Shown here piece after piece: positions 1-41,325 of a stretch of DNA of 41,325 bases. The stretch is from positions 1-41,325 of the forward strand of contig JAKJHH010000001.1 of the NCBI GenBank assembly GCA_022703965.1, given 5' to 3'. The notes below the pieces were generated by a model. That model searched no databases, was not told where the DNA came from, and was given only the letters and a program-made list of their open reading frames with translations. This stretch comes from Verrucomicrobiota bacterium (GTDB lineage Bacteria > Verrucomicrobiota > Lentisphaeria > Victivallales > UBA1829). Every line of letters begins with the position of its first letter. Positions within the stretch are counted from its first letter, which is position 1. The position numbers and the translations under genes were made by a program.

Positions 1-386
1 ACAAGACGCCAGTCCAGATCGAAAAACTTTGATATCGCAGTTATGCTCATGTGAGGTCTAAGCTCAACAATACTCCGCTCAAGCAATCTTGTAATACGGG
101 CTTTAGGATTAGGCAGAAAGTCAAGCTCCTCAGTCTTACGTTCCTTGCAATCTTTGCAGTAAACTATGTGAACCTCAAGCTCGAAAAACAGATTCTTCCT
201 GCCTGTCGGAACTCCTTGAATACGGCGTACATGCGGAGCGTTCAGTGTAATATTATATGAACCGCATTCAGAACAGCAGAATTTCTTCCGTTCAATTCGC
301 TGGATGACCTTATCCTGCTCATATTTGTAGCTTACATGTTGAAATCCCTTTATCCCTTGTGTATGATACATCAGACTGGTTGACAT
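1..386 (-). mobile_element. ISL3-family transposase, N-terminal 128 codons; the gene runs off the left edge of the window
   Basis: My own minus-strand translation from the ATG at 386..384 gives MSTSLMYHTQGIKGFQHVSYKYEQDKVIQRIERKKFCCSECGSYNITLNAPHVRRIQGVPTGRKNLFFELEVHIVYCKDCKERKTEELDFLPNPKARITRLLERSIVELRPHMSITAISKFFDLDWRL. Two CxxC pairs (CSEC, CKDC) are followed by an HTH-like segment ending LDW, which is the zf-ISL3/HTH_Tnp_ISL3 layout. The gene is absent from the ORF track because it has no stop inside the window. Confidence 0.7.
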
Positions 387-662
387 GCTTATTCCTTTTT
401 TTTTAGCTGAAACAAGAAATATTATGTCACCGGTCTTTTTTCTGCCTTTATTGCTGAAAAAAATCCTTTTTTTCGGCATGCAATACCATCCGGACGGGTT
501 CCTGAAGATGTCAAGGTAAGCAAACGGAATAATAGGGAGGCTCCGCGACCGATTATGCCGGATTGCCCTTTACATCGCAAGGGTTCCGGCTATCTCAGGT
601 CTTATGCGACAAAATGCAGAAGAACCAATTTTTAAGAAGCAGATGCTATTTGAGGAAGATTT

Positions 663-763
663 AACGGGTAGTGCCGTCAGTCCCTTGACGGCTTCTCTTC
701 CCATTGTTTTAGACAGGCAACGTCTAAGGATTCGACGGCAAGGGACTGCCGTCGCTACCCGTT
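663..763. other. 101-nt three-hairpin palindromic element (structured RNA/ssDNA element or MITE-like repeat); function unknown
   Basis: A 9-bp closing stem pairs AACGGGTAG (663-671) with CTACCCGTT (755-763). Hairpin 1 (673-692) is GCCGTCA-GTCCCT-TGACGGC. The central hairpin (709-727) is TTAGAC-AGGCAAC-GTCTAA. Hairpin 3 (734-753) is GACGGCA-AGGGAC-TGCCGTC. The loops of hairpins 1 and 3 are exact reverse complements. Confidence 0.45.
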
Positions 764-1047
764 TTCAGATTCTTTCCGTGCGCTGAGCGAAGCTGAAGCG
801 CAGTACATGGGTGAAGATTTACAGACCTTTTTGCTTGCGGCTATGTCGCGTTGTAGCTAGAAAACTAAACTGACGCATTACCTCGGCAAGCTGGTCGTCA
901 GCGTAATAGCTGAACTCTGTTACGTCTTTGCCTTCACCGTCACAGATTTTACAAGACGGCATTATGGGAGGCAAGTCTCCTTCAAATCACCTTTAAACTA
1001 AGATAGCAAGTATGATTCGTCCAGTTTCCGGGAAGGAGTGGTTCATT

Positions 1048-2739
1048 TTATTCTCCGTCCATAGGATTTATTTCTATTAAGGTCGACAATCCGGATTTTA
1101 GCGTAATGACAGACTCGGAGGAGAGCTCTTCTCTAAGCAGTTCACCGGAGGCATTTTTAATTGAGATCTGTTTTTTTCCTTCAAAACATCGCAATATGAA
1201 ATCGCCGTTTCCGGAGGCATTGATGATAAAATGAGTTTTCCTCTCACTCATGTCAAGAATCCGGTTTCCGCTCACAAGTAAATGTATCGCCTCGGAGGTA
1301 CTTTCTGCAAGCAGATAGGGATAAAGAAGTCCACATTCATGTGGAATCAATTTACCGTGGAGCAGTGTCTGTCGGTGTTCTTTATGGAATCCGAGCCAGA
1401 ACTTAAGCATTTTCTTATGCGATTCAGGCAATTCAGCAAGATGTACTGAAATTTGCGGAACACTGAAAAGCACATGAATCAACTGCAATGCCGCCTGTTC
1501 TGGAGACTCGTGAAAGCCCCACATCAGCATATCGGAATGTATCGCGGCTTCGGGACATATAAGCCTTAAATCCGCAATCTGTATTCTGTTGCTGTTGAAA
1601 TCAGCGGGACAGTCTCCGGCTCGGAACATATTCCCGTACTTACGGAGCACGGAGCCTTCGTAGGGACGGCGGAATTCGATCAGCATATCGGGTTTAATTT
1701 TCCTGAGACGCGCTGTAATTTCCTTTAGAAGCAGCTCAACGGCTTCAGGCAAACCATCTGCGTTTCCGTCTTTTGCATGGAAAAGCTCGATGAAATCCAG
1801 TTTGAAGCCGTCAATACCGGAATCACACGCAAGCATTTCCAGTCTTCCTGCAAGGTAATCACGTACTTCAGGATAGCGCGGATCAAGGACGCTGAGTTTC
1901 CATTCAGGTTTCTCATAGAGACAAAACCCTTTGAAGCGCTCATAAGCTGCCGTATTTCTTCCCAGAAAAGGAAGTCCTATCCAGAGCATGTAGCGAATCC
2001 CCATCTCATGAATCCTTTTGACATGTTCGTTGAAGGATGGGAATTTCTGAGGATCAAGCTGCCAGTCTCCGCAGTGACTATAACTGTCATCCACTCCTGA
2101 CATGTGCCAGCCGTCATCGACAATCAACGTTTTAATCCCGTATTCCATCGCTGCACGGCATTCCAGTTCAACGGCTTCTGCATTTATGCTCTGGTGATAG
2201 CTGTACCAAGTGGAATACAGAGGCTCGAAAGCGTGAGCCGGAGCGGCTTTTACGGGAGTTTCAGCCATCGCTCCGCTCCACTTGAACGCATCCGTAAGGA
2301 CTTCAGAAAAATGAAGTTTCCTCAAATCAAAACGAATCTGGATGCAGTATGCCCCGGGGATATCAGGAAGACTTATTTTTGCGTGAATGCTCTTATCTGC
2401 TTCGTTGATTCCGGCGGAGATCTCAAGTTGGCGCAGGCCTTCTGAAAGAGTGAACGAAAAAAGATTCTCATCTGCCTGATTGAAAAAGAGAGCAGTGGGA
2501 ACTCCAGCCGCCACGTGACTTTTGAACGGCTGGTAATCAGCAGGCAGATTCTTGTGAAAAAGATCCCCGGACTTCCAGCATCCGGCAATTCCTTTCAGCT
2601 CAAGATTCCAGCCAAGAGTCACCTGCTTGCAGGAGTTAAAGCGGAGCTCCAACAACTCAATTCCATCCTGAGAACTTACGTAATACTCAGGAGACGCTCC
2701 TTCTACAGTCAACTGGCAAAATGAAAGTTTTATAATCAT
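1048..2739 (-). CDS. clan GH-D (GH36/GH27-like) alpha-galactosidase-family glycoside hydrolase, cytoplasmic
   Basis: 563-aa ORF. It carries LIVDDGWH and GIDGFKLDFIE motifs typical of melibiase-type TIM barrels. No signal peptide. Its start overlaps the upstream gene's stop as ATGA (2736-2739). Confidence 0.6.
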   Translation of the reverse strand: MIIKLSFCQLTVEGASPEYYVSSQDGIELLELRFNSCKQVTLGWNLELKGIAGCWKSGDLFHKNLPADYQPFKSHVAAGVPTALFFNQADENLFSFTLSEGLRQLEISAGINEADKSIHAKISLPDIPGAYCIQIRFDLRKLHFSEVLTDAFKWSGAMAETPVKAAPAHAFEPLYSTWYSYHQSINAEAVELECRAAMEYGIKTLIVDDGWHMSGVDDSYSHCGDWQLDPQKFPSFNEHVKRIHEMGIRYMLWIGLPFLGRNTAAYERFKGFCLYEKPEWKLSVLDPRYPEVRDYLAGRLEMLACDSGIDGFKLDFIELFHAKDGNADGLPEAVELLLKEITARLRKIKPDMLIEFRRPYEGSVLRKYGNMFRAGDCPADFNSNRIQIADLRLICPEAAIHSDMLMWGFHESPEQAALQLIHVLFSVPQISVHLAELPESHKKMLKFWLGFHKEHRQTLLHGKLIPHECGLLYPYLLAESTSEAIHLLVSGNRILDMSERKTHFIINASGNGDFILRCFEGKKQISIKNASGELLREELSSESVITLKSGLSTLIEINPMDGE

Positions 2740-3761
2740 GGCAGAACTTCCTTCATTTTTTCAGCAAGATGGATTCCCATAAGAACCTGTCCGTAAACTC
2801 CAAGATGCAGACCATCGGTATAAATCGCGCCGGGGTCATCCATCAATGAATTCCCGGGTATGATTTTGATATTGGCCTTCGCGGAAAATTCATCAACGAC
2901 TTCACGGAAAATCGTCTTCATTTCCAAATAGGGTTTGTAGTAGGGATCTGATTCAGGATCTTTCAGACGGTCAAGGTTACAGTCGTATGTCGGCAGAGCA
3001 AGAATCGGACGCTCAGGACGTTTTGAGATGAGTTTGCCAAGCATGTTCCGCATCCTTCGACGAATCTCCGTCCCGGGAGTTTTGGGTATTACATTCATTC
3101 CGTACATAAACGTGACAATATCGAATTCATCACGGGATGCAACGTAGTCGACATACTCATCCTGCCAGAGATTGCGTCCTGCCATTGCAAAATTAGTCAG
3201 ATCAAGGCCAAGACGTCTTGCGGCGATAGAGGAGTAGACATCCAGACCGAACTGGCCGACTGAACCGCTGAGAGCCAGATACTTGAGTCTCGGCTTCTCC
3301 TCCGGCAAAGGTTTGCGCACAGAATAAGTTCCTGCATCCAGACCGCAGAATATCACTGTCGGAGTTTCATCAAGCGCGATTCGCCAGACCTGCGGAGCAA
3401 AGCCGCGGGCAGGAATTGAATCCGTTCTCATGTTATTGTACATGCTTGCGGCGGAAAGCGTAATGCTTGTCATGCGTCCGGACTGAAGCATCAGTCCGGC
3501 GGGCATTTCCTGCTCGCAATCGCCTCGATACACTCTAATGCGACGGCCTCCCTGCTCTTTTTCGCCTGCGGCAAAGGCGAAGTGCAGTTTGATTTCCGGA
3601 GCCTCCGTTACAAAGCGAAGTTCTCCGCCTATCGGGCTCAAAGCTCCGGTGACTCTTCGGATATCCGCCGGAAAGCGATGAAGCTCAAGTCCATCCCATC
3701 CGGATGCCTTTTCAATTCCCGCAAGATTATGAAATTCAATATTCTCAAAATCTGTTCTCAT
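2736..3761 (-). CDS. SGNH/GDSL-type esterase (putative carbohydrate deacetylase) with a ~150-aa N-terminal extension
   Basis: 341-aa ORF. SGNH blocks are visible: LALSGSVGQ (block I, Ser), NFAMAGR (II), FMYGMNV (III), YTDGLHLG (V, DxxH). No signal peptide. Confidence 0.55.
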   Translation of the reverse strand: MRTDFENIEFHNLAGIEKASGWDGLELHRFPADIRRVTGALSPIGGELRFVTEAPEIKLHFAFAAGEKEQGGRRIRVYRGDCEQEMPAGLMLQSGRMTSITLSAASMYNNMRTDSIPARGFAPQVWRIALDETPTVIFCGLDAGTYSVRKPLPEEKPRLKYLALSGSVGQFGLDVYSSIAARRLGLDLTNFAMAGRNLWQDEYVDYVASRDEFDIVTFMYGMNVIPKTPGTEIRRRMRNMLGKLISKRPERPILALPTYDCNLDRLKDPESDPYYKPYLEMKTIFREVVDEFSAKANIKIIPGNSLMDDPGAIYTDGLHLGVYGQVLMGIHLAEKMKEVLP

Positions 3762-3799
3762 CGCATTTTCCTGTCAGTTAAGTGATCTTGTTGAGATTA

Positions 3800-3828
3800 A
3801 TTATAGATAAAAACAGTGCCTAAGTCAA
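3800..3828 (-). promoter_or_regulatory. sigma70-type promoter for the esterase/glycosidase pair
   Basis: On the minus strand, TTGACT (3828-3823) is followed by a 17-nt spacer and TATAAT (3805-3800). This lies about 40 nt upstream of the start at 3761. Confidence 0.5.
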
Positions 3829-3850
3829 CGGAAATGAACTAGACCATTAC

Positions 3851-3862
3851 GCATAATTATGC
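3851..3862. promoter_or_regulatory. 12-bp perfect palindrome GCATAATTATGC, a candidate operator between divergent promoters
   Basis: The palindrome is seen directly. It lies 23 bp outside the -35 of the minus-strand promoter and 23 bp upstream of a plus-strand TTGAAA(3885-3890)-16-TATAGT(3907-3912) candidate promoter. Confidence 0.3.
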
Positions 3863-3919
3863 ATAGAAAATAATATATGACGGATTGAAATCGGAATTCC
3901 CAGCCTTATAGTTTTAAGT

Positions 3920-4896
3920 ATGAGAAGGAAATCACCAAACAGCATGTCAAGTCTCGCGAAGAGTCTGGGAATATCGCAATCGACAGTTTCCAGAGCGCTC
4001 TCAAACAGCCGCGAGATTTCAAGAGAAACCCGTTCGAGGATCATTGGAGCCGCGAGAAAAGCCGGAGTCTCAATCACACAGCGAGCCTCAGTAAGCGTTC
4101 TGCTCCCCGTCAGCTCAATGGGAATTGTAGGATCAAATTCCTACATGGTTACAGAATTGATGAATGAGTCGGAACGCAGAGGAAAACTGATAGATTTCAT
4201 TCCACTGGATCACATAGAGATTCTGAACGAGAGGACAACTGAGGGAGTAATCTCACTGGACTTTCTCTACAATGTTTCAAAAGTATTCGGACACAAGTGG
4301 AATCTTCCTCTGGTCTGCATCAACGAACACTCGAATCTGCTGGAACAGGCATATTCAGTATCCTCCAATGAGCAGAAAGCCATGCGTGATACCGTGGATT
4401 ATCTGGTAGGGCTGGGACATCAGCGTATCGGCTTGCTTTACATGGGCGACGCTAAAGTATTCATAAGCAAACTCCGAATCGAAACATTCCAGCAGCAACT
4501 GACGAAACACGGCGGAATCTCTTTTGTCGAACCGATGAACTACATGGGGAAAAACGGCATATATCTGCCCTGCCGCTAAACAAACTTATGAAGAACAAAA
4601 TCACAGCCCTTGTCTGTTGCGGTGAAGGCTGCTGGAAACATGCAGTTCCGGCTTTGCGCCGGGCAGGAATACGCTATCCTAAGGATGTTTCAATATTCGT
4701 TTGGATGAATCCGAGCGAACAGGACATTTCCGACCCGCCTCTAAGCGGAGTCACTCAAAACTTCCGCGAGCTTGCCCGTGAAGCATTCGATCTGCTGGAC
4801 AAACAGATCAGAGGCGAACAGCGTCTTCAGAATGTTCAGGTCGATTACCTTTTTCTTGAAGGCAAATCATCCTCCCTGCCACGTCGAAAGAAGTGA
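3920..4896 (+). pseudogene. LacI/GalR-family transcriptional regulator interrupted by a single frameshift
   Basis: ORF 3920-4579 (frame 2) encodes the HTH (LAKSLGISQSTVSRALSNS) and the first half of the sugar-binding domain. ORF 4588-4896 (frame 1, open from 4456) encodes the remainder (KITALVCCGEG...PLSGVTQNF). Together they make about 325 aa. A G4A5 homopolymer sits at 4546-4554, within the frame overlap. Confidence 0.75.
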
Positions 4897-4922
4897 GGAG
4901 CGGCCAAGTTTAGACAAAAAAC

Positions 4923-5747
4923 CTATTTCCCATTCTCATAGAAACGTCTGTATTCTGTTGGTGACATTCCGCTTTGATGTTTAAAAAAACGGGAAAAGTA
5001 AAATTCCGAACTGAAATGCAATTTCTCAGCTATCTCCCGAACGGTTAACGAGTAATTTCCAAGAAGAACAGAAGATTTACGGAATAGAATCCTGTGTATA
5101 AGATCCTTTGGAGGGATTCCCATTTCCCTCGTAAATTTACGCGAAAAAACATCCTGACGCATCTTTTTCATTTCAGCCAAGGCTCCGACCGTAAGCAAAG
5201 CAGTACATTCCTTCTCAACATAATCCAGAATTGTCTGCCAGTCAGAACGGTATTTCATATCGTTTTTGAAAAGCTCCGGCTTCTCTCTCAGACAATTACT
5301 GCACAAAGAATAGATTATTTCGTTTATCCTGCATAAAGCAAAAGGCTCGTCATGACTTCGGATCAAGTTTCTGGCTTCATCTACAATATCGGGTCTGTCA
5401 AAAACACGGCATTCGGGAAATCTGGACATCAAATCAAAGCCGGGAAAAAGATCTAGATTAAACTGAAAGGAAACAAACTCCAAGTCCTCCGTCTGATGCT
5501 GATTGATCTCATAACGGCAGGGAACAAAATATATGTTTCCTCTCCTCATCGGATGCAAAACGCCGTTTGCCAGGTCATGAATATAACTGTCATCTTGTCC
5601 TGAATCAGCAAATATCATCAAAAGACGATTGACTGGAAGAAATGATTTTTCGCTATGACACGGATATGTTCCGCTAGCTGCATGCACAAGGCGCAAATGC
5701 AGTTGCGTATGTAAATTCAGAAGATCTCTTCTTATCTCAACTGCCAT
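4923..5747 (-). CDS. AraC/XylS-family regulator (cupin-like N-domain plus C-terminal HTH)
   Basis: 274-aa ORF. The C-terminus reads LTVREIAEKLHFSSEFYFSRFFKHQSGMSPTEYRR. It is divergent from the GRE operon. Confidence 0.8.
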   Translation of the reverse strand: MAVEIRRDLLNLHTQLHLRLVHAASGTYPCHSEKSFLPVNRLLMIFADSGQDDSYIHDLANGVLHPMRRGNIYFVPCRYEINQHQTEDLEFVSFQFNLDLFPGFDLMSRFPECRVFDRPDIVDEARNLIRSHDEPFALCRINEIIYSLCSNCLREKPELFKNDMKYRSDWQTILDYVEKECTALLTVGALAEMKKMRQDVFSRKFTREMGIPPKDLIHRILFRKSSVLLGNYSLTVREIAEKLHFSSEFYFSRFFKHQSGMSPTEYRRFYENGK

Positions 5748-5777
5748 AAAAGTATATTTTTATGCCTCATTTTACTA

Positions 5778-5806
5778 TTCATATGAACTATAATATGCCT
5801 TATAAT
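5778..5806 (+). promoter_or_regulatory. candidate promoter of the GRE/activase operon
   Basis: TTCATA (5778-5783), a 17-nt spacer, then TATAAT (5801-5806). A second overlapping TATAAT at 5789-5794 makes the assignment ambiguous. The intergenic region is 103 bp and AT-rich. Confidence 0.35.
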
Positions 5807-5850
5807 CTAATACAAGCAAATCAAATAAAATCAAGATAAAGAGCAATATC

Positions 5851-8061
5851 ATGTTATCGGAACAATTCAAAAAAGACCGTCCTTATCTGGAGCGTAAATT
5901 CAAAACTCAAATCTGCAATCCGGCAACAGGACTTGATAATGAAACCCTCAAGTCCAATTTGATCAGACTGACCGAAGAACTCAATGGCGAGCCACATGAG
6001 CTTATAAAAGCCAAAGCCTTCCGCTATGTCTGTGAAAATCTGGTAATCGACGTAAATCCACAGGACTTCTTTGTATGCTTCGGATGCTGGAACCGCTATG
6101 ACAGACCTCTCAGTTTCCTCATGTCAAAATGGGAAGATGAAGTTAATAAAAACTGCCTGAAGGAACTCAAAACTCTGGAGGAGCAGAATGCAAGCGGATC
6201 CTCGAAAATGTGGAAAGACTTCGACCATTCAGTTCCTGACTGGGAAGCCGTTCTGAGTCTTGGATTCCCGGGACTTCTTGAGCGGGTTAAAACTTATCGC
6301 CGAAAATGCGAAGCGGATGGAAAAATGGGGCTTGATGAGAAAGCTTACTACGAAGGGCTAGAAATCACCTATGCGGCAATACTCAAAATGCTGGATCGTT
6401 TTCATCTGTACGCGCTTGAACATTCAGATGGCAACCAGCGCGTAAAAGCAGTTGCTGCATGTCTGGATTCATTACGCAAAGGAGCACCATCTAATATATT
6501 CGAAGCGCTGCAACTTATCTATCTCTTTTTCATTTTCGGAGAACACATTGACCGCTTTCAGGTACGCTCGCTGGGCAATCTCGACCGCATGCTTTATCCA
6601 TATTTTCAGCACGACATAGCAGAAGGGCGTTACACGGAAAAAGAGATTCGAGATTTCTTTGCCTACTTCATGATGCAGTGGGCATCTATTGACAATTACT
6701 GGGGACATCCGTTCTATTTTGGCGGCAGCAAGGCAAACGGTGAAACAGAAATCAACGATCTATCCTACCTTATTCTGGATGTCTATGACCAGCTTGATAT
6801 ACCAACGCCCAAGCTTCAGATCAAGATTGCAGCAAACACTCCAGTAAAGTTCATAGACAAGGCTCTCGATATGATCCGCCGCGGACACAGCAGCATCGTA
6901 TTCCTGAGTGAAAACGCAATCCGCCGCGCCCTGCTCGGACAAGGCTGCACGGAAGAAGAAGCCCGCACCTGTGTGATCTCTGGATGCTATGAATTCATAC
7001 CTCAAGGACGCGGCAACGGCACATGCGCCGGACACATTAATATGCTTAAACCGATAGAACTGCTATTCCACAATGGAAGAGATCCTAAGACCGGAATTAG
7101 TTGCGGAATAAAGACAGGAGAACTATCAGAGTTTAAAACATTTGACGAGTTTTACAAAGCTTACATACAACAACTTGAGCACATCATTGAAAGCGTCCTG
7201 AAATGCGCTAATGATTTTGAAAAATATCTGCACCGGATCAACCCGGCACAGGTCTACTCCGGAACAATTGAAAACAGCCTGAAAACTGCAAAAGACGCTT
7301 TCCATAACGGCTCTGTCTATAATATTTCGGGCATCCTGAACGCCGGATTCGCAAATGCTGTTGATGCCCTCATGGTGATCAAAGATTTCGTCTTTGAAAA
7401 ACATGAAGTCAATCTAGCGGAATTCAGAGATATCCTTCAGGCAAATTGGCAGGGACATGAAAAACTGCGCCTGAAAATTCTGAATTCCAAGAATAAGTTC
7501 GGAAACGGAATAGAATCTGTAGATTCCTTTGCCGAAGGACTGGCTTTATTTCTGGCAAACAAAATCAATATGAGACCGAACTCCAGAAACGGCTTTTTTG
7601 CAGCATCAATGCATTCAGCCCGCCAGTTCATTGAACTCGGAGAAAAGACCGGAGCCAGTCCGGACGGACGTCTGGCAGGCGAAGAAATCTCAAAAAATGC
7701 GTCTCCTGTAATGGGAATGGATAAAAATGGAGTCACGGCTCTGATAAAATCCGTTACAAAAATCGACTCCGCACTTTTCCCGGGGGACTTTCCGCTGGAT
7801 GTAATGATGCATCCCGCCACAGTTCAGGGAAATGAAGGATTAAACGCGATGAGAAGTCTTCTGAAAACCTACATGGATAAGCATGGCATCGCAATTCACT
7901 TCAATATCTTTGACGCTAATGTATTGCTGGACGCGCAGAAACATCCCGAAAAGTACGAGGGCTTACAGGTACGAGTCTGCGGCTGGAACGTCCGTTTTAA
8001 CGACATCGCCAAAAGAGAACAGGATGAATACATCAAAAGAGCCTTGAGCATAAAAGAGTAA
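5851..8061 (+). CDS. glycyl radical enzyme, PFL2/eliminase-type, substrate unknown
   Basis: 736-aa ORF. The glycyl radical motif VRVCGWNVRF has Gly711 at nt 7981-7983. The Cys loop ISGCYEF has Cys379 at nt 6985-6987 and Glu381 at nt 6991-6993. GRE-like blocks EALQLIYLF and GNLDRMLYPYF are present. Confidence 0.9.
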   Translation: MLSEQFKKDRPYLERKFKTQICNPATGLDNETLKSNLIRLTEELNGEPHELIKAKAFRYVCENLVIDVNPQDFFVCFGCWNRYDRPLSFLMSKWEDEVNKNCLKELKTLEEQNASGSSKMWKDFDHSVPDWEAVLSLGFPGLLERVKTYRRKCEADGKMGLDEKAYYEGLEITYAAILKMLDRFHLYALEHSDGNQRVKAVAACLDSLRKGAPSNIFEALQLIYLFFIFGEHIDRFQVRSLGNLDRMLYPYFQHDIAEGRYTEKEIRDFFAYFMMQWASIDNYWGHPFYFGGSKANGETEINDLSYLILDVYDQLDIPTPKLQIKIAANTPVKFIDKALDMIRRGHSSIVFLSENAIRRALLGQGCTEEEARTCVISGCYEFIPQGRGNGTCAGHINMLKPIELLFHNGRDPKTGISCGIKTGELSEFKTFDEFYKAYIQQLEHIIESVLKCANDFEKYLHRINPAQVYSGTIENSLKTAKDAFHNGSVYNISGILNAGFANAVDALMVIKDFVFEKHEVNLAEFRDILQANWQGHEKLRLKILNSKNKFGNGIESVDSFAEGLALFLANKINMRPNSRNGFFAASMHSARQFIELGEKTGASPDGRLAGEEISKNASPVMGMDKNGVTALIKSVTKIDSALFPGDFPLDVMMHPATVQGNEGLNAMRSLLKTYMDKHGIAIHFNIFDANVLLDAQKHPEKYEGLQVRVCGWNVRFNDIAKREQDEYIKRALSIKE

Positions 8062-8065
8062 AATT

Positions 8066-8962
8066 ATGAGTACAGAAGGCATTGTTTTTGAGATCAAGCG
8101 CTTTGCAGTTCATGACGGCCCCGGTATCAGAACAACTCTGTTCTTAAAGGGATGTCCATTGCGTTGTTTATGGTGCCACAATCCTGAAAGCATATCTCCG
8201 CATCCTCAACTGGCTTATTATGCGCATAAATGCATCAATTGCGGAGAATGCGTCTCTGTATGTCCCGAACATGCACATGCCATAAGTCTTGAAAAACTGC
8301 ATTATTTTGAGCGAAGAAAATGCAGGAGCTGCGGAAAATGCGAAACTGCCTGTCTTGGAAATGCCCTGCAGCTCTATGGTATGAGAATGACTGTACAGGA
8401 GACCTTGAATGCGGCTCTTGAAGACAGAGACTTTTTCGGAGACGATGGCGGAGTAACTTTATCCGGCGGAGAACCGCTCCTTCAAGCGGATTTCTGCTTC
8501 GAAATTCTTACCGCCTTAAAACGGCAAGCTATTCATACGGCACTCGACACTTGCGGACAAGTCAAATGGAAAACTATGTCTATGATCTTGAACTGCACTG
8601 ACATATTTCTTTTCGACTTTAAAGCTGCAAATCCCCAAAAGCATCACAAACTTACCGGCAGTGATAACAGGCAGATTCTGGAAAACCTGCAAAAACTCTC
8701 CGATGCAGGTGCAGAAATCGAGATCAGAATGCCGCTGATTCCCGCTTTAAACGACTCCGACGAGGATATCCATGAGGCCGGAAAAATCCTTAGTAACCTG
8801 CATATAAAATCCATCAAAATCCTTCCTTATCATAACATGGCACGCAGCAAATACGATGCACTTGGAATGGCAAATAAAATACCTGCTTCAAGCTCTCAAG
8901 ACAATGTAAATTCACTGCATGCCGTTGAAATACTCCGTAATTACGGATTAGAGATCAATTGA
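8066..8962 (+). CDS. glycyl radical enzyme activating enzyme (radical SAM, with auxiliary ferredoxin-type clusters)
   Basis: 298-aa ORF. It carries DGPGIRT and CPLRCLWC (CX3CX2C, nt 8153-8176), plus the additional Cys-rich motifs CINCGECVSVCP and CRSCGKCETAC. It starts 4 nt after the GRE stop. Confidence 0.9.
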   Translation: MSTEGIVFEIKRFAVHDGPGIRTTLFLKGCPLRCLWCHNPESISPHPQLAYYAHKCINCGECVSVCPEHAHAISLEKLHYFERRKCRSCGKCETACLGNALQLYGMRMTVQETLNAALEDRDFFGDDGGVTLSGGEPLLQADFCFEILTALKRQAIHTALDTCGQVKWKTMSMILNCTDIFLFDFKAANPQKHHKLTGSDNRQILENLQKLSDAGAEIEIRMPLIPALNDSDEDIHEAGKILSNLHIKSIKILPYHNMARSKYDALGMANKIPASSSQDNVNSLHAVEILRNYGLEIN

Positions 8963-8981
8963 CAATGATGAGTTCACTATA

Positions 8982-11900
8982 TCATTTGACCTTAAGACGG
9001 ATCTCTGCGGAACTGTCCGGCTTCAGCGGGATTCTGATAAGTCCTTCGGAATCACGTTTGAATTCCTGAGAATCAATTTCAGTACTGCTTGAAAGGATGA
9101 GTTCTGGTTTTTTCCCAGTCTGAATTTTCATGAAGAACTCTTTTGAATCAGGATTGAACTCAATCGATTCGATCTTGATATCTTTAGAATTTTTCACCCT
9201 GACTTTTCCGTATATCTGATCCAGTGACATCGCTATATTCGAGCTGAGTGTCATGCCGACATAATCGCTGGAAAGGAACTTGATAAGCTCTGCATTTTCA
9301 AGACACTTTTTCATCGCCTTCAACTTATCCTCTTTACTGATAATATCGGAATGAGAAAGTACATTCAAAAGTTTATGATCATGTATAAATTCACCTTTGT
9401 CGTTGTACAGATGCGGAAGAACAAATGATTTAATATATTCATCGGTTTCCTTTTTTGCATATTTATCGTAAAGTGGAAAGAGTTCCTGCGGAATCCCCTG
9501 ACTCATATCGTAAAGATGATATGAAGTGTTCTTATAGACATTTCCGAATTTATAATCATAGCCGTCCTCGCTGTAGCCTGTGCCATATACCTGCCCAGGC
9601 TTGAAAAAAGCCAGACCGGCTTCTTTATAATAATGCTTGAAAGAAAGTCTTGCCAGAGTAGCAACACTACGCCTTGCAGCGCGATAAAGACATTGATCCT
9701 GCCAGTCTTTATCTCCGATAATTTCTGCAATGCGTGCCACTTTAAGCATGCCCGGATATTCGCAGTTTAGCATATCTATGGAGGCAGACATGCCGGATTC
9801 CCCGCAATGCCCTGTCAAAGTTATCCAGTCATCGCCAACAAAGAGCAGTTTTGTAAAGTAACGGAACCATGTCTCATTGGCGCGTATGAGCTCGATTTGT
9901 CCATGCTGATCTGCCAAAGCTCTGGCTGTGGTAGTAATCATATAAACCGTTTCATTCGAGTCTGCGAAATTGAAGTTTGATCCCTTGCCGGGAGCGAATT
10001 TACTGTGATGCATGCGAGGACTGTTGTAGCATAACGGATAGCGGATACCGCTGAACGGCTCTTCCCTCCATGCAACCGCACTCTTATACGCATACTGTTC
10101 AAGCGGCAGAAAGAAGCGATAGCTCAGACGTTCCTCAAGAATCGAACGATTTTCCGGGCTGAGACTAAATGGAGACGCTACGATATCGGATGTGCCCTGA
10201 AGCCACATGTGGAGGCAGATATTCTGTTCCGGTCTGTCAGGCTTGAATGTATGCTCGAAGTTGGCTGTTCTGATATTTCTTCTGCCGCCTATGAATTCCG
10301 ATGCCTTGCGAAAGACATCATCGCATTGAGCGTCAATTCTATTTTGTCCGCTGAGATGAGGAACCAGATTCAACGAGTCTTCAGGCAGAGGCAAAGTCCA
10401 TTCCACTGTATCAGTCCCCGGCCTGGCCGCGTAATAACCGAAACTTGTAGCAAGATTCCAGTTTTCAACGCCCTCTCCTTCAAAAAGCATCCCCTTCATG
10501 AAGTAAAGCAGAGGCGATACAGGAGCATAATGTTCGGGTTTCATGCTCCAGTCGTTGGCAGTATCCTTAAAGCTGTAAATACTGCGGATGCGGACAAGCT
10601 TTGCCTTTTCGTCAATCTTAAACATTTCTTTATATGAAACAGGATAGGCAAAGCTTTTCGGAAGCCAGAAATTGATTCTGTTGAGCGTTTCTTCAGGTAA
10701 AATTTTCTCCCATGAGTCAGTTTTTACCTGAGCTTTCCCATAAAGCCAAAGCGGAACTATCATGCCGATGCCGCTTTTGTGTTCAATACTGATGCCGCCG
10801 ACTTCATTTCCAAAATGCTCAACTGTGATCCTGTCCAGTTTTTTCGAAAAAACAAGGAGCAGCGGCGAACCGTTGTCTTTCGGAAAAAGCAGGATTGCCG
10901 GCTTATCCCAGTCACAAGGAATACTGTCGGTCTTTGCGAGATCAAAAATTTCCACAGCGCCTTTTCTGAATACAGCCGCATATGAGGCTATATTGCTGAG
11001 AGCCATATGAATATTTTCACTCTGAAAATCCCAACGTACTCCTGGAAAAGCCAGTGATGTGTCAAATCTTCCCTGAATGCTGTTTTCGCGACCGCTTACA
11101 ACAGCTCCTTTGCCGAGAGGATTAGCTCTGTCAATCTTCACGTCCAAAACTGATTTTTCAGAAATCGCCGGGACTATTTCCGGACAGCTTCCAAAACCTC
11201 CGCTGCCTCTGACATTCTGAGTCACAATACGGATTTCATTGACTTCTCCATACTTGATCTGTTCCCGGGCTATGACATAACGATGCGGTCTGCACCAGTA
11301 CTGAGGCATATCCAGAGTAACTTCACCTATAAGATTCCCGTTAAAATAGACTTGTGCTGTATCATCAATACCTCCTTCTACCTGAAAGCGCAGAGGAGCA
11401 TTCTTCCAGTTTTCAGGAATAAGCGCGGATGCCGTCAGTTCCACAGTGCCAATCTGCCCGTACATATAGTTCCAGTCAATATCCTTTTCTGATTCTGCCG
11501 GACTGCCTGAAATTGAACGTATATGCCATTTGCCTATACGCAGTTTGGGAAGAGAGTTCTTTCTGAATTCATACTGCCCGCTTCCATTACCGACAGAAAG
11601 GCCGTTATTCATGGACTCACAAAGCAGGCCGTCTCCGAGCATGAAGCCTACACGTCCAATGTTTTCCTCGCTGGCGCCAAGTTGCCAACCGTTTTCTTTT
11701 AAGGCAGAAGGACGCGCTTCTTCAGGAATTTTCTTGCCTGTCAATTCCGCAAGAGTCCTAAGTAAAAGAGGATCATAGGAATTTTTTCCCGGGATAAGAT
11801 CAACTCCTATGCCCAACGCCATATATACAACGCGTCCCTTGCCTGAAAGTCCTTCGACCATGACAGGTGTTCCGTCTGCGTAACTTAGGCGCAGTTTCGC

Positions 11901-12926
11901 GTCTTTTTTCAGGGAAAGATCATGATAGACTCCGAATGTATTCTGGGACAAGCCTTTGAAGATAGGATCATTCTGATCCGCGGCCTTTAATTTTTCTCTT
12001 TTGGGAAATCCCTTGCTGCTCATCGGCTTCTCTTCAACAGGCATTATAGCCATGATTTCCGGATCGGCGATTGCTGAGGCCGCGTAAAGCGGAGTTCCTT
12101 TCTCCACTGCTCTTACAATGCGAGCCGCCATGACAGGAGCTTTTTTCGCCGAAGAATAGACTATGACATCCGCAGTTTCAGGCGAATCCGCAAGGAGCGC
12201 ATTTTTCTTTACAGCCGAAATCAGCATTTCACGAAAACCGGGATAAGGAAGTGGATCGCTTAAACCATTCAGGGAAACAGGCTTTAGATCTTCATTGTCA
12301 AAATGGAAGTATATGCGCATCGCATTGGCATCCGGACGAATCTCAGGACGTTCAGGCGGATATACTGTCACATCCGGCTTTTCGGTTCCCTTACCGATAT
12401 TCTCCGCCAAGTCCATCTGAAAATCTCTAATCTCGACCGTAACCGGATGCCCTGCCCTGACTCCGTTGAGGCTTATCCAAGGCTTGATCTGCCAAATGTG
12501 ATAATCCTTGTCCAGAAGTCCGAAATCGCTGTCCAATGCAAAAGTATACTGTGCAAAATTCCTACCCGACACAGTAAGCTTAGGCCCCCATTTTGTGACG
12601 ACTTTGCCATCTTCCTTTGTCGTGAAAATCAGATAAATTTGAACCGATTCCCCTCCAGGAACTCGGGCTCTGAAAAAGAGTTTTCCCTGAGCATGACGCG
12701 GCGCATCTACCGTGCGGACGACCTGTGCTCCGCATTTTGAATCGTTGGCAGCTGACGGACTCAGCGTCAAATTAAAGTCTTCAGGTGAAAAAGACTCCAT
12801 GTCGGCTTTTGTTTCAGGACTTATTGTCTGGGGAATCACGCTCCAGTCTTTTTTCGCTTCCGCCGACTGGCAGAAAAAAAGAGGGAGAAGGGAAATCAGG
12901 GCGCAAAGAACTATACTTGTTTTCAT
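8982..12926 (-). CDS. large (~1314 aa) secreted multidomain protein, putative novel glycan-active enzyme
   Basis: I chose the start at the internal ATG (12926-12924) because the longer ORF would overlap the upstream pseudopilin gene. The signal peptide is MKTSIVLCALISLLPLFFCQSAEA/KK. A galactose-binding-like segment reads LRFQVEGGIDDTAQVYFNGNLIGE. I recognised no catalytic family. Confidence 0.6.
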   Translation of the reverse strand: MKTSIVLCALISLLPLFFCQSAEAKKDWSVIPQTISPETKADMESFSPEDFNLTLSPSAANDSKCGAQVVRTVDAPRHAQGKLFFRARVPGGESVQIYLIFTTKEDGKVVTKWGPKLTVSGRNFAQYTFALDSDFGLLDKDYHIWQIKPWISLNGVRAGHPVTVEIRDFQMDLAENIGKGTEKPDVTVYPPERPEIRPDANAMRIYFHFDNEDLKPVSLNGLSDPLPYPGFREMLISAVKKNALLADSPETADVIVYSSAKKAPVMAARIVRAVEKGTPLYAASAIADPEIMAIMPVEEKPMSSKGFPKREKLKAADQNDPIFKGLSQNTFGVYHDLSLKKDAKLRLSYADGTPVMVEGLSGKGRVVYMALGIGVDLIPGKNSYDPLLLRTLAELTGKKIPEEARPSALKENGWQLGASEENIGRVGFMLGDGLLCESMNNGLSVGNGSGQYEFRKNSLPKLRIGKWHIRSISGSPAESEKDIDWNYMYGQIGTVELTASALIPENWKNAPLRFQVEGGIDDTAQVYFNGNLIGEVTLDMPQYWCRPHRYVIAREQIKYGEVNEIRIVTQNVRGSGGFGSCPEIVPAISEKSVLDVKIDRANPLGKGAVVSGRENSIQGRFDTSLAFPGVRWDFQSENIHMALSNIASYAAVFRKGAVEIFDLAKTDSIPCDWDKPAILLFPKDNGSPLLLVFSKKLDRITVEHFGNEVGGISIEHKSGIGMIVPLWLYGKAQVKTDSWEKILPEETLNRINFWLPKSFAYPVSYKEMFKIDEKAKLVRIRSIYSFKDTANDWSMKPEHYAPVSPLLYFMKGMLFEGEGVENWNLATSFGYYAARPGTDTVEWTLPLPEDSLNLVPHLSGQNRIDAQCDDVFRKASEFIGGRRNIRTANFEHTFKPDRPEQNICLHMWLQGTSDIVASPFSLSPENRSILEERLSYRFFLPLEQYAYKSAVAWREEPFSGIRYPLCYNSPRMHHSKFAPGKGSNFNFADSNETVYMITTTARALADQHGQIELIRANETWFRYFTKLLFVGDDWITLTGHCGESGMSASIDMLNCEYPGMLKVARIAEIIGDKDWQDQCLYRAARRSVATLARLSFKHYYKEAGLAFFKPGQVYGTGYSEDGYDYKFGNVYKNTSYHLYDMSQGIPQELFPLYDKYAKKETDEYIKSFVLPHLYNDKGEFIHDHKLLNVLSHSDIISKEDKLKAMKKCLENAELIKFLSSDYVGMTLSSNIAMSLDQIYGKVRVKNSKDIKIESIEFNPDSKEFFMKIQTGKKPELILSSSTEIDSQEFKRDSEGLIRIPLKPDSSAEIRLKVK

Positions 12927-12949
12927 TTTCAAACTTCTTTTTTTGGTTT

Positions 12950-13723
12950 TTATGGACGGTTTTCCGTTGCACGGGCCGAGCCGTCGAATGACCATGGATT
13001 ATCAGGGAAATTTATCGCCTGAAGAATCCCGTATTGAGCATACCATTGAGACTGAATCTGCAAAACGGTGCTTCCGGAACCGCGAATTCCGGAAACATGG
13101 CCGTCTCCATGAAGACAGTTGGCAAGCCTTTCCTTGTCGTGAGTCGGTTTTGCGCAGGTTCCAGTCATTTTATTACGAGTGCGCGACACGGCTCCGGACT
13201 CAATTGCCGCAATAAATCTGGCTGGTCCTTTTACAGCTCCGGCCTTGAGCCATGAACAGTTGTCAGAGGCTTCACGTCCTCCCATTTCGTTGGTATTGAG
13301 TCCGTGTGCCGCATATTGCCAGGCATAAAGATTATCCGTTATTTTATTCTGGTCAAACATCTTGCGATAGTTTATGTTCGGATCTGCCGGATCAATATTC
13401 GAGGTCGCTGATTTACAGAAAAAAACCTTGGGAATCACATAGTTCATTTCACAGAAGAATTGAGTCCAGTAATACGGCTCACCTGAGCCTTTAAGGTAGA
13501 GATGAGCCTTTGGATAATAATCATTATAGTCTCCATGGTAGACACTGATTGCGCTGCCAACCTGACGCTGATTATTTACACATGTAATTGTAAAGCCTTT
13601 TTCCCTCACTGTATTGAGCGCCGGCAGCAGCATGCTGGCCAGAACGGAGATAATTGCTATCACCACCAAAAGCTCAATCAAGGTGAAATTTGTCCGTCCG
13701 AACTTTTCTGTCGTAAATTTCAT
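12950..13723 (-). CDS. prepilin-type N-terminal cleavage/methylation domain protein (DUF1559-like pseudopilin)
   Basis: The N-terminus is [36 protein letters not shown], with Phe+1 and Glu+5. The C-terminus contains HGDGH. A strong SD (GGAAGGTG) lies 5 nt upstream of the ATG. Confidence 0.8.
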
Positions 13724-13793
13724 AATTCACCTTCCAGTTCTATGAAAGCTGTGCGAACTGACAGATTATACAGCATTTCATTTTCGATTACCA

Positions 13794-15416
13794 TTAAGCT
13801 ATTTCTATTGAGCTCAATGCGATCTGAATTTCATCTCTTACAGGCTCAACGCCCGAGGGCCATGACGGCGTTTTATAGAGATCGCCGAATGCGAATTTCC
13901 GGATCAGTTTTCCGCTGAATTCTCTGACAATTTCATTGATGGAAATTTTCAGACTCTCATTCTCCAGCTCAATCGCAATAGCGTTTTCTTCCTTGAGCCT
14001 TATATGAGTCAGTGCTTCATTTCTCCCATCCGCGAATTCCGCAAAGAGCATGTCCTGATCTGTTTCTTTGTCATAGCGCAGACTTAGCTTAAAACCGTCT
14101 CTTGTCTTGCCTCCGGCGCTGAAAACGCAAAAATCGTTCTCGTTTCGGACTCTGCTTTTAAAACGGAAGTCAAGCTTGAGCCTTTTCTGTGCGCTAAGTT
14201 CAGGAGTTAAAACGATATTCATACATGACTGAAGATGATTAAGTATGATTCTGTCTTCTTCAATCTCAGTGCGAAGTCCCGGACGGGATTCTCTCGGCAT
14301 CAGAAAAGCTTTTGAGAAATCCGGCAACTCTTCTATCACGCTTCCCATTATGTAGTCTGGATAAGTGTAAGCGCAGTATATTTTCCCGTCTTTTACAAAA
14401 GCGTTCGGATAAAAGCCCCTTCCCCCTTCTGCCTGAACGACAGGTCCCGGAAGCAATGTGTCAGGATCAGGCAACGGAGCAAGGTAAAGCGATAAATAGA
14501 GACGGTCTTCCGGTCCTGTTTCCGGACGTATTCCAGGCTGCCAGTCGTTCATTATCATAAAGATCGGGCTTTTCCCATCCTGCACGGTTCCGGCGTAACA
14601 GCGCGAGGCTACTGATTCGACCTCAACAGGACTGCACTTAGTCCAGCTATAGCCCTTGTCTTTGCTGACTGCGGATAAAATACAATGCTCGGTTTTAGAC
14701 TGATACCCCTTCCCCGGTTCCCCGGCATTTCTGATGAGCATACAAAGTTCATTTTCGCCGGATTCAAGTATCATCGGTTCCCAGATGTTAATGCGCTCTA
14801 CGTTTTCCGGAAGAACTGCTTCAGTGACTCCGCCCCATTCCCAGTTTGCTCCGCCGTCTCTGCTCATAAGGATTCCGGCATAACGGCAGGCTCCTATCTC
14901 ATGATTATCTTTTTTGACCGGAAAGCTCAGCGGAAATATCATTGTTCCGTCCTGACAGAGAAATCCGTGATTTGTCGGAAATGCCACCGTATTTTCAGGC
15001 ATCTTGCCGGATGCTTTCAGCTCTTCATTTGTCCAGTGAATCCCGTCCTCCGTTTCGGCTATATAAGTCTTTTCAGCGTTGTAGTCACACCAGAGACAGA
15101 AAACTTTCTCGTCCTTGTAGTTGATAAGTGAAGGCTGCCACTGGTTGTCAGATTTGACTGGATTACTGCAAAGTTCTCCTGAAAAAACCTGAAGCGGAGC
15201 GCTCCAGCTTTTGAAGTCCTCCGAGCGGCTTATGAAATTATACTGTCCAGGATAATTCTCCTGCCCTGTAGAATTTGCGTTCCAGAGAGCCAGAAATGAG
15301 TTTTTAAAAGGAACTATATCCACGCAATGATTGTATCTGAGATAAGGCTTGCTGCCGTTCCTCGGGAAGTATATCGGACTGCGGCTAATCTTCGGACTGT
15401 ATATTGAAATTGACAT
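13794..15416 (-). CDS. BNR/Asp-box beta-propeller protein (sialidase-fold glycosidase-like) with a C-terminal beta-sandwich-like domain
   Basis: 540-aa ORF. Four Asp-box-like motifs are present: SEDFKSW, TEDGIHW, SRDGGANW, SKDKGYSW. No signal peptide. I did not see a clear FRIP motif. Confidence 0.6.
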   Translation of the reverse strand: MSISIYSPKISRSPIYFPRNGSKPYLRYNHCVDIVPFKNSFLALWNANSTGQENYPGQYNFISRSEDFKSWSAPLQVFSGELCSNPVKSDNQWQPSLINYKDEKVFCLWCDYNAEKTYIAETEDGIHWTNEELKASGKMPENTVAFPTNHGFLCQDGTMIFPLSFPVKKDNHEIGACRYAGILMSRDGGANWEWGGVTEAVLPENVERINIWEPMILESGENELCMLIRNAGEPGKGYQSKTEHCILSAVSKDKGYSWTKCSPVEVESVASRCYAGTVQDGKSPIFMIMNDWQPGIRPETGPEDRLYLSLYLAPLPDPDTLLPGPVVQAEGGRGFYPNAFVKDGKIYCAYTYPDYIMGSVIEELPDFSKAFLMPRESRPGLRTEIEEDRIILNHLQSCMNIVLTPELSAQKRLKLDFRFKSRVRNENDFCVFSAGGKTRDGFKLSLRYDKETDQDMLFAEFADGRNEALTHIRLKEENAIAIELENESLKISINEIVREFSGKLIRKFAFGDLYKTPSWPSGVEPVRDEIQIALSSIEIA

Positions 15417-15436
15417 CTGACACGCCTTTTACATTA

Positions 15437-15455
15437 TGTTCTAGATTGTTCTAGA
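15437..15455. promoter_or_regulatory. tandem direct repeat TGTTCTAGA-T-TGTTCTAGA, a candidate operator overlapping the predicted transcription start
   Basis: The copies are at 15437-15445 and 15447-15455, with 10-bp periodicity. They contain the palindromic cores TCTAGA and TTCTAGAA and lie immediately downstream of the -10 box. Confidence 0.5.
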
Positions 15456-15458
15456 ATA

Positions 15459-15487
15459 ATTATAACACAAGCATTTTTTGATGTCAA
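15459..15487 (-). promoter_or_regulatory. full-consensus sigma70 promoter with extended -10 for the BNR/pseudopilin/giant-protein operon
   Basis: On the minus strand, TTGACA (15487-15482) is followed by a 17-nt spacer ending in TGT and then TATAAT (15464-15459). This is 43 nt upstream of the start at 15416. Confidence 0.6.
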
Positions 15488-15565
15488 TAGCTTTGAATAC
15501 TTTTGCGCAAAATATCTGAACCCAAGCATAAATATGAACCGAAATCCATATTCCGACTTCCGAGA

Positions 15566-15574
15566 TGTTCTAGA
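15566..15574. promoter_or_regulatory. third copy of TGTTCTAGA (distal candidate operator)
   Basis: Exact 9-mer. It shares 11 nt (TGTTCTAGAAT) with copy 2. It lies about 80 bp upstream of the -35 box and 6 bp past the stop of the regulator gene. Confidence 0.45.
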
Positions 15575-15579
15575 ATGTT

Positions 15580-16647
15580 TTAAAGATTTGAATTGCTAAA
15601 GCTGTTTTCGGAGAGATTGTGACGAATCTTCGGCTGCTTTTTGCCGATTTGTTCAAGAAGCATCCAGATGGCTGTTTTTGCGGCTTCTGTGTAATTGCGG
15701 CGAACGATATATCCCGTAAAGCGGTTGCTGTGACTGAACTCTCTGAGGGCCACAAGTCTGCATCCTTTTTTGCAGTCAATTCCATGTCTTTCAAGCACTG
15801 CCTGAATTTCCAGTGCGTTTATGGATTCGCAGAAACAGATATCTGGAACTATCCCTGCGGCAAGTTTGTCTTCCAGAAGTCCTAGAAAATCAGAACTGCT
15901 GAAGCGTGTGATTTCCACTCCGGGAATACAAGACAAACTCGAAAGGTCTTCCGGAAAACCGCTTCTCAGAAAATCTACAACAAAGACCTTTTTCCTCTGC
16001 TCTTTCCGCATGATGTCGCTTAGTTGCATTAGCACATCATTGAATGCATAGCGCACCCCTGACGCGGCTGAAAACAGATGAGCTCCGCAGGTGACAAGAG
16101 GACAGTTCGCTTCCGCCAGCTTCTCAAAAAGATGCTCGGAAAACTCATTGTCCGGCGAAAGCCATATCAATCCGTCAAGCTTTACGGACAGGATATCACG
16201 CAGCATGGATTCAGGATTCTTGTTCGGCAGCCTCAGGTCATGAATAAAGCAATCCATTTCTCCAAGCGCCTTATAGACAGCAGAGATGGAAAACGCGCCT
16301 TCGTGCGCATAGGTGAAATGATCTCCGCTTCCATAGGTTACTCCTATAAGAGGCATGGCGTCCCTTGTAACATTCCGGGAATACGAAGACATCGGATTAG
16401 TGAATGTACCGACTCTTTTTTTGCCTATCAGTACTCCTTCAGCAATAAGACGTTCCAGTTCATATTGAGCCACCCTGCGCGAAGTTTCAAACATGCGGGC
16501 AAGCTCATAGCTGGACGGAATCTGCACAGAGGAATCGCTATTTTTACGGATCACTCCATAGACATAATAGCGAATTCTTGACGCGGCTGAATCTGAGTTG
16601 TCTTTTGGCATAAAAACCGGAATTTTCGGGTTAATCTTTGTTCTCAA
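15580..16647 (-). CDS. hybrid regulator: GntR-type winged HTH fused to a LacI-like periplasmic-binding-protein sugar-sensing domain
   Basis: 355-aa ORF. The wHTH segment reads IPSSYELARMFETSRRVAQYELERLIAEGVLIGKKRVGTF and is followed by a PBP-like domain. The ORF-track start is TTG; an in-frame ATG at 16611 is an alternative start. Confidence 0.7.
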   Translation of the reverse strand: MRTKINPKIPVFMPKDNSDSAASRIRYYVYGVIRKNSDSSVQIPSSYELARMFETSRRVAQYELERLIAEGVLIGKKRVGTFTNPMSSYSRNVTRDAMPLIGVTYGSGDHFTYAHEGAFSISAVYKALGEMDCFIHDLRLPNKNPESMLRDILSVKLDGLIWLSPDNEFSEHLFEKLAEANCPLVTCGAHLFSAASGVRYAFNDVLMQLSDIMRKEQRKKVFVVDFLRSGFPEDLSSLSCIPGVEITRFSSSDFLGLLEDKLAAGIVPDICFCESINALEIQAVLERHGIDCKKGCRLVALREFSHSNRFTGYIVRRNYTEAAKTAIWMLLEQIGKKQPKIRHNLSENSFSNSNL

Positions 16648-16704
16648 CTAAATTATAGTTTGCCGGACATCTTTTCAATAAGCCCCTGCAAGTTTCTGAT
16701 GATC

Positions 16705-17580
16705 TCACTTTTCCTTATATTTGCTTGGAGTCTCTCCAAAATGCCGTTTAAATTCTTTGGAAAAATGAAACTCATCATAATATCCCAGCTCATAAGCAGT
16801 TTCCCGGACGCTTTTTCCGCTTTCAAGAAGCTTTAGGGCTTCTTTCATCTTTTTCTCTCTCATATAGGCTTTAAGGGGCATTCCGAATTCATCCGGGAAA
16901 TTATGAGAAAGAAAAGAACTTGATTTAGCTGCCGCCTCTGCAAGCATGTTTAAAGTGATTTTCTTTGTCAGATTGGCTCCGATAAAATCTTCTATTTTTT
17001 CGGCCCAGTCCTTGTTATTGTTCTTGATGATCTCATTTTCGCTTATGTATTCGCTCAGATATTTCAGCAGAGCCCCGATATCATGCATCTCCTTTTCAGT
17101 AGATTCGCGATTCCTGAATATCAGAGAGTCTTCACTGTAGCCAAGATCTTTATAATCAAGCTCTTTGTCGCGTAGCTGCCCGAATACTATTGAACCAAGA
17201 TATTTGCGGTGTTTGTCGTAAAGCGGAATCATGCCTTCCAGGAGTCCGGTGTGACAATGATAAATGTGGATCTTTCGAGTCTTCCTGGCTGTTTCAAGAT
17301 TCTCCCGGTCACAGGCGATGCAGCGTTCTCTTGTCTCGGGATTTTTGCGATTTTCATTGCAAAAAGGAGAAATCTCCTTGATGTTGAACCCCTCAAGCTC
17401 TCCTCCTTGAAGATCGAAAAAGGTTATGCGTATATCCAGAACGCGATAAAGCAGTCCCATTATCTCGTTCATCTCATTTGTCTGCACAATGTATTTAAGC
17501 ATATCCGATATCTCCTTCAAATAATATGTACTAATATTCATAAAATGCCAGATTTTACATGTAAAAGTTTTTTCTTCCAT
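16705..17580 (-). CDS. AraC-family regulator with an N-terminal PocR sensory domain
   Basis: 291-aa ORF. The PocR-like segment reads FCNENRKNPETRERCIACDRENLETARKTRKIHIYHCHTGLLEGMIPLY...GSIVFGQL. The C-terminal AraC HTH reads ETAYELGYYDEFHFSKEFKRHFGETPSKY. Confidence 0.75.
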   Translation of the reverse strand: MEEKTFTCKIWHFMNISTYYLKEISDMLKYIVQTNEMNEIMGLLYRVLDIRITFFDLQGGELEGFNIKEISPFCNENRKNPETRERCIACDRENLETARKTRKIHIYHCHTGLLEGMIPLYDKHRKYLGSIVFGQLRDKELDYKDLGYSEDSLIFRNRESTEKEMHDIGALLKYLSEYISENEIIKNNNKDWAEKIEDFIGANLTKKITLNMLAEAAAKSSSFLSHNFPDEFGMPLKAYMREKKMKEALKLLESGKSVRETAYELGYYDEFHFSKEFKRHFGETPSKYKEK

Positions 17581-17608
17581 TCAAATAGCATCTCAGAGCT
17601 TCTATAAT
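17580..17608 (+). promoter_or_regulatory. candidate promoter of the isomerase-kinase-GH36-aldolase operon
   Basis: TTCAAA (17580-17585), a 17-nt spacer, then TATAAT (17603-17608). The SD AAGAGG lies 6 nt before the ATG at 17647. Confidence 0.4.
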
Positions 17609-17646
17609 TATTGCCATAACGATGAATTTTCAGAAAGAGGATATTT

Positions 17647-19050
17647 ATGCTTCGCAAAACCAGTTTCGCTCTATTTTTCGGCAACCGCGGATTTTTCCCT
17701 GAAAGCCTGATTGCTTCGGCAAGAAAAGAAATCTCAGCACGTCTGGAATCTCTTGGCTACGGCGTTCTGATGTCCGACGAAAAAGCAACTCGTTACGGTG
17801 CCGTGGAAAGTCCGGAAGAAGGCCGCACTTATGCCGCTTTTCTGGAGAAAAACAGGGGGAATTTTGACGGGGTAGTTCTCTGTCTGCCGAATTTCGGCGA
17901 TGAAACCGGAGCTGTCGAGGCTCTTCGTGACGCTAATGTGCCTATATACATTCTGGCTTATCCGGACGAACTCGATAAAATGGATTTCTCCTCACGCCGT
18001 GATGCCTTCTGCGGAAAGTTTTCCATCATGGATGTCTTCAAGCAGTACGGAATCAAGTTCACGGTATTTCCGCCGCACGTGCTTTCTCCGTCCTCGAAAC
18101 TCTTTGAGGAACAGATTGCCGATTTCGCCGCCGTCTGCCGCGTTGTCAAGGGAATGAAACGTTGCACTGTAGGCGCTGTCGGAGCCAGAACAAGCGCCTT
18201 CAAGACAGTTCGTTTCGATGAGCTTTGTCTTGAAAAGTACGGCATCACGACTGAAGTTTTCGACCTCTCCGAGATCATCCGCCTCGTTCAGCTGAAGGAT
18301 ATGGAGACCGCCGAGTGCAAGGCCAAAAAAGAGACATTCAAAAACTACTGCGATTTCAGCTCAGTTCCGGAATCGAATTTTGCGAATCTGGTTAAACTCT
18401 CGGTAGTTCTGGATGAGATCATAGCAGAAAATCATCTTGATGCTCTGGCTCTGCGCTGCTGGCTGGAACTCGAAAAAGTCCTCCATATCGCTCCTTGCGT
18501 AATTCTCAGCGAACTCAACGACAGAGGCTTCCCTGCCGCCTGCGAACTTGATATCGGAAACGCCATTGGAATGTATGCTCTGAAACTTGCCACCGGAAAT
18601 CCGGCTGCCTGTCTCGACTGGAACAACAATTATGCCGATGATCCGGACAAGTGTATTCTCTTCCACTGCGGACCAGTCGCTCAGTCGCTTATGACTGCAA
18701 AAGGCAAGGTTATAGATCATCCCATGTTCGCCAAGGCTCTCGGTGCCGGATGCGGCTACGGCTGCAATGTCGGCAGAATCGCCCCTGCCCCGTTTTCCTT
18801 CGCGAGTTCGACAACTCAGGACGGCAAGTTGAGTTTCTACATCGGTGACGGAGAATTCACTGCTGACCCGATCGCTCCTGAATTCTTCGGTTGCGCAGGT
18901 GTTGCAAAAATCGAGAATCTTCAGCGCAAACTCTATAATCTCGGTTATGCCGGATACCGTCATCACGTAAGCGTGGCTCCCGGCAGAGTCGCTTCAGCTC
19001 TCCGTGAAGCCTTTTCCCGTTACCTTGGCTATGAAATAACGGAAATCTGA
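17647..19050 (+). CDS. L-fucose isomerase-family (short, ~470 aa) aldose-ketose isomerase
   Basis: 467-aa ORF. It shows FucI-family features: LCLPNFGDE, ACELDIGNAIGMYAL, DWNNNY, GYRHHVSVAPG. Confidence 0.75.
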   Translation: MLRKTSFALFFGNRGFFPESLIASARKEISARLESLGYGVLMSDEKATRYGAVESPEEGRTYAAFLEKNRGNFDGVVLCLPNFGDETGAVEALRDANVPIYILAYPDELDKMDFSSRRDAFCGKFSIMDVFKQYGIKFTVFPPHVLSPSSKLFEEQIADFAAVCRVVKGMKRCTVGAVGARTSAFKTVRFDELCLEKYGITTEVFDLSEIIRLVQLKDMETAECKAKKETFKNYCDFSSVPESNFANLVKLSVVLDEIIAENHLDALALRCWLELEKVLHIAPCVILSELNDRGFPAACELDIGNAIGMYALKLATGNPAACLDWNNNYADDPDKCILFHCGPVAQSLMTAKGKVIDHPMFAKALGAGCGYGCNVGRIAPAPFSFASSTTQDGKLSFYIGDGEFTADPIAPEFFGCAGVAKIENLQRKLYNLGYAGYRHHVSVAPGRVASALREAFSRYLGYEITEI

Positions 19051-19054
19051 ACAT

Positions 19055-20539
19055 ATGAGCTATCTTGGCATCGACATCGGAACAAGCGGAGTAAAAGCCG
19101 TCCTCTTCAACGAGGACGGTGAGAATCTCGGCGGAGCCTATCGTCCTTATTCGTTGAAAACGGATGAGTCCGGAGCTGCCGAACTGGACTCCTCTCTTGT
19201 CATGAAACTTGCCTGTGAAGTGATTGCTGAAGCCGCTTCTCATGTCTCCGGAGATCCTGTGAAGGCTCTTTGCGTTTCTAGCCAGGGAGAAGCCGTAACT
19301 CCGCTTGGAACTGACGGCGAATATCTGGCAAACGCCATGGTGTCATCCGACCGAAGACCCGCCCCTTTCGTCGATCTTTTTACAGAGCAGTTCGGCCTTG
19401 AAAAACTCTATCGGATTACAGGGCATACTCCTTCGACTCTCTTCACCCTTTTCAAGATACTGTGGATGAAGGAGAAGAGGCCGGATATCTGGAAGAAAAC
19501 TCGTCGTTTATACTGTTTTGAAGATCTTCTTCATCAACGTCTTGGCATGAGTCCGGCGATGGGCTGGTCTCTTGCCGGAAGAACTATGCTTTTTGATGTC
19601 ACAAAGCATTCTTGGAGTCCTGAGATTCTGGATGCGCTTGAACTTGATGAGTCCTTTTTTGCGCGTCCTCTTCCAAGCGGTTCAGTGGCTGGCATCATTC
19701 CTGATAAAATCGCCGCCGCTCTTGGACTTCCTTCCGGCGTGAAAGTGGTTTGCGGCGGACACGATCAGATTATCGGAGCTCTCGGCGCCGGAGTCACTGA
19801 AGAGTCTACCGCCATGTATGCAGCCGGAACCGTGGAATGTATCTGTCCTGTCTTTTCCACTTTGACGCTTAACTCTCAGCTTTGCAAGAGAAACCTCTGT
19901 TCCTATGACTATGCGATAGAAGGTAAATACAGTTCGGTCGCCTACAGTCTTACGGGAAGCAATCTTTTTCAGTATTTTAAAGAAGAATTAGGCGGAGGCC
20001 GTTCCTATGCAGAACTACTGAATGAAATGCCGTCCACACCCTCTAAGCTGCTTGCTCTGCCATACTTTACGCCATCTGGTACGCCGTATTTCGATGGCAC
20101 AACCCCAGGCGCGATATTCGGACTTCGTCTTACAAGTTCGCGCGGTGAAATCCTGAAAGCTCTTCTGGAATCCGTTGCACTGGAAATGCGCCTGAATCTT
20201 TCGATAATGGAAGAAGCAGGAATGAAGATAAATCGTTTGATTGCGACCGGCGGCGGCGTTCGCGACCGCATGGCAGTTCAACTTAAAGCCGATGTCATCG
20301 GCAAGACAATTGAAACGATAGATGTCAGAGAAGCCGGATGTCTTGGAGCCGCTAGACTTGCACAATCGGCAGATCTAGGAATTCCGGTCATGAAGCTGGT
20401 CAGACGTGAACGCAAGCCGGAAAATGAAATTCATCCCTCTTTTGATACAGCTAGCGCCTATGAAGATAAGTTTTTGCAATACAAGATCTTCTATAGTGAA
20501 ATAAAAAACATTTCTGACAGATTATGGAGACGATCATGA
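19055..20539 (+). CDS. FGGY-family carbohydrate kinase
   Basis: 494-aa ORF. The N-terminus is MSYLGIDIGTSGVKAVLF. GHDQIIGALGAG and ATGGGVRD motifs are present. Confidence 0.85.
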   Translation: MSYLGIDIGTSGVKAVLFNEDGENLGGAYRPYSLKTDESGAAELDSSLVMKLACEVIAEAASHVSGDPVKALCVSSQGEAVTPLGTDGEYLANAMVSSDRRPAPFVDLFTEQFGLEKLYRITGHTPSTLFTLFKILWMKEKRPDIWKKTRRLYCFEDLLHQRLGMSPAMGWSLAGRTMLFDVTKHSWSPEILDALELDESFFARPLPSGSVAGIIPDKIAAALGLPSGVKVVCGGHDQIIGALGAGVTEESTAMYAAGTVECICPVFSTLTLNSQLCKRNLCSYDYAIEGKYSSVAYSLTGSNLFQYFKEELGGGRSYAELLNEMPSTPSKLLALPYFTPSGTPYFDGTTPGAIFGLRLTSSRGEILKALLESVALEMRLNLSIMEEAGMKINRLIATGGGVRDRMAVQLKADVIGKTIETIDVREAGCLGAARLAQSADLGIPVMKLVRRERKPENEIHPSFDTASAYEDKFLQYKIFYSEIKNISDRLWRRS

Positions 20540-21579
20540 GCTCTTTAAAGTTTAATTACGCAAAAGGCACGGAAGCAGATTTTCTGCGTCATACTGCCGA
20601 TATGGAACAGATCGCCTGGGCAAGAGCGTCAGAGCTCTCCGAAGGCGACGGACGCGGCAACAGAATCATTGACATCAACAACGGTTCCGGACTTGCTTTC
20701 ACAGTCGCACCTGATCGAGGACTGGATATAGTCGAGGCTTCGTTCTGCGGGATTCCGCTTGCCTTCCGCGCTCCCGCTGGACATGTTAATCCGGGACGCG
20801 CCCTACACAACGGCCTCTCATGGCTGAGAAGCTGGAGCGGAGGACTTCTGACAAGCTGCGGACTCCGTCACGTAGGCCCTCCTGAAGACGATGAAAATCC
20901 CCTTGATCCTCATCGCGGCCTGCATGGACGAATATCGGCTCAGAGTTCTTCAGATACATTCATTCATCGGGGATGGGAGAACGGACACTATGCAATCAAA
21001 GTCGGCGGCACACTGCGCGAAGCAATGATGTTCGGGGAAAATCTCCGCATTGGCAGAGAAATCACTACTGCCCTTGGCGATAACTCCATCCATATTGAGG
21101 ATACTGTCCGCAATATCGGCTCAAATCATGAATTTATTCAGATGCTTTATCATTGCAATTTTGGATATCCTTTTATTGCGCAGGACAGTAGACTTGAAGC
21201 TCCGCCTCACAAAATTACTCCGCGTGATGAATCCACCGTTCCCGGCCTTGGCTCATGGCATATTATGAGCAAACCTGAGTCCGGCGTAAAAGAGCAGTGT
21301 TTCCTGCATGAGCTTCCATCTGACGAATACGGCTGGGCTTCGATATCTCTTTCAAGTCCGTTTACCGGAGTAAAACTTATGCTATCTTACGATAGCTCCA
21401 CGCTTCCGCGCCTCATGCAGTGGAAACTGATGGAGAACGGTCGCTATGTCCTTGGACTTGAACCCACTAACACAACAGTCTCAGGCAGAGCAAAAGATAT
21501 CTCGAATGGAATAGCGCCCCGTCTTGAAGCGGGTGAATCCATCCGTTTCAGAGTCCGCCTGAGTTTTGAACTTATTTAA
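20536..21579 (+). CDS. aldose 1-epimerase-like protein (DUF4432 type)
   Basis: The ORF track starts it at 20524. I prefer the ATG at 20536, which overlaps the kinase stop as ATGA and has GGAG 6 nt upstream. Mutarotase-superfamily-like segments are GLDIVEASFCGIPLAF, SGGLLTSCGLRHVG and LHGRIS. Confidence 0.6.
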   Translation: MSSLKFNYAKGTEADFLRHTADMEQIAWARASELSEGDGRGNRIIDINNGSGLAFTVAPDRGLDIVEASFCGIPLAFRAPAGHVNPGRALHNGLSWLRSWSGGLLTSCGLRHVGPPEDDENPLDPHRGLHGRISAQSSSDTFIHRGWENGHYAIKVGGTLREAMMFGENLRIGREITTALGDNSIHIEDTVRNIGSNHEFIQMLYHCNFGYPFIAQDSRLEAPPHKITPRDESTVPGLGSWHIMSKPESGVKEQCFLHELPSDEYGWASISLSSPFTGVKLMLSYDSSTLPRLMQWKLMENGRYVLGLEPTNTTVSGRAKDISNGIAPRLEAGESIRFRVRLSFELI

Positions 21580-21590
21580 GGAGTCTGACA

Positions 21591-23663
21591 ATGTTTTTCA
21601 GTATACTTGAAAACGGCATATATATGGATGTAGATAAATGGGAAGACGGCCTTGTTCTCCTGCATCTCGGTCATCAGCCTTTCACTGCCGACACAGTTCC
21701 CGAGAAGGCAAAACAACGCTTTACAATGGTTGAAGTCCATTGCTCCGGCGCGGATCAGAATGACCATCACGGAGCAAAACATACAGCCTCGAATCCGGGC
21801 GCTCCGCTGCGTTATCTCTCGCACAGCGACAACAGAAATTCATATGGACGTCTGATTGAATTCGTTCAGGAAGCCGGAGACCTGCTCATCCGCTCGAAAT
21901 ACCAGTTTCTCGATGGAATTCCAGTTGTCCGCTCATGGACTGAGCTGGAAAACAGGGGCAGCAGCTTCATACCCGTCGAATACGTTTCCAGCTTCGCCTT
22001 GACAGGTCTTATGAAGGAGAATCCCTCAAATTGGAGTGACTCGGCGAGAATACATCTGCCCTTCAACAGCTGGACGGAGGAACTGCAATGGAAGTCCTTT
22101 AAGTCTTCTGAACTTGGACTTAACCGGATGCGTTCCTTTGACTTTTCCATGCAACGGATCGCCTTCTCCAACAGCGGAACATTCGCCGCCAAGGAAATCC
22201 TGCCTATGGGCGTTTTTGAAGACAAAACTAACTCATCTTTTTATGCGTGGCAGATTGAAACTCACGGCTCATGGAACTGGGAAATGGCGGAAATCAAAAA
22301 TCAGCTTTATCTTCAGCTTTCAGGCCCTTCCGATCAGGAAAATCAATGGTTCAAAGAACTCACCCCGAAAGAGAAATTCCAGTCTGTTCCCGTCGCTGTG
22401 ACAGTTCTGAAAGGTTCCATTGATGACGTATTTTCAGTTTTAAATGCTTATCGCCGCAGAATCCGCAGAATCAATCAGGACAACATTGATTTGCCTGTCA
22501 TCTTTAACGATTACATGAACTGCCTGAATGCCGATCCGACAACGGAAAAACTCCTTCCCCTCATCGACAAGGCGGCTTCCCTTGGAGCCGAATATTACGT
22601 CATTGATGCCGGATGGTATGCGGACGGCGCATGGTGGGATTCCGTCGGAGAATGGCAGGAATCAGCCAAACGCTTTCCGGACGGTTTTATCGAAGTCATC
22701 GATCACATCAGAGCCAAGGGAATGAAGCCGGGTCTCTGGCTCGAACTTGAGCGCATGGGCAAAAATTGTCCTCTCGCAAAGGTCTGGCCGGATGAATGCT
22801 TCTTTGTCAGACACGGACATCGTGTCATTGAACATCAATCGCTTCAACTTGATTTCAGACATCCGACTGTGCGTGCGCATGCCGATTCTGTAATAGACCG
22901 TCTGATCGGAGACTTAGGCATAAAATTCATAAAAATGGATTACAATATTGAGGCAGGCATCGGAACCGAAATTAATGCAGACAGTTTCGGTGACGGACTT
23001 CTCCAGCATCAGCGCGCTTATCTTGACTGGCTTGATTCCGTATTTAAACGTTACCCCGAGCTTGTGATCGAAAACTGTGCTTCGGGCGGACTGCGCAATA
23101 CTTACAGTCTGCTTTCCAAACTCAGCATCTGCTCGACAACCGACAACACAAATTATCTTTCAAACGCGAAAATCTCAATCAACAGTCCAACTGCATATTG
23201 TATGGAACAGGCCGGAGTATGGTCATATCCTCTCGCCGAAGCTTCGGACGAGGAAGTTATTATGAACATGGTCTCTTGCCTGAGCTGGCGTCCTTACCTG
23301 AGCGGTCAGATATGGGGACTTTCCGATGCAAAACTTGAGCTGATTAGAGAAGGCGTAAGACTCTACAAAAATCACTTGCGCAAGCTGATTCCTTCCGCAA
23401 GCCCATTCTGGCCTCTGGGACTTGCCGCCTACAATGCGCAGGAGGGCGCGTTCGGCCTGAAATCAAAGGATAAAATTATTCTCTCTGTCTGGAATTTCAG
23501 CGAAGTGGAAAGAAAAATTCTCATCCCTCTTTCCTCTGAATATGGCAAAGTTAAACTTTTATATCCAAGAGGATTCAAGACAGAATTTGAGCTTAAGGGA
23601 ACTACCTTACAAGTACAGCTTCCCGCTCTTTCCGCACGAATTCTTGAAATAGAACTGAATTAA
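21591..23663 (+). CDS. GH36 alpha-galactosidase-family glycoside hydrolase, cytoplasmic
   Basis: 690-aa ORF. Motifs are YVIDAGWY, GIKFIKMDYN (KxD nucleophile motif) and ENCASGGLR. The SD AAGGAG lies 8 nt upstream. No signal peptide. Confidence 0.8.
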   Translation: MFFSILENGIYMDVDKWEDGLVLLHLGHQPFTADTVPEKAKQRFTMVEVHCSGADQNDHHGAKHTASNPGAPLRYLSHSDNRNSYGRLIEFVQEAGDLLIRSKYQFLDGIPVVRSWTELENRGSSFIPVEYVSSFALTGLMKENPSNWSDSARIHLPFNSWTEELQWKSFKSSELGLNRMRSFDFSMQRIAFSNSGTFAAKEILPMGVFEDKTNSSFYAWQIETHGSWNWEMAEIKNQLYLQLSGPSDQENQWFKELTPKEKFQSVPVAVTVLKGSIDDVFSVLNAYRRRIRRINQDNIDLPVIFNDYMNCLNADPTTEKLLPLIDKAASLGAEYYVIDAGWYADGAWWDSVGEWQESAKRFPDGFIEVIDHIRAKGMKPGLWLELERMGKNCPLAKVWPDECFFVRHGHRVIEHQSLQLDFRHPTVRAHADSVIDRLIGDLGIKFIKMDYNIEAGIGTEINADSFGDGLLQHQRAYLDWLDSVFKRYPELVIENCASGGLRNTYSLLSKLSICSTTDNTNYLSNAKISINSPTAYCMEQAGVWSYPLAEASDEEVIMNMVSCLSWRPYLSGQIWGLSDAKLELIREGVRLYKNHLRKLIPSASPFWPLGLAAYNAQEGAFGLKSKDKIILSVWNFSEVERKILIPLSSEYGKVKLLYPRGFKTEFELKGTTLQVQLPALSARILEIELN

Positions 23664-23679
23664 TCAAACGGAGATTTAT

Positions 23680-24525
23680 ATGCTTTGCACGGCCAAAGAA
23701 TTGTTGAAAGACGCGTCAACCCGTAAATATGGAGTAGGAATGTTCAATGTCGTAAGTCTTGATTGCGTAAGAGCAGTCTGTGAAACGGCAGAAGCATTGA
23801 AATCTCCTGTAATGATCGCCCTTGCCGAAATCCATCTGCCTTATGCTCCTATAGAGCTTATGGCGCCCTTGATGCTCGCCGCTGCACGGAACGCAAAAGT
23901 TCCTGTTGCGGTTCATCTCGACCACGGATGCAGTTTCGAGGTACTTGTCAAAGCTGTAAACGCCGGATTCACATCAGTCATGTTCGACGGCTCAACTCTT
24001 CCCTATGCCGAAAATCTCGGCAGAACAAAAGAAATAGTAAAAATAGCCTCGGTTTCAGGGACTTCAGTAGAAGCCGAAATCGGACATGTCGGCGGTGGAG
24101 AAGGCGGCACTGAAGACAGCTCTCCTGAGCTCTACACCGAACCGGAACAGGCCTTACGTTTCGCTCAGGAAAGCGGCATTGACTCCCTTGCGGTCGCCAT
24201 CGGCACTGTTCACGGCGAATTCAAAAAGACTCCTCGTCTGGATTTTGAGCGTCTTTCCGCAATTCACAAGATAGTATCTCAGCCCCTTGTCCTGCACGGC
24301 GGTTCGGGTCTCTCCGACGATGATTTCAGGGAATGCATCAGACGCGGCATCAGCAAAGTCAACATCTTCACCGATATGTCCTACGCAGGCAGTGAAGCCG
24401 CGCGCAAGGCTCTCGCCTCAGGCAAAAAGATGCATTGTTTCGAGTTCACCGAAGCCTCCAGAAAAACAATGGATGAAGTAGTCGAGACAAAAATCCGTCT
24501 CTTCGGCAGCAACGGCATGGCTTGA
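23680..24525 (+). CDS. class II (metal-dependent) ketose-phosphate aldolase, FBA/tagatose-bisphosphate aldolase family
   Basis: 281-aa ORF. Motifs are VAVHLDHG, EAEIGHVGG and LVLHGGSG. The size matches the GatY/KbaY/IolJ type. Confidence 0.85.
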   Translation: MLCTAKELLKDASTRKYGVGMFNVVSLDCVRAVCETAEALKSPVMIALAEIHLPYAPIELMAPLMLAAARNAKVPVAVHLDHGCSFEVLVKAVNAGFTSVMFDGSTLPYAENLGRTKEIVKIASVSGTSVEAEIGHVGGGEGGTEDSSPELYTEPEQALRFAQESGIDSLAVAIGTVHGEFKKTPRLDFERLSAIHKIVSQPLVLHGGSGLSDDDFRECIRRGISKVNIFTDMSYAGSEAARKALASGKKMHCFEFTEASRKTMDEVVETKIRLFGSNGMA

Positions 24526-24600
24526 TCATAATTTTCAGTCCTTTTCTTTATCTTTTCAAATAAAGCCGTATTTTACATCAAAAGCTTCAGGACAGGAACC

Positions 24601-25548
24601 ATGATATCAGAACTCTTATTTAAAAACATAGCAGTTTCAAGAGTCTGTTTCGGACAGGCTTATATCGGACAGTACTACTCGGAACAAGAGGCGTGGCGTC
24701 TGCTTGATATATATCTGGAACATGGCGGAAATTTTATCGATACCGCCAGAATCTATTCCGACTGGGTTCCTGGAGAAAAGGGAAGAAGCGAAAGAATTCT
24801 GGGAGATTATTTCCTGCATTCCTGCAAGCGTGACAAGTTCGTCATAAGCACCAAGGGCGGATGTCAGCCTGACGGCATGTTTTCTCCTTCCGATCTTATG
24901 AAAGATCTCGAAAACAGCCTTGCCGCCATGCGAACTGATCACGTGGAATTCTATCTTTTTCATCGAGATATCAAAAAATATCCTCCAGAAGCCTTTATGG
25001 AGCTTCTGGAACTCGCTAAAACTCAGGGAAAAATACTTGAGTACGGAGTTTCGAACTGGCCTTTGTCCCGCTGTTCCGAGGCACTGAACGCGGCTGCCTC
25101 GCATCACTGGACCGGCATTAAAGTCAATCAGATCCTCCTGAGTCCCGGCGTGCAATATGCCAGAGCTCAGTCCGACCCTTCAATCATCACATGGGACGCT
25201 GATTTTGCGGATTTTCACCGGAAAAGCAAAATTCCTGTCATGGCGTTTTCCTCTCAGGCTAAAGGATTTTTCAGCAGATATCTGAATCCGCTCACACGCG
25301 AAACCTCAAGGGATAACGAATTTTATTCCGCAGAAAATGTGGAAGCCGCCTGTAAAATGGAGCATCTTTCAAAGAGATACGGGATTTCGCTCACCAACAT
25401 TATCATGCAGTATTTGACTCGCTATCCTGAAATTCAAGTTTTTCCTGTCTTCAGCGTGAAAAGCGAAGCACAACTAATTGATGTCATGAAATCATTTGAG
25501 ATTCCGATCCCTGATCATGAGCTTGCATCGCTTGTGCCTTATCTGTAA
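24601..25548 (+). CDS. aldo/keto reductase
   Basis: 315-aa ORF. AKR catalytic residues are visible in FIDTARIY (Asp, Tyr), STKGG (Lys) and LFHRD (His). Confidence 0.85.
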   Translation: MISELLFKNIAVSRVCFGQAYIGQYYSEQEAWRLLDIYLEHGGNFIDTARIYSDWVPGEKGRSERILGDYFLHSCKRDKFVISTKGGCQPDGMFSPSDLMKDLENSLAAMRTDHVEFYLFHRDIKKYPPEAFMELLELAKTQGKILEYGVSNWPLSRCSEALNAAASHHWTGIKVNQILLSPGVQYARAQSDPSIITWDADFADFHRKSKIPVMAFSSQAKGFFSRYLNPLTRETSRDNEFYSAENVEAACKMEHLSKRYGISLTNIIMQYLTRYPEIQVFPVFSVKSEAQLIDVMKSFEIPIPDHELASLVPYL

Positions 25549-26483
25549 CGACGCAGAAGAGTCTCTGCATTTCTGGAAAAGAAATTCTCAGTTTCTTCAG
25601 AAGATATTTCCAGATTTCTGAAGGCGTTGCGAATAGCGATAAGCTCTCCGTATATTCGAAAAATCTTGAGCTCACGTCCATGAAATTTAAAGCTCACATT
25701 CCGCCTGCATCCTCCGATTACAAGGGCGTTGTCACTGCCGAAGATAATCCTTTTCCGGTTCTCATGAACAAAAAGACTCTTCAAGGTTTCAGTATCATAT
25801 ATAAGCGCACTGTCATAAAAAATATTAGGAATGTCGGCAAGCATTTTTATTGTTCTATCAATCTGCCCTGATTCAAATGAGGCGGCGCAATGAGCCATAA
25901 TCCATTTAATCTCAGGATATTTTGAACTGTAATATTCGAGTTCTGCAAGCAAATTCTCCGCTACTCCCGGCAGGTGGATAATTACCGGCATTTTCCAAGC
26001 GTTGGCTACTTCCATCTGTTCTTCAGGAAAATACTCCGTGATTGAAGGCATTTTTTTGTCGACCATGCTGAAATACGGTTTCAATGCGACACAGTTGGCA
26101 TGCCTGCTTATAAATGATTCGATGTCGGCTGCTGAAATCTCAGGACTCAAAAGCATTGCGCCGCGTGAATCCTTGTCCTGTGCAAGTTCCTCCGCCGCCC
26201 ATTCACTTACTCCCTTGTGATCCGTATTCCTGACCGGACTCGGAAAGGATAAAAAATGGATTTTTCGCCCCGGATAGAACAGCGAGCTGATATCCTGAAG
26301 TTCCTTCAATCCTGTATTATAATTTTCCCAGTCATTTGGAGGATTCGCGTCTTTTGAGAACGCTTTGTTCCAGAGATGTGTATGAGCATCAAAAATCTTT
26401 CGCGGCACAAAATTTTCAAGCTCTTCATCCCATATTTCACGATCAAGAGCAGCATAATCCAAAAGCCTTCTTATGTCGTTCAT
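25539..26483 (-). CDS. amidohydrolase_2-type metal-dependent hydrolase (the family includes sugar-lactone lactonases)
   Basis: 314-aa ORF. It has FDAHTHLW near the N-terminus and a TIM-barrel hydrolase pattern. Its 3' end overlaps the convergent AKR gene by 10 bp. Confidence 0.7.
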   Translation of the reverse strand: MNDIRRLLDYAALDREIWDEELENFVPRKIFDAHTHLWNKAFSKDANPPNDWENYNTGLKELQDISSLFYPGRKIHFLSFPSPVRNTDHKGVSEWAAEELAQDKDSRGAMLLSPEISAADIESFISRHANCVALKPYFSMVDKKMPSITEYFPEEQMEVANAWKMPVIIHLPGVAENLLAELEYYSSKYPEIKWIMAHCAASFESGQIDRTIKMLADIPNIFYDSALIYDTETLKSLFVHENRKRIIFGSDNALVIGGCRRNVSFKFHGRELKIFRIYGELIAIRNAFRNLEISSEETENFFSRNAETLLRRYR

Positions 26484-26495
26484 TCTTAACCCTTT

Positions 26496-27521
26496 TTAAT
26501 ATGCTATGCAAACCGGAGAGCGCAATGATATTTTGATCCTTTCAGCATCGTCATGCAATCCTGTGATTTCTAGACTGTCATCTCCGGCGCAGGCAGTGAT
26601 GATTCTTCCGTCCGAAAGGAATTCACAATCCCAAGGGGTTTTTCCAACAGCTATAAAACCGTCCGGCAAAAGACTCCCGTCTGGATTAATTCTAAAAGCT
26701 GCCAGCGACTCATGACCACGGTTTGAGACCAGAAGAGTTTTGGCGTCTTTAGAAAGGCGCAGTGCAGCGTTTTCAGAATAGCCTGAGTAAGACTCCGGCA
26801 GACTTGAAAACGTCTGAAGATGCTTCAGTTGTCCTTCGGAATACTCGAACGCCGCAAGCTGATTGCTGACCTGATAATTCACATACAAACGCCGTCCGTC
26901 AGGATGATAGACTAGATGCCTCGGTCCGCTTCCGGCTGGAACTCTGAAAACCTTGGCTTCCAGCTCTTCGCAGCCGGACTCCTTATTCAAATAATAGAAA
27001 TAAATACTGTCGTTGCCAAGATCGGACACAGTAAGAAATTTTCCATCAGGACTGATTCTCATGCAATGGGGATGCGCCGAACTTTGGAAACGTTCGTTTA
27101 TGCTGCTTCCATGATGAGATATGAGCCTGCATCGTTCACGGAGAGAACCATCATCATTCAGCTTGAATGCTACAAAATTTCCGCCCAGATAGTTGGCGGC
27201 GTAAATAAAGCCGTCATGCTCCATTATGTGACAAGTCCATTGGCCTCCGCTCGGCAGCGAATTGAGATATCTCAAAGTTCCGTCAGACTCTATCGCAAAC
27301 GATGCAAGTTCACCGTCCCCCGTAAAACGCGTGGATTCCCTGACTGCCGCATAAAGATTCTTCCCGGAAGCCGATACGATGATATACCTAAGCTGCGTTT
27401 GCAGAAATGAGCCTATCATCTTCACGTCTCTTCCGTTTAGCTCAAAAGCATAAATGCCGTCTTCCTCACTTTGTCCGAATGCGGCTGCGTAAAAGATTTC
27501 TCTGTCATTTTCTGTCTTCAT
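26496..27521 (-). CDS. 7-bladed beta-propeller lactonase (6-phosphogluconolactonase Pgl-type family)
   Basis: 341-aa ORF. It has GSGPRHLVYHPDGRRLYV and repeated propeller-blade patterns. Confidence 0.75.
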   Translation of the reverse strand: MKTENDREIFYAAAFGQSEEDGIYAFELNGRDVKMIGSFLQTQLRYIIVSASGKNLYAAVRESTRFTGDGELASFAIESDGTLRYLNSLPSGGQWTCHIMEHDGFIYAANYLGGNFVAFKLNDDGSLRERCRLISHHGSSINERFQSSAHPHCMRISPDGKFLTVSDLGNDSIYFYYLNKESGCEELEAKVFRVPAGSGPRHLVYHPDGRRLYVNYQVSNQLAAFEYSEGQLKHLQTFSSLPESYSGYSENAALRLSKDAKTLLVSNRGHESLAAFRINPDGSLLPDGFIAVGKTPWDCEFLSDGRIITACAGDDSLEITGLHDDAERIKISLRSPVCIAY

Positions 27522-27529
27522 TTTTTACC

Positions 27530-28843
27530 TCAAAAAGTTGAATCAGCCATATTTTCGCCCATCGTTTCTCTGACATTGAATGAGCAATATGCAACGATTC
27601 CGGCCAGAACCATCAATGCTCCGAAAACCGCCAGATAAGATTTTGAGCTGTATACCATAAGCCCATTCTGAAGTTCCGGAGGAAAAATATTCATCAGCAG
27701 TCCGACTGCATTGCCAAGTAATGCCACGACCATATAACAAGTAAAATTCAGGATGCTGACAGAAACTCCCGTGAGCTCCTGAATATTGGTCTCCCTCAGC
27801 AACGGCACCACGATAGAGGATGTACTTGCCGTAAAAGAAAGCATGCAGAGCAGTCCGGCAATCCATGTTGATCTCATGTCAAGAATCAGCATGAGACTGA
27901 TAAGTGAAAACATCAGAATACAGCTTATTCCGGCGATTCTGACGAAAATCCTCCGTCTGTTTCCGCTCATCCGGCTGAGCAAGGCAAAGCCGAGTCCGGA
28001 AAATGCCGAGATAAAGCCCATAAGCGAGAGTATCCATGCCGCGTTTTCCGAGCTCATCGAACAGAAGTCCTCAAGAAACTTCTTGCCTATGACCGTCTGA
28101 ATCACATAATAGAGCCCGAAATTTATGCCGCAGAAAAGGAAAAGATCCCTGTTGTGACGCTTTTTCAATATACTTAGAAAAGGACTGAAACTGAACGGCA
28201 CATACTTGAATTCAGGCATTCTCAAAGTGGATTTAGCCAGAAGGAAAAGCAGATAAAAACTGATGGACAGGACAGCCACCATTATCATAGCATTGCGCCA
28301 TCCATATATGTTGATGTAATAGACAAACGGAGCGTTAGCCATGATTCCCCCCGCATAGCCGATCAGAATCATGACGGAAAGCATTATCATGAAGTTTTTA
28401 TTGAATGAACGCATTATTTCCTTTACAAGACTCAAATAAAGCGAACTCGCCCCCAGTCCGGTCAAAGCCCTGCTTAAATATAGCATGAAAAGACTGTCGG
28501 AAACTGGAAAAATCAATGATCCTATGCAAAAAATCAATGCTCCGAACGCGATTACTCTGGCTCCTCCGTAACGGTCGACGAGCAAGCCGATTCCGAGCTG
28601 GCAGAGCGCATAAATATACATGAACGACGAGCCGAACGCGGTTATGTACGGAGCCGACACATCAAGCTCCTGCTGAAGCAGATTAAAGACAGATCCGGGA
28701 ATGGCGACTCTCTGAATATTCGCGAAAAAATAGAGCGCTGTCCCGCAGATCAGCAAGCTCCACAAACGGTACTTGCGGGGAATCTTTTGAAGATATTCTC
28801 TCATCGTTTTTATCTTTTCATAAAAATGAAAAATGCGGAGCAT
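27530..28843 (-). CDS. MFS transporter
   Basis: 437-aa ORF that is hydrophobic throughout, with about 12 predicted helices by eye. It contains LGIGLLVDRYGGARV. The alternative start M14 is at 28804. Confidence 0.85.
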   Translation of the reverse strand: MLRIFHFYEKIKTMREYLQKIPRKYRLWSLLICGTALYFFANIQRVAIPGSVFNLLQQELDVSAPYITAFGSSFMYIYALCQLGIGLLVDRYGGARVIAFGALIFCIGSLIFPVSDSLFMLYLSRALTGLGASSLYLSLVKEIMRSFNKNFMIMLSVMILIGYAGGIMANAPFVYYINIYGWRNAMIMVAVLSISFYLLFLLAKSTLRMPEFKYVPFSFSPFLSILKKRHNRDLFLFCGINFGLYYVIQTVIGKKFLEDFCSMSSENAAWILSLMGFISAFSGLGFALLSRMSGNRRRIFVRIAGISCILMFSLISLMLILDMRSTWIAGLLCMLSFTASTSSIVVPLLRETNIQELTGVSVSILNFTCYMVVALLGNAVGLLMNIFPPELQNGLMVYSSKSYLAVFGALMVLAGIVAYCSFNVRETMGENMADSTF

Positions 28844-28922
28844 TTTTGTAGGGTACAGGCGTCACGCCTGTCCGCCGAGCGGCGGCAGAGCGATCTCCGT
28901 TCCATTCCCTGCTTTATTAGCC

Positions 28923-29879
28923 TTAGCGTATCTTCAGGACAATTTTGCCTGTATTTTCATTACGCTCAAGAATCGCGTGTGCGGACTCCGCTTCGGAAAT
29001 CGGCAGAATCTTGTAAATGAGCGGCCTGATTTTTCCTTTTTCGATTTCAGGCCAGAGCTTGCTCTCCATTTCACGCAGAATGAAGCCCTTCATTTCATTG
29101 CTTCTGCTTCTGAGTGTGCTACCGATAAGACGAAGTCCCTTTTTAAGTATCGGACGCAAGGCTATATTGGCATGTTCTCCGCCAAGGGTGGCGATGAGAA
29201 TCCAGCGTCCGCCCTGAGCCATTTTCTCAATATGCTTTCCTAGATCTTCTCCTCCGACACAGTCAAGTGTTATGTCTACCGGATTTTCATCCAGAATCTT
29301 GCCGATATCGTCTTTCTTGCGGTTAACAACAATATCTGCGCCGATCTTGCGGACAGCATCGGCCTTCTCGTCGGAACCAACTGTAGTTATGAGCTTGGCT
29401 CCGAAAGCTTTCGCTGTCTGTATGGCCGCTATGCCCAGACCGCTTGCCCCGGCATGAATCAGCACGGTGTCTCCTGCTTTTATGCCCGCTTCGATGCAGA
29501 GATTCAGATATGATGTCGCAAAGACTTCCGGCAAGGCGGCTGCCTCCTCCATTGAAAGTCCTTTCGGAATCGACATCAACATGTCCTGAGGCACGGCAAC
29601 TTTTTGAGCATAGCCACCTCCTCCGAGCAGAGCACAGACTTTGTCGCCTGCTTTCCAGCGTGAATTCTGCGGAGCTTTAAGGACGATTCCGGCAGCTTCA
29701 AGCCCCATCCATTCCGGCCAGCCGAGAGGCGGCGGATATTTTCCAGCTCTCTGAAGCAGATCCGCACGGTTAAGCGCGGTCGCGTGAACTTCTACAAGCA
29801 CTTCTCCTTCTTTGAGCTGAGGATCAGGCACTTCACTCCATATAAGTTTTTTATCTGCATCAACCAGCATTGCGTACAT
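28923..29879 (-). CDS. NAD(P)H:quinone oxidoreductase-type medium-chain dehydrogenase/reductase
   Basis: 318-aa ORF. It has ALNRADLLQRAGKYPPP and IHAGASGLG (a Rossmann motif). Confidence 0.85.
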   Translation of the reverse strand: MYAMLVDADKKLIWSEVPDPQLKEGEVLVEVHATALNRADLLQRAGKYPPPLGWPEWMGLEAAGIVLKAPQNSRWKAGDKVCALLGGGGYAQKVAVPQDMLMSIPKGLSMEEAAALPEVFATSYLNLCIEAGIKAGDTVLIHAGASGLGIAAIQTAKAFGAKLITTVGSDEKADAVRKIGADIVVNRKKDDIGKILDENPVDITLDCVGGEDLGKHIEKMAQGGRWILIATLGGEHANIALRPILKKGLRLIGSTLRSRSNEMKGFILREMESKLWPEIEKGKIRPLIYKILPISEAESAHAILERNENTGKIVLKIR

Positions 29880-29898
29880 TCTCTGATTCTCCTTGATT

Positions 29899-31038
29899 TT
29901 ATTGAATTTCCAATGGATGCCGACGTTCTTTCAAAGGCAACGATACAGGATGTCCCGAAAGATGAGCGGCATATGTTCCAACTATCATTTCAAGTGCTAT
30001 TCTTGCGTCGCGAGAGCCGGATTGAACATTTGAGCCGTCTCTGATTGCACAAAGCAAATCCCAAGCCGCAAAACGGTTGTTTGTTCCGAAGTAAAAGTGA
30101 TCGTAACTTTTCATTCCCAACTCCTCGTAATTGAGCGGCAAGGCATCGGGAATAATCCGGCTTTCCTGCAAGGAAAGCTCTTCAAAAGACGCTTCGTCTT
30201 CAGGAGGCATCGCTGTACCTTTCTTGAATCTCAAAGAGCGTTCACCGCTGTATCTGACGGCTAGGCTTCCTTTTGTTCCGGCCACAACTAAGCCCATATG
30301 AGACGCGTCATTGCGCTCCATCAGGCCGCGACGACTTTCAAAAATCCCGTTAACGCCGTTAGGAAAACGGTAGAACGCCATAATTTCATCCCCTGCGACA
30401 GGCCCGACAGGTTCTTCGGTTTTGAGTCTGTCTTTTGCCGTAATCGGCTTTCCGTTCACGCGGATATCTGCCCATACCTGCTCAGGCGCTCCAAAGAGAT
30501 AGGCTCCAAGATCAAGAATATGCGTCCCAAGCACAATCATATCCTCGCCGCCGCCTCGCGGATCTTCCTTGCCTCGACCATAGAAGGTCAGGACTCTGCC
30601 GATTGCGCCATCCTCGATCATCTTTTTCATTGTCCGGAACACGAGAGCATAGCGTCCGAGATGAGCGATGAGGATTTTAATTTTCTTCGCCTCCGCAAGT
30701 TCAATAAGTTCGTCAGCCTGACGCAAATCGGCAACAAAAGGTTTTTCGCAGAGCACATGGCAGTTCATCGAAATAGCAAGCTTAATCTGCTCATAATGAT
30801 CCTCGGGCAGACGTGAACATAGAATGACGATTTCCGGACGCTCTTTTTCCATCATTTCTTTGTAGTTGCGATAGCGGCGAGAGGCTTCCGTAAGGCGCAT
30901 CCGCTCCTCAATTCCATCATCATTCGAGTCGCAGAGAGCGGCAGTTTCCACCCCCGGGAGCCCTTTGAACGCAAACTGCGTAAAATGACCTCCAAGGCGC
31001 CCTTCTCCTGTTTCATGACATATGCAGATTTTTTTCAT
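29899..31038 (-). CDS. Gfo/Idh/MocA-family oxidoreductase
   Basis: 379-aa ORF. It has an N-terminal Rossmann fold and the HVLCEKPF motif. Confidence 0.85.
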   Translation of the reverse strand: MKKICICHETGEGRLGGHFTQFAFKGLPGVETAALCDSNDDGIEERMRLTEASRRYRNYKEMMEKERPEIVILCSRLPEDHYEQIKLAISMNCHVLCEKPFVADLRQADELIELAEAKKIKILIAHLGRYALVFRTMKKMIEDGAIGRVLTFYGRGKEDPRGGGEDMIVLGTHILDLGAYLFGAPEQVWADIRVNGKPITAKDRLKTEEPVGPVAGDEIMAFYRFPNGVNGIFESRRGLMERNDASHMGLVVAGTKGSLAVRYSGERSLRFKKGTAMPPEDEASFEELSLQESRIIPDALPLNYEELGMKSYDHFYFGTNNRFAAWDLLCAIRDGSNVQSGSRDARIALEMIVGTYAAHLSGHPVSLPLKERRHPLEIQ

Positions 31039-31052
31039 TTATAAACTCCGAT

Positions 31053-31817
31053 TCAAATTTTTCCTGCTTTGGGGCCGAGCGTGCGTCCTCCATCGATCAG
31101 ATGACACTGTCCGGTAACAAACGCCGCCTCATCAGAGGCGAGATAGCAGATAAGATTCGCAATATCATCCGCTGAACTCGGACGTCCGAACACCGTCGAA
31201 TCCCCGAGTTTCTCCATCCCCGGACGAGTCGCTACGGCAGCCGGAGCAACACAGTTGACAGTAATCCCGTTATTTCCGTACATCATCGCAAGGGATTTTG
31301 TAATTGAAATTATAGCTCCTTTCGAGGCTGAATAAACAGGAATTCCAGACGCTCCCGCAGTGCCGCAGATTGAGCTGAGATTGACGATGCGTCCATAGTT
31401 TTTCTCCTTCATTTCAGGAAGAACTTTCTGGATGCACTGAATCGCGCTTCTGAGGTTGACCGCAAACTCCCAGTCTATATCCTTGACAGTCTGCTCCTCG
31501 AAAGAAACAAAACGTCCGAGCGCCATGCAGGAGCCTCCAGCGTTGTTGACCAGAATATCAATATGTCCGCCAAGCTTTTCCTTGGCTTCCTTGAGCATCC
31601 TTTCCGTGTCTGTCGCGTCGCTGAGATCCGCCGCAACGGCTATTGCCTGAAATCCGGCATTCTGAAGCTCATTTGCTAAAGCTGCCGCTCCTGCGGCGTT
31701 TATATCGTTTATAGCGACAAACGCGCCTTCACTCGCAAGCCTTCGGACGACGGCGGCTCCGATTCCTTTGGCAGCTCCAGTGACAAGTGCAGTTCTGTTT
31801 ATAAAACGCTTATTCAT
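31053..31817 (-). CDS. short-chain dehydrogenase/reductase (SDR paralogue A)
   Basis: I moved the start to M45 of the track ORF (ATG 31817-31815), which overlaps the upstream stop as ATGA. Motifs are TGAAKGIG, NNAGGS, YSASK and DGGRTLG. Confidence 0.85.
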   Translation of the reverse strand: MNKRFINRTALVTGAAKGIGAAVVRRLASEGAFVAINDINAAGAAALANELQNAGFQAIAVAADLSDATDTERMLKEAKEKLGGHIDILVNNAGGSCMALGRFVSFEEQTVKDIDWEFAVNLRSAIQCIQKVLPEMKEKNYGRIVNLSSICGTAGASGIPVYSASKGAIISITKSLAMMYGNNGITVNCVAPAAVATRPGMEKLGDSTVFGRPSSADDIANLICYLASDEAAFVTGQCHLIDGGRTLGPKAGKI

Positions 31818-32590
31818 TTTGCCTGACTCCTTGCTGTCGGCCCGAGACTGCGGCCTCCATCCACGATATAATTGCTGCCTGTAATAAACGATGCTTCCTC
31901 CGAGCTCAGAAAAGCGATCATTGAAGCCAGCTCGGAAGGGCGTCCGCAACGTCCGACATATGTTCCTTCGCTCGGAGGCATGAGTTCCGGTTCCTCTCCT
32001 GCCGCGTAACGTGCGATCAGGCCCGGAGAAACGGAATTGACGTTGATGTTATGACCCCCGAGTTCAATCGCCAGCGCTTTTGTGAAGCCTATGATTCCAG
32101 CTTTCGCCGCCGAATAGTCCGAGCGTTGCTCTATACCCACCTCAGCCGCGATTGATGAAATATTGATGATTTTACCGTAATGTTGTTTTATCATCGTCGG
32201 CAGGACAGCCTGGGTACAGCGCATTGTTCCGCCAAGATTTATATCCAGTACCCATTGCCAGATTTCCTCTCTGGCATCCTTGAATTCCGTGAGCTCATTA
32301 CGCAAAGCGGCACTGCCTCCGGCATTGTTGACAAGGATATCAATTCTTCCATATTTTTCGAGAACAGCCGAAACCATTTTCCTTACTGAATCCGTGCTTG
32401 TGACATCGCATTCCAACGCAAAAGCGTTTGCGTTGAATTTCAGTATCTTATCTAGCGTTTTTCGCGCTCCGTCCATACTCAAATCAGTGGCGACGACAAT
32501 TGCGCCTTCTTCCGCAAGGCGCAGACAGATTGCTCCGCCTATTGCGCCTCCTGCTCCAGTTACAATCGCTATTTTACCTTCGAGATTCAT
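31814..32590 (-). CDS. short-chain dehydrogenase/reductase (SDR paralogue B)
   Basis: 258-aa ORF. Motifs are TGAGGAIG, NNAGGS, YSAAK and DGGRSLG. Confidence 0.9.
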   Translation of the reverse strand: MNLEGKIAIVTGAGGAIGGAICLRLAEEGAIVVATDLSMDGARKTLDKILKFNANAFALECDVTSTDSVRKMVSAVLEKYGRIDILVNNAGGSAALRNELTEFKDAREEIWQWVLDINLGGTMRCTQAVLPTMIKQHYGKIINISSIAAEVGIEQRSDYSAAKAGIIGFTKALAIELGGHNINVNSVSPGLIARYAAGEEPELMPPSEGTYVGRCGRPSELASMIAFLSSEEASFITGSNYIVDGGRSLGPTARSQAK

Positions 32591-32607
32591 AATCTGTTTT
32601 TCCTGTT

Positions 32608-33363
32608 TCAGTAATCGCCTTTGAGTCCCAGACTGCGTCCGCCGTCCACAGCAAGATCCTGTCCTGTGATAAAATCCGATTCCGGCAGGGCGAGGAAGAG
32701 TACCGCTCTTGCTATATCATCCTGAGTGCAGATTCTGTTTACACATGAATACCTTTGAGCAAAAGCTTTTTCATCCTCAATTGCCTCACGGGAAACGAGT
32801 CCTGGGGATACGCAGTTGACATTGATGTTAAATTCCCCCAGCTCAAGAGCAAGTGATTTTGTTGCCGCTATAAGCGCCCCTTTAGCCGCTCCATATTCCA
32901 CACAGGCTTTTTTGCCTCCTCTTGCGACAATTGAACTCACGTTTATTATCGAACCGCGTCCTGATTCAATGATGAAAGGCGAGCTTGCTCTGATGCAGTG
33001 CAAGGCTCCGTAAAGATTGATGTCTATCATATCATGAATGACCTCAAGGGACTGCTTGTGAAATTCCGCCATCTTTGAACGTGCACTGCCTCCAGCACAA
33101 TTGACGAGTATATTTACGTTGCCAAGCTTTCCTTTCACCTCGGCGACGGCCTTTTCAACTTCGCTGTAAATCCTGATATCAAGCACAAAGGGAAGAGCTT
33201 CTCCGCCCTTTTGCTTTATCTCCTCCGCGACTTTTTCCGCCGATTCCATGCTGATGTCGAAGACGGCTATTTTTGCTCCTTCTCCGGAGAGTTTCAGACA
33301 TATTGCGCGTCCGATGGCTCCTCCGCCACCTGTGACAATCGCCACTCTGTTTTCCAGTTGCAT
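32608..33363 (-). CDS. short-chain dehydrogenase/reductase (SDR paralogue C)
   Basis: I moved the start to M34 (ATG 33363-33361), 16 nt after the upstream stop. Motifs are TGGGGAIG, NCAGGS, YGAAK and DGGRSLG. Confidence 0.85.
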   Translation of the reverse strand: MQLENRVAIVTGGGGAIGRAICLKLSGEGAKIAVFDISMESAEKVAEEIKQKGGEALPFVLDIRIYSEVEKAVAEVKGKLGNVNILVNCAGGSARSKMAEFHKQSLEVIHDMIDINLYGALHCIRASSPFIIESGRGSIINVSSIVARGGKKACVEYGAAKGALIAATKSLALELGEFNINVNCVSPGLVSREAIEDEKAFAQRYSCVNRICTQDDIARAVLFLALPESDFITGQDLAVDGGRSLGLKGDY

Positions 33364-33379
33364 ATCAAAAAATCCTTTC

Positions 33380-34396
33380 TTAAAGATTGTATCCCGAGGC
33401 AGCAAGCAAGGCTTCCTGAACCAGCAGTTCATGCTGATAGTTAAAGGGATTTTCCTTTTCACCGCGAACTATTTCCGCAAACTCTCTGAGTTGAGCGGCG
33501 TAACGGTCTCCCATCGTTCCGCAGTCTACCTTATGAGTTCCAGCCTTGTACGCCCCTGCATCCTGCTTCAGCGTGAGCCTTGCGTAAAGTGGGTCGCTAT
33601 AGTAGCGGTCGGAGGGCGTTTCAATCGGACATATTTCCACTGTTCCCAGTGTACCGCAGACTATCAGACGTCTGTGCTTCATACCGTCGATTTCTTCAAC
33701 TGAAACTCTTATAGTCGCTGTTGCGTGTTCATATTCCATGACAGCGAGTCCATTGTCGATGAGCGCATCATTGCGGGTCTTTTTGAGGAATGGACTTATT
33801 TTGTCCGGCCTTCCCATCATACTTATCACGATGTCGATGAGGTAGCCCGCGAAAATGTACATCGCGCCGCCTTTGAATTTACTCAGCCATGCTCTGTATT
33901 CGGCGTTGTCACCGTCATAACGGCTCATCACCGCATGAATCTCAAATACATTGCCGAGCCATCCCGATTTCACTGCATTGATCGCAAAACGCAGCGCCGG
34001 ATTATAGCGGTACGCATAGGCAAGCTGAAGCGCGAGTTTCTTTTTTTCGCAGAGTTCCAGCAGTTTTTTGAATTCGGAAAGAGATTCTCCTCCAGGCTTG
34101 TCGAGGTGTATATGCAGATTATGCTCGGCGCATTTCAGTGCTGTCGGGATAAGGTCAAAGCCGTCTTTTTCAACCGCCACGGCATCGAGTCCGGGACTAT
34201 TGAGGATTTCCTCCTCACTCATCCATTTCAGTCCTTCGTAGCACTTGAGTCCGCTTCTTTTTTTCATCCATTCAGGATCGCTTTCGGAGACCCCGACAAT
34301 CTCGAAGATATTTTCAAGCTTGCGCAACGATTCCATATTGCCCTGAGCGTGGTTGTGTCCTATTCCGATCTGAGCTATTTTTATGCGTTTTGTCAT
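33380..34396 (-). CDS. Gfo/Idh/MocA-family oxidoreductase
   Basis: I moved the start to M24 (ATG 34396-34394), 4 nt after the upstream stop. Motifs are IAQIGIGHNH and HIHLDKPG. Confidence 0.85.
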   Translation of the reverse strand: MTKRIKIAQIGIGHNHAQGNMESLRKLENIFEIVGVSESDPEWMKKRSGLKCYEGLKWMSEEEILNSPGLDAVAVEKDGFDLIPTALKCAEHNLHIHLDKPGGESLSEFKKLLELCEKKKLALQLAYAYRYNPALRFAINAVKSGWLGNVFEIHAVMSRYDGDNAEYRAWLSKFKGGAMYIFAGYLIDIVISMMGRPDKISPFLKKTRNDALIDNGLAVMEYEHATATIRVSVEEIDGMKHRRLIVCGTLGTVEICPIETPSDRYYSDPLYARLTLKQDAGAYKAGTHKVDCGTMGDRYAAQLREFAEIVRGEKENPFNYQHELLVQEALLAASGYNL

Positions 34397-34400
34397 TTTG

Positions 34401-35402
34401 TTAATCCTTCTTCCATTTAAAAACGAGTCCAGGTGCATCGTTTTTCCCCTCAAGAAGCCTTGCATAAACTGCTTCGGCGTTTTCGGGATTCAGATATTCT
34501 GAAATCATCGAACGAACATTAAGACGCTTATGTGAAATCATTGAGAGCAGACAAGTTACATCATCGCGCATTGTCCAGTGTCCATGCGAAGACTCCTGTT
34601 TCGGACGTACAAAGTTATGCGCTCCGATAATTGAAACTCCGGGCTTGTGGACATCAGTATAGAAGTTGATCCCGTCCGTTATGCTTCTTGCGCAGCCAAG
34701 GAGAATGATTCTTCCTCTCCACGCTACATGTTTGAGAGCCTGATTCAGAGCTTCGCTCCTGCCTGTAACTTCTATAATCGCATCGACACCTTTTCCGCGT
34801 GTTATCTCTTTCAGTTTCTCTTCAAAATTTTCATCCTTCGGCGAAAGCGCATAGTCGGCTCCGAGCTTTTTCGCAAGCTCAAGACGGGACGCTGAGATAT
34901 CACTTGCGATAACTGGAAGTCCCCCCTGAAAACGGGCAAGCTGTGTTCCGAAGAGTCCAAGCAAGCCTTGTCCCATCACCATTACCGACTCGCCCAGCTC
35001 AATATTTGCCTTGCGAATCCCCTGAAGCGTCATTGCCGCGATGATCGTGAATGCCGCCTCCTCAGCAGGAATATCAGGATCGTGAATTTTCGTAAGCTGT
35101 GATTCATGCACGATTCCGTGACTTGAGTGATTCAGATGATATGCAACGACTCTGTCGCCTTCCTTGAAATCCTTTACGCCGGAGCCGATTGCGAGAACGC
35201 GTCCTGCCGCGCTGTATCCTGGATATTGCGGAAATTTCGCTATTGTGTTTTCCTTGCCCTGAAACCAGGCAAGCTCCGTTCCCTGGCTTATGACGCTGTA
35301 TTCCACTTCGATCAGGACTTGTCCTTCCTTAGGATCACTTATTTCAAATTCTTCCAGCTCTGCCTTGCAGGCTGATTTCCAAACAATGCGTTTTGCTTTC
35401 AT
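34401..35402 (-). CDS. medium-chain (zinc-type) alcohol/polyol dehydrogenase family protein
   Basis: 333-aa ORF. It has a GroES-like N-domain (GQVLIEVEYSVISQGTE) and the Rossmann motif VMGQGLLG. Confidence 0.8.
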   Translation of the reverse strand: MKAKRIVWKSACKAELEEFEISDPKEGQVLIEVEYSVISQGTELAWFQGKENTIAKFPQYPGYSAAGRVLAIGSGVKDFKEGDRVVAYHLNHSSHGIVHESQLTKIHDPDIPAEEAAFTIIAAMTLQGIRKANIELGESVMVMGQGLLGLFGTQLARFQGGLPVIASDISASRLELAKKLGADYALSPKDENFEEKLKEITRGKGVDAIIEVTGRSEALNQALKHVAWRGRIILLGCARSITDGINFYTDVHKPGVSIIGAHNFVRPKQESSHGHWTMRDDVTCLLSMISHKRLNVRSMISEYLNPENAEAVYARLLEGKNDAPGLVFKWKKD

Positions 35403-35437
35403 GATTCATTGCCTTTGCAGGTTTTTTGTCTGGATAA

Positions 35438-35466
35438 ATTATATGACTCTTTTCTCTTGCGGACAA
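35438..35466 (-). promoter_or_regulatory. candidate promoter of the ten-gene oxidoreductase operon
   Basis: On the minus strand, TTGTCC (35466-35461) is followed by a 17-nt spacer and TATAAT (35443-35438). This is about 35 nt upstream of the start at 35402. Confidence 0.45.
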
Positions 35467-35584
35467 TACCCTTCTCTGCTCATCTTATGTAAAAAAATCT
35501 GTAAATAAATAATATTATCAATAATTATCTAATATTATTGAAAATGAATCAACATCTAGACTTTTTCCTGCGTCAAAAATGAGC

Positions 35585-36565
35585 TCAATTACGCTCAGAT
35601 ACACTGTCGCGCACAATCAGCTTATAAGGGAGCACTGTAGTTTCAGGGAAGTCTCTGCCATCCAGACGTGCATCAATGATCTCCGCTGTGCTACTGACGA
35701 GTGCGCTGTAGTCCTGCGATATGCTTGTCTGAGCAGGAACACAGTAGCGCGTAACCATTGCGCGTTCAGAACTTATGATGGATATATCTTCGGGGATGCG
35801 TTTGCCGTAAAGAGAAAGAGAATATGCCGTAATGATTCCTGCGTTGCCGCCCGGACAGAATATCGCGTCGACGCCTTTCCGCAAAAGTTTTCCGGCTTCT
35901 TCGAGGTTGTTTTCAGGGCCCGCGAAGCGAACCAGCGATTTATCACAGGGCAGCTTGTGTCTGGCCAGAGATTCCAGAATACATTTTTCTCTTACTGATG
36001 CGTTGCCAAGTCCTATTGTGCCTATGAGCGCTCCGATTTTCTGATGTCCCTTTTCGACAAGATGGCTGATTGCCAGTTCCATCCCCTGGGCCTCATCGGA
36101 ATGAACAGAAAATACGCCTTTGTAACTTTTTTCAAGTATGCGGTCGAGCACAATGAGCGGCGCATCGAAGCGGGAATCCCAGTCTTCGGCGATTTTATCC
36201 GTCATTCCCGCAAAAATCACGGCGCAGAATTGAATCCCATCCAGACGTTCAAGATTGTCCTGAGGCAGAATTTCGGTGCGGTAATCGCGTGCTGAAAGTT
36301 CTCTGGACAGCTCCGAACTCAGCATTTCAGTATAACTCTGAACGGGATATTCCAGTTTGGAGGGCGTGACTATAACAACATTGCGCCGTTTGTTGGACAG
36401 CCTCGGATGAAAGCCATATTTCCGTGCTATTTTAAGCACGCGCTCCCTGATTTCCGGCCTGATGTTAGGATGATTGCTGAACACTCGTGAGATTGTCGCC
36501 GTCGACACCCCGGCTTCCTTCGCGATATCCTGTATTCTCATAGTCCCGTTCCTGTTTTGATTCAT
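35585..36565 (-). CDS. LacI/GalR-family transcriptional regulator (intact)
   Basis: 326-aa ORF. The HTH reads IQDIAKEAGVSTATISRVFSN and is followed by a full PBP-type effector domain. Confidence 0.9.
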   Translation of the reverse strand: MNQNRNGTMRIQDIAKEAGVSTATISRVFSNHPNIRPEIRERVLKIARKYGFHPRLSNKRRNVVIVTPSKLEYPVQSYTEMLSSELSRELSARDYRTEILPQDNLERLDGIQFCAVIFAGMTDKIAEDWDSRFDAPLIVLDRILEKSYKGVFSVHSDEAQGMELAISHLVEKGHQKIGALIGTIGLGNASVREKCILESLARHKLPCDKSLVRFAGPENNLEEAGKLLRKGVDAIFCPGGNAGIITAYSLSLYGKRIPEDISIISSERAMVTRYCVPAQTSISQDYSALVSSTAEIIDARLDGRDFPETTVLPYKLIVRDSVSERN

Positions 36566-36616
36566 TTACAATACAATACTGCATTAAAATGAAAATCAAT
36601 CCACTGGAATGGGAAT

Positions 36617-37321
36617 TTAATTTTTTATCAGGCTGAAGATTGTATCCGCTATAAGTTTCTGCCGTTCGGTATCGGGGTGATTTAGACCGTTTATCAGAAA
36701 TTCGTTTGTATCAAAACCCTGTTTTTCCAAGTTTTCCCATTCGTTATAGACATCTGCTACGGGAACGTTCAGGTCATCGGCTGTTTTGCGCAGTCTTTGA
36801 ACGTAGGCTTTCAGGATTCCATTGTTCTGACAATTCAATATGGTCTGAACGTGACGGCGATGTTCGGGCGCAATCTTTGCAGTTTCGCGCGAGGCCATGA
36901 AGTTGGGCGTGAGAATTATGATCTCGGCATTCGTTTTTGAGCGTGTCTCATTGATGATTTTACGTATGTTCTGCTCATATTCATCAAGTTTTTCGAGACC
37001 GCCGCAAGAATCATTGAGACAGAAGCCAAGAATAAGCAGATCAGGGAAATATCTGATTACATCGCGCTCCAGTCGGAATAAACTTGAGCCTGCGGAAGAT
37101 CCTCCGACTCCGGCGTTTATAACACTGAATACAGTCTGGGGATATTCATGCTCAAGTTTCTGTTTTAGAATATTGTGATAGACTCCGGAATAATCAGCAA
37201 CGTTGTATTCCATGCAGCCCTGAGTCACGCTGTCGCCGAAAGCTACGATTACTATCGAGCCTTCGGCGGGATTGCTTGCATTGGCTTTTATTCTCGACAG
37301 AAATCTTTCCAGCATAAACAT
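36617..37321 (-). CDS. SGNH/GDSL hydrolase (putative carbohydrate esterase)
   Basis: 234-aa ORF. SGNH blocks are VAFGDSVTQG (I), NAGVGGSS (II) and GFCLNDS (III). Its start ATG shares 1 nt with the upstream stop (TAATG at 37319-37323). Confidence 0.8.
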   Translation of the reverse strand: MFMLERFLSRIKANASNPAEGSIVIVAFGDSVTQGCMEYNVADYSGVYHNILKQKLEHEYPQTVFSVINAGVGGSSAGSSLFRLERDVIRYFPDLLILGFCLNDSCGGLEKLDEYEQNIRKIINETRSKTNAEIIILTPNFMASRETAKIAPEHRRHVQTILNCQNNGILKAYVQRLRKTADDLNVPVADVYNEWENLEKQGFDTNEFLINGLNHPDTERQKLIADTIFSLIKN

Positions 37322-38292
37322 TATCTCCTGAAAATAAGCTTTCTGAGCAAGGCGCTTGTTTCGACAGGAGAAGCATTCTCTACGGCTTCTTTGATTTCCT
37401 TGCGGTTTGCATCTACAAGATCACTAGCGGCCTGCATCCATTTGATGGATTCGTTTATGGCTTTTGCCGCGTCCTCGCGGTAAGGATATTGATCCATTGA
37501 AATCCAGCCGTCATAATTGCATTCGCCAAGCCAGTAGAAAAGCTCAAGATAATCAATTGTGTGGATTGATCCTGCGATCATGTCGTCGTCCCAACTCTTG
37601 TAATTGTCGTTAAAATGCATGTGATAGAGACGGTTTCCGCAGCTTTTGGCGAGAGCGACGGCTTCAGCCGCGTTTTCACCCGCGAGGAAGGCGTGTCCGG
37701 TGTCAATTGTCACGCCGATGTTTTCCGCGCCTGTAACCTGACAGAGCAGAAGACATTCAGCCATGCGCGGCAGATAGGAATGAGCTCTCGGCTCCTTCGC
37801 CTTGTATTCCAGAGATATTTTCAGAGTCGGAAATTCGGATGCGAGCTTTGCCATTCCGTCCGCAAAATACTTCCATGAGTCGAGAAAAGTTCCCTGAAAA
37901 GGATAGTCATAGCCATCCTGAGCCGGCCAGAAGTTGAGGAGTCTGCAATCCATTTCCATGCAGAGTTCGCATGAAGAGCGCAGATGATCCAGCGATTTTT
38001 TACGCACGGCGGCATCCCGGCTGCTGAGGCTCCCGAAACGCCAGAAGCTTTCTGAAAAGAGGTCAGGAATTATTGATGCGCACTCTAGTCCGCTGTCGTT
38101 GAAGAGCTTCCTCATTTCCTTTGCGCTTTCGCGGCTGACATCCCATGTCTCGACGAGTTCCATGCCTTTTACGCCCTCGATAGCCGCAGCTTTTTTGAAC
38201 ATGTCCATAACTGCTATGCTGTCTTTGTATGAGCCGCAGAAGCGATCCTTTGTATTGCCGAGGTTGCCGAGAATTACAGATATTTTATTCAC
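37321..38292 (-). CDS. xylose isomerase-like TIM-barrel protein (sugar phosphate isomerase/epimerase family)
   Basis: 323-aa ORF with a GTG start. It has TIDTGHAF and YHMHFNDN motifs typical of this fold. Confidence 0.8.
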   Translation of the reverse strand: MNKISVILGNLGNTKDRFCGSYKDSIAVMDMFKKAAAIEGVKGMELVETWDVSRESAKEMRKLFNDSGLECASIIPDLFSESFWRFGSLSSRDAAVRKKSLDHLRSSCELCMEMDCRLLNFWPAQDGYDYPFQGTFLDSWKYFADGMAKLASEFPTLKISLEYKAKEPRAHSYLPRMAECLLLCQVTGAENIGVTIDTGHAFLAGENAAEAVALAKSCGNRLYHMHFNDNYKSWDDDMIAGSIHTIDYLELFYWLGECNYDGWISMDQYPYREDAAKAINESIKWMQAASDLVDANRKEIKEAVENASPVETSALLRKLIFRR

Positions 38293-38306
38293 GTGTGTTT
38301 ATCCTT

Positions 38307-40595
38307 TCAAATTTCAAAATTATGAGTGCCGTTTTCAAAGGTTCCTGCTTCAGTTTCAGCTTTGAGGTCTGAGGGGATGCTGAGTTCGATTTTCAGTTTC
38401 TTTCCGCTTTTTTCTATGCGGATTTTTATATTGCCGGATGGAGTCGGCACTCTTCCTTCAGCAAAATCGAGATCAAAAAGCAGAGGCTTTACGCTGAAGC
38501 TTTTGAAACCCGGCTCAAGAGGCTTGATTCCCAGAATGACTGTCTGCATGAAGTCCAGAGGCGATGTTGCGAAGCCGTGGCAAAGACTGCCATCCTCGTG
38601 ATATGCCGCCTTTCCTTTGGCATGAATTCCGGCTTCCCAGTATGTCGGAGTTCCGGTCTTTATCATGTCGCCCCAGTATTTGCGGATGCGCGTTAAAGCG
38701 TCCTCCGCCTGTCCAGTCAGCTCCAGCGCATGGAAGACGAAGAAATGGAAATAGAATTCTGGGAGCAGCAACTCGTGATTGACTATTGCTTGTTTTGCCT
38801 TTTCTTTGAGCTCAGGAGTGCAGGCATCGGCGAGCAGTGCTAAAGCATGAGTCAAATGGCTGAAGCGGCCTCCTGTCGTCTTGAGATCAAGAGCATCTGA
38901 AATGAACCCCTTTTCCTTTTTGTAGAAGCGCGAGGCTATCTTTTCAGGCAGACTCTTAATGCGTTTTTCAATCCAGTCTTTTTCGAGCCTGTATCCTGTT
39001 TTTCCGGCAAGATTCAGTATATTCTTAAGCGCCATAAGATAGAAATAATTCAGAATAGAAGTTTCTTTGCCTCTGAAGGAGAATCCGTTGAGTTCATAAG
39101 ACCAGTCAATGAAATTCCAGTATTTTTCAGGCGGATTCAGGAGTCCGTCACTGTCTTCCGATTCAGAAAAAGTTTTCAGTGCCTTTTCAAGCACAGGAAT
39201 CATTTCCTTAACAAGCTCGCTATCAGCGGTATAAAGATAATAGTCGACAAGCATTTCGGATATGTAGAGATTAGGGGCAAGAAGAATCAGATCTTCCCTT
39301 GATCGCGGACATGGACATACTCCGGGAATCAGTCCGTTGGCGAAGACATCAGCCGCGACCATTCTGAAGGCTCTGGCATTGATTCTCTTGTCGCCGAAAG
39401 CCTGAAGTCCTGTCCGGTTTTCGACAATCAAATCGTTGACCCAGAAAGAGCGTTCGCGCCAGGGGCAATCAGTGTAAACGTCACTCATGCAGGCGGAGAG
39501 AGTTTCCACTCCTGCTTTCCATATCTGATTGAGTAGCATGTCGCTGGAATTAAACTGCGCGGCTTCGGTGACAGGATATCTTCTGTCGATTGCTCTGACT
39601 CCGTGAATCGTAGCTTTTCCCTTAAGATTTCGTATAACTATCTGCACCATCCTGAAGCCGCGATCATGAATGCTATTGCCGACTTTTAAACGTGAGCCGT
39701 CGAGAATGTAGCGATCTGTAAACGTGTAAGAGTCCTGAGAATGATTAGTCTTGATGCGTCCATTCCAGAGCTCCTCATCGTGGCCAATGTCGATGACCGT
39801 TCCTTCGGGGGCACTGATATCAAGTTCGAAGCGTCCCATTATCTCCCGCGAAAAATCGAAGACCAGAGCAATTCCCTTCTTGTCGGGCAGAGGCTCCAGC
39901 TCAAAAGCTTGGCCTCCGGGCAGAATCAGTTCTTTGATATTCAGATTAAGCGGCTCATGTTTCTCGTCGGTAAAAACTGTATGTATGTCCTTGTTTTCAA
40001 GGTCTTTCAGAGTCTCTGTCGCAGCCTGAACCGGAATCTCTGCCGGATAGTATGCCGTTTCCTTGAGCATAGGCACATCACGTGGAAGAAGCTTCTTGAC
40101 CGCCACTTTGCTTTCAGGAGAAATGACTCTTGCTTTTGTCCATGCACCCGAACTTTTGCGGAAGTCTTTCCACTCCATAAAGCCTACCTGAACGCTGTAG
40201 GTATTTACGTCCTTTCGCCATTCATTGCAGATCCGGACATCCCATTCGCTGTCAGTTCCGAAATACCCCTCAAGTTCGGCGATGACTGCGGGTTCAGCGG
40301 GAGCGGCAATAAAGGTATCATAATTCATACACTGACAGAGGATTGATATTTCATTTTCACCGGGATGCAGGTATTTTGCGATCTCATAACTGTCATAGTA
40401 GTTGCTGCTGTGAGTTCCGCGAGCGGGGCCGTGTCCGAGCTCCTGTCCGTTAACGCTCAGAATATAATAGCTTTCTGCTGAGATCAGGAACTTTACGGAT
40501 TTCTCTGCCTGCTTAACTTTGAATCTTCTGCGAACTTGAAAATAACAATTTTTTTCATTTTCGACTCCTGATGGAGCTATCCAGTATGCATTCAT
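38307..40595 (-). CDS. GH78-like alpha-L-rhamnosidase-family six-hairpin glycosidase
   Basis: The N-terminal rhamnosidase-type domain reads YYILSVNGQELGHGPARG...HPGENEISI. The catalytic-domain motif is YTDCPWRERSFWVNDL. I prefer the start at M13 (40595), which has the SD AAGGA 7 nt upstream; the ORF track starts it at 40631. A minus-strand TATAAT lies at 40648-40643. Confidence 0.75.
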   Translation of the reverse strand: MNAYWIAPSGVENEKNCYFQVRRRFKVKQAEKSVKFLISAESYYILSVNGQELGHGPARGTHSSNYYDSYEIAKYLHPGENEISILCQCMNYDTFIAAPAEPAVIAELEGYFGTDSEWDVRICNEWRKDVNTYSVQVGFMEWKDFRKSSGAWTKARVISPESKVAVKKLLPRDVPMLKETAYYPAEIPVQAATETLKDLENKDIHTVFTDEKHEPLNLNIKELILPGGQAFELEPLPDKKGIALVFDFSREIMGRFELDISAPEGTVIDIGHDEELWNGRIKTNHSQDSYTFTDRYILDGSRLKVGNSIHDRGFRMVQIVIRNLKGKATIHGVRAIDRRYPVTEAAQFNSSDMLLNQIWKAGVETLSACMSDVYTDCPWRERSFWVNDLIVENRTGLQAFGDKRINARAFRMVAADVFANGLIPGVCPCPRSREDLILLAPNLYISEMLVDYYLYTADSELVKEMIPVLEKALKTFSESEDSDGLLNPPEKYWNFIDWSYELNGFSFRGKETSILNYFYLMALKNILNLAGKTGYRLEKDWIEKRIKSLPEKIASRFYKKEKGFISDALDLKTTGGRFSHLTHALALLADACTPELKEKAKQAIVNHELLLPEFYFHFFVFHALELTGQAEDALTRIRKYWGDMIKTGTPTYWEAGIHAKGKAAYHEDGSLCHGFATSPLDFMQTVILGIKPLEPGFKSFSVKPLLFDLDFAEGRVPTPSGNIKIRIEKSGKKLKIELSIPSDLKAETEAGTFENGTHNFEI

Positions 40596-40682
40596 GCTTG
40601 ATTCCTTGATTTTTCTGATGTATGATGTCATGTTACGTATATATTATATTCTTTATTTATAGCTTAAAGAATGGTATAAAGC

Positions 40683-41325
40683 ATGAAAAGCATGACATCA
40701 AGCATAAATTCCTGCGATTGTGTCAAGGCAATCGACAAAGTTCTGACCCGTTTTTCCACCGGAGCCTCATTCAGAATCAACGAGCTCTGGGATCTGACAG
40801 TGCCTGTTCCATGGAAGAGAACAGAGGAGAATACAGCGCCTGTAAATGATATTCGTCTGCACATTGTCAGAGGCGGCAGGGGACGTTATATGGTAAACGG
40901 AGAGTGGTTCCCCATGTCAAAGGGACTCATCATGTTTTTCCATCCGCCGCTTTATTTCGGACACGAGGCCGATCCTGATGATCCGCCTTCACTCATCTCA
41001 TGCCACTTTGATCTGATTGCCAATGAATCAGGAGACTTGTTGAGAAAAGAAACGGACGGATTTTTCTGGACATCTCAGCTTTCCATCGAGGAATATGAAA
41101 AAGTACTGCCCTTTTTTGACAAGGTGTCCGAATTGCATCAGGAAAAATCGGGACGAAAATTTCAGGACGCGCTCTCTTCTTCGGCGTTGCATCAGCTTCT
41201 TGGAATCATTCAGAAACTATGTCTGTCCATGTATTCGGATGCATTTGATCCGCGGATCGAAGCTGCTCGTCTGCATATGGATAAAAATCCCATGGATTCA
41301 AGATCGCTTTCCGCGCTTGCGGCGG
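40683..41325 (+). CDS. AraC-family regulator, 5' partial (runs off the right edge of the window)
   Basis: My own translation from the ATG at 40683 has no stop to the window end: MKSMTSSINSCDCVKAIDKVL...IRLHIVRGGRGRYMVNGEWFPMSKGLIMFFHPP...IEAARLHMDKNPMDSRSLSALAA. It shows a cupin-like N-domain followed by the beginning of an AraC HTH. An in-frame TAA lies at 40677-40679. Confidence 0.7.
   Translation, partial: MKSMTSSINSCDCVKAIDKVLTRFSTGASFRINELWDLTVPVPWKRTEENTAPVNDIRLHIVRGGRGRYMVNGEWFPMSKGLIMFFHPPLYFGHEADPDDPPSLISCHFDLIANESGDLLRKETDGFFWTSQLSIEEYEKVLPFFDKVSELHQEKSGRKFQDALSSSALHQLLGIIQKLCLSMYSDAFDPRIEAARLHMDKNPMDSRSLSALAA

Follow-up and report, generated by a model that had tools for sequence, protein, structure and literature searches.

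A three-gene glycyl radical enzyme module in a Verrucomicrobiota bacterium, whose relatives fused to sugar-degrading enzymes suggest a new radical chemistry of carbohydrates among anaerobes

Introduction

Glycyl radical enzymes (GREs) usually have a narrow substrate range, and those characterised with a Cys-x-Glu (CxE) loop act mostly on non-sugar metabolites (PMC13450708). Among the systems nearest to the enzyme described here, B12-independent glycerol dehydratase (GD; C. butyricum, 1R8W/1R9D) and 1,2-propanediol dehydratase (PD; R. inulinivorans, 5I2A/5I2G), its top sequence matches (E 1e-79 to 1e-82), carry the loops RVAGYS and C-V-E, have three-cluster activases and are associated with aldehyde-processing and/or microcompartment genes. 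The trans-4-hydroxy-L-proline dehydratase HypD (6VXC/6VXE) has the CxE eliminase fold and a three-cluster activase, and the choline TMA-lyase CutC and the C-S lyases IslA/IseG/HpsG likewise combine the GRE fold and CxE with three-cluster activases. The only characterised GREs acting on sugar-derived substrates are PflD and YbiW (2026 review), ring-opening isomerases of 1,5-anhydromannitol/1,5-anhydroglucitol 6-phosphate (8ID0, 8ID7) that cleave a C-O bond via a ketyl radical. Here we describe a GRE module encoded in a 41,325-nucleotide stretch of DNA from a Verrucomicrobiota bacterium (contig JAKJHH010000001.1), the whole of which was analysed and is referred to below as the window.

A regulator, a short GRE and its activase form one module

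The window contains a three-gene module in which a regulator accompanies an oxygen-sensitive radical enzyme and the protein that activates it. The genes for the GRE (5851..8061, + strand; 736 aa, cytoplasmic, with no signal peptide) and the GRE-activating radical SAM enzyme (8066..8962, + strand; 298 aa), the latter beginning 4 nt past the GRE stop codon, form a two-gene operon, and a co-inherited gene for an AraC-family transcription regulator (4923..5747, - strand; 274 aa) diverges from it. Pfam assigns the GRE to PFL-like (PF02901, 3.4e-102) and Gly_radical (PF01228, 7e-24; residues 614-717).

The GRE is shorter than GD by 51 aa and than PD by 107 aa, and its Cys loop lies 54 residues earlier than that of GD (379 versus 433), in agreement with the proposal in the initial annotation that roughly 50 or more residues are missing from the N-terminal half. 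Relative to GD, ~38 of the missing residues fall within the N-terminal ~160 and the remainder in loops before residue 312. The start codon was not miscalled, because the reading frame is closed by a stop codon 45 nt upstream and offers no other start, and because relatives have the same length, nearly all of the >100 at 54-75% identity being 735-741 aa. By these comparisons the short length is a genuine trait of the clade.

Catalytic residues are retained

The motifs, positions and Cys-Gly spacing initially assigned to the GRE and its activase were all confirmed. The glycyl radical loop R708-V-C710-G711-W712-N713 (7972..7989, + strand; RVCGWNVRF from residue 708) places Gly711 25 residues from the C-terminus, and the Cys loop G378-C379-Y380-E381 (6982..6993, + strand) contains the predicted thiyl-radical Cys and the Glu of CxE; the Cys379-to-Gly711 spacing of 332 residues is similar to that of GD/PD (330). 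In HMMER alignments His126 (6226..6228, + strand), within the clade motif D123-F-D-H126, Cys379 and Glu381 correspond to GD His164/Cys433/Glu435, PD His166/Cys438/Glu440 and HypD His160/Cys434/Glu436, and the equivalent His in known GREs is a general acid or positioning residue (PMC13450708, PMC7077986). Aligned in this way, the GRE retains the Gly/Cys/Glu/His catalytic set of the C-O-cleaving eliminases. Its AF2 model (pLDDT 89.6, pTM 0.90) forms the full GRE barrel (PFL-like, ten-stranded beta/alpha), and Foldseek aligns it to >50 solved GRE chains at TM 0.82-0.88, including PD, GD, HypD, PflD and CutC at TM 0.86-0.88 and 19-25% identity.

The published Gly-domain fingerprint, RVxG[FWY]x6-8[FL]x4Qx2[IV]x2R (PMC13450708), is present in its RVCGW core; the strict expression is unmatched because Ile stands in place of [FL] and Tyr in place of [IV], and a relaxed pattern matches residues 708-730. 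The strict mismatch and a frameshift in the neighbouring LacI gene could be read as signs of a decaying or non-functional gene pair, but we consider this highly improbable because neither open reading frame is broken and no catalytic or cluster-binding residue is missing, >100 relatives share the length and the invariant residues, both fingerprint deviations are conservative and clade-wide, and the AF2 model is confident.

The activase belongs to the Radical_SAM and Fer4 families of Pfam and scores 342 bits against TIGR02494 (cut-off 174); its best equivalog match is the HypD activase model, at 320 bits, below the cut-off of 425. It carries the radical SAM cluster motif C30-x3-C34-x2-C37 (8153..8176, + strand) and a ferredoxin-like insert in which CX2CX2CX3C occurs twice (C56/59/62/66 and C86/89/92/96; 8231..8353, + strand), predicted to bind two auxiliary [4Fe-4S] clusters. 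PFL-AE is its best PDB match, and its cluster layout is of the three-cluster type, not the PFL-AE type. The initial annotation took the extra clusters as a sign of the eliminase branch, a reading that does not hold, since, PFL and RNR apart, almost every GRE has an auxiliary-cluster activase (PMC13450708). It also took Cys-x-Glu as the hallmark of eliminases and dehydratases; CxE is indeed present, but it is common to the GRE isomerases HplG, YbiW and PflD as well, which makes an isomerase no less possible than an eliminase.

Some relatives carry the source name 'formate C-acetyltransferase', which, like the Pfam PFL-like domain, would make the enzyme a pyruvate or 2-ketoacid formate-lyase. 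We find that function barely credible because a single Cys followed by Tyr-Glu stands where PFL has a Cys-Cys pair, the GRE scores 104 bits against TIGR01255 (cut-off 994), PFL is a distant PDB match (1e-21) and the activase differs from PFL-AE as described above.

Substrate contacts differ from those of characterised GREs

Identity to every solved GRE is 19-25%, and the GRE reaches no NCBIfam equivalog cut-off and no PFL2-3 subfamily cut-off, which bears out the earlier view that it has no close characterised counterpart. On eight full-length eliminase and decarboxylase HMMs it scores 206-333 bits (cut-offs 678-1150), whereas canonical eliminases score 460-840 bits on one another's models. 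The highest score, 333 bits, is on TIGR01774 (PFL2/PFL3-glycerol dehydratase; cut-off 678), on which the control proteins PD-like L075 and L078 (839 and 842) and HypD L071 (688) pass and other eliminases reach 637-665. The second-best NCBIfam model is that of HypD (NF043068), at 330 bits, below the cut-off of 1100 and far from the 1196-1292 that genuine HypD proteins of this dataset reach. On the CutC, HpsG/HpfG, PflD, and indoleacetate and HPA decarboxylase models it scores 206-266 bits against cut-offs of 1000-1150 (CutC, 240 versus 1050; HpsG and HpfG, 232 and 258 versus 1000; PflD NF007437, 266 versus 1109). Identity is 21-25% to PflD/YbiW and 20-24% to CutC and IslA/IseG/HpsG.

The GD contact set, which comprises His164, Ser282, Phe333, Tyr339, Asp447 and Tyr640 (1R9D), is kept only at His164 and Tyr339 (His126 and Tyr289). 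Elsewhere GD His281/Ser282 become Gln237/Val238, Asp447 becomes Cys392 and Tyr640 becomes His588, and the segment with GD Phe333, PD Phe338 and HypD Ser334 is deleted or shortened. The motif Q237-V238-R239 (6559..6567, + strand) lies at the end of strand beta1, and the loop that follows this strand helps to line the substrate channel of GREs (PMC13450708); PflD has Ser-Ser-Leu at these positions, and canonical enzymes have Phe or Ile at that of Arg239. A second motif, S614-K615-N616 (7690..7698, + strand), replaces the A/S-D/E-G of canonical eliminases. All six HypD contacts (Asp278, Ser334, Asp339, Phe340, Tyr450 and Thr645; PMC7077986) are absent, with D278 replaced by Q (Gln237), D339 by W, F340 by G, Y450 by H and T645 by A. 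Of the sulfonate-binding residues of IslA (Arg189/Gln193/Arg678), Gln193 corresponds by alignment offset to His126, and Arg189 and Arg678 map only roughly. The active-site comparison that had been proposed returns a conserved catalytic set within a largely replaced set of known contacts.

The gene context that usually accompanies such enzymes was said to be missing, and Pfam searches of all ORFs >=150 aa agree: genes for microcompartment shells, aldehyde dehydrogenase, phosphotransacylase or sulfite handling did not turn up in the window, and tblastn with PduA/EutN-like probes of approximate sequence likewise found no shell genes. The window does encode a GH78 rhamnosidase, a fucose-isomerase-like protein, an FGGY kinase, a class II aldolase, an aldo-keto reductase and a PocR-domain AraC regulator. 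These genes, together with the top sequence and fold matches to PD and GD, the conserved His/Cys/Glu triad and the Tyr339 equivalent, could indicate a microcompartment-free 1,2-propanediol or glycerol dehydratase clearing propanediol from fucose or rhamnose freed by the surrounding glycosidases. We consider this improbable for several reasons. Identity to PD and GD (24-25%) is no nearer than that to HypD, PflD or CutC; other residues stand in place of GD Ser282, Asp447 and Tyr640, and the part of the pocket with Phe333/Phe338 is deleted; and the PFL2-3 score is less than half that of true PD-like proteins (~840). Aldehyde or alcohol dehydrogenase, phosphotransacylase and shell genes do not adjoin the module here or in ~100 related loci, and the PocR-domain regulator belongs to a separate operon 8 kb away. 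A single C3 substrate also fits poorly with the diversity, paralogy and carbohydrate-active enzyme (CAZyme) fusions of the relatives described below.

The GRE belongs to a large superclade of short GREs

By its sequence the GRE is a member of a large, deep-branching and uncharacterised superclade of short GREs, which we define here, outside the curated families, as the 'RVCGWN' superclade. Members are ~700-760 aa long and share the signature DxDH, an invariant Arg239, GCYE, SKN, LDxxLHPS and RVCGWN, every element of which is present in the window GRE. Across 66 superclade sequences, Gly711, Cys379, His126 and Arg239 are conserved in all 66 and Glu381 and Tyr380 in 63 each; N616 is conserved in at least 95%. 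The superclade has >600 genomic matches and >140 clusters at 50% identity, so that the enzyme is not the orphan it was first called, and several paralogs occur per genome. Hosts are Lentisphaerota, Kiritimatiellia, Verrucomicrobiota, Planctomycetota and gut or rumen Clostridia, lineages of anaerobic glycan degraders. As for the phylogenetic placement suggested at the outset, the group is monophyletic and separate from the canonical eliminases in neighbour-joining trees without support values.

Fusions and embedded genes suggest a link between the superclade and carbohydrates

Superclade members at 39-42% identity to the window GRE are fused to carbohydrate esterases and glycosidases (AXE1, SASA, GH2, GH5), to a 3-keto-disaccharide hydrolase (PF06439) or to an FAD oxidoreductase (PF12831), and a deeper member is fused to GH78. 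The joins are seamless with the clade motifs intact, and one fusion recurs unchanged in a second, independent assembly. Within the top 150 representatives, Pfam could assign six N-terminal fusion partners, every one a carbohydrate-active domain; GH5 and the FAD oxidoreductase come from additional fusions. All of these sit in neighbouring branches (31-42% identity), outside the ortholog group of the window GRE. In addition, genes for cytoplasmic SASA, SGL lactonase, GDSL esterase and Cys-type sulfatase lie within or abut the GRE-activase pair at six loci (L006, L011, L085, L083, L001 and L082).

The glycan-island setting to which the initial annotation drew attention is real in the window, where glycosidase and sugar genes are present, but it is not conserved among orthologs. 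In 10 ortholog-group loci only the AraC gene, the activase gene and sometimes a CMD-family gene recur, and several lie amid unrelated genes such as FeoAB, NifU and HSP70; a Pfam census of 119 neighbours returned 111 different families with no dominant partner, and no conserved kinase, PTS or aldolase partner adjoining the module. Since the host genomes are CAZyme-rich, we caution that gene adjacency alone is weak evidence; the carbohydrate link is drawn instead from the fusions and the operon-embedded esterase, sulfatase and lactonase genes of relatives.

An alternative interpretation is that the substrate is not a carbohydrate but an amino-acid derivative, amine, sulfonate or organic acid, the associations of the relatives being coincidental. 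The prevalence of non-sugar substrates among characterised CxE GREs and the frequent lack of glycan genes at ortholog loci are consistent with it, as is a Cys-free CMD (carboxymuconolactone-decarboxylase family) gene beside 4 of the 10 orthologs, which could indicate an organic-acid or lactone product. We nevertheless consider it unlikely, if less so than a PD- or GD-type function, because the six Pfam-assignable N-terminal partners among the top 150 representatives are without exception carbohydrate-active, the genes embedded in the operons encode carbohydrate esterases, a sulfatase and sugar lactonases, and the HypD contacts and IslA Gln193 are not retained.

Proposed function

The favoured reading, which we hold to be reasonably probable, is that of a substrate-inducible module for redox-neutral radical C-O cleavage on a carbohydrate; the earlier proposal, that the enzyme is a strong candidate for a specificity not yet described and that its substrate may derive from a sugar, is supported at its core. 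From family membership, we infer that the CX3CX2C [4Fe-4S] cluster of the activase, with S-adenosylmethionine, would abstract a hydrogen from Gly711, the two auxiliary clusters probably relaying electrons. The Gly711 radical would then generate a Cys379 thiyl radical able to take hydrogen from a hydroxyl-bearing substrate carbon, Glu381 would deprotonate the hydroxyl to give a ketyl radical, and an O-linked group on the adjacent carbon would depart with the assistance of His126. Water may be what leaves, although a ring, glycosidic, ether or ester oxygen is also possible, and the product radical would regain hydrogen from Cys379. The net reaction would be C-O cleavage, by elimination or ring-opening isomerisation, to a deoxy-keto compound, and a mechanism comparable to that of PflD and YbiW is plausible. 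The substrate would most likely be a cytoplasmic carbohydrate, such as a monosaccharide (free or decorated) or a small glycoside, and probably not glycerol, propanediol, choline, hydroxyproline, a sulfonate or an anhydro-alditol phosphate.

More tentatively, and with somewhat less than even confidence, we propose that the RVCGWN enzymes make up a hitherto unrecognised, carbohydrate-active GRE class performing thiyl/ketyl C-O cleavage in sugars and glycosides without oxygen or cofactor turnover. If so, a sugar diol, for example, could be dehydrated to a deoxy-keto sugar, making a glycosidic, ether, acyl or sulfate substituent labile, and the chemistry would be a radical counterpart of the NAD-/FAD-dependent 3-keto-glycoside routes. 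The window would then hold a cytoplasmic, AraC-controlled form, and in the Kiritimatiellia forms, which would be joined to glycosidases and esterases, even export is conceivable.

The divergent regulator and promoter are conserved

The AraC regulator has a C-terminal HTH_18/HTH_AraC region in Pfam, and only this half matches the PDB; its N-terminal sensor domain is without a match in Pfam and PDB searches. Full-length orthologs (45-63% identity, ~250-268 aa) are divergent upstream of orthologous GREs at five loci (L001, L082, L085, L099 and L100), and 22 of the 33 close loci have an AraC-type gene beside the GRE, in keeping with the dedicated divergent regulator first proposed. These patterns point to AraC, GRE and activase as a co-inherited regulatory unit, in which the N-terminal domain would sense a small molecule and the regulator would activate the divergent promoter.

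The exact direct repeat TATGCCTCAT / TATGCCTTAT (5761-5770 and 5794-5803, spanning 5761..5803, + strand; spacing 33 nt), found by a repeat search and representing candidate AraC half-sites, is not kept in the ortholog loci. The divergent intergenic control region (5748..5850) does contain a conserved block, comprising AAAAGTATA, TTTxTGCC, ATTCA, a spacer of ~18-20 nt and TATAAT, that is kept in six ortholog loci despite proteins at 61-74% identity, and the top sigma-70-like site of the region is TTCATA-17-TATAAT (5778-5806), with 10 of 12 positions matching.

A compact glycyl radical enzyme and its activase

ORF listing and direct translation yielded a 736-aa glycyl radical enzyme (GRE) at 5851-8061 (+) and a 298-aa activase at 8066-8962 (+), confirming all motifs and coordinates of the initial annotation. 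The GRE carries RVCGWNVRF from residue 708, with Gly711 lying 25 residues before the C-terminus, and GCYE from residue 378 (Cys379, Glu381), a Cys-Gly spacing of 332; the activase has a CX3CX2C motif (C30/34/37) and two CX2CX2CX3C motifs (C56-66 and C86-96). Pfam domains were PFL-like (3.4e-102) and Gly_radical (7e-24) in the GRE, and Radical_SAM and ferredoxin families in the activase. The stop-to-start gap from GRE to activase is 4 nt; 20 nt beyond the activase lies the end of a convergent gene. With two complete frames in tandem and every catalytic motif in place, a dead gene pair is extremely improbable.

The Cys loop lies 54 residues earlier than in glycerol dehydratase (GD); ~38 of the missing residues fall in the N-terminal ~160 and the rest in loops before residue 312. 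The short length is genuine: the frame is closed by a stop 45 nt before the start and offers no other start codon in between, and more than 100 relatives (54-75% identity) are almost all 735-741 aa; the miscalled start that had been raised as grounds for rejection is therefore not borne out.

Distance from characterised glycyl radical enzymes

The best PDB sequence matches of the GRE were 1,2-propanediol dehydratase (PD), GD, trans-4-hydroxy-L-proline dehydratase (HypD) and PflD. An AlphaFold model built from a 23-sequence family alignment was confident (pLDDT 89.6, pTM 0.90) and superposed on all solved GREs (TM 0.82-0.88) at only 19-25% sequence identity; the window GRE is about equally distant from PD, GD, HypD, PflD and CutC. 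It scored below every NCBIfam equivalog cut-off (206-330 bits versus 1000-1150 for the full-length eliminase/decarboxylase equivalogs) and below that of the general PFL2-3 subfamily (TIGR01774; 333 versus 678 bits), while the activase exceeded its own family cut-off (342 versus 174 bits). Canonical proteins out of the same locus set served as controls: five passed the HypD equivalog (1196-1292 bits) and two PD-like proteins passed TIGR01774 (~840 bits). Since canonical eliminases score 460-840 bits on one another's models, against 206-330 bits here, the window GRE is roughly twice as far from characterised eliminases as those are from each other, and the close kinship to a characterised GRE that might have undone the proposed new specificity was not found. 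The auxiliary clusters of the activase, previously used to place the pair in the eliminase branch, proved not to be diagnostic. The GRE domain is PFL-like by Pfam and its active-site loop is of the Cys-x-Glu (CxE) type found in eliminases and isomerases; formate-lyase activity is barely conceivable.

A June 2026 review lists GD, PD, HpfG, HypD, HpyG, HpzG, CutC, IslA/IseG and HpsG as characterised CxE GREs, together with the isomerases HplG, YbiW and PflD, and describes whole GRE clades as still unvalidated; just two sugar-derived substrates, both anhydro-alditol phosphates, are known among characterised GREs (PMC13450708). Our literature search, including all bioRxiv GRE preprints from 2024-2026, found no paper or preprint on the clade described below.

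Active-site comparison

Positions were mapped through HypD contact residues (PMC7077986) and HMMER alignments to GD and PD. This mapping showed the catalytic set to be kept: His126 (GD His164, PD His166, HypD His160), Cys379, Glu381 and Tyr289 (GD Tyr339). The mapped substrate-shaping positions all differ from known enzymes: Gln237 replaces HypD Asp278/GD His281, Val238 replaces GD Ser282, Trp284/Gly285 replace HypD Asp339/Phe340, Cys392 replaces GD Asp447, His395 replaces HypD Tyr450, His588 replaces GD Tyr640 and Ala590 replaces HypD Thr645. A short beta2-beta3 element, which carries GD Phe333, PD Phe338, CutC Phe389 and HypD Ser334, is deleted throughout the superclade of short GREs, so part of the compactness reflects a remodelled and probably larger pocket. 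Arg239 lies two residues beyond the HypD Asp278 position on beta1, within a loop that forms part of the GRE substrate channel (PMC13450708). Anion binding by Arg239 and Lys615 was considered, but we do not claim it: in most clade members the GRxDQ motif is without its canonical Arg, for which Arg239 may simply compensate.

The RVCGWN superclade

The initial annotation regarded the window GRE as an orphan; it belongs instead to a large clade of more than 140 clusters at 50% identity, defined in this analysis and corresponding to no curated family. The pattern Q[VI]RVCGWN gave at least 600 matches in species-representative genomes, and phmmer against 1.84 billion representatives gave 1650 matches at E<=1e-30. 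Among these representatives of 50%-identity clusters, the best ~147 are nearly all of the short type (117 full-length and unfused, median 729 aa), and no protein of canonical length ranks above ~148. A metagenome scan for close orthologs recovered only 13 loci, few of them close and too few for statistics. Neighbour-joining trees placed the RVCGWN clade as monophyletic, apart from the canonical RVAGY eliminases, and the published Gly-domain fingerprint fits the window GRE only after two conservative relaxations. Over 66 superclade sequences, motif tables and column counts showed conservation of the His in Asp123-x-x-His126 (66/66), Arg239 (66/66; Phe/Ile in canonical enzymes), Gly-Cys379-Tyr380-Glu381 (Cys 66/66, Tyr 63/66, Glu 63/66), the Asn of Ser-Lys-Asn616 and Asp650 (each >=95%), and the Gly of Arg-Val-Cys710-Gly711-Trp-Asn (66/66).

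Hosts include Lentisphaeria and Victivallales (among them Victivallis vadensis DSM 14823), Kiritimatiellia, Verrucomicrobiota, Phycisphaerae and many gut and rumen Clostridia. Two or three superclade paralogs per genome are common, at times within one locus. Five loci (L013, L030, L032, L034 and L053) hold two or three short GREs each, some sharing one activase; such multi-paralog loci point to a family expansion resembling that of sulfatases or glycosidases. N-terminal extensions of GREs in four loci (L002, L014, L024 and L030) were considered as fusions and set aside, as they contain no Pfam domain; most probably they are just frame that stays open ahead of the real start codon.

Regulator and promoter

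The divergent gene at 4923-5747 (-) encodes an HTH_18/HTH_AraC protein (Pfam) whose N-terminal half had no match in Pfam or among solved structures, and which resembles the window's other AraC protein in the HTH alone (33% identity). The 103-nt AraC-GRE intergenic region holds the region's best promoter-like site, TTCATA-17-TATAAT. An intergenic block comprising AAAAGTATA, TTTxTGCC, ATTCA, a spacer and TATAAT is kept in six ortholog loci despite protein identities of only 61-74%, and five of these six also have a full-length ortholog of the AraC protein (45-63% identity over ~250-268 aa). Regulator, enzyme and activase thus form an inherited unit. A TATGCCTYAT direct repeat was considered as a possible conserved operator and rejected, since orthologs do not preserve it exactly and keep only the promoter block around it. 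Beside the AraC gene, a LacI-family regulator at 3920-4896 (+) is split over two frames (HTH 3920-4579, Peripla_BP_3 4588-4896), either as a frameshifted pseudogene or through sequencing error.

Genomic neighbourhood

The window is rich in sugar genes, yet the glycan-island setting emphasised initially is not conserved among the 10 loci of the ortholog group. These share an AraC-type gene upstream (8/10) and the activase downstream (9/10); a Cys-free CMD-family (carboxymuconolactone decarboxylase-like) gene occurs in 4/10, a cytoplasmic Cys-type sulfatase lies between GRE and activase in 2/10, and the other neighbours are unrelated. In a set of 33 closer loci, the activase (24) and AraC (22) are the sole recurrent neighbours, and in the Pfam census 119 neighbours fell into 111 families; neither this census nor all-vs-all clustering found a conserved metabolic partner beyond activase and AraC. 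Genes inserted in or abutting the GRE-activase pair in different lineages share a theme: a SASA acetylesterase (L006), SGL lactonases (L011, L085), a GDSL esterase (L083), AXE1-like esterases (L004) and sulfatases (L001, L082), all without signal peptides.

As the initial annotation had noted, shell, aldehyde dehydrogenase and sulfite genes are missing from the window, and approximate probe sequences for microcompartment shell genes had no match in the window or any locus. A diol dehydratase operating outside a microcompartment would accord with the PD and GD matches; with the mapped pocket positions altered and aldehyde-processing and shell genes absent, we consider it quite improbable.

The CMD-family gene (L001 7609-7995, L082 6657-6998, L083 6614-6988 and L101 9165-9548) is absent from the window. 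A role as an AhpD-like redox partner in a reductive, RNR-like reaction via Cys710 was rejected because the CMD proteins are without any cysteine; they may process the GRE product by decarboxylation or tautomerisation. Three times in Verrucomicrobial loci, the gene immediately before the GRE encodes a protein of 600-720 aa without Pfam match (L014 7112-8929; L030 3215-5380 and 10397-12352), a conserved partner in that branch.

The glycan genes of the window comprise two melibiase-like GHs, a GH78 rhamnosidase, a BNR_2 protein and GDSL esterases. Three genes are convergent with the activase: 8982-12995 (-), encoding a secreted protein of 1337 aa without Pfam domains that is probably translated from the second Met, a start that gives it a signal peptide; 12950-13723 (-), pseudopilin-like with a prepilin-type N-terminus (FTLIELLVV...); and 13794-15416 (-), a BNR_2 sialidase-like protein without signal peptide. 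At 16705-25548, a PocR-domain AraC gene (16705-17580) diverges from an operon of fucose-isomerase-like, FGGY kinase, DUF4432, GH36-like melibiase, class II aldolase and aldo-keto reductase genes, probably an unusual (deoxy)sugar pathway. A long cluster of sugar-oxidation genes at 25539-40631 (-) encodes an Amidohydro_2 lactonase, a 7-bladed lactonase, an MFS transporter, two Zn-ADHs, two GFO/IDH/MocA oxidoreductases, three SDRs, LacI, a GDSL esterase, a xylose-isomerase-like TIM barrel protein and the GH78 rhamnosidase; pairs of GFO/IDH/MocA and TIM-barrel proteins are typical of 3-keto-glycoside routes.

Fusions to carbohydrate-active domains and proposed function

Within the top 150 representatives, seven longer proteins (941-1563 aa) end in the GRE; ahead of it they carry AXE1 (two), SASA, GH2 mannosidase-like, GH78, a PF06439 3-keto-disaccharide hydrolase and one domain without assignment. 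Further search added GH5+GRE, SASA+GH5+GRE, a PF12831 FAD-oxidoreductase+GRE and one Tat-signal protein. The joins are seamless, the GRE parts bear the clade signature, two independent assemblies contain GH5+GRE in identical form, and GH2 and GH127 genes follow SASA+GRE; these features show the CAZyme-GRE fusions to be real. Most belong to a Kiritimatiellia/Verrucomicrobiota branch beside that of the window protein (39-42% identity), and the GH78 fusion sits in a deeper branch of the tree, so that fusion to carbohydrate-active domains has at least two origins. Two of the partners, the PF06439 hydrolase and the FAD oxidoreductase, are suggestive of keto-sugar chemistry.

These fusions are independent evidence that the superclade acts on carbohydrates. 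As the most likely function, we think it fairly probable that the window GRE is induced by its substrate and cleaves a C-O bond of a cytoplasmic carbohydrate by redox-neutral radical chemistry. The Gly711/Cys379/Glu381/His126 machinery would drive this cleavage, which could be a dehydration or some other 1,2-elimination, or could open a ring by isomerisation. A non-carbohydrate substrate could be accommodated by the ortholog loci, which often have no glycan genes; set beside the fusions and the inserted esterases, lactonases and sulfatases, it seems unlikely. The core of the initial interpretation is thereby supported, with the orphan status, the diagnostic auxiliary clusters and a conserved glycan-island setting corrected.

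If carbohydrate C-O cleavage is indeed the function, anaerobic glycan degraders of guts, rumens and sediments own a radical enzyme family for carbohydrates beyond hydrolase chemistry, one that neither CAZyme catalogues nor the list of characterised GREs includes. Because the clade is large, multi-paralog and widespread in PVC bacteria and Clostridia, a single assigned function would extend annotation to thousands of genes. This is a compact module (regulator, enzyme, activase), the cultured relative host Victivallis vadensis bears superclade members and the fusion partners offer substrate hints, so the question is directly testable and the RVCGWN clade is a good experimental target.

No activase was found beside the CAZyme-GRE fusion genes in loci L103-L106. 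All CAZyme-GRE fusions start with predicted signal-peptide-like or lipoprotein-like N-termini; this export-signal set comprises P0132, P0133, P0141-P0144, P0259, P0277, P0312, P0327 and P0338 and loci L103-L106. We know of no exported GREs. P0312 has a twin-arginine motif and a lipobox (SRRDFIGG...MAGC), and P0284, an unfused Kiritimatiellae GRE, likewise looks exported.

Follow-up and report, generated by a model that had tools for sequence, protein, structure and literature searches.

Which sugar is broken down by the enzymes encoded at positions 16705-25548 of the window, by what route, and is this route connected with the glycyl radical enzyme (GRE) encoded upstream on the same contig? By the window we mean the whole stretch of 41,325 nucleotides analysed, from contig JAKJHH010000001.1 of a Verrucomicrobiota bacterium. 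The preliminary description of the region had proposed a fucose- or rhamnose-style pathway that ends in a vicinal diol, the diol being sensed by a PocR domain and consumed by the GRE.

Gene content and control of the operon

Searches with Pfam and NCBIfam models identified seven genes in the composition and order that had been described, and confirmed a real six-gene sugar-breakdown operon under a divergent PocR+AraC regulator. The regulator (16705-17580, minus strand, 291 aa) matches the Pfam models PocR (78.5 bits) and HTH_18/AraC (71.7 bits). A divergent control region of 66 bp (17581-17646) separates it from the operon, and a promoter-like site, TTCAAA-17-TATAAT (17580-17608, plus strand), is recognised there by its match to the consensus at 10 of 12 positions. 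The plus strand then encodes a short isomerase of the FucI/AraA superfamily with the Fucose_iso_C domain only (17647-19050, 467 aa), an FGGY-family sugar kinase with FGGY_N and FGGY_C domains (19055-20539, 494 aa), a DUF4432 protein (20524-21579, 351 aa; Pfam DUF4432, 299 bits), a GH36 glycosidase (21591-23663, 690 aa; Pfam Melibiase/GH36, 117.5 bits), a PF01116 aldolase (23680-24525, 281 aa; Pfam F_bP_aldolase, 316.5 bits) and, as the final gene, an aldo/keto reductase (AKR; 24601-25548, 315 aa; Pfam Aldo_ket_red, 154.5 bits). The successive intergenic gaps are 4, -16, 11, 16 and 75 bp. No signal-peptide-like N-terminus was seen by eye in any of the six enzymes.

The isomerase reaches 80.7 bits on the SftI (sulfoquinovose isomerase) equivalog, with a cut-off of 700 bits, and a PDB sequence search returned no match for it; two other isomerase paralogues in the host genome score 253-272 bits on the sulfoquinovose isomerase model. 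For the kinase, the best equivalog is XylB (251 bits, cut-off 380 bits), and in our tree the kinases of this locus and its relatives form a clade of their own (SH-aLRT 97), outside the FucK/RhaB, XylB/AraB and GlpK clades. The DUF4432 protein matches PDB entry 3TY1, a ‘hypothetical aldose 1-epimerase’ (E 1.2e-23), has a mutarotase-like fold and is presumed to interconvert the anomers of the sugar or of the ketose. In the AKR, Asp, Tyr, Lys and His occupy, as judged by eye, the places expected of the catalytic tetrad.

The aldolase is, by its sequence, a paralogue within PF01116 (class II FBA/GatY-type). Its Zn/Asp, HLDH, HG and HGGSG motifs are retained, as is the DHAP-site Asn. It misses every equivalog cut-off, and the one model that it passes is that of the generic ketose-bisphosphate aldolase subfamily, TIGR00167 (271 versus 215.6 bits). 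We rejected it as the housekeeping FBA, as a separate gene on contig C128 scores 630 bits for that function.

A mosaic copy of a widespread cassette

The core of the locus (regulator, isomerase, kinase, DUF4432 protein and PF01116 aldolase) is a cassette spread over many phyla. Its triad of isomerase, kinase and PF01116 genes is conserved in Lentisphaerota, Bacteroidota, Chloroflexota, Bacillota and others, and both Lentisphaerota and Bacteroidales have isomerase homologues of 70-80% identity. In a set of 49 loci, window included, with isomerases at least 55% identical, the kinase adjoins the isomerase in at least 29 and the PF01116 gene does so in at least 26; contig ends cut many loci, so these counts are lower bounds. 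The recurrence of both neighbours beside the isomerase shows that the gene grouping is not due to chance. Across loci, the same isomerase-kinase pair is served by two different PF01116 subtypes, both of which retain HGG(S/T)G and the Asn of the DHAP-phosphate site, and this pairing of two subtypes with one pair argues for one conserved chemical role. Orthologues of the regulator (44-60% identity) are divergent from the isomerase in eight related loci (L014, L019-L023, L026 and L031).

Locus L014 has the order AldU-ISO-KIN-MtlD::DUF4432-GH36, and its products are 76% (isomerase), 61% (kinase), 62% (the DUF4432 half of the MtlD-like fusion), 60% (GH36) and 60% (regulator) identical to those of the window. 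AldU and MtlD are absent from the window, which instead ends with its own aldolase and the AKR; both the 306-aa aldolase and the MtlD-like dehydrogenase of the standard cassette are thus missing here. The window aldolase was also rejected as the cassette's usual aldolase, being 31-43% identical to those of related loci. Its nearest relatives (57-63% identity) are found in clusters of aldolase, PfkB and Lyx_isomer (lyxose isomerase) genes, often with ROK kinases. The window locus is a lineage-specific mosaic copy of this widespread uncharacterised cassette, in which the two missing enzymes appear to have been replaced by a paralogous aldolase and an AKR appended at the 3' end, both non-orthologous to them.

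The AKR had been given a set place in the pathway. In none of 80 related loci did an orthologue turn up, and the closest relative, with 45% identity, is encoded in an unrelated gene context. Since the gene is unique to the window locus, its assignment to the pathway follows from adjacency alone, across the 75-bp gap.

Substrate and route

Of the pathway first proposed, the logic of isomerising, phosphorylating and then cleaving the sugar is plausible from the gene families; it is carried by families other than those of FucIKA and RhaBAD and has a precedent in sulfo-EMP2. The fucose, diol and GRE part was not supported. The reading we prefer, and to which we give about an even chance, is that of a cytoplasmic neutral-sugar operon under PocR-AraC control, a mosaic copy of the cassette that uses a ketose 1-phosphate route independently of the GRE. 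An imported glycoside would be cut by the GH36 enzyme to release a sugar of alpha-D-galacto or beta-L-arabinopyrano configuration, the anomers of which would be equilibrated by the DUF4432 protein. The isomerase would convert the aldose to a ketose, to be phosphorylated beside the keto group by the FGGY kinase. The PF01116 enzyme could then split the ketose 1-phosphate into DHAP and a short hydroxy-aldehyde, and the AKR may reduce this aldehyde or another pathway carbonyl.

In sulfo-EMP2 (SqvB-SqvD-SqiK-SqiA, Bacillus urumqiensis type), a PF02952 isomerase works together with a PF01116 aldolase, and a ketose 1-phosphate yields DHAP and an aldehyde that is then reduced (PMC10665668). The likeness of the window in the FucI-like (PF02952) isomerase, mutarotase, kinase and PF01116 class II aldolase is known from the genes; cleavage of a ketose 1-monophosphate to DHAP and an aldehyde, followed by a reductase or dehydrogenase, is proposed only. 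The kinase is FGGY in the window but PF00365 in sulfo-EMP2, the mutarotase DUF4432 rather than PF16161 and the glycosidase GH36 rather than a GH31 sulfoquinovosidase, and the window locus is without any sign of a sulfonated sugar. The E. coli ydj cluster also places a PF01116 aldolase (YdjI, annotated as L-glycero-L-galacto-octuluronate-1-phosphate aldolase) beside an AKR (YdjG) and a single kinase (YdjH). Action on a ketose 1-monophosphate would be shared with the window aldolase only as proposed here; ydj, however, has a PfkB kinase, neither isomerase nor glycosidase, and acidic substrates, and the window AKR scores only 28 bits on the YdjG model.

Substrate hints come from a sister isomerase clade, described below, and from the GH36 enzyme, which is judged cytoplasmic and is presumed to free a monosaccharide from an imported glycoside. 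Galactose is the sugar usually freed by GH36 enzymes. The sole NCBIfam match is the beta-L-arabinopyranosidase BAD_1528 (E 3e-136), with 455 bits against a cut-off of 1100, a shortfall that we count against our preferred explanation; solved alpha-galactosidases give at most 96 bits (E 1e-26). Among related loci an orthologue was found only in L014; with a limit of E <= 1e-80, none was detected in a sample of 150 Lentisphaerota genomes. Our best, weak guess is an L-arabinose- or D-galactose-configured sugar. A second route for either is not obviously needed, given that canonical AraA and AraD occur in three of six sampled cassette-carrying genomes and that GalK is present in the host genome.

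Other observations also speak against the preferred route. XylB is a distal-carbon kinase, and FucK and RhaB phosphorylate C1; the window kinase lies outside the FucK/RhaB clade and has XylB as its best model. The usual MtlD-like partner of the cassette resembles mannitol-1-phosphate 5-dehydrogenase, which hints at a distal phosphate, and the PfkB and often ROK kinases beside the aldolase's relatives could equally feed a bisphosphate aldolase.

A distal phosphate is central to an alternative that we consider possible but rather unlikely, in which L-arabinose or D-galactose is isomerised to L-ribulose or D-tagatose, phosphorylated distally by the XylB-like kinase and converted by the PF01116 enzyme, as a retro-aldol 4-epimerase and non-orthologous stand-in for AraD, to D-xylulose 5-phosphate or fructose 6-phosphate. 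The E. coli PF01116 enzyme FbaA provides a precedent, as it epimerises F6P/T6P at C4 in vitro (PMC5434028). A sister isomerase clade (about 41% identity) resides in araB-araD operons, including Planctomycetota araB-araD-(GH51)-isomerase operons such as L067, with ribulokinase (677 bits), AraD (346 bits) and a GH51-like arabinofuranosidase as partners; four of the seven Lentisphaerota genomes with such operons have AraD but no AraA. Gene order (aldolase-fold enzyme, isomerase, kinase) parallels that of araBAD as well, the GH36 enzyme is closest to a beta-L-arabinopyranosidase, the MtlD-like partner is similar to a polyol-phosphate dehydrogenase, and neither the window operon nor any related cassette holds a second kinase. 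We found no AraA, AraB or PF00596 protein in the host genome, which is 78% complete, so that absences there are weak evidence. Unlike araBAD, the window has neither AraD, whose place is taken by PF01116, nor an AraB-type ribulokinase (97 bits, cut-off 428 bits). The DHAP-phosphate site kept in both aldolase subtypes would be needless with an unphosphorylated C1, the cassette co-occurs with AraA and AraD in half of the sampled genomes, and the AKR is left without a role.

An improbable variant is the tagatose-like one that had been named as a refutation of the first proposal: the kinase would give a ketose 6-phosphate, a housekeeping phosphofructokinase would add a second phosphate, and a GatY-like aldolase would split the resulting 1,6-bisphosphate into DHAP and glyceraldehyde 3-phosphate. 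PfkA-like genes exist in the host genome, galactose would suit GH36, and the galactitol/tagatose pathway (GatY/KbaY, GatZ, GatD, PfkA) and the D-tagatose cluster of E. coli Nissle 1917 (PMC9720028) share with the window a PF01116 ketose-phosphate aldolase, a polyol(-phosphate) dehydrogenase often present in the cassette and a plausibly galactose-configured substrate. The aldolase, which besides passing TIGR00167 has 266-268 bits on GatY/tagatose-bisphosphate subfamily models, nevertheless misses all GatY/KbaY cut-offs (e.g., 247 versus 443.5 bits). The window lacks GatZ, PTS and a dedicated second kinase, an E. coli query found no GatZ-like gene in the host genome, and entry is by an isomerase rather than by a PTS or ABC system plus kinase. 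GalK is available for galactose, and both the AKR and the MtlD-like partner stay unexplained.

The fucose reading and the GRE

The full scheme first proposed, in which a 6-deoxyhexose gives lactaldehyde that the AKR reduces to a vicinal diol for the GRE, is very hard to sustain. The order of isomerase, kinase, aldolase and reductase fits it, and the steps proposed for the window (aldose, ketose, ketose 1-phosphate, DHAP plus aldehyde, alcohol) resemble the E. coli L-fucose (FucIKA-FucO) and L-rhamnose (RhaABD) pathways, in which a mutarotase and an AraC-type activator also take part. The host genome encodes at least five GH29 fucosidases, and no PF00596 aldolase was detected in it. Compared with those pathways, however, the window isomerase lacks the N1 and N2 domains of FucI, the kinase is outside FucK/RhaB, the aldolase is a TIM-barrel PF01116 enzyme instead of PF00596 and the reductase an AKR instead of an Fe-ADH. 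A fucose-type substrate is further disfavoured by canonical long FucI, which co-occurs with the cassette in all six sampled cassette-carrying Lentisphaerota genomes and in L118 lies 7 kb from it; contig C72 of the host genome itself carries a divergent FucI-like gene of the long type.

The PocR domain takes its name from a regulator that responds to 1,2-propanediol, and its presence had been read as a clue to a diol. In the host genome, 11 PocR domains exceed the cut-off, most of them in AraC-type frames of about 290 aa, and that of the window regulator is one of the 11. Regulators of this type also stand beside the cassette in loci where neither an AKR nor a GRE is encoded, and the 78.5 bits of the window regulator compare with a cut-off of 500 bits for the NCBIfam PocR equivalog; a reading of the domain as a diol clue is not supported.

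The operon shares its glycan island with the GRE (5851-8061) and its activase (8066-8962), which are encoded 7.7-9.6 kb upstream. Three points speak against the proposed link: the GRE has a divergent AraC regulator of its own, an opposite-strand module, one gene of which has a weak, sub-threshold GntR-type match, separates it from the operon, and its orthologues reside almost only in cassette-less genomes. Of 150 genomes sampled, 12 encode such an orthologue (44-63% identity); the cassette is present in just one of the 12 (G041), on a different contig, and five of six cassette genomes are without a GRE orthologue. In L038 a GRE and activase are encoded directly upstream of the isomerase homologue; this GRE is unrelated, and the GREs near isomerase homologues in L033 and L038 share only 23-26% identity with that of the window.

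Architecture of the operon and of the conserved cassette

The window, contig C111, derives from a 4.2-Mb Lentisphaerota MAG (78% complete), and the operon at 16705-25548 is real and well defined: every gene of the preliminary description was found exactly as listed there, and this match together with the tight spacing confirms the observation. A regulator with PocR and AraC-type HTH_18 domains (16705-17580, minus strand, 291 aa) is followed by six plus-strand genes, which encode an isomerase with a Fucose_iso_C domain only (17647-19050, 467 aa), an FGGY kinase (19055-20539, 494 aa), a DUF4432 protein (20524-21579, 351 aa; 299 bits), a GH36 protein (21591-23663, 690 aa), a PF01116 class II aldolase (23680-24525, 281 aa) and an aldo/keto reductase (AKR; 24601-25548, 315 aa). 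Their spacing is 4, -16, 11, 16 and 75 bp, and a signal-peptide-like start, judged by eye, was seen in none of the six proteins. The 3' end of the AKR gene is overlapped by a convergent gene, so that the AKR closes the unit.

The isomerase is 55-80% identical to the isomerases of 48 related loci, and hundreds of its relatives, at 70-80% identity, are present in Lentisphaerota and Bacteroidales. In a comparison of the window with 80 related genomic loci, 49 loci (the window counted) encode an isomerase of at least 55% identity; an FGGY kinase adjoins it in 29 and a PF01116 gene in 26 of these 49, both counts being lower bounds because many contigs stop close by. The resulting isomerase-kinase-PF01116 cassette recurs across many phyla, in bacteria of gut, rumen and sediment. 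All its elements are present in the window, namely the isomerase with an adjacent kinase of the cassette clade, the PF01116 gene in the same operon, and DUF4432 with a divergent PocR-AraC regulator, a pair that also occurs in four other loci (L014, L020, L057 and L117). Common companions of the cassette are DUF4432 and a 390-aa mannitol-1-phosphate 5-dehydrogenase-like (MtlD-like) protein. The two are fused into a single 710-aa MtlD-like (Mannitol_dh_C)::DUF4432 protein at L014:9715-11847 and L020:6273-8405, which implies that both partners work on the same or on successive intermediates. The divergent regulator is of the PocR-AraC type in Lentisphaerota and some Bacillota and of the cupin-AraC type in Bacteroidales. 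The flanking glycosidases and esterases vary by lineage (GH43, GH3, GH2, esterases, GH36) and thus point to no single polymer. A combined keyword search found no published account of this gene set, and a literature search on DUF4432 returned only unrelated work that mentions the domain.

The G+C content of the operon (17001-23000) is 0.47-0.50 versus 0.43-0.46 in the flanks, and the cassette is absent from all 14 sampled genomes of the window's own family; both observations are consistent with lateral acquisition.

Aldolase and oxidoreductase of the window copy

The closest full relative of the operon is locus L014 of a Lentisphaerae MAG, with the gene order regulator, AldU (the usual 306-aa PF01116 aldolase of the cassette), isomerase, kinase, MtlD-like::DUF4432 and GH36. 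Identities to the window proteins are 60% for the regulator, 76% for the isomerase, 61% for the kinase, 62% for DUF4432 and 60% for GH36. AldU and the MtlD-like dehydrogenase are absent from the window operon and were not found elsewhere in the 78%-complete assembly; where they are missing, a different PF01116 paralogue and then the AKR lie downstream of GH36. This aldolase shares 31-43% identity with its counterparts in related loci and differs from AldU both in subtype and in position, its nearest relatives (57-63% identical) being located within another conserved set. The AKR is an orphan, with no orthologue in the related loci, and the next-best match to it among 5.8 billion proteins, a relative of 45% identity, stands in an unrelated context. 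The GH36 orthologue was found in L014 only, and a search of 150 genomes sampled from the phylum returned none at E <= 1e-80. We infer that one lineage lost the aldolase and the oxidoreductase and that both were replaced by non-orthologous genes, which suggests that both functions belong to the pathway. Such a swap, with AldU and the MtlD-like enzyme giving way to a paralogous aldolase and to an AKR, would show which functions the pathway cannot dispense with. The operon represents a variant, not previously described, within a known class of pathways.

The set that is home to the nearest relatives of the window aldolase is a further isomerase/kinase/aldolase set (L120:6709-11258, L122:6706-11289 and L123:8001-10438), in which an MFS transporter, a PF01116 aldolase, a PfkB kinase and a lyxose/mannose isomerase, with or without a ROK protein, adjoin GH38 alpha-mannosidases. 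A 1337-aa neighbour of the operon was considered as a conserved extracellular partner and rejected, as none of the related loci encodes a homologue of it.

Membership of the window aldolase in the superfamily is clear (PF01116, 316.5 bits; TIGR00167, 271.3 bits against a cut-off of 215.6). It is not the housekeeping fructose-bisphosphate aldolase (FBA), since an equivalog-level FBA (630 bits) sits on contig C128 and the window enzyme is a third paralogue. A third PF01116 paralogue on contig C97 (4463-7787), 42% identical to the window aldolase, adjoins an FAD-linked oxidase and a 340-aa protein without a Pfam match. Another reported member of PF01116 is the epimerase of the Agrobacterium D-altritol and galactitol pathways, the subject of a 2015 study.

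Pathway chemistry and candidate sugar

In textbook pathways FucA, RhaD and AraD are adducin-fold class II enzymes. Our tentative reading, which we hold to fall a little short of probable, is that the cassette may be an undescribed catabolic route for a sugar of L-arabinose/D-galactose configuration that is common in plants or glycans, that its TIM-barrel PF01116 enzyme may do the job of these adducin-fold enzymes, be it by cleaving a ketose 1-phosphate as an aldolase or by acting as a 4-epimerase, and that the window copy may be this pathway rebuilt in one lineage, where a paralogous aldolase and an AKR would have taken over from the usual aldolase and the MtlD-like protein.

In the simplest model a glycoside would be converted to an aldose, then to a ketose and a ketose 1-phosphate, which would be cleaved to DHAP and an aldehyde, and the aldehyde would finally be reduced to an alcohol. 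This order of isomerisation, phosphorylation, cleavage and reduction had been proposed in the preliminary description, and it stands as the simplest model, with the aldolase motifs and a precedent in sulfoglycolysis in its favour and two rivals beside it. The HLDHG, VHG and LHGGSG motifs of the window aldolase align with those of KbaY, GatY and YdjI, and both aldolase subtypes of the cassette retain the Asp-His motif, the zinc histidines, the HGG(S/T)G loop and the DHAP-site Asn, which fits a DHAP-forming aldolase. The precedent is the sulfo-EMP2 set, in which a PF16161 mutarotase accompanies a PF02952 sulfoquinovose isomerase, a PF00365 kinase and a PF01116 aldolase, and sulfoquinovose is converted to DHAP and sulfolactaldehyde (PMC10665668). 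The window operon has only PF02952 and PF01116 in common with this set; its kinase is of the FGGY family and its mutarotase-like protein is DUF4432.

The position of the phosphate is less constrained. The best model for the window kinase is XylB (251 bits, cut-off 380). In a quick tree with E. coli references the cassette kinases, the window kinase among them, form their own clade (SH-aLRT 97-99) outside the FucK/RhaB, XylB/AraB and GlpK groups, and are thus grouped with neither C1 nor distal kinases; the usual dehydrogenase partner of the cassette resembles a polyol-phosphate enzyme. Neither the XylB-like score, nor the tree, nor this partner fixes the phosphate, and two rivals therefore stand. 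In the first, the PF01116 protein would act as a retro-aldol 4-epimerase in place of AraD. FbaA performs 4-epimerisation of F6P/T6P in vitro (PMC5434028). In the second, a housekeeping PFK would add a second phosphate and a GatY-like aldolase would then cleave the bisphosphate. The window aldolase scores below the cut-offs of the tagatose-1,6-bisphosphate aldolase models (TIGR01858, 247.2 versus 443.55 bits; GatY, 266.8 versus 383; KbaY, 187.6 versus 542), and tblastn with E. coli GatZ gave no match for this partner in the 78%-complete genome. The residues that bind the distal phosphate in the H. pylori enzyme (Ser49, Arg259 and Arg280; PMC10665668) fall in an ambiguous C-terminal alignment of the window aldolase with E. 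coli FbaA, KbaY, GatY and YdjI.

A sulfoquinovose route feeding a DHPS-using glycyl radical enzyme (GRE), considered because of the SftI match and the GRE in the window, was rejected, as the SftI equivalog gives 80.7 bits against a cut-off of 700, better SftI-like paralogues exist elsewhere in the genome, the kinase, the mutarotase and the glycosidase belong to other families and GRE-cassette co-occurrence is absent. The same genome encodes two more short FucI-like isomerases (C352:13071-16541 and C122:4613-7737; 253 and 272 bits on the sulfoquinovose-isomerase model), one of which lies between a PfkB kinase and KduI with an FGGY fragment, and the other adjoins a xylose-isomerase-like TIM barrel and a Gfo/Idh/MocA enzyme.

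A hint at the sugar of the tentatively proposed route comes from the sister clade of the isomerase. It is about 41% identical and occurs in Sedimentisphaerales, Phycisphaerae and Pirellulales, in operons that hold a ribulokinase (677 bits) and AraD (346 bits), both over cut-off, a GH51-like arabinofuranosidase and an ABC system. In the Lentisphaerota sample, AraD occurs without AraA in four of the seven genomes with this clade, which is therefore probably a non-AraA, non-orthologous L-arabinose isomerase. The single NCBIfam match of the window GH36 is the BAD_1528 beta-L-arabinopyranosidase (455.3 bits, E 3e-136, nearly full length, below the cut-off of 1100), and solved alpha-galactosidases reach 96 bits at most; a cytoplasmic GH36 dedicated to the operon narrows the choice of sugars. 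The sister-clade operons and the GH36 match point weakly to a sugar of L-arabinose/D-galactose stereochemistry. Canonical AraA and AraD in three of the six sampled cassette genomes count against a simple L-arabinose answer, and GalK in the window's genome against a simple D-galactose one. Strict replacement of AraA, supported for the sister clade, is by the same co-occurrence unsupported for the cassette isomerase. The window operon is not araBAD either: the ribulokinase model gives 97.3 bits to its kinase (cut-off 428), and neither PF02610 (AraA) nor PF00596 (AraD) proteins were detected in the genome at its 78% completeness. In Planctomycetota, araB, araD, in some cases a GH51-like gene, and a short FucI-like isomerase are arranged together with an ABC transporter (L067:5906-11407; also L068-L070, L076, L088 and L090).

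L-fucose, a sugar of one of the types initially suggested, is unlikely. Canonical long FucI is present in all six sampled cassette genomes, and in locus L118 it lies on the cassette's contig 7 kb away, on which grounds the cassette isomerase is rejected as its replacement; contig C72 of the window's genome carries a long, divergent FucI-like gene. Besides, the window isomerase has the C domain without N1 and N2, the FucK model gives 135.9 bits (cut-off 470.9), the reductase is an AKR and not an Fe-ADH, and the 78%-complete genome yielded no PF00596 aldolase for an L-fucose pathway. Naming the sugar would close a gap that recurs whenever the metabolism of glycan degraders is reconstructed and would decide whether an FBA-type class II enzyme acts outside sulfoglycolysis as a monophosphate aldolase or as a 4-epimerase.

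PocR regulator, glycyl radical enzyme and neighbouring loci

The PocR domain of the regulator had been taken as a clue to a diol, which the operon might feed to the GRE. The incomplete genome has 11 PocR domains over the Pfam cut-off, mostly in AraC-type frames of about 290 aa; the window regulator scores 78.5 bits on the model of the pdu/cob regulator (NF047788, cut-off 500) and has only the PocR sensory domain in common with true PocR. No pdu or cob genes were found in the window, and cassette loci without AKR and without GRE carry the same type of regulator. The domain is thus no diol-specific clue in this case.

The GRE (5851-8061) and its activase (8066-8962) have their own divergent AraC regulator (4923-5747), and a 7.6-kb opposite-strand module, including a gene with a weak, sub-threshold GntR-type match (19.6 bits, cut-off 27), separates them from the operon. 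GRE orthologues (44-63% identity) are present in 12 of the 150 sampled genomes, 11 of which lack the cassette, the remaining one (G041) having it on other contigs; conversely, a GRE orthologue is missing from five of the six cassette genomes. In two of the related loci, L038 and L033, a GRE lies next to the isomerase and 4 kb from it, respectively; both are 23-26% identical to the window GRE and resemble it no more than they resemble the other two GREs of the genome. The comparative evidence thus adds no support to a functional link, and the PocR, diol and GRE part of the first reading is not supported; an opportunistic link in this single organism is conceivable, and the GRE is best treated as a separate subject. 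In L038 (2016-6680), which belongs to a Verrucomicrobiota MAG, the genes for an activase, for a compact GRE of 726 aa (23% identical to that of the window) and for an isomerase homologue of 59% identity run in the same direction, with a gap of 21 bp, and kinase and aldolase are absent.

Other loci differ in content. Cultured Cytophagales (Botryobacter, Lacihabitans, Dyadobacter; L086:10001-19982, also L080 and L087) encode an isomerase of about 40% identity with a split transketolase, an ABC transporter and a GlpK-clade FGGY kinase, which is a different isomerase-plus-transketolase pathway. At 36617-40631 (minus strand) the window encodes a GH78-type alpha-L-rhamnosidase (774 aa), a xylose-isomerase-like TIM barrel and a GDSL esterase. 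RhaA (55% identical to that of E. coli) and RhaB are encoded on contigs C9 and C55 of the same genome, and no PF00596 aldolase to go with them was detected in the 78%-complete assembly. A long co-directional run at 25539-36565 (minus strand), adjoining a LacI regulator, comprises an Amidohydro_2 enzyme, a 7-bladed lactonase, an MFS transporter, two Zn-ADHs, two Gfo/Idh/MocA enzymes and three SDRs, and looks like an oxidative, non-phosphorylative sugar pathway.

Follow-up and report, generated by a model that had tools for sequence, protein, structure and literature searches.

A conserved oxidoreductase cassette with a dedicated LacI-family regulator probably marks an undescribed conversion route for a sugar-like compound in PVC bacteria

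We analyzed a 41,325-nucleotide stretch of DNA (the window) from a Verrucomicrobiota bacterium, and found that seven genes of a ten-gene, oxidoreductase-rich cluster, together with a LacI-family repressor gene, form a cassette conserved across several PVC phyla. This cassette probably marks an undescribed conversion route for a sugar-like compound.

A ten-gene cluster and its conserved core

The cluster consists of ten intact open reading frames on the minus strand, running from 35402 to 25539 as an initial annotation had described. Pfam assignments gave the gene order proposed there: an MDR dehydrogenase (G1), a Gfo/Idh/MocA oxidoreductase (G2), three SDRs (G3-G5), a second Gfo/Idh/MocA oxidoreductase (G6), a QOR-type MDR (G7), an MFS_1 transporter (G8), a lactonase (G9), and an Amidohydro_2 hydrolase (G10). 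These include seven oxidoreductases rather than the eight first counted, plus the transporter and two hydrolases, and none of the ten is a dehydratase, aldolase, or kinase, as claimed. With biologically sensible starts chosen, the gaps from G1 to G10 are 4, 16, 17, -4, 14, 19, 79, 8, and 12 bp, the -4 bp junction being the reported ATGA overlap, between G4 and G5. The annotated spacing (4-19 bp, and 79 bp before the MFS gene) was thus reproduced, except that the longest gap is probably about 118 bp: homologues of G8 are 424-426 amino acids long, so its start probably lies at the 14th codon (28804). A few metatranscriptome contigs of low depth span the G3/G4 and G9/G10 junctions and, with the gene spacing, weakly suggest that the ten genes are co-transcribed.

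Among 80 related genome loci, fetched with the G6 family, about 26 contain the core of the cluster. Their hosts are Victivallales/Lentisphaeria, Kiritimatiellota, Opitutia (including the isolate Geminisphaera colitermitum TAV2), and one Planctomycetota MAG, and every one of these genomes derives from an anoxic setting (gut, rumen, termite gut, digesters). The core, also seen in three independent look-ups, comprises the LacI regulator, a zinc-less MDR, a short Gfo/Idh/MocA enzyme, one to three SDRs, a long Gfo/Idh/MocA enzyme, a PIG3-type QOR, and the MFS transporter, and is often joined by an Amidohydro_2 hydrolase. G1 usually adjoins G2, and G6 almost always directly precedes the QOR gene, or an amidohydrolase gene followed by the QOR gene. 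No further family, whether of dehydratases, kinases, aldolases, or glycosidases, recurs with the core in the related loci. The recurrence of this gene set and order across PVC phyla, with a dedicated LacI and a common candidate operator, supports the proposal that the cluster is a single functional unit. G1 and the MFS gene are dispensable in some cassettes, and only about a third encode the amidohydrolase, the other two thirds or so having no hydrolase at all; the minimal chemistry may therefore be simpler than the pathway proposed below. In the other direction, one Opitutia variant (L038) carries three extra enzymes: a phosphotriesterase-like lactonase, an Ldh_2 dehydrogenase, and an FAH hydrolase whose closest match is 2,4-didehydro-3-deoxy-L-rhamnonate hydrolase.

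The initial annotation could map the cluster to no described pathway, and we reached the same result. No cluster protein reaches the cut-off of a function-specific family model (NCBIfam equivalog), the PDB relatives are remote, and literature searches returned neither a matching pathway nor a description of the cassette. Only G7 reaches a curated family cut-off, that of a subfamily model. A conserved, already characterized pathway had been one outcome envisaged for the cluster; we found the conservation, and no characterization.

Predicted activities of the cassette proteins

G1 (34401..35402, minus strand; PF00107/PF08240) is an MDR dehydrogenase without catalytic zinc ligands, the Cys/His/Glu positions being replaced by S/Q, Y, and S. 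Its second beta-strand ends in Asp, and from its sequence it is threonine-dehydrogenase/BchC-like and probably NAD-dependent; its best NCBIfam matches are far under their cut-offs. Orthologues occur in about 25 loci (40-63% identity), mostly directly before G2. G2 (33380..34396, minus strand; PF01408/PF22725/PF02894) is a short Gfo/Idh/MocA oxidoreductase of 338 amino acids with a DKP motif, which matches no NCBIfam equivalog and has orthologues in 24 loci (45-75% identity). The next three genes encode classical NAD-type SDRs (PF00106/PF13561, all on the minus strand). G3 (32608..33363), with NCAG and YGAAK motifs and an Asp ending the second beta-strand, has its own orthologue group in L027, L030, L034, and L038 (60-68% identity). 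G4 (31814..32590), 44% identical to G3, has orthologues in L021 and L006 (67-74% identity), and G5 (31053..31817) has one in L027 (63%).

The signature gene of the cassette is G6 (29899..31038, minus strand; Pfam), encoding a long Gfo/Idh/MocA oxidoreductase of 379 amino acids with an EKP motif. We collected 800 homologues, mainly from Victivallales/Lentisphaeria; in this family many Arg/Lys positions are invariant, and the motifs KEDxRGGGE and NNRxAAWDL are shared. The nearest characterized relatives (levoglucosan dehydrogenase, inositol dehydrogenase, and glycoside 3-dehydrogenases) all oxidize ring hydroxyls; the nearest solved one, levoglucosan dehydrogenase 6a3f, scores only 55 bits. In Devosia and Chelativorans, the genes around distant G6 homologues encode a protein with the PF06439 3-keto-disaccharide hydrolase domain, along with a sugar-binding protein and two further Gfo enzymes. 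G7 (28923..29879, minus strand), a zinc-less quinone-oxidoreductase-type MDR, belongs to the PIG3 family (TIGR02824, 369 bits against a cut-off of 296.8) and matches the human PIG3 structures 2oby/2j8z at 227 bits. It is the most conserved cassette member (54-75% identity in 26 loci), and is predicted to be an NADPH-dependent enone/ene reductase; its closest solved relatives are enone/enoyl reductases. Cofactor motifs suggest that six of the seven oxidoreductases are NAD-type and one NADPH-type.

The transporter G8 (27530..28843, minus strand; PF07690) is only weakly similar to drug/anion-type MFS subfamilies, more so than to sugar porters, and its orthologues close the cassette in 13 loci (46-70% identity). 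The initial annotation had called both hydrolases lactonase-type. This is solid for G9 (26496..27521, minus strand; PF10282, 226 bits), a cytoplasmic seven-bladed propeller lactonase whose PDB relatives are uncharacterized Bacteroides proteins and the gluconolactonase PpgL. G9 is a lineage-specific addition: no related cassette has it, not even L088, where a G10 homologue directly follows the MFS gene. For G10 (25539..26483, minus strand; PF04909, 35 bits, just above the cut-off), a divergent metal-dependent Amidohydro_2 hydrolase, a lactonase identity is tentative. G10 keeps the ligands HxH, H, H, and D, and its AlphaFold model (pLDDT 83.8) shows an amidohydrolase_2 barrel with best TM-scores to the COG3618 sugar lactonases 4do7 and 4d8l, but non-oxidative decarboxylases are about as close. 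G10 is a recurrent accessory member of the cassette: only 7 homologues exist in a database of 5.8 billion clusters, two of the three whose contexts were read lie inside the same cassette (L086, L088), and a profile-profile comparison matched G10 (94.6%) to a 257-amino-acid amidohydrolase encoded between G6 and G7 in Victivallis and Geminisphaera.

Regulator and flanking genes

The cassette has a dedicated regulator, a LacI-family repressor (35585..36565, minus strand; PF00356 with the PF13377 sugar-binding domain) whose orthologues flank the cassette in 19 related loci (50-62% identity), usually divergently. We identified a 19-bp palindrome, GTAAATA-N5-TATTTAC, in the LacI-operon intergenic regions of L005, L020, L030, L034, L041, and the window. 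At up to two mismatches it gave only 8 matches in 85 loci, 5 of them in LacI-operon intergenic regions and 1 at the operon 5' end of L035. The sole such match in the window, GTAAATAAATAATATTATC (35501..35519, no strand assigned, two mismatches), is a candidate LacI operator. A promoter-like site upstream of G1, TTGTCC-17-TATAAT (35438..35466, minus strand), matches the consensus at 10/12 positions, a consensus match only, and the end of lacI carries a weak terminator-like hairpin (35580-35597).

Downstream, a convergent aldo-keto reductase gene on the opposite strand (24601-25548) overlaps the end of G10 by 10 bp and supplies an eighth oxidoreductase, outside the ten genes. An immediately adjoining convergent AraC-associated operon (17647-24525) encodes a kinase, an isomerase, and a class II aldolase, which are not conserved with the cluster elsewhere. 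Upstream of lacI, Pfam and NCBIfam identify a GH78 alpha-L-rhamnosidase, a xylose-isomerase-like TIM barrel, and a GDSL esterase (36617..40631, minus strand), followed by a divergent AraC-type gene (about 40668 to the window end). The genes at 36617..40631 are context rather than core and are not conserved with the cassette, with the exception of L039, where a GH78-like gene directly follows it.

A candidate pathway, its precedents, and its alternatives

We give roughly even credence to the following reading: the cassette is a LacI-repressed operon for an NAD-driven pathway that acts via keto intermediates on a ring-hydroxylated, carbohydrate-like compound. Redox conversion of this kind (epimerization or a 3-keto type route) was one of three ideas in the initial annotation, and fits best because the closest characterized G6 relatives are C3/ring-hydroxyl dehydrogenases and because distant alphaproteobacterial G6 homologues adjoin a 3-keto-disaccharide hydrolase domain protein. 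The compound would enter through the MFS permease and be remodeled in the cytoplasm. The two NAD-type Gfo/Idh/MocA enzymes and the zinc-less MDR would turn secondary hydroxyls into ketones; the Amidohydro_2 enzyme would then catalyze a metal-dependent hydrolysis or elimination (opening of a lactone or ring, or release of a substituent); the PIG3-type QOR would use NADPH to reduce the resulting alpha,beta-unsaturated carbonyl; and the NAD-type SDRs would reduce the keto groups that remain. The hydrolytic or eliminative step and the NADPH-dependent enone reduction are probable parts of the route. The analysis shows which genes the cassette contains, how they are conserved, which families they belong to, and that they are linked to the LacI regulator; we infer the order of steps and the substrate class, and we infer the enone intermediate purely from the QOR family to which G7 belongs.

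The cassette resembles redox-interconversion operons such as YcjQRS and IdnDO. E. coli ycjQRS, with its repressor YcjW, converts D-gulosides to D-glucosides via 3-keto glycosides. As in the cassette, a LacI-family repressor stands over an MDR dehydrogenase and a Gfo/Idh/MocA enzyme, the sugar is remodeled by oxidation and re-reduction, and the three-gene step includes no dehydratase, aldolase, or kinase. However, the counterparts (G1/YcjQ, G6/YcjS, and LacI/YcjW; ycj product names follow the RefSeq annotation) share only 21-26% identity, YcjQ, unlike the ligand-less G1, is a zinc enzyme, the TIM-barrel epimerase YcjR has no counterpart in the core, and the ycj operon lacks a QOR, SDRs, and an amidohydrolase and has an ABC transporter instead of an MFS protein. 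The 3-keto-glycoside routes (levoglucosan LgdA/B1/B2/C, Bacteroides BT2156-2160, C-glycoside DgpA/B/C) use a Gfo/Idh/MocA dehydrogenase on a ring hydroxyl and often add another Gfo enzyme as a reductase. The cassette is similar, with levoglucosan dehydrogenase as the best solved relative of G6 and the PF06439 protein near its distant homologues, but scores against the corresponding NCBIfam equivalogs fall far below cut-off (61 vs 650, 41 vs 650, 28 vs 750), and these routes have no ene reductase and are defined by a xylose-isomerase-like lyase/hydratase that the core lacks. To our knowledge, a TIM-barrel lyase or epimerase accompanies every characterized 3-keto-glycoside or YcjQRS-type route; the core contains none, which speaks against the pathway proposed here, as does the closer likeness of the MFS protein to drug/anion carriers than to sugar porters.

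Sugar-acid interconversion systems offer another comparison. The L-idonate (GntII) system IdnD/IdnO/IdnR and the Bacteroides L-galactose route share LacI-type control with the cassette and interconvert sugar acids with an MDR and SDR pair, or with a dehydrogenase, an Amidohydro_2 lactonase, and an MDR. Their products feed pathways whose genes lie elsewhere, and operons of this kind therefore normally do without a dehydratase or aldolase. Neither has a Gfo/Idh/MocA pair or a QOR, and scores are low (G1 vs IdnD, 48 bits, cut-off 469; SDRs vs gluconate 5-dehydrogenase, about 149, cut-off 279). The non-phosphorylative L-rhamnose/L-fucose pathways (LRA1-6) likewise combine SDR dehydrogenases with an Amidohydro_2 lactonase, and in both the window and L039 the cassette has a GH78 rhamnosidase gene next to it. 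These pathways use an enolase- or IlvD-type dehydratase, found in none of the roughly 26 cassettes, and lack Gfo/Idh/MocA enzymes and a QOR; an LRA6-like FAH hydrolase occurs only in L038 (210 bits vs a cut-off of 500). The cassette would not use the classical dehydrogenase-lactonase-dehydratase-aldolase route. Finally, in the inositol pathway of Thermotoga maritima (IolG/IolM/IolN/IolO), a Gfo enzyme and an MDR carry out two successive NAD-dependent ring oxidations, followed, without a dehydratase, by hydrolytic ring opening and epimerization. Scores are again far from the NCBIfam cut-offs (IolG 69 vs 355, IolM 94 vs 450), and an IolO-like TIM barrel (46 vs 300) is encoded outside the cassette, with which it is not conserved.

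An oxidative lactone route, in which an aldose is oxidized at C1, G9 and/or G10 hydrolyze the lactone, and the other oxidoreductases epimerize or reduce the aldonate for uronate or gluconate pathways encoded elsewhere, is unlikely in our view. Such routes are known (L-galactose to D-tagaturonate, L-idonate to D-gluconate), and this one would draw on the confident assignment of G9, the top structural matches of G10, the recurrence of Amidohydro_2 in the cassette, the extra enzymes of L038, the weak similarity of the transporter to anion-type carriers, the aldo-keto reductase abutting G10, and the numerous invariant Arg/Lys residues of the G6 family. However, the framing of the cluster as dehydrogenase plus lactonase without later enzymes was not supported: the propeller lactonase occurs in no related locus, and a lactone route is therefore no general feature of the conserved cassette. 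Most cassettes lack any hydrolase, the fold search does not separate lactonase from decarboxylase for G10, the PIG3-type reductase is left without a role, and net oxidation would be awkward for fermentative anaerobes.

The QOR would find a role if the cassette served to reduce or isomerize a cyclitol or hydroaromatic acid (an inositol isomer, or a quinate/shikimate-type compound), where it would reduce a ring C=C. In this scheme the Gfo enzymes would be cyclitol dehydrogenases, the amidohydrolase would be a dehydratase/hydratase or a ring hydrolase, and the cell may use the compound as an electron sink. Ring enone chemistry suits a QOR with several NAD-type ketoreductases, Gfo/Idh/MocA is the inositol dehydrogenase family, G6 scores 69 bits to IolG and G1 94 bits to IolM, the transporter weakly matches aromatic-acid and anion symporters, and the hosts live in anoxic systems fed with plant material. 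Older biochemical work describes reductive quinate metabolism in lactobacilli and the rumen, for which no assigned genes are known. Yet this case is entirely circumstantial, all inositol-pathway equivalog scores are far under cut-off, AroD/AroE-, IolE-, and IolD-type enzymes are absent, and searching the literature for gene-level studies of such chemistry gave nothing comparable; we consider it rather improbable. Least plausible is a non-catabolic detoxification and efflux module, in which the QOR, MDR, and SDRs neutralize reactive quinones, aldehydes, and enones and the MFS protein exports them. Detoxification of carbonyls and quinones typically involves PIG3/QOR, MDR, and SDR enzymes, and the best MFS subfamily match is Bcr/CflA efflux (45 bits), but all MFS matches are far under cut-off, six of seven enzymes look NAD-type rather than NADPH-type, and the regulator's sugar-binding domain and the two Gfo/Idh/MocA enzymes in an order conserved across phyla point to carbohydrate-like substrates.

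For the pathway via keto intermediates, the end product would be a common sugar or sugar acid, passed to enzymes encoded elsewhere. The net route would be roughly redox-balanced, in line with the life of its hosts as fermentative anaerobes.

Gene content of the ten-gene unit

The window derives from an anaerobic-digester metagenome, and its proteins find their closest relatives in Victivallales/Lentisphaeria. By ORF listing and translation, we recovered ten intact ORFs on the minus strand, running from 35402 down to 25539. Pfam searches returned precisely the families that the initial annotation had assigned, in the same order: a medium-chain dehydrogenase (MDR; G1), a Gfo/Idh/MocA oxidoreductase (G2), three SDRs (G3-G5), a second Gfo/Idh/MocA oxidoreductase (G6), a quinone oxidoreductase (QOR; G7), an MFS transporter (G8), a propeller lactonase (G9) and an Amidohydro_2 protein (G10). 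When start codons are chosen from homologues and the ribosome-binding context, neighboring genes lie 4, 16, 17, -4 (an ATGA overlap), 14, 19, 79, 8 and 12 bp apart, as tightly as first described, and a 182-bp gap separates G1 from the LacI-family gene upstream (lacI; 35585-36565, minus strand). The observation is real except for a miscount: eight oxidoreductases had been reported, and the unit holds seven (G1 to G7), followed by the transporter and the two hydrolases. The eighth is an aldo-keto reductase encoded on the opposite strand, whose gene shares 10 bp with the 3′ end of G10 (25539-25548), leaving no intergenic space for terminators.

G7 is the sole member of the ten to pass a curated family cut-off: its full-length match to TIGR02824 scores 369.3 bits against a cut-off of 296.8 (whole-protein score), which makes it a zinc-less quinone-oxidoreductase-type MDR of the PIG3 family. 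Among solved structures, human PIG3 (227 bits) and other enone/enoyl reductases lie closest to it. In G1, also an MDR, the catalytic zinc ligand positions read as substituted. The catalytic (D/E)KP lysine is retained in both G2 and G6, two highly dissimilar proteins (22% identity over a partial alignment); among solved structures, G6 comes closest to levoglucosan dehydrogenase, with a score of only 55 bits. We found no case for G1 and G2 as halves of a split MDR-Gfo fusion (“bi-domain oxidoreductase”): an exhaustive representative search with G2 yielded two long matches, P0199 and P0232, which lack an MDR domain, and G1 fails to align to P0199. G3-G5 are classical SDRs with 37-44% mutual identity and intact N(N/C)AG and YxxxK motifs, and the Asp ending beta-2 in each suggests that they use NAD(H).

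Both hydrolases had been described as lactonase-type. That description holds for G9, a cytoplasmic protein that Pfam confidently identifies as a 7-bladed propeller lactonase (226 bits). G10 is a strongly divergent Amidohydro_2 protein (35 bits, Pfam) that matched no NCBIfam model, has no PDB relative by sequence, and has seven homologues in a database of 5.8 billion protein clusters. Its AlphaFold model is an amidohydrolase_2 barrel (pLDDT 83.8) with top TM-scores to COG3618 sugar lactonases and LigI. Because non-oxidative decarboxylases gave E-values comparable to those of the lactonases in the same fold search, a lactonase function for G10 is possible and a decarboxylase function fits equally.

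Recurrence of the cassette in PVC genomes

In Victivallis and a second Lentisphaeria genome, the genes around the G6 homologues form a similar cluster adjoining a divergent LacI gene. We compared the window proteins by tblastn with 80 loci, taking one genome per species, and found orthologues of G7 in 26 loci (54-75% identity), G2 in 24 (45-75%), G1 in about 25 (40-63%) and the MFS transporter in 13 (46-70%), with LacI orthologues flanking the cassettes in 19 loci (50-62%). One to three SDRs occur in most cassette-bearing loci. The neighborhood check across Planctomycetes-Verrucomicrobia-Chlamydiae (PVC) genomes returned a recurring cassette with its LacI gene and core order kept. Among the genomes that carry it are Victivallales/Lentisphaeria from gut and rumen, the Kiritimatiellota strains B1221 and B12222, MAGs of Opitutia and Geminisphaera colitermitum TAV2, an isolate from termite gut; a Planctomycetota MAG (L027) has G2-G3-G4-G5-G6-G7-G8 in an order identical to the window. 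G7 follows G6 directly in nearly all cases, and G1 usually precedes G2. At identities to G6 below about 40% (Planctomycetota, Devosia) the cassette is absent, and the contexts of the Planctomycetota homologues (32-37% identical) are not conserved and uninformative.

Two more genes recur in the related loci but are missing from the window or present there in a different form. One encodes an extended SDR of ~340 aa, located just before G6 in 17 loci, with no PDB relative by sequence search. The other encodes an Amidohydro_2 protein of ~257 aa, likewise with no PDB relative by sequence search; in Victivallis, related Lentisphaeria and Geminisphaera it either separates G6 from G7 or follows G7. 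When all ORFs of 25 loci bearing the cassette were clustered, no other recurrent family emerged, and no dehydratase, kinase, aldolase or glycosidase.

The two hydrolases of the window differ in their distribution. None of the related cassettes examined has an equivalent of G9, which is unique to the window genome and a recent addition in this lineage. Two of the three G10 homologue contexts examined sit within the same cassette: L086 reads AraC, Gfo, SDR, G10 homologue, SDR, SDR, Gfo, QOR, MFS, and L088 reads Gfo, QOR, MFS, G10 homologue, with no lactonase between the last two. When profiles are compared with each other, the G10 family matches the 257-aa proteins of the cassettes (94.6% probability, E = 7e-8, 229 columns), with their metal-ligand motifs lining up. 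From these contexts and this profile link, a small metal-dependent Amidohydro_2 protein is a recurrent, not universal, pathway member; one is present in about a third of cassettes. A 349-aa Amidohydro_2 protein in an Opitutia locus (L038) belongs to another subfamily.

Several cassettes carry additional genes. In two Kiritimatiellota loci, L034 (7309-9951) and L030, genes for PEP-CTERM and Laminin_G_3 proteins stand between lacI and G6, amid otherwise cytoplasmic enzymes. The same two loci encode a 242-aa protein with no family match between the QOR gene and G2; it occupies the amidohydrolase position and was rejected as an amidohydrolase. In L086, the AraC-associated version of the cassette, a 523-aa ADP-ribosylglycohydrolase-family protein (9302-10873) directly follows the MFS gene. 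In Victivallis L003 and L004, a protein of at least 1100 aa and a 257-aa protein are paired near the cassette; the window has the same pair at 8982-13723 (minus strand), where a 1337-aa protein without a confident Pfam domain adjoins a 257-aa protein with a prepilin-type N-terminal methylation motif.

A candidate LacI operator and the flanking operons

Palindrome searches identified a 19-bp motif, GTAAATA-N5-TATTTAC, common to LacI-operon intergenic regions. Allowing at most two mismatches, the motif occurs eight times in all 85 loci; five of these occurrences lie in LacI-proximal intergenic regions of ~200 bp (L005, L020, L030, L034 and L041), and one further occurrence is at the operon 5′ end in L035. 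The sole match in the window at this threshold, 35501-35519, lies between lacI and G1, with a promoter-like TTGTCC-17-TATAAT site (35438-35466) downstream. An adjacent LacI gene, together with a conserved palindrome that the window shares with five other genomes, argues for a LacI-regulated unit with 35501-35519 as its candidate operator. Since the motif does not precede the neighboring operons in the window, the LacI regulon there appears limited to the ten genes. A potential second operator upstream of the GH78 gene (40538-40556) has three mismatches, falls within a coding region and is at chance level. The lacI-G1 intergenic region also contains an AT-rich inverted repeat, AATAATATTA-N12-TAATATTATT (35509-35540, read by eye), that overlaps the candidate operator.

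Co-transcription of the ten genes, on which the initial annotation's operon call depended, is weakly supported. Low-depth contigs in three metatranscriptomes from wastewater and sludge match parts of the operon, some of them spanning the G3/G4 and G9/G10 junctions only, with possible DNA carry-over; a search for further RNA runs found none better.

Upstream of lacI, on the same strand, are genes for a GH78 rhamnosidase, a xylose-isomerase-like TIM barrel and a GDSL esterase, with a divergent AraC-type gene. Rhamnose or rhamnosides as the substrate is a lead only: the GH78 link is confined to the window, L039 and a solitary G6 homologue in L001, with no other related locus, and is too sparse for a rhamnose assignment. 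Downstream, a convergent plus-strand operon (17647-25548) encodes an isomerase, an FGGY kinase, a DUF4432 protein, a GH36-like enzyme, a class II ketose-bisphosphate aldolase and the aldo-keto reductase, so that a kinase and an aldolase physically adjoin the ten-gene unit. We rejected this operon as the source of “missing” downstream steps: it is convergent, has its own AraC gene (16705-17580, divergent), has no copy of the operator and in no other locus travels with the cassette. It is a second sugar route without assignment; its FucI-C-like isomerase is a distant relative of sulfoquinovose isomerase, and its GH36-like enzyme is closest to beta-L-arabinopyranosidase.

Farther along the window, a 736-aa glycyl radical enzyme of the PFL2/glycerol-dehydratase class and its radical-SAM activase (5851-8962, plus strand) lie beside an AraC gene (4923-5747, minus strand); the best equivalogs, hydroxyproline dehydratase and sulfopropanediol dehydratase, all score far under cut-off. 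A 219-aa LacI-like ORF (3920-4579, plus strand) with weak HTH and sugar-binding-domain matches may be a truncated regulator, and an ISL3-family transposase fragment with zinc ribbon and HTH domains (1-390, minus strand) runs off the window start.

Known pathways and a proposed route

The initial annotation had allowed that the cluster might prove to be conserved and already characterized. It is conserved; the libraries and literature we searched hold no characterization of it, and no NCBIfam equivalog was approached (inositol, levoglucosan, glycoside 3-dehydrogenase, idonate, gluconate 5-dehydrogenase and rhamnose pathway models). The reported lack of a sugar-acid dehydratase is borne out: the enolase- or IlvD-type enzyme of the non-phosphorylative L-rhamnose, L-fucose and L-arabinose pathways is absent from the ten genes and from about 25 related cassettes. 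A lactone route to a sugar acid, a less likely alternative, could draw on G9, which is confined to one genome, and on an Amidohydro_2 protein, which is present in about a third of cassettes; the fold search with G10 does not separate lactonases from decarboxylases. The final aldolase or FAH diketo-acid hydrolase of such pathways is also absent from the window cluster. An FAH gene (210 bits against a 500 cut-off) appears in variant L038 only; its product most resembles the enzyme of the L-rhamnose pathway, and it lies between the QOR and MFS genes together with genes for an Ldh_2 dehydrogenase and two further hydrolases, a hint of deoxy-sugar acids; the GH78 genes adjoining the cassette in the window and L039 are a further hint.

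Chemistry of the 3-keto-glycoside or levoglucosan type is hinted at by distant G6 homologues in Devosia and Chelativorans, which adjoin a sugar-binding protein, two more Gfo enzymes and a protein with a PF06439 3-keto-disaccharide hydrolase domain. G6 itself stays far below equivalog level (61 against 650 for LevoglcsnDh, 41 against 650 for BT_2159_fam, 28 against 750 for BT_2158_fam), G2 scores lower still, and the xylose-isomerase-like TIM-barrel lyase/hydratase or PF06439 hydrolase of these pathways is missing from the ten genes and the core; the TIM barrel of the window lies 2 kb upstream, past lacI, and is not conserved with the cassette. Cyclitol or hydroaromatic metabolism is another alternative, for which the inositol catabolism models score well under their cut-offs (IolG 69 against 355, IolM 94 against 450, IolO 46 against 300). 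Detoxification or efflux is a further, unlikely alternative.

In logic, the nearest analogues are redox-interconversion operons under LacI-type repressors, among which the cluster is best filed. In E. coli ycjQRS/ycjW, the products are named in RefSeq as D-guloside 3-dehydrogenase, 4-epimerase and D-glucoside 3-dehydrogenase. The L-idonate and L-galactose routes are likewise operons of this kind. By these precedents, lacking a dehydratase, aldolase and kinase is normal when an unusual compound is merely turned into a common one. The likeness is not orthology: G1, G6 and LacI are only 21-26% identical to their ycj counterparts (YcjQ 25%, YcjS 26%), and YcjR has no counterpart in the cluster. 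Unlike these operons, the cassette combines its own two Gfo/Idh/MocA proteins and a strictly conserved PIG3-type reductase with SDRs and often an amidohydrolase, and has no TIM-barrel epimerase or lyase.

We propose a cytoplasmic pathway under LacI repression, supplied by the MFS transporter and proceeding by way of keto intermediates, a general statement that we consider evenly balanced between right and wrong. G6, G2 and G1 would oxidize ring hydroxyls with NAD; a G10-type amidohydrolase would carry out a metal-dependent hydrolysis or elimination; G7 would reduce the resulting alpha,beta-unsaturated carbonyl with NADPH; and G3-G5 would perform NADH-dependent keto reductions, giving a common metabolite processed elsewhere. 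Gene content, conservation, adjacency and the tie to the regulator are observed; the order of these steps, the enone intermediate and the substrate are our inference. The specific chemistry, in which Gfo/Idh/MocA oxidation is coupled to elimination and PIG3-type ene reduction before the C=O is re-reduced, would be an undescribed anaerobic carbohydrate pathway, and we hold this version to be rather unlikely.

All enzyme families of the cassette are ordinary. In guts, rumens, digesters and sediments, PVC bacteria such as Victivallis, Kiritimatiellota and Opitutia specialize in breaking down complex glycans, and much of their monosaccharide metabolism has yet to be assigned. The cassette has culturable carriers in Geminisphaera colitermitum TAV2 and the Kiritimatiellota strains B1221 and B12222, and the candidate operator offers a direct handle for ligand screening. 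Solving the cassette would annotate hundreds of metagenome genes now called “Gfo/Idh/MocA family oxidoreductase” and “quinone oxidoreductase”, and could supply new keto-sugar or enone chemistry for biocatalysis. That seven or eight genes are kept across at least three phyla with their own repressor argues for a real, widespread substrate to be found. If the proposed chemistry is correct, PVC bacteria could strip a substituent from a rare sugar, glycoside or cyclitol, deoxygenate it or open it in a cofactor-balanced way, without dehydratases, TIM-barrel lyases or aldolases, and a bacterial PIG3-family enzyme would gain its first physiological role in sugar metabolism.
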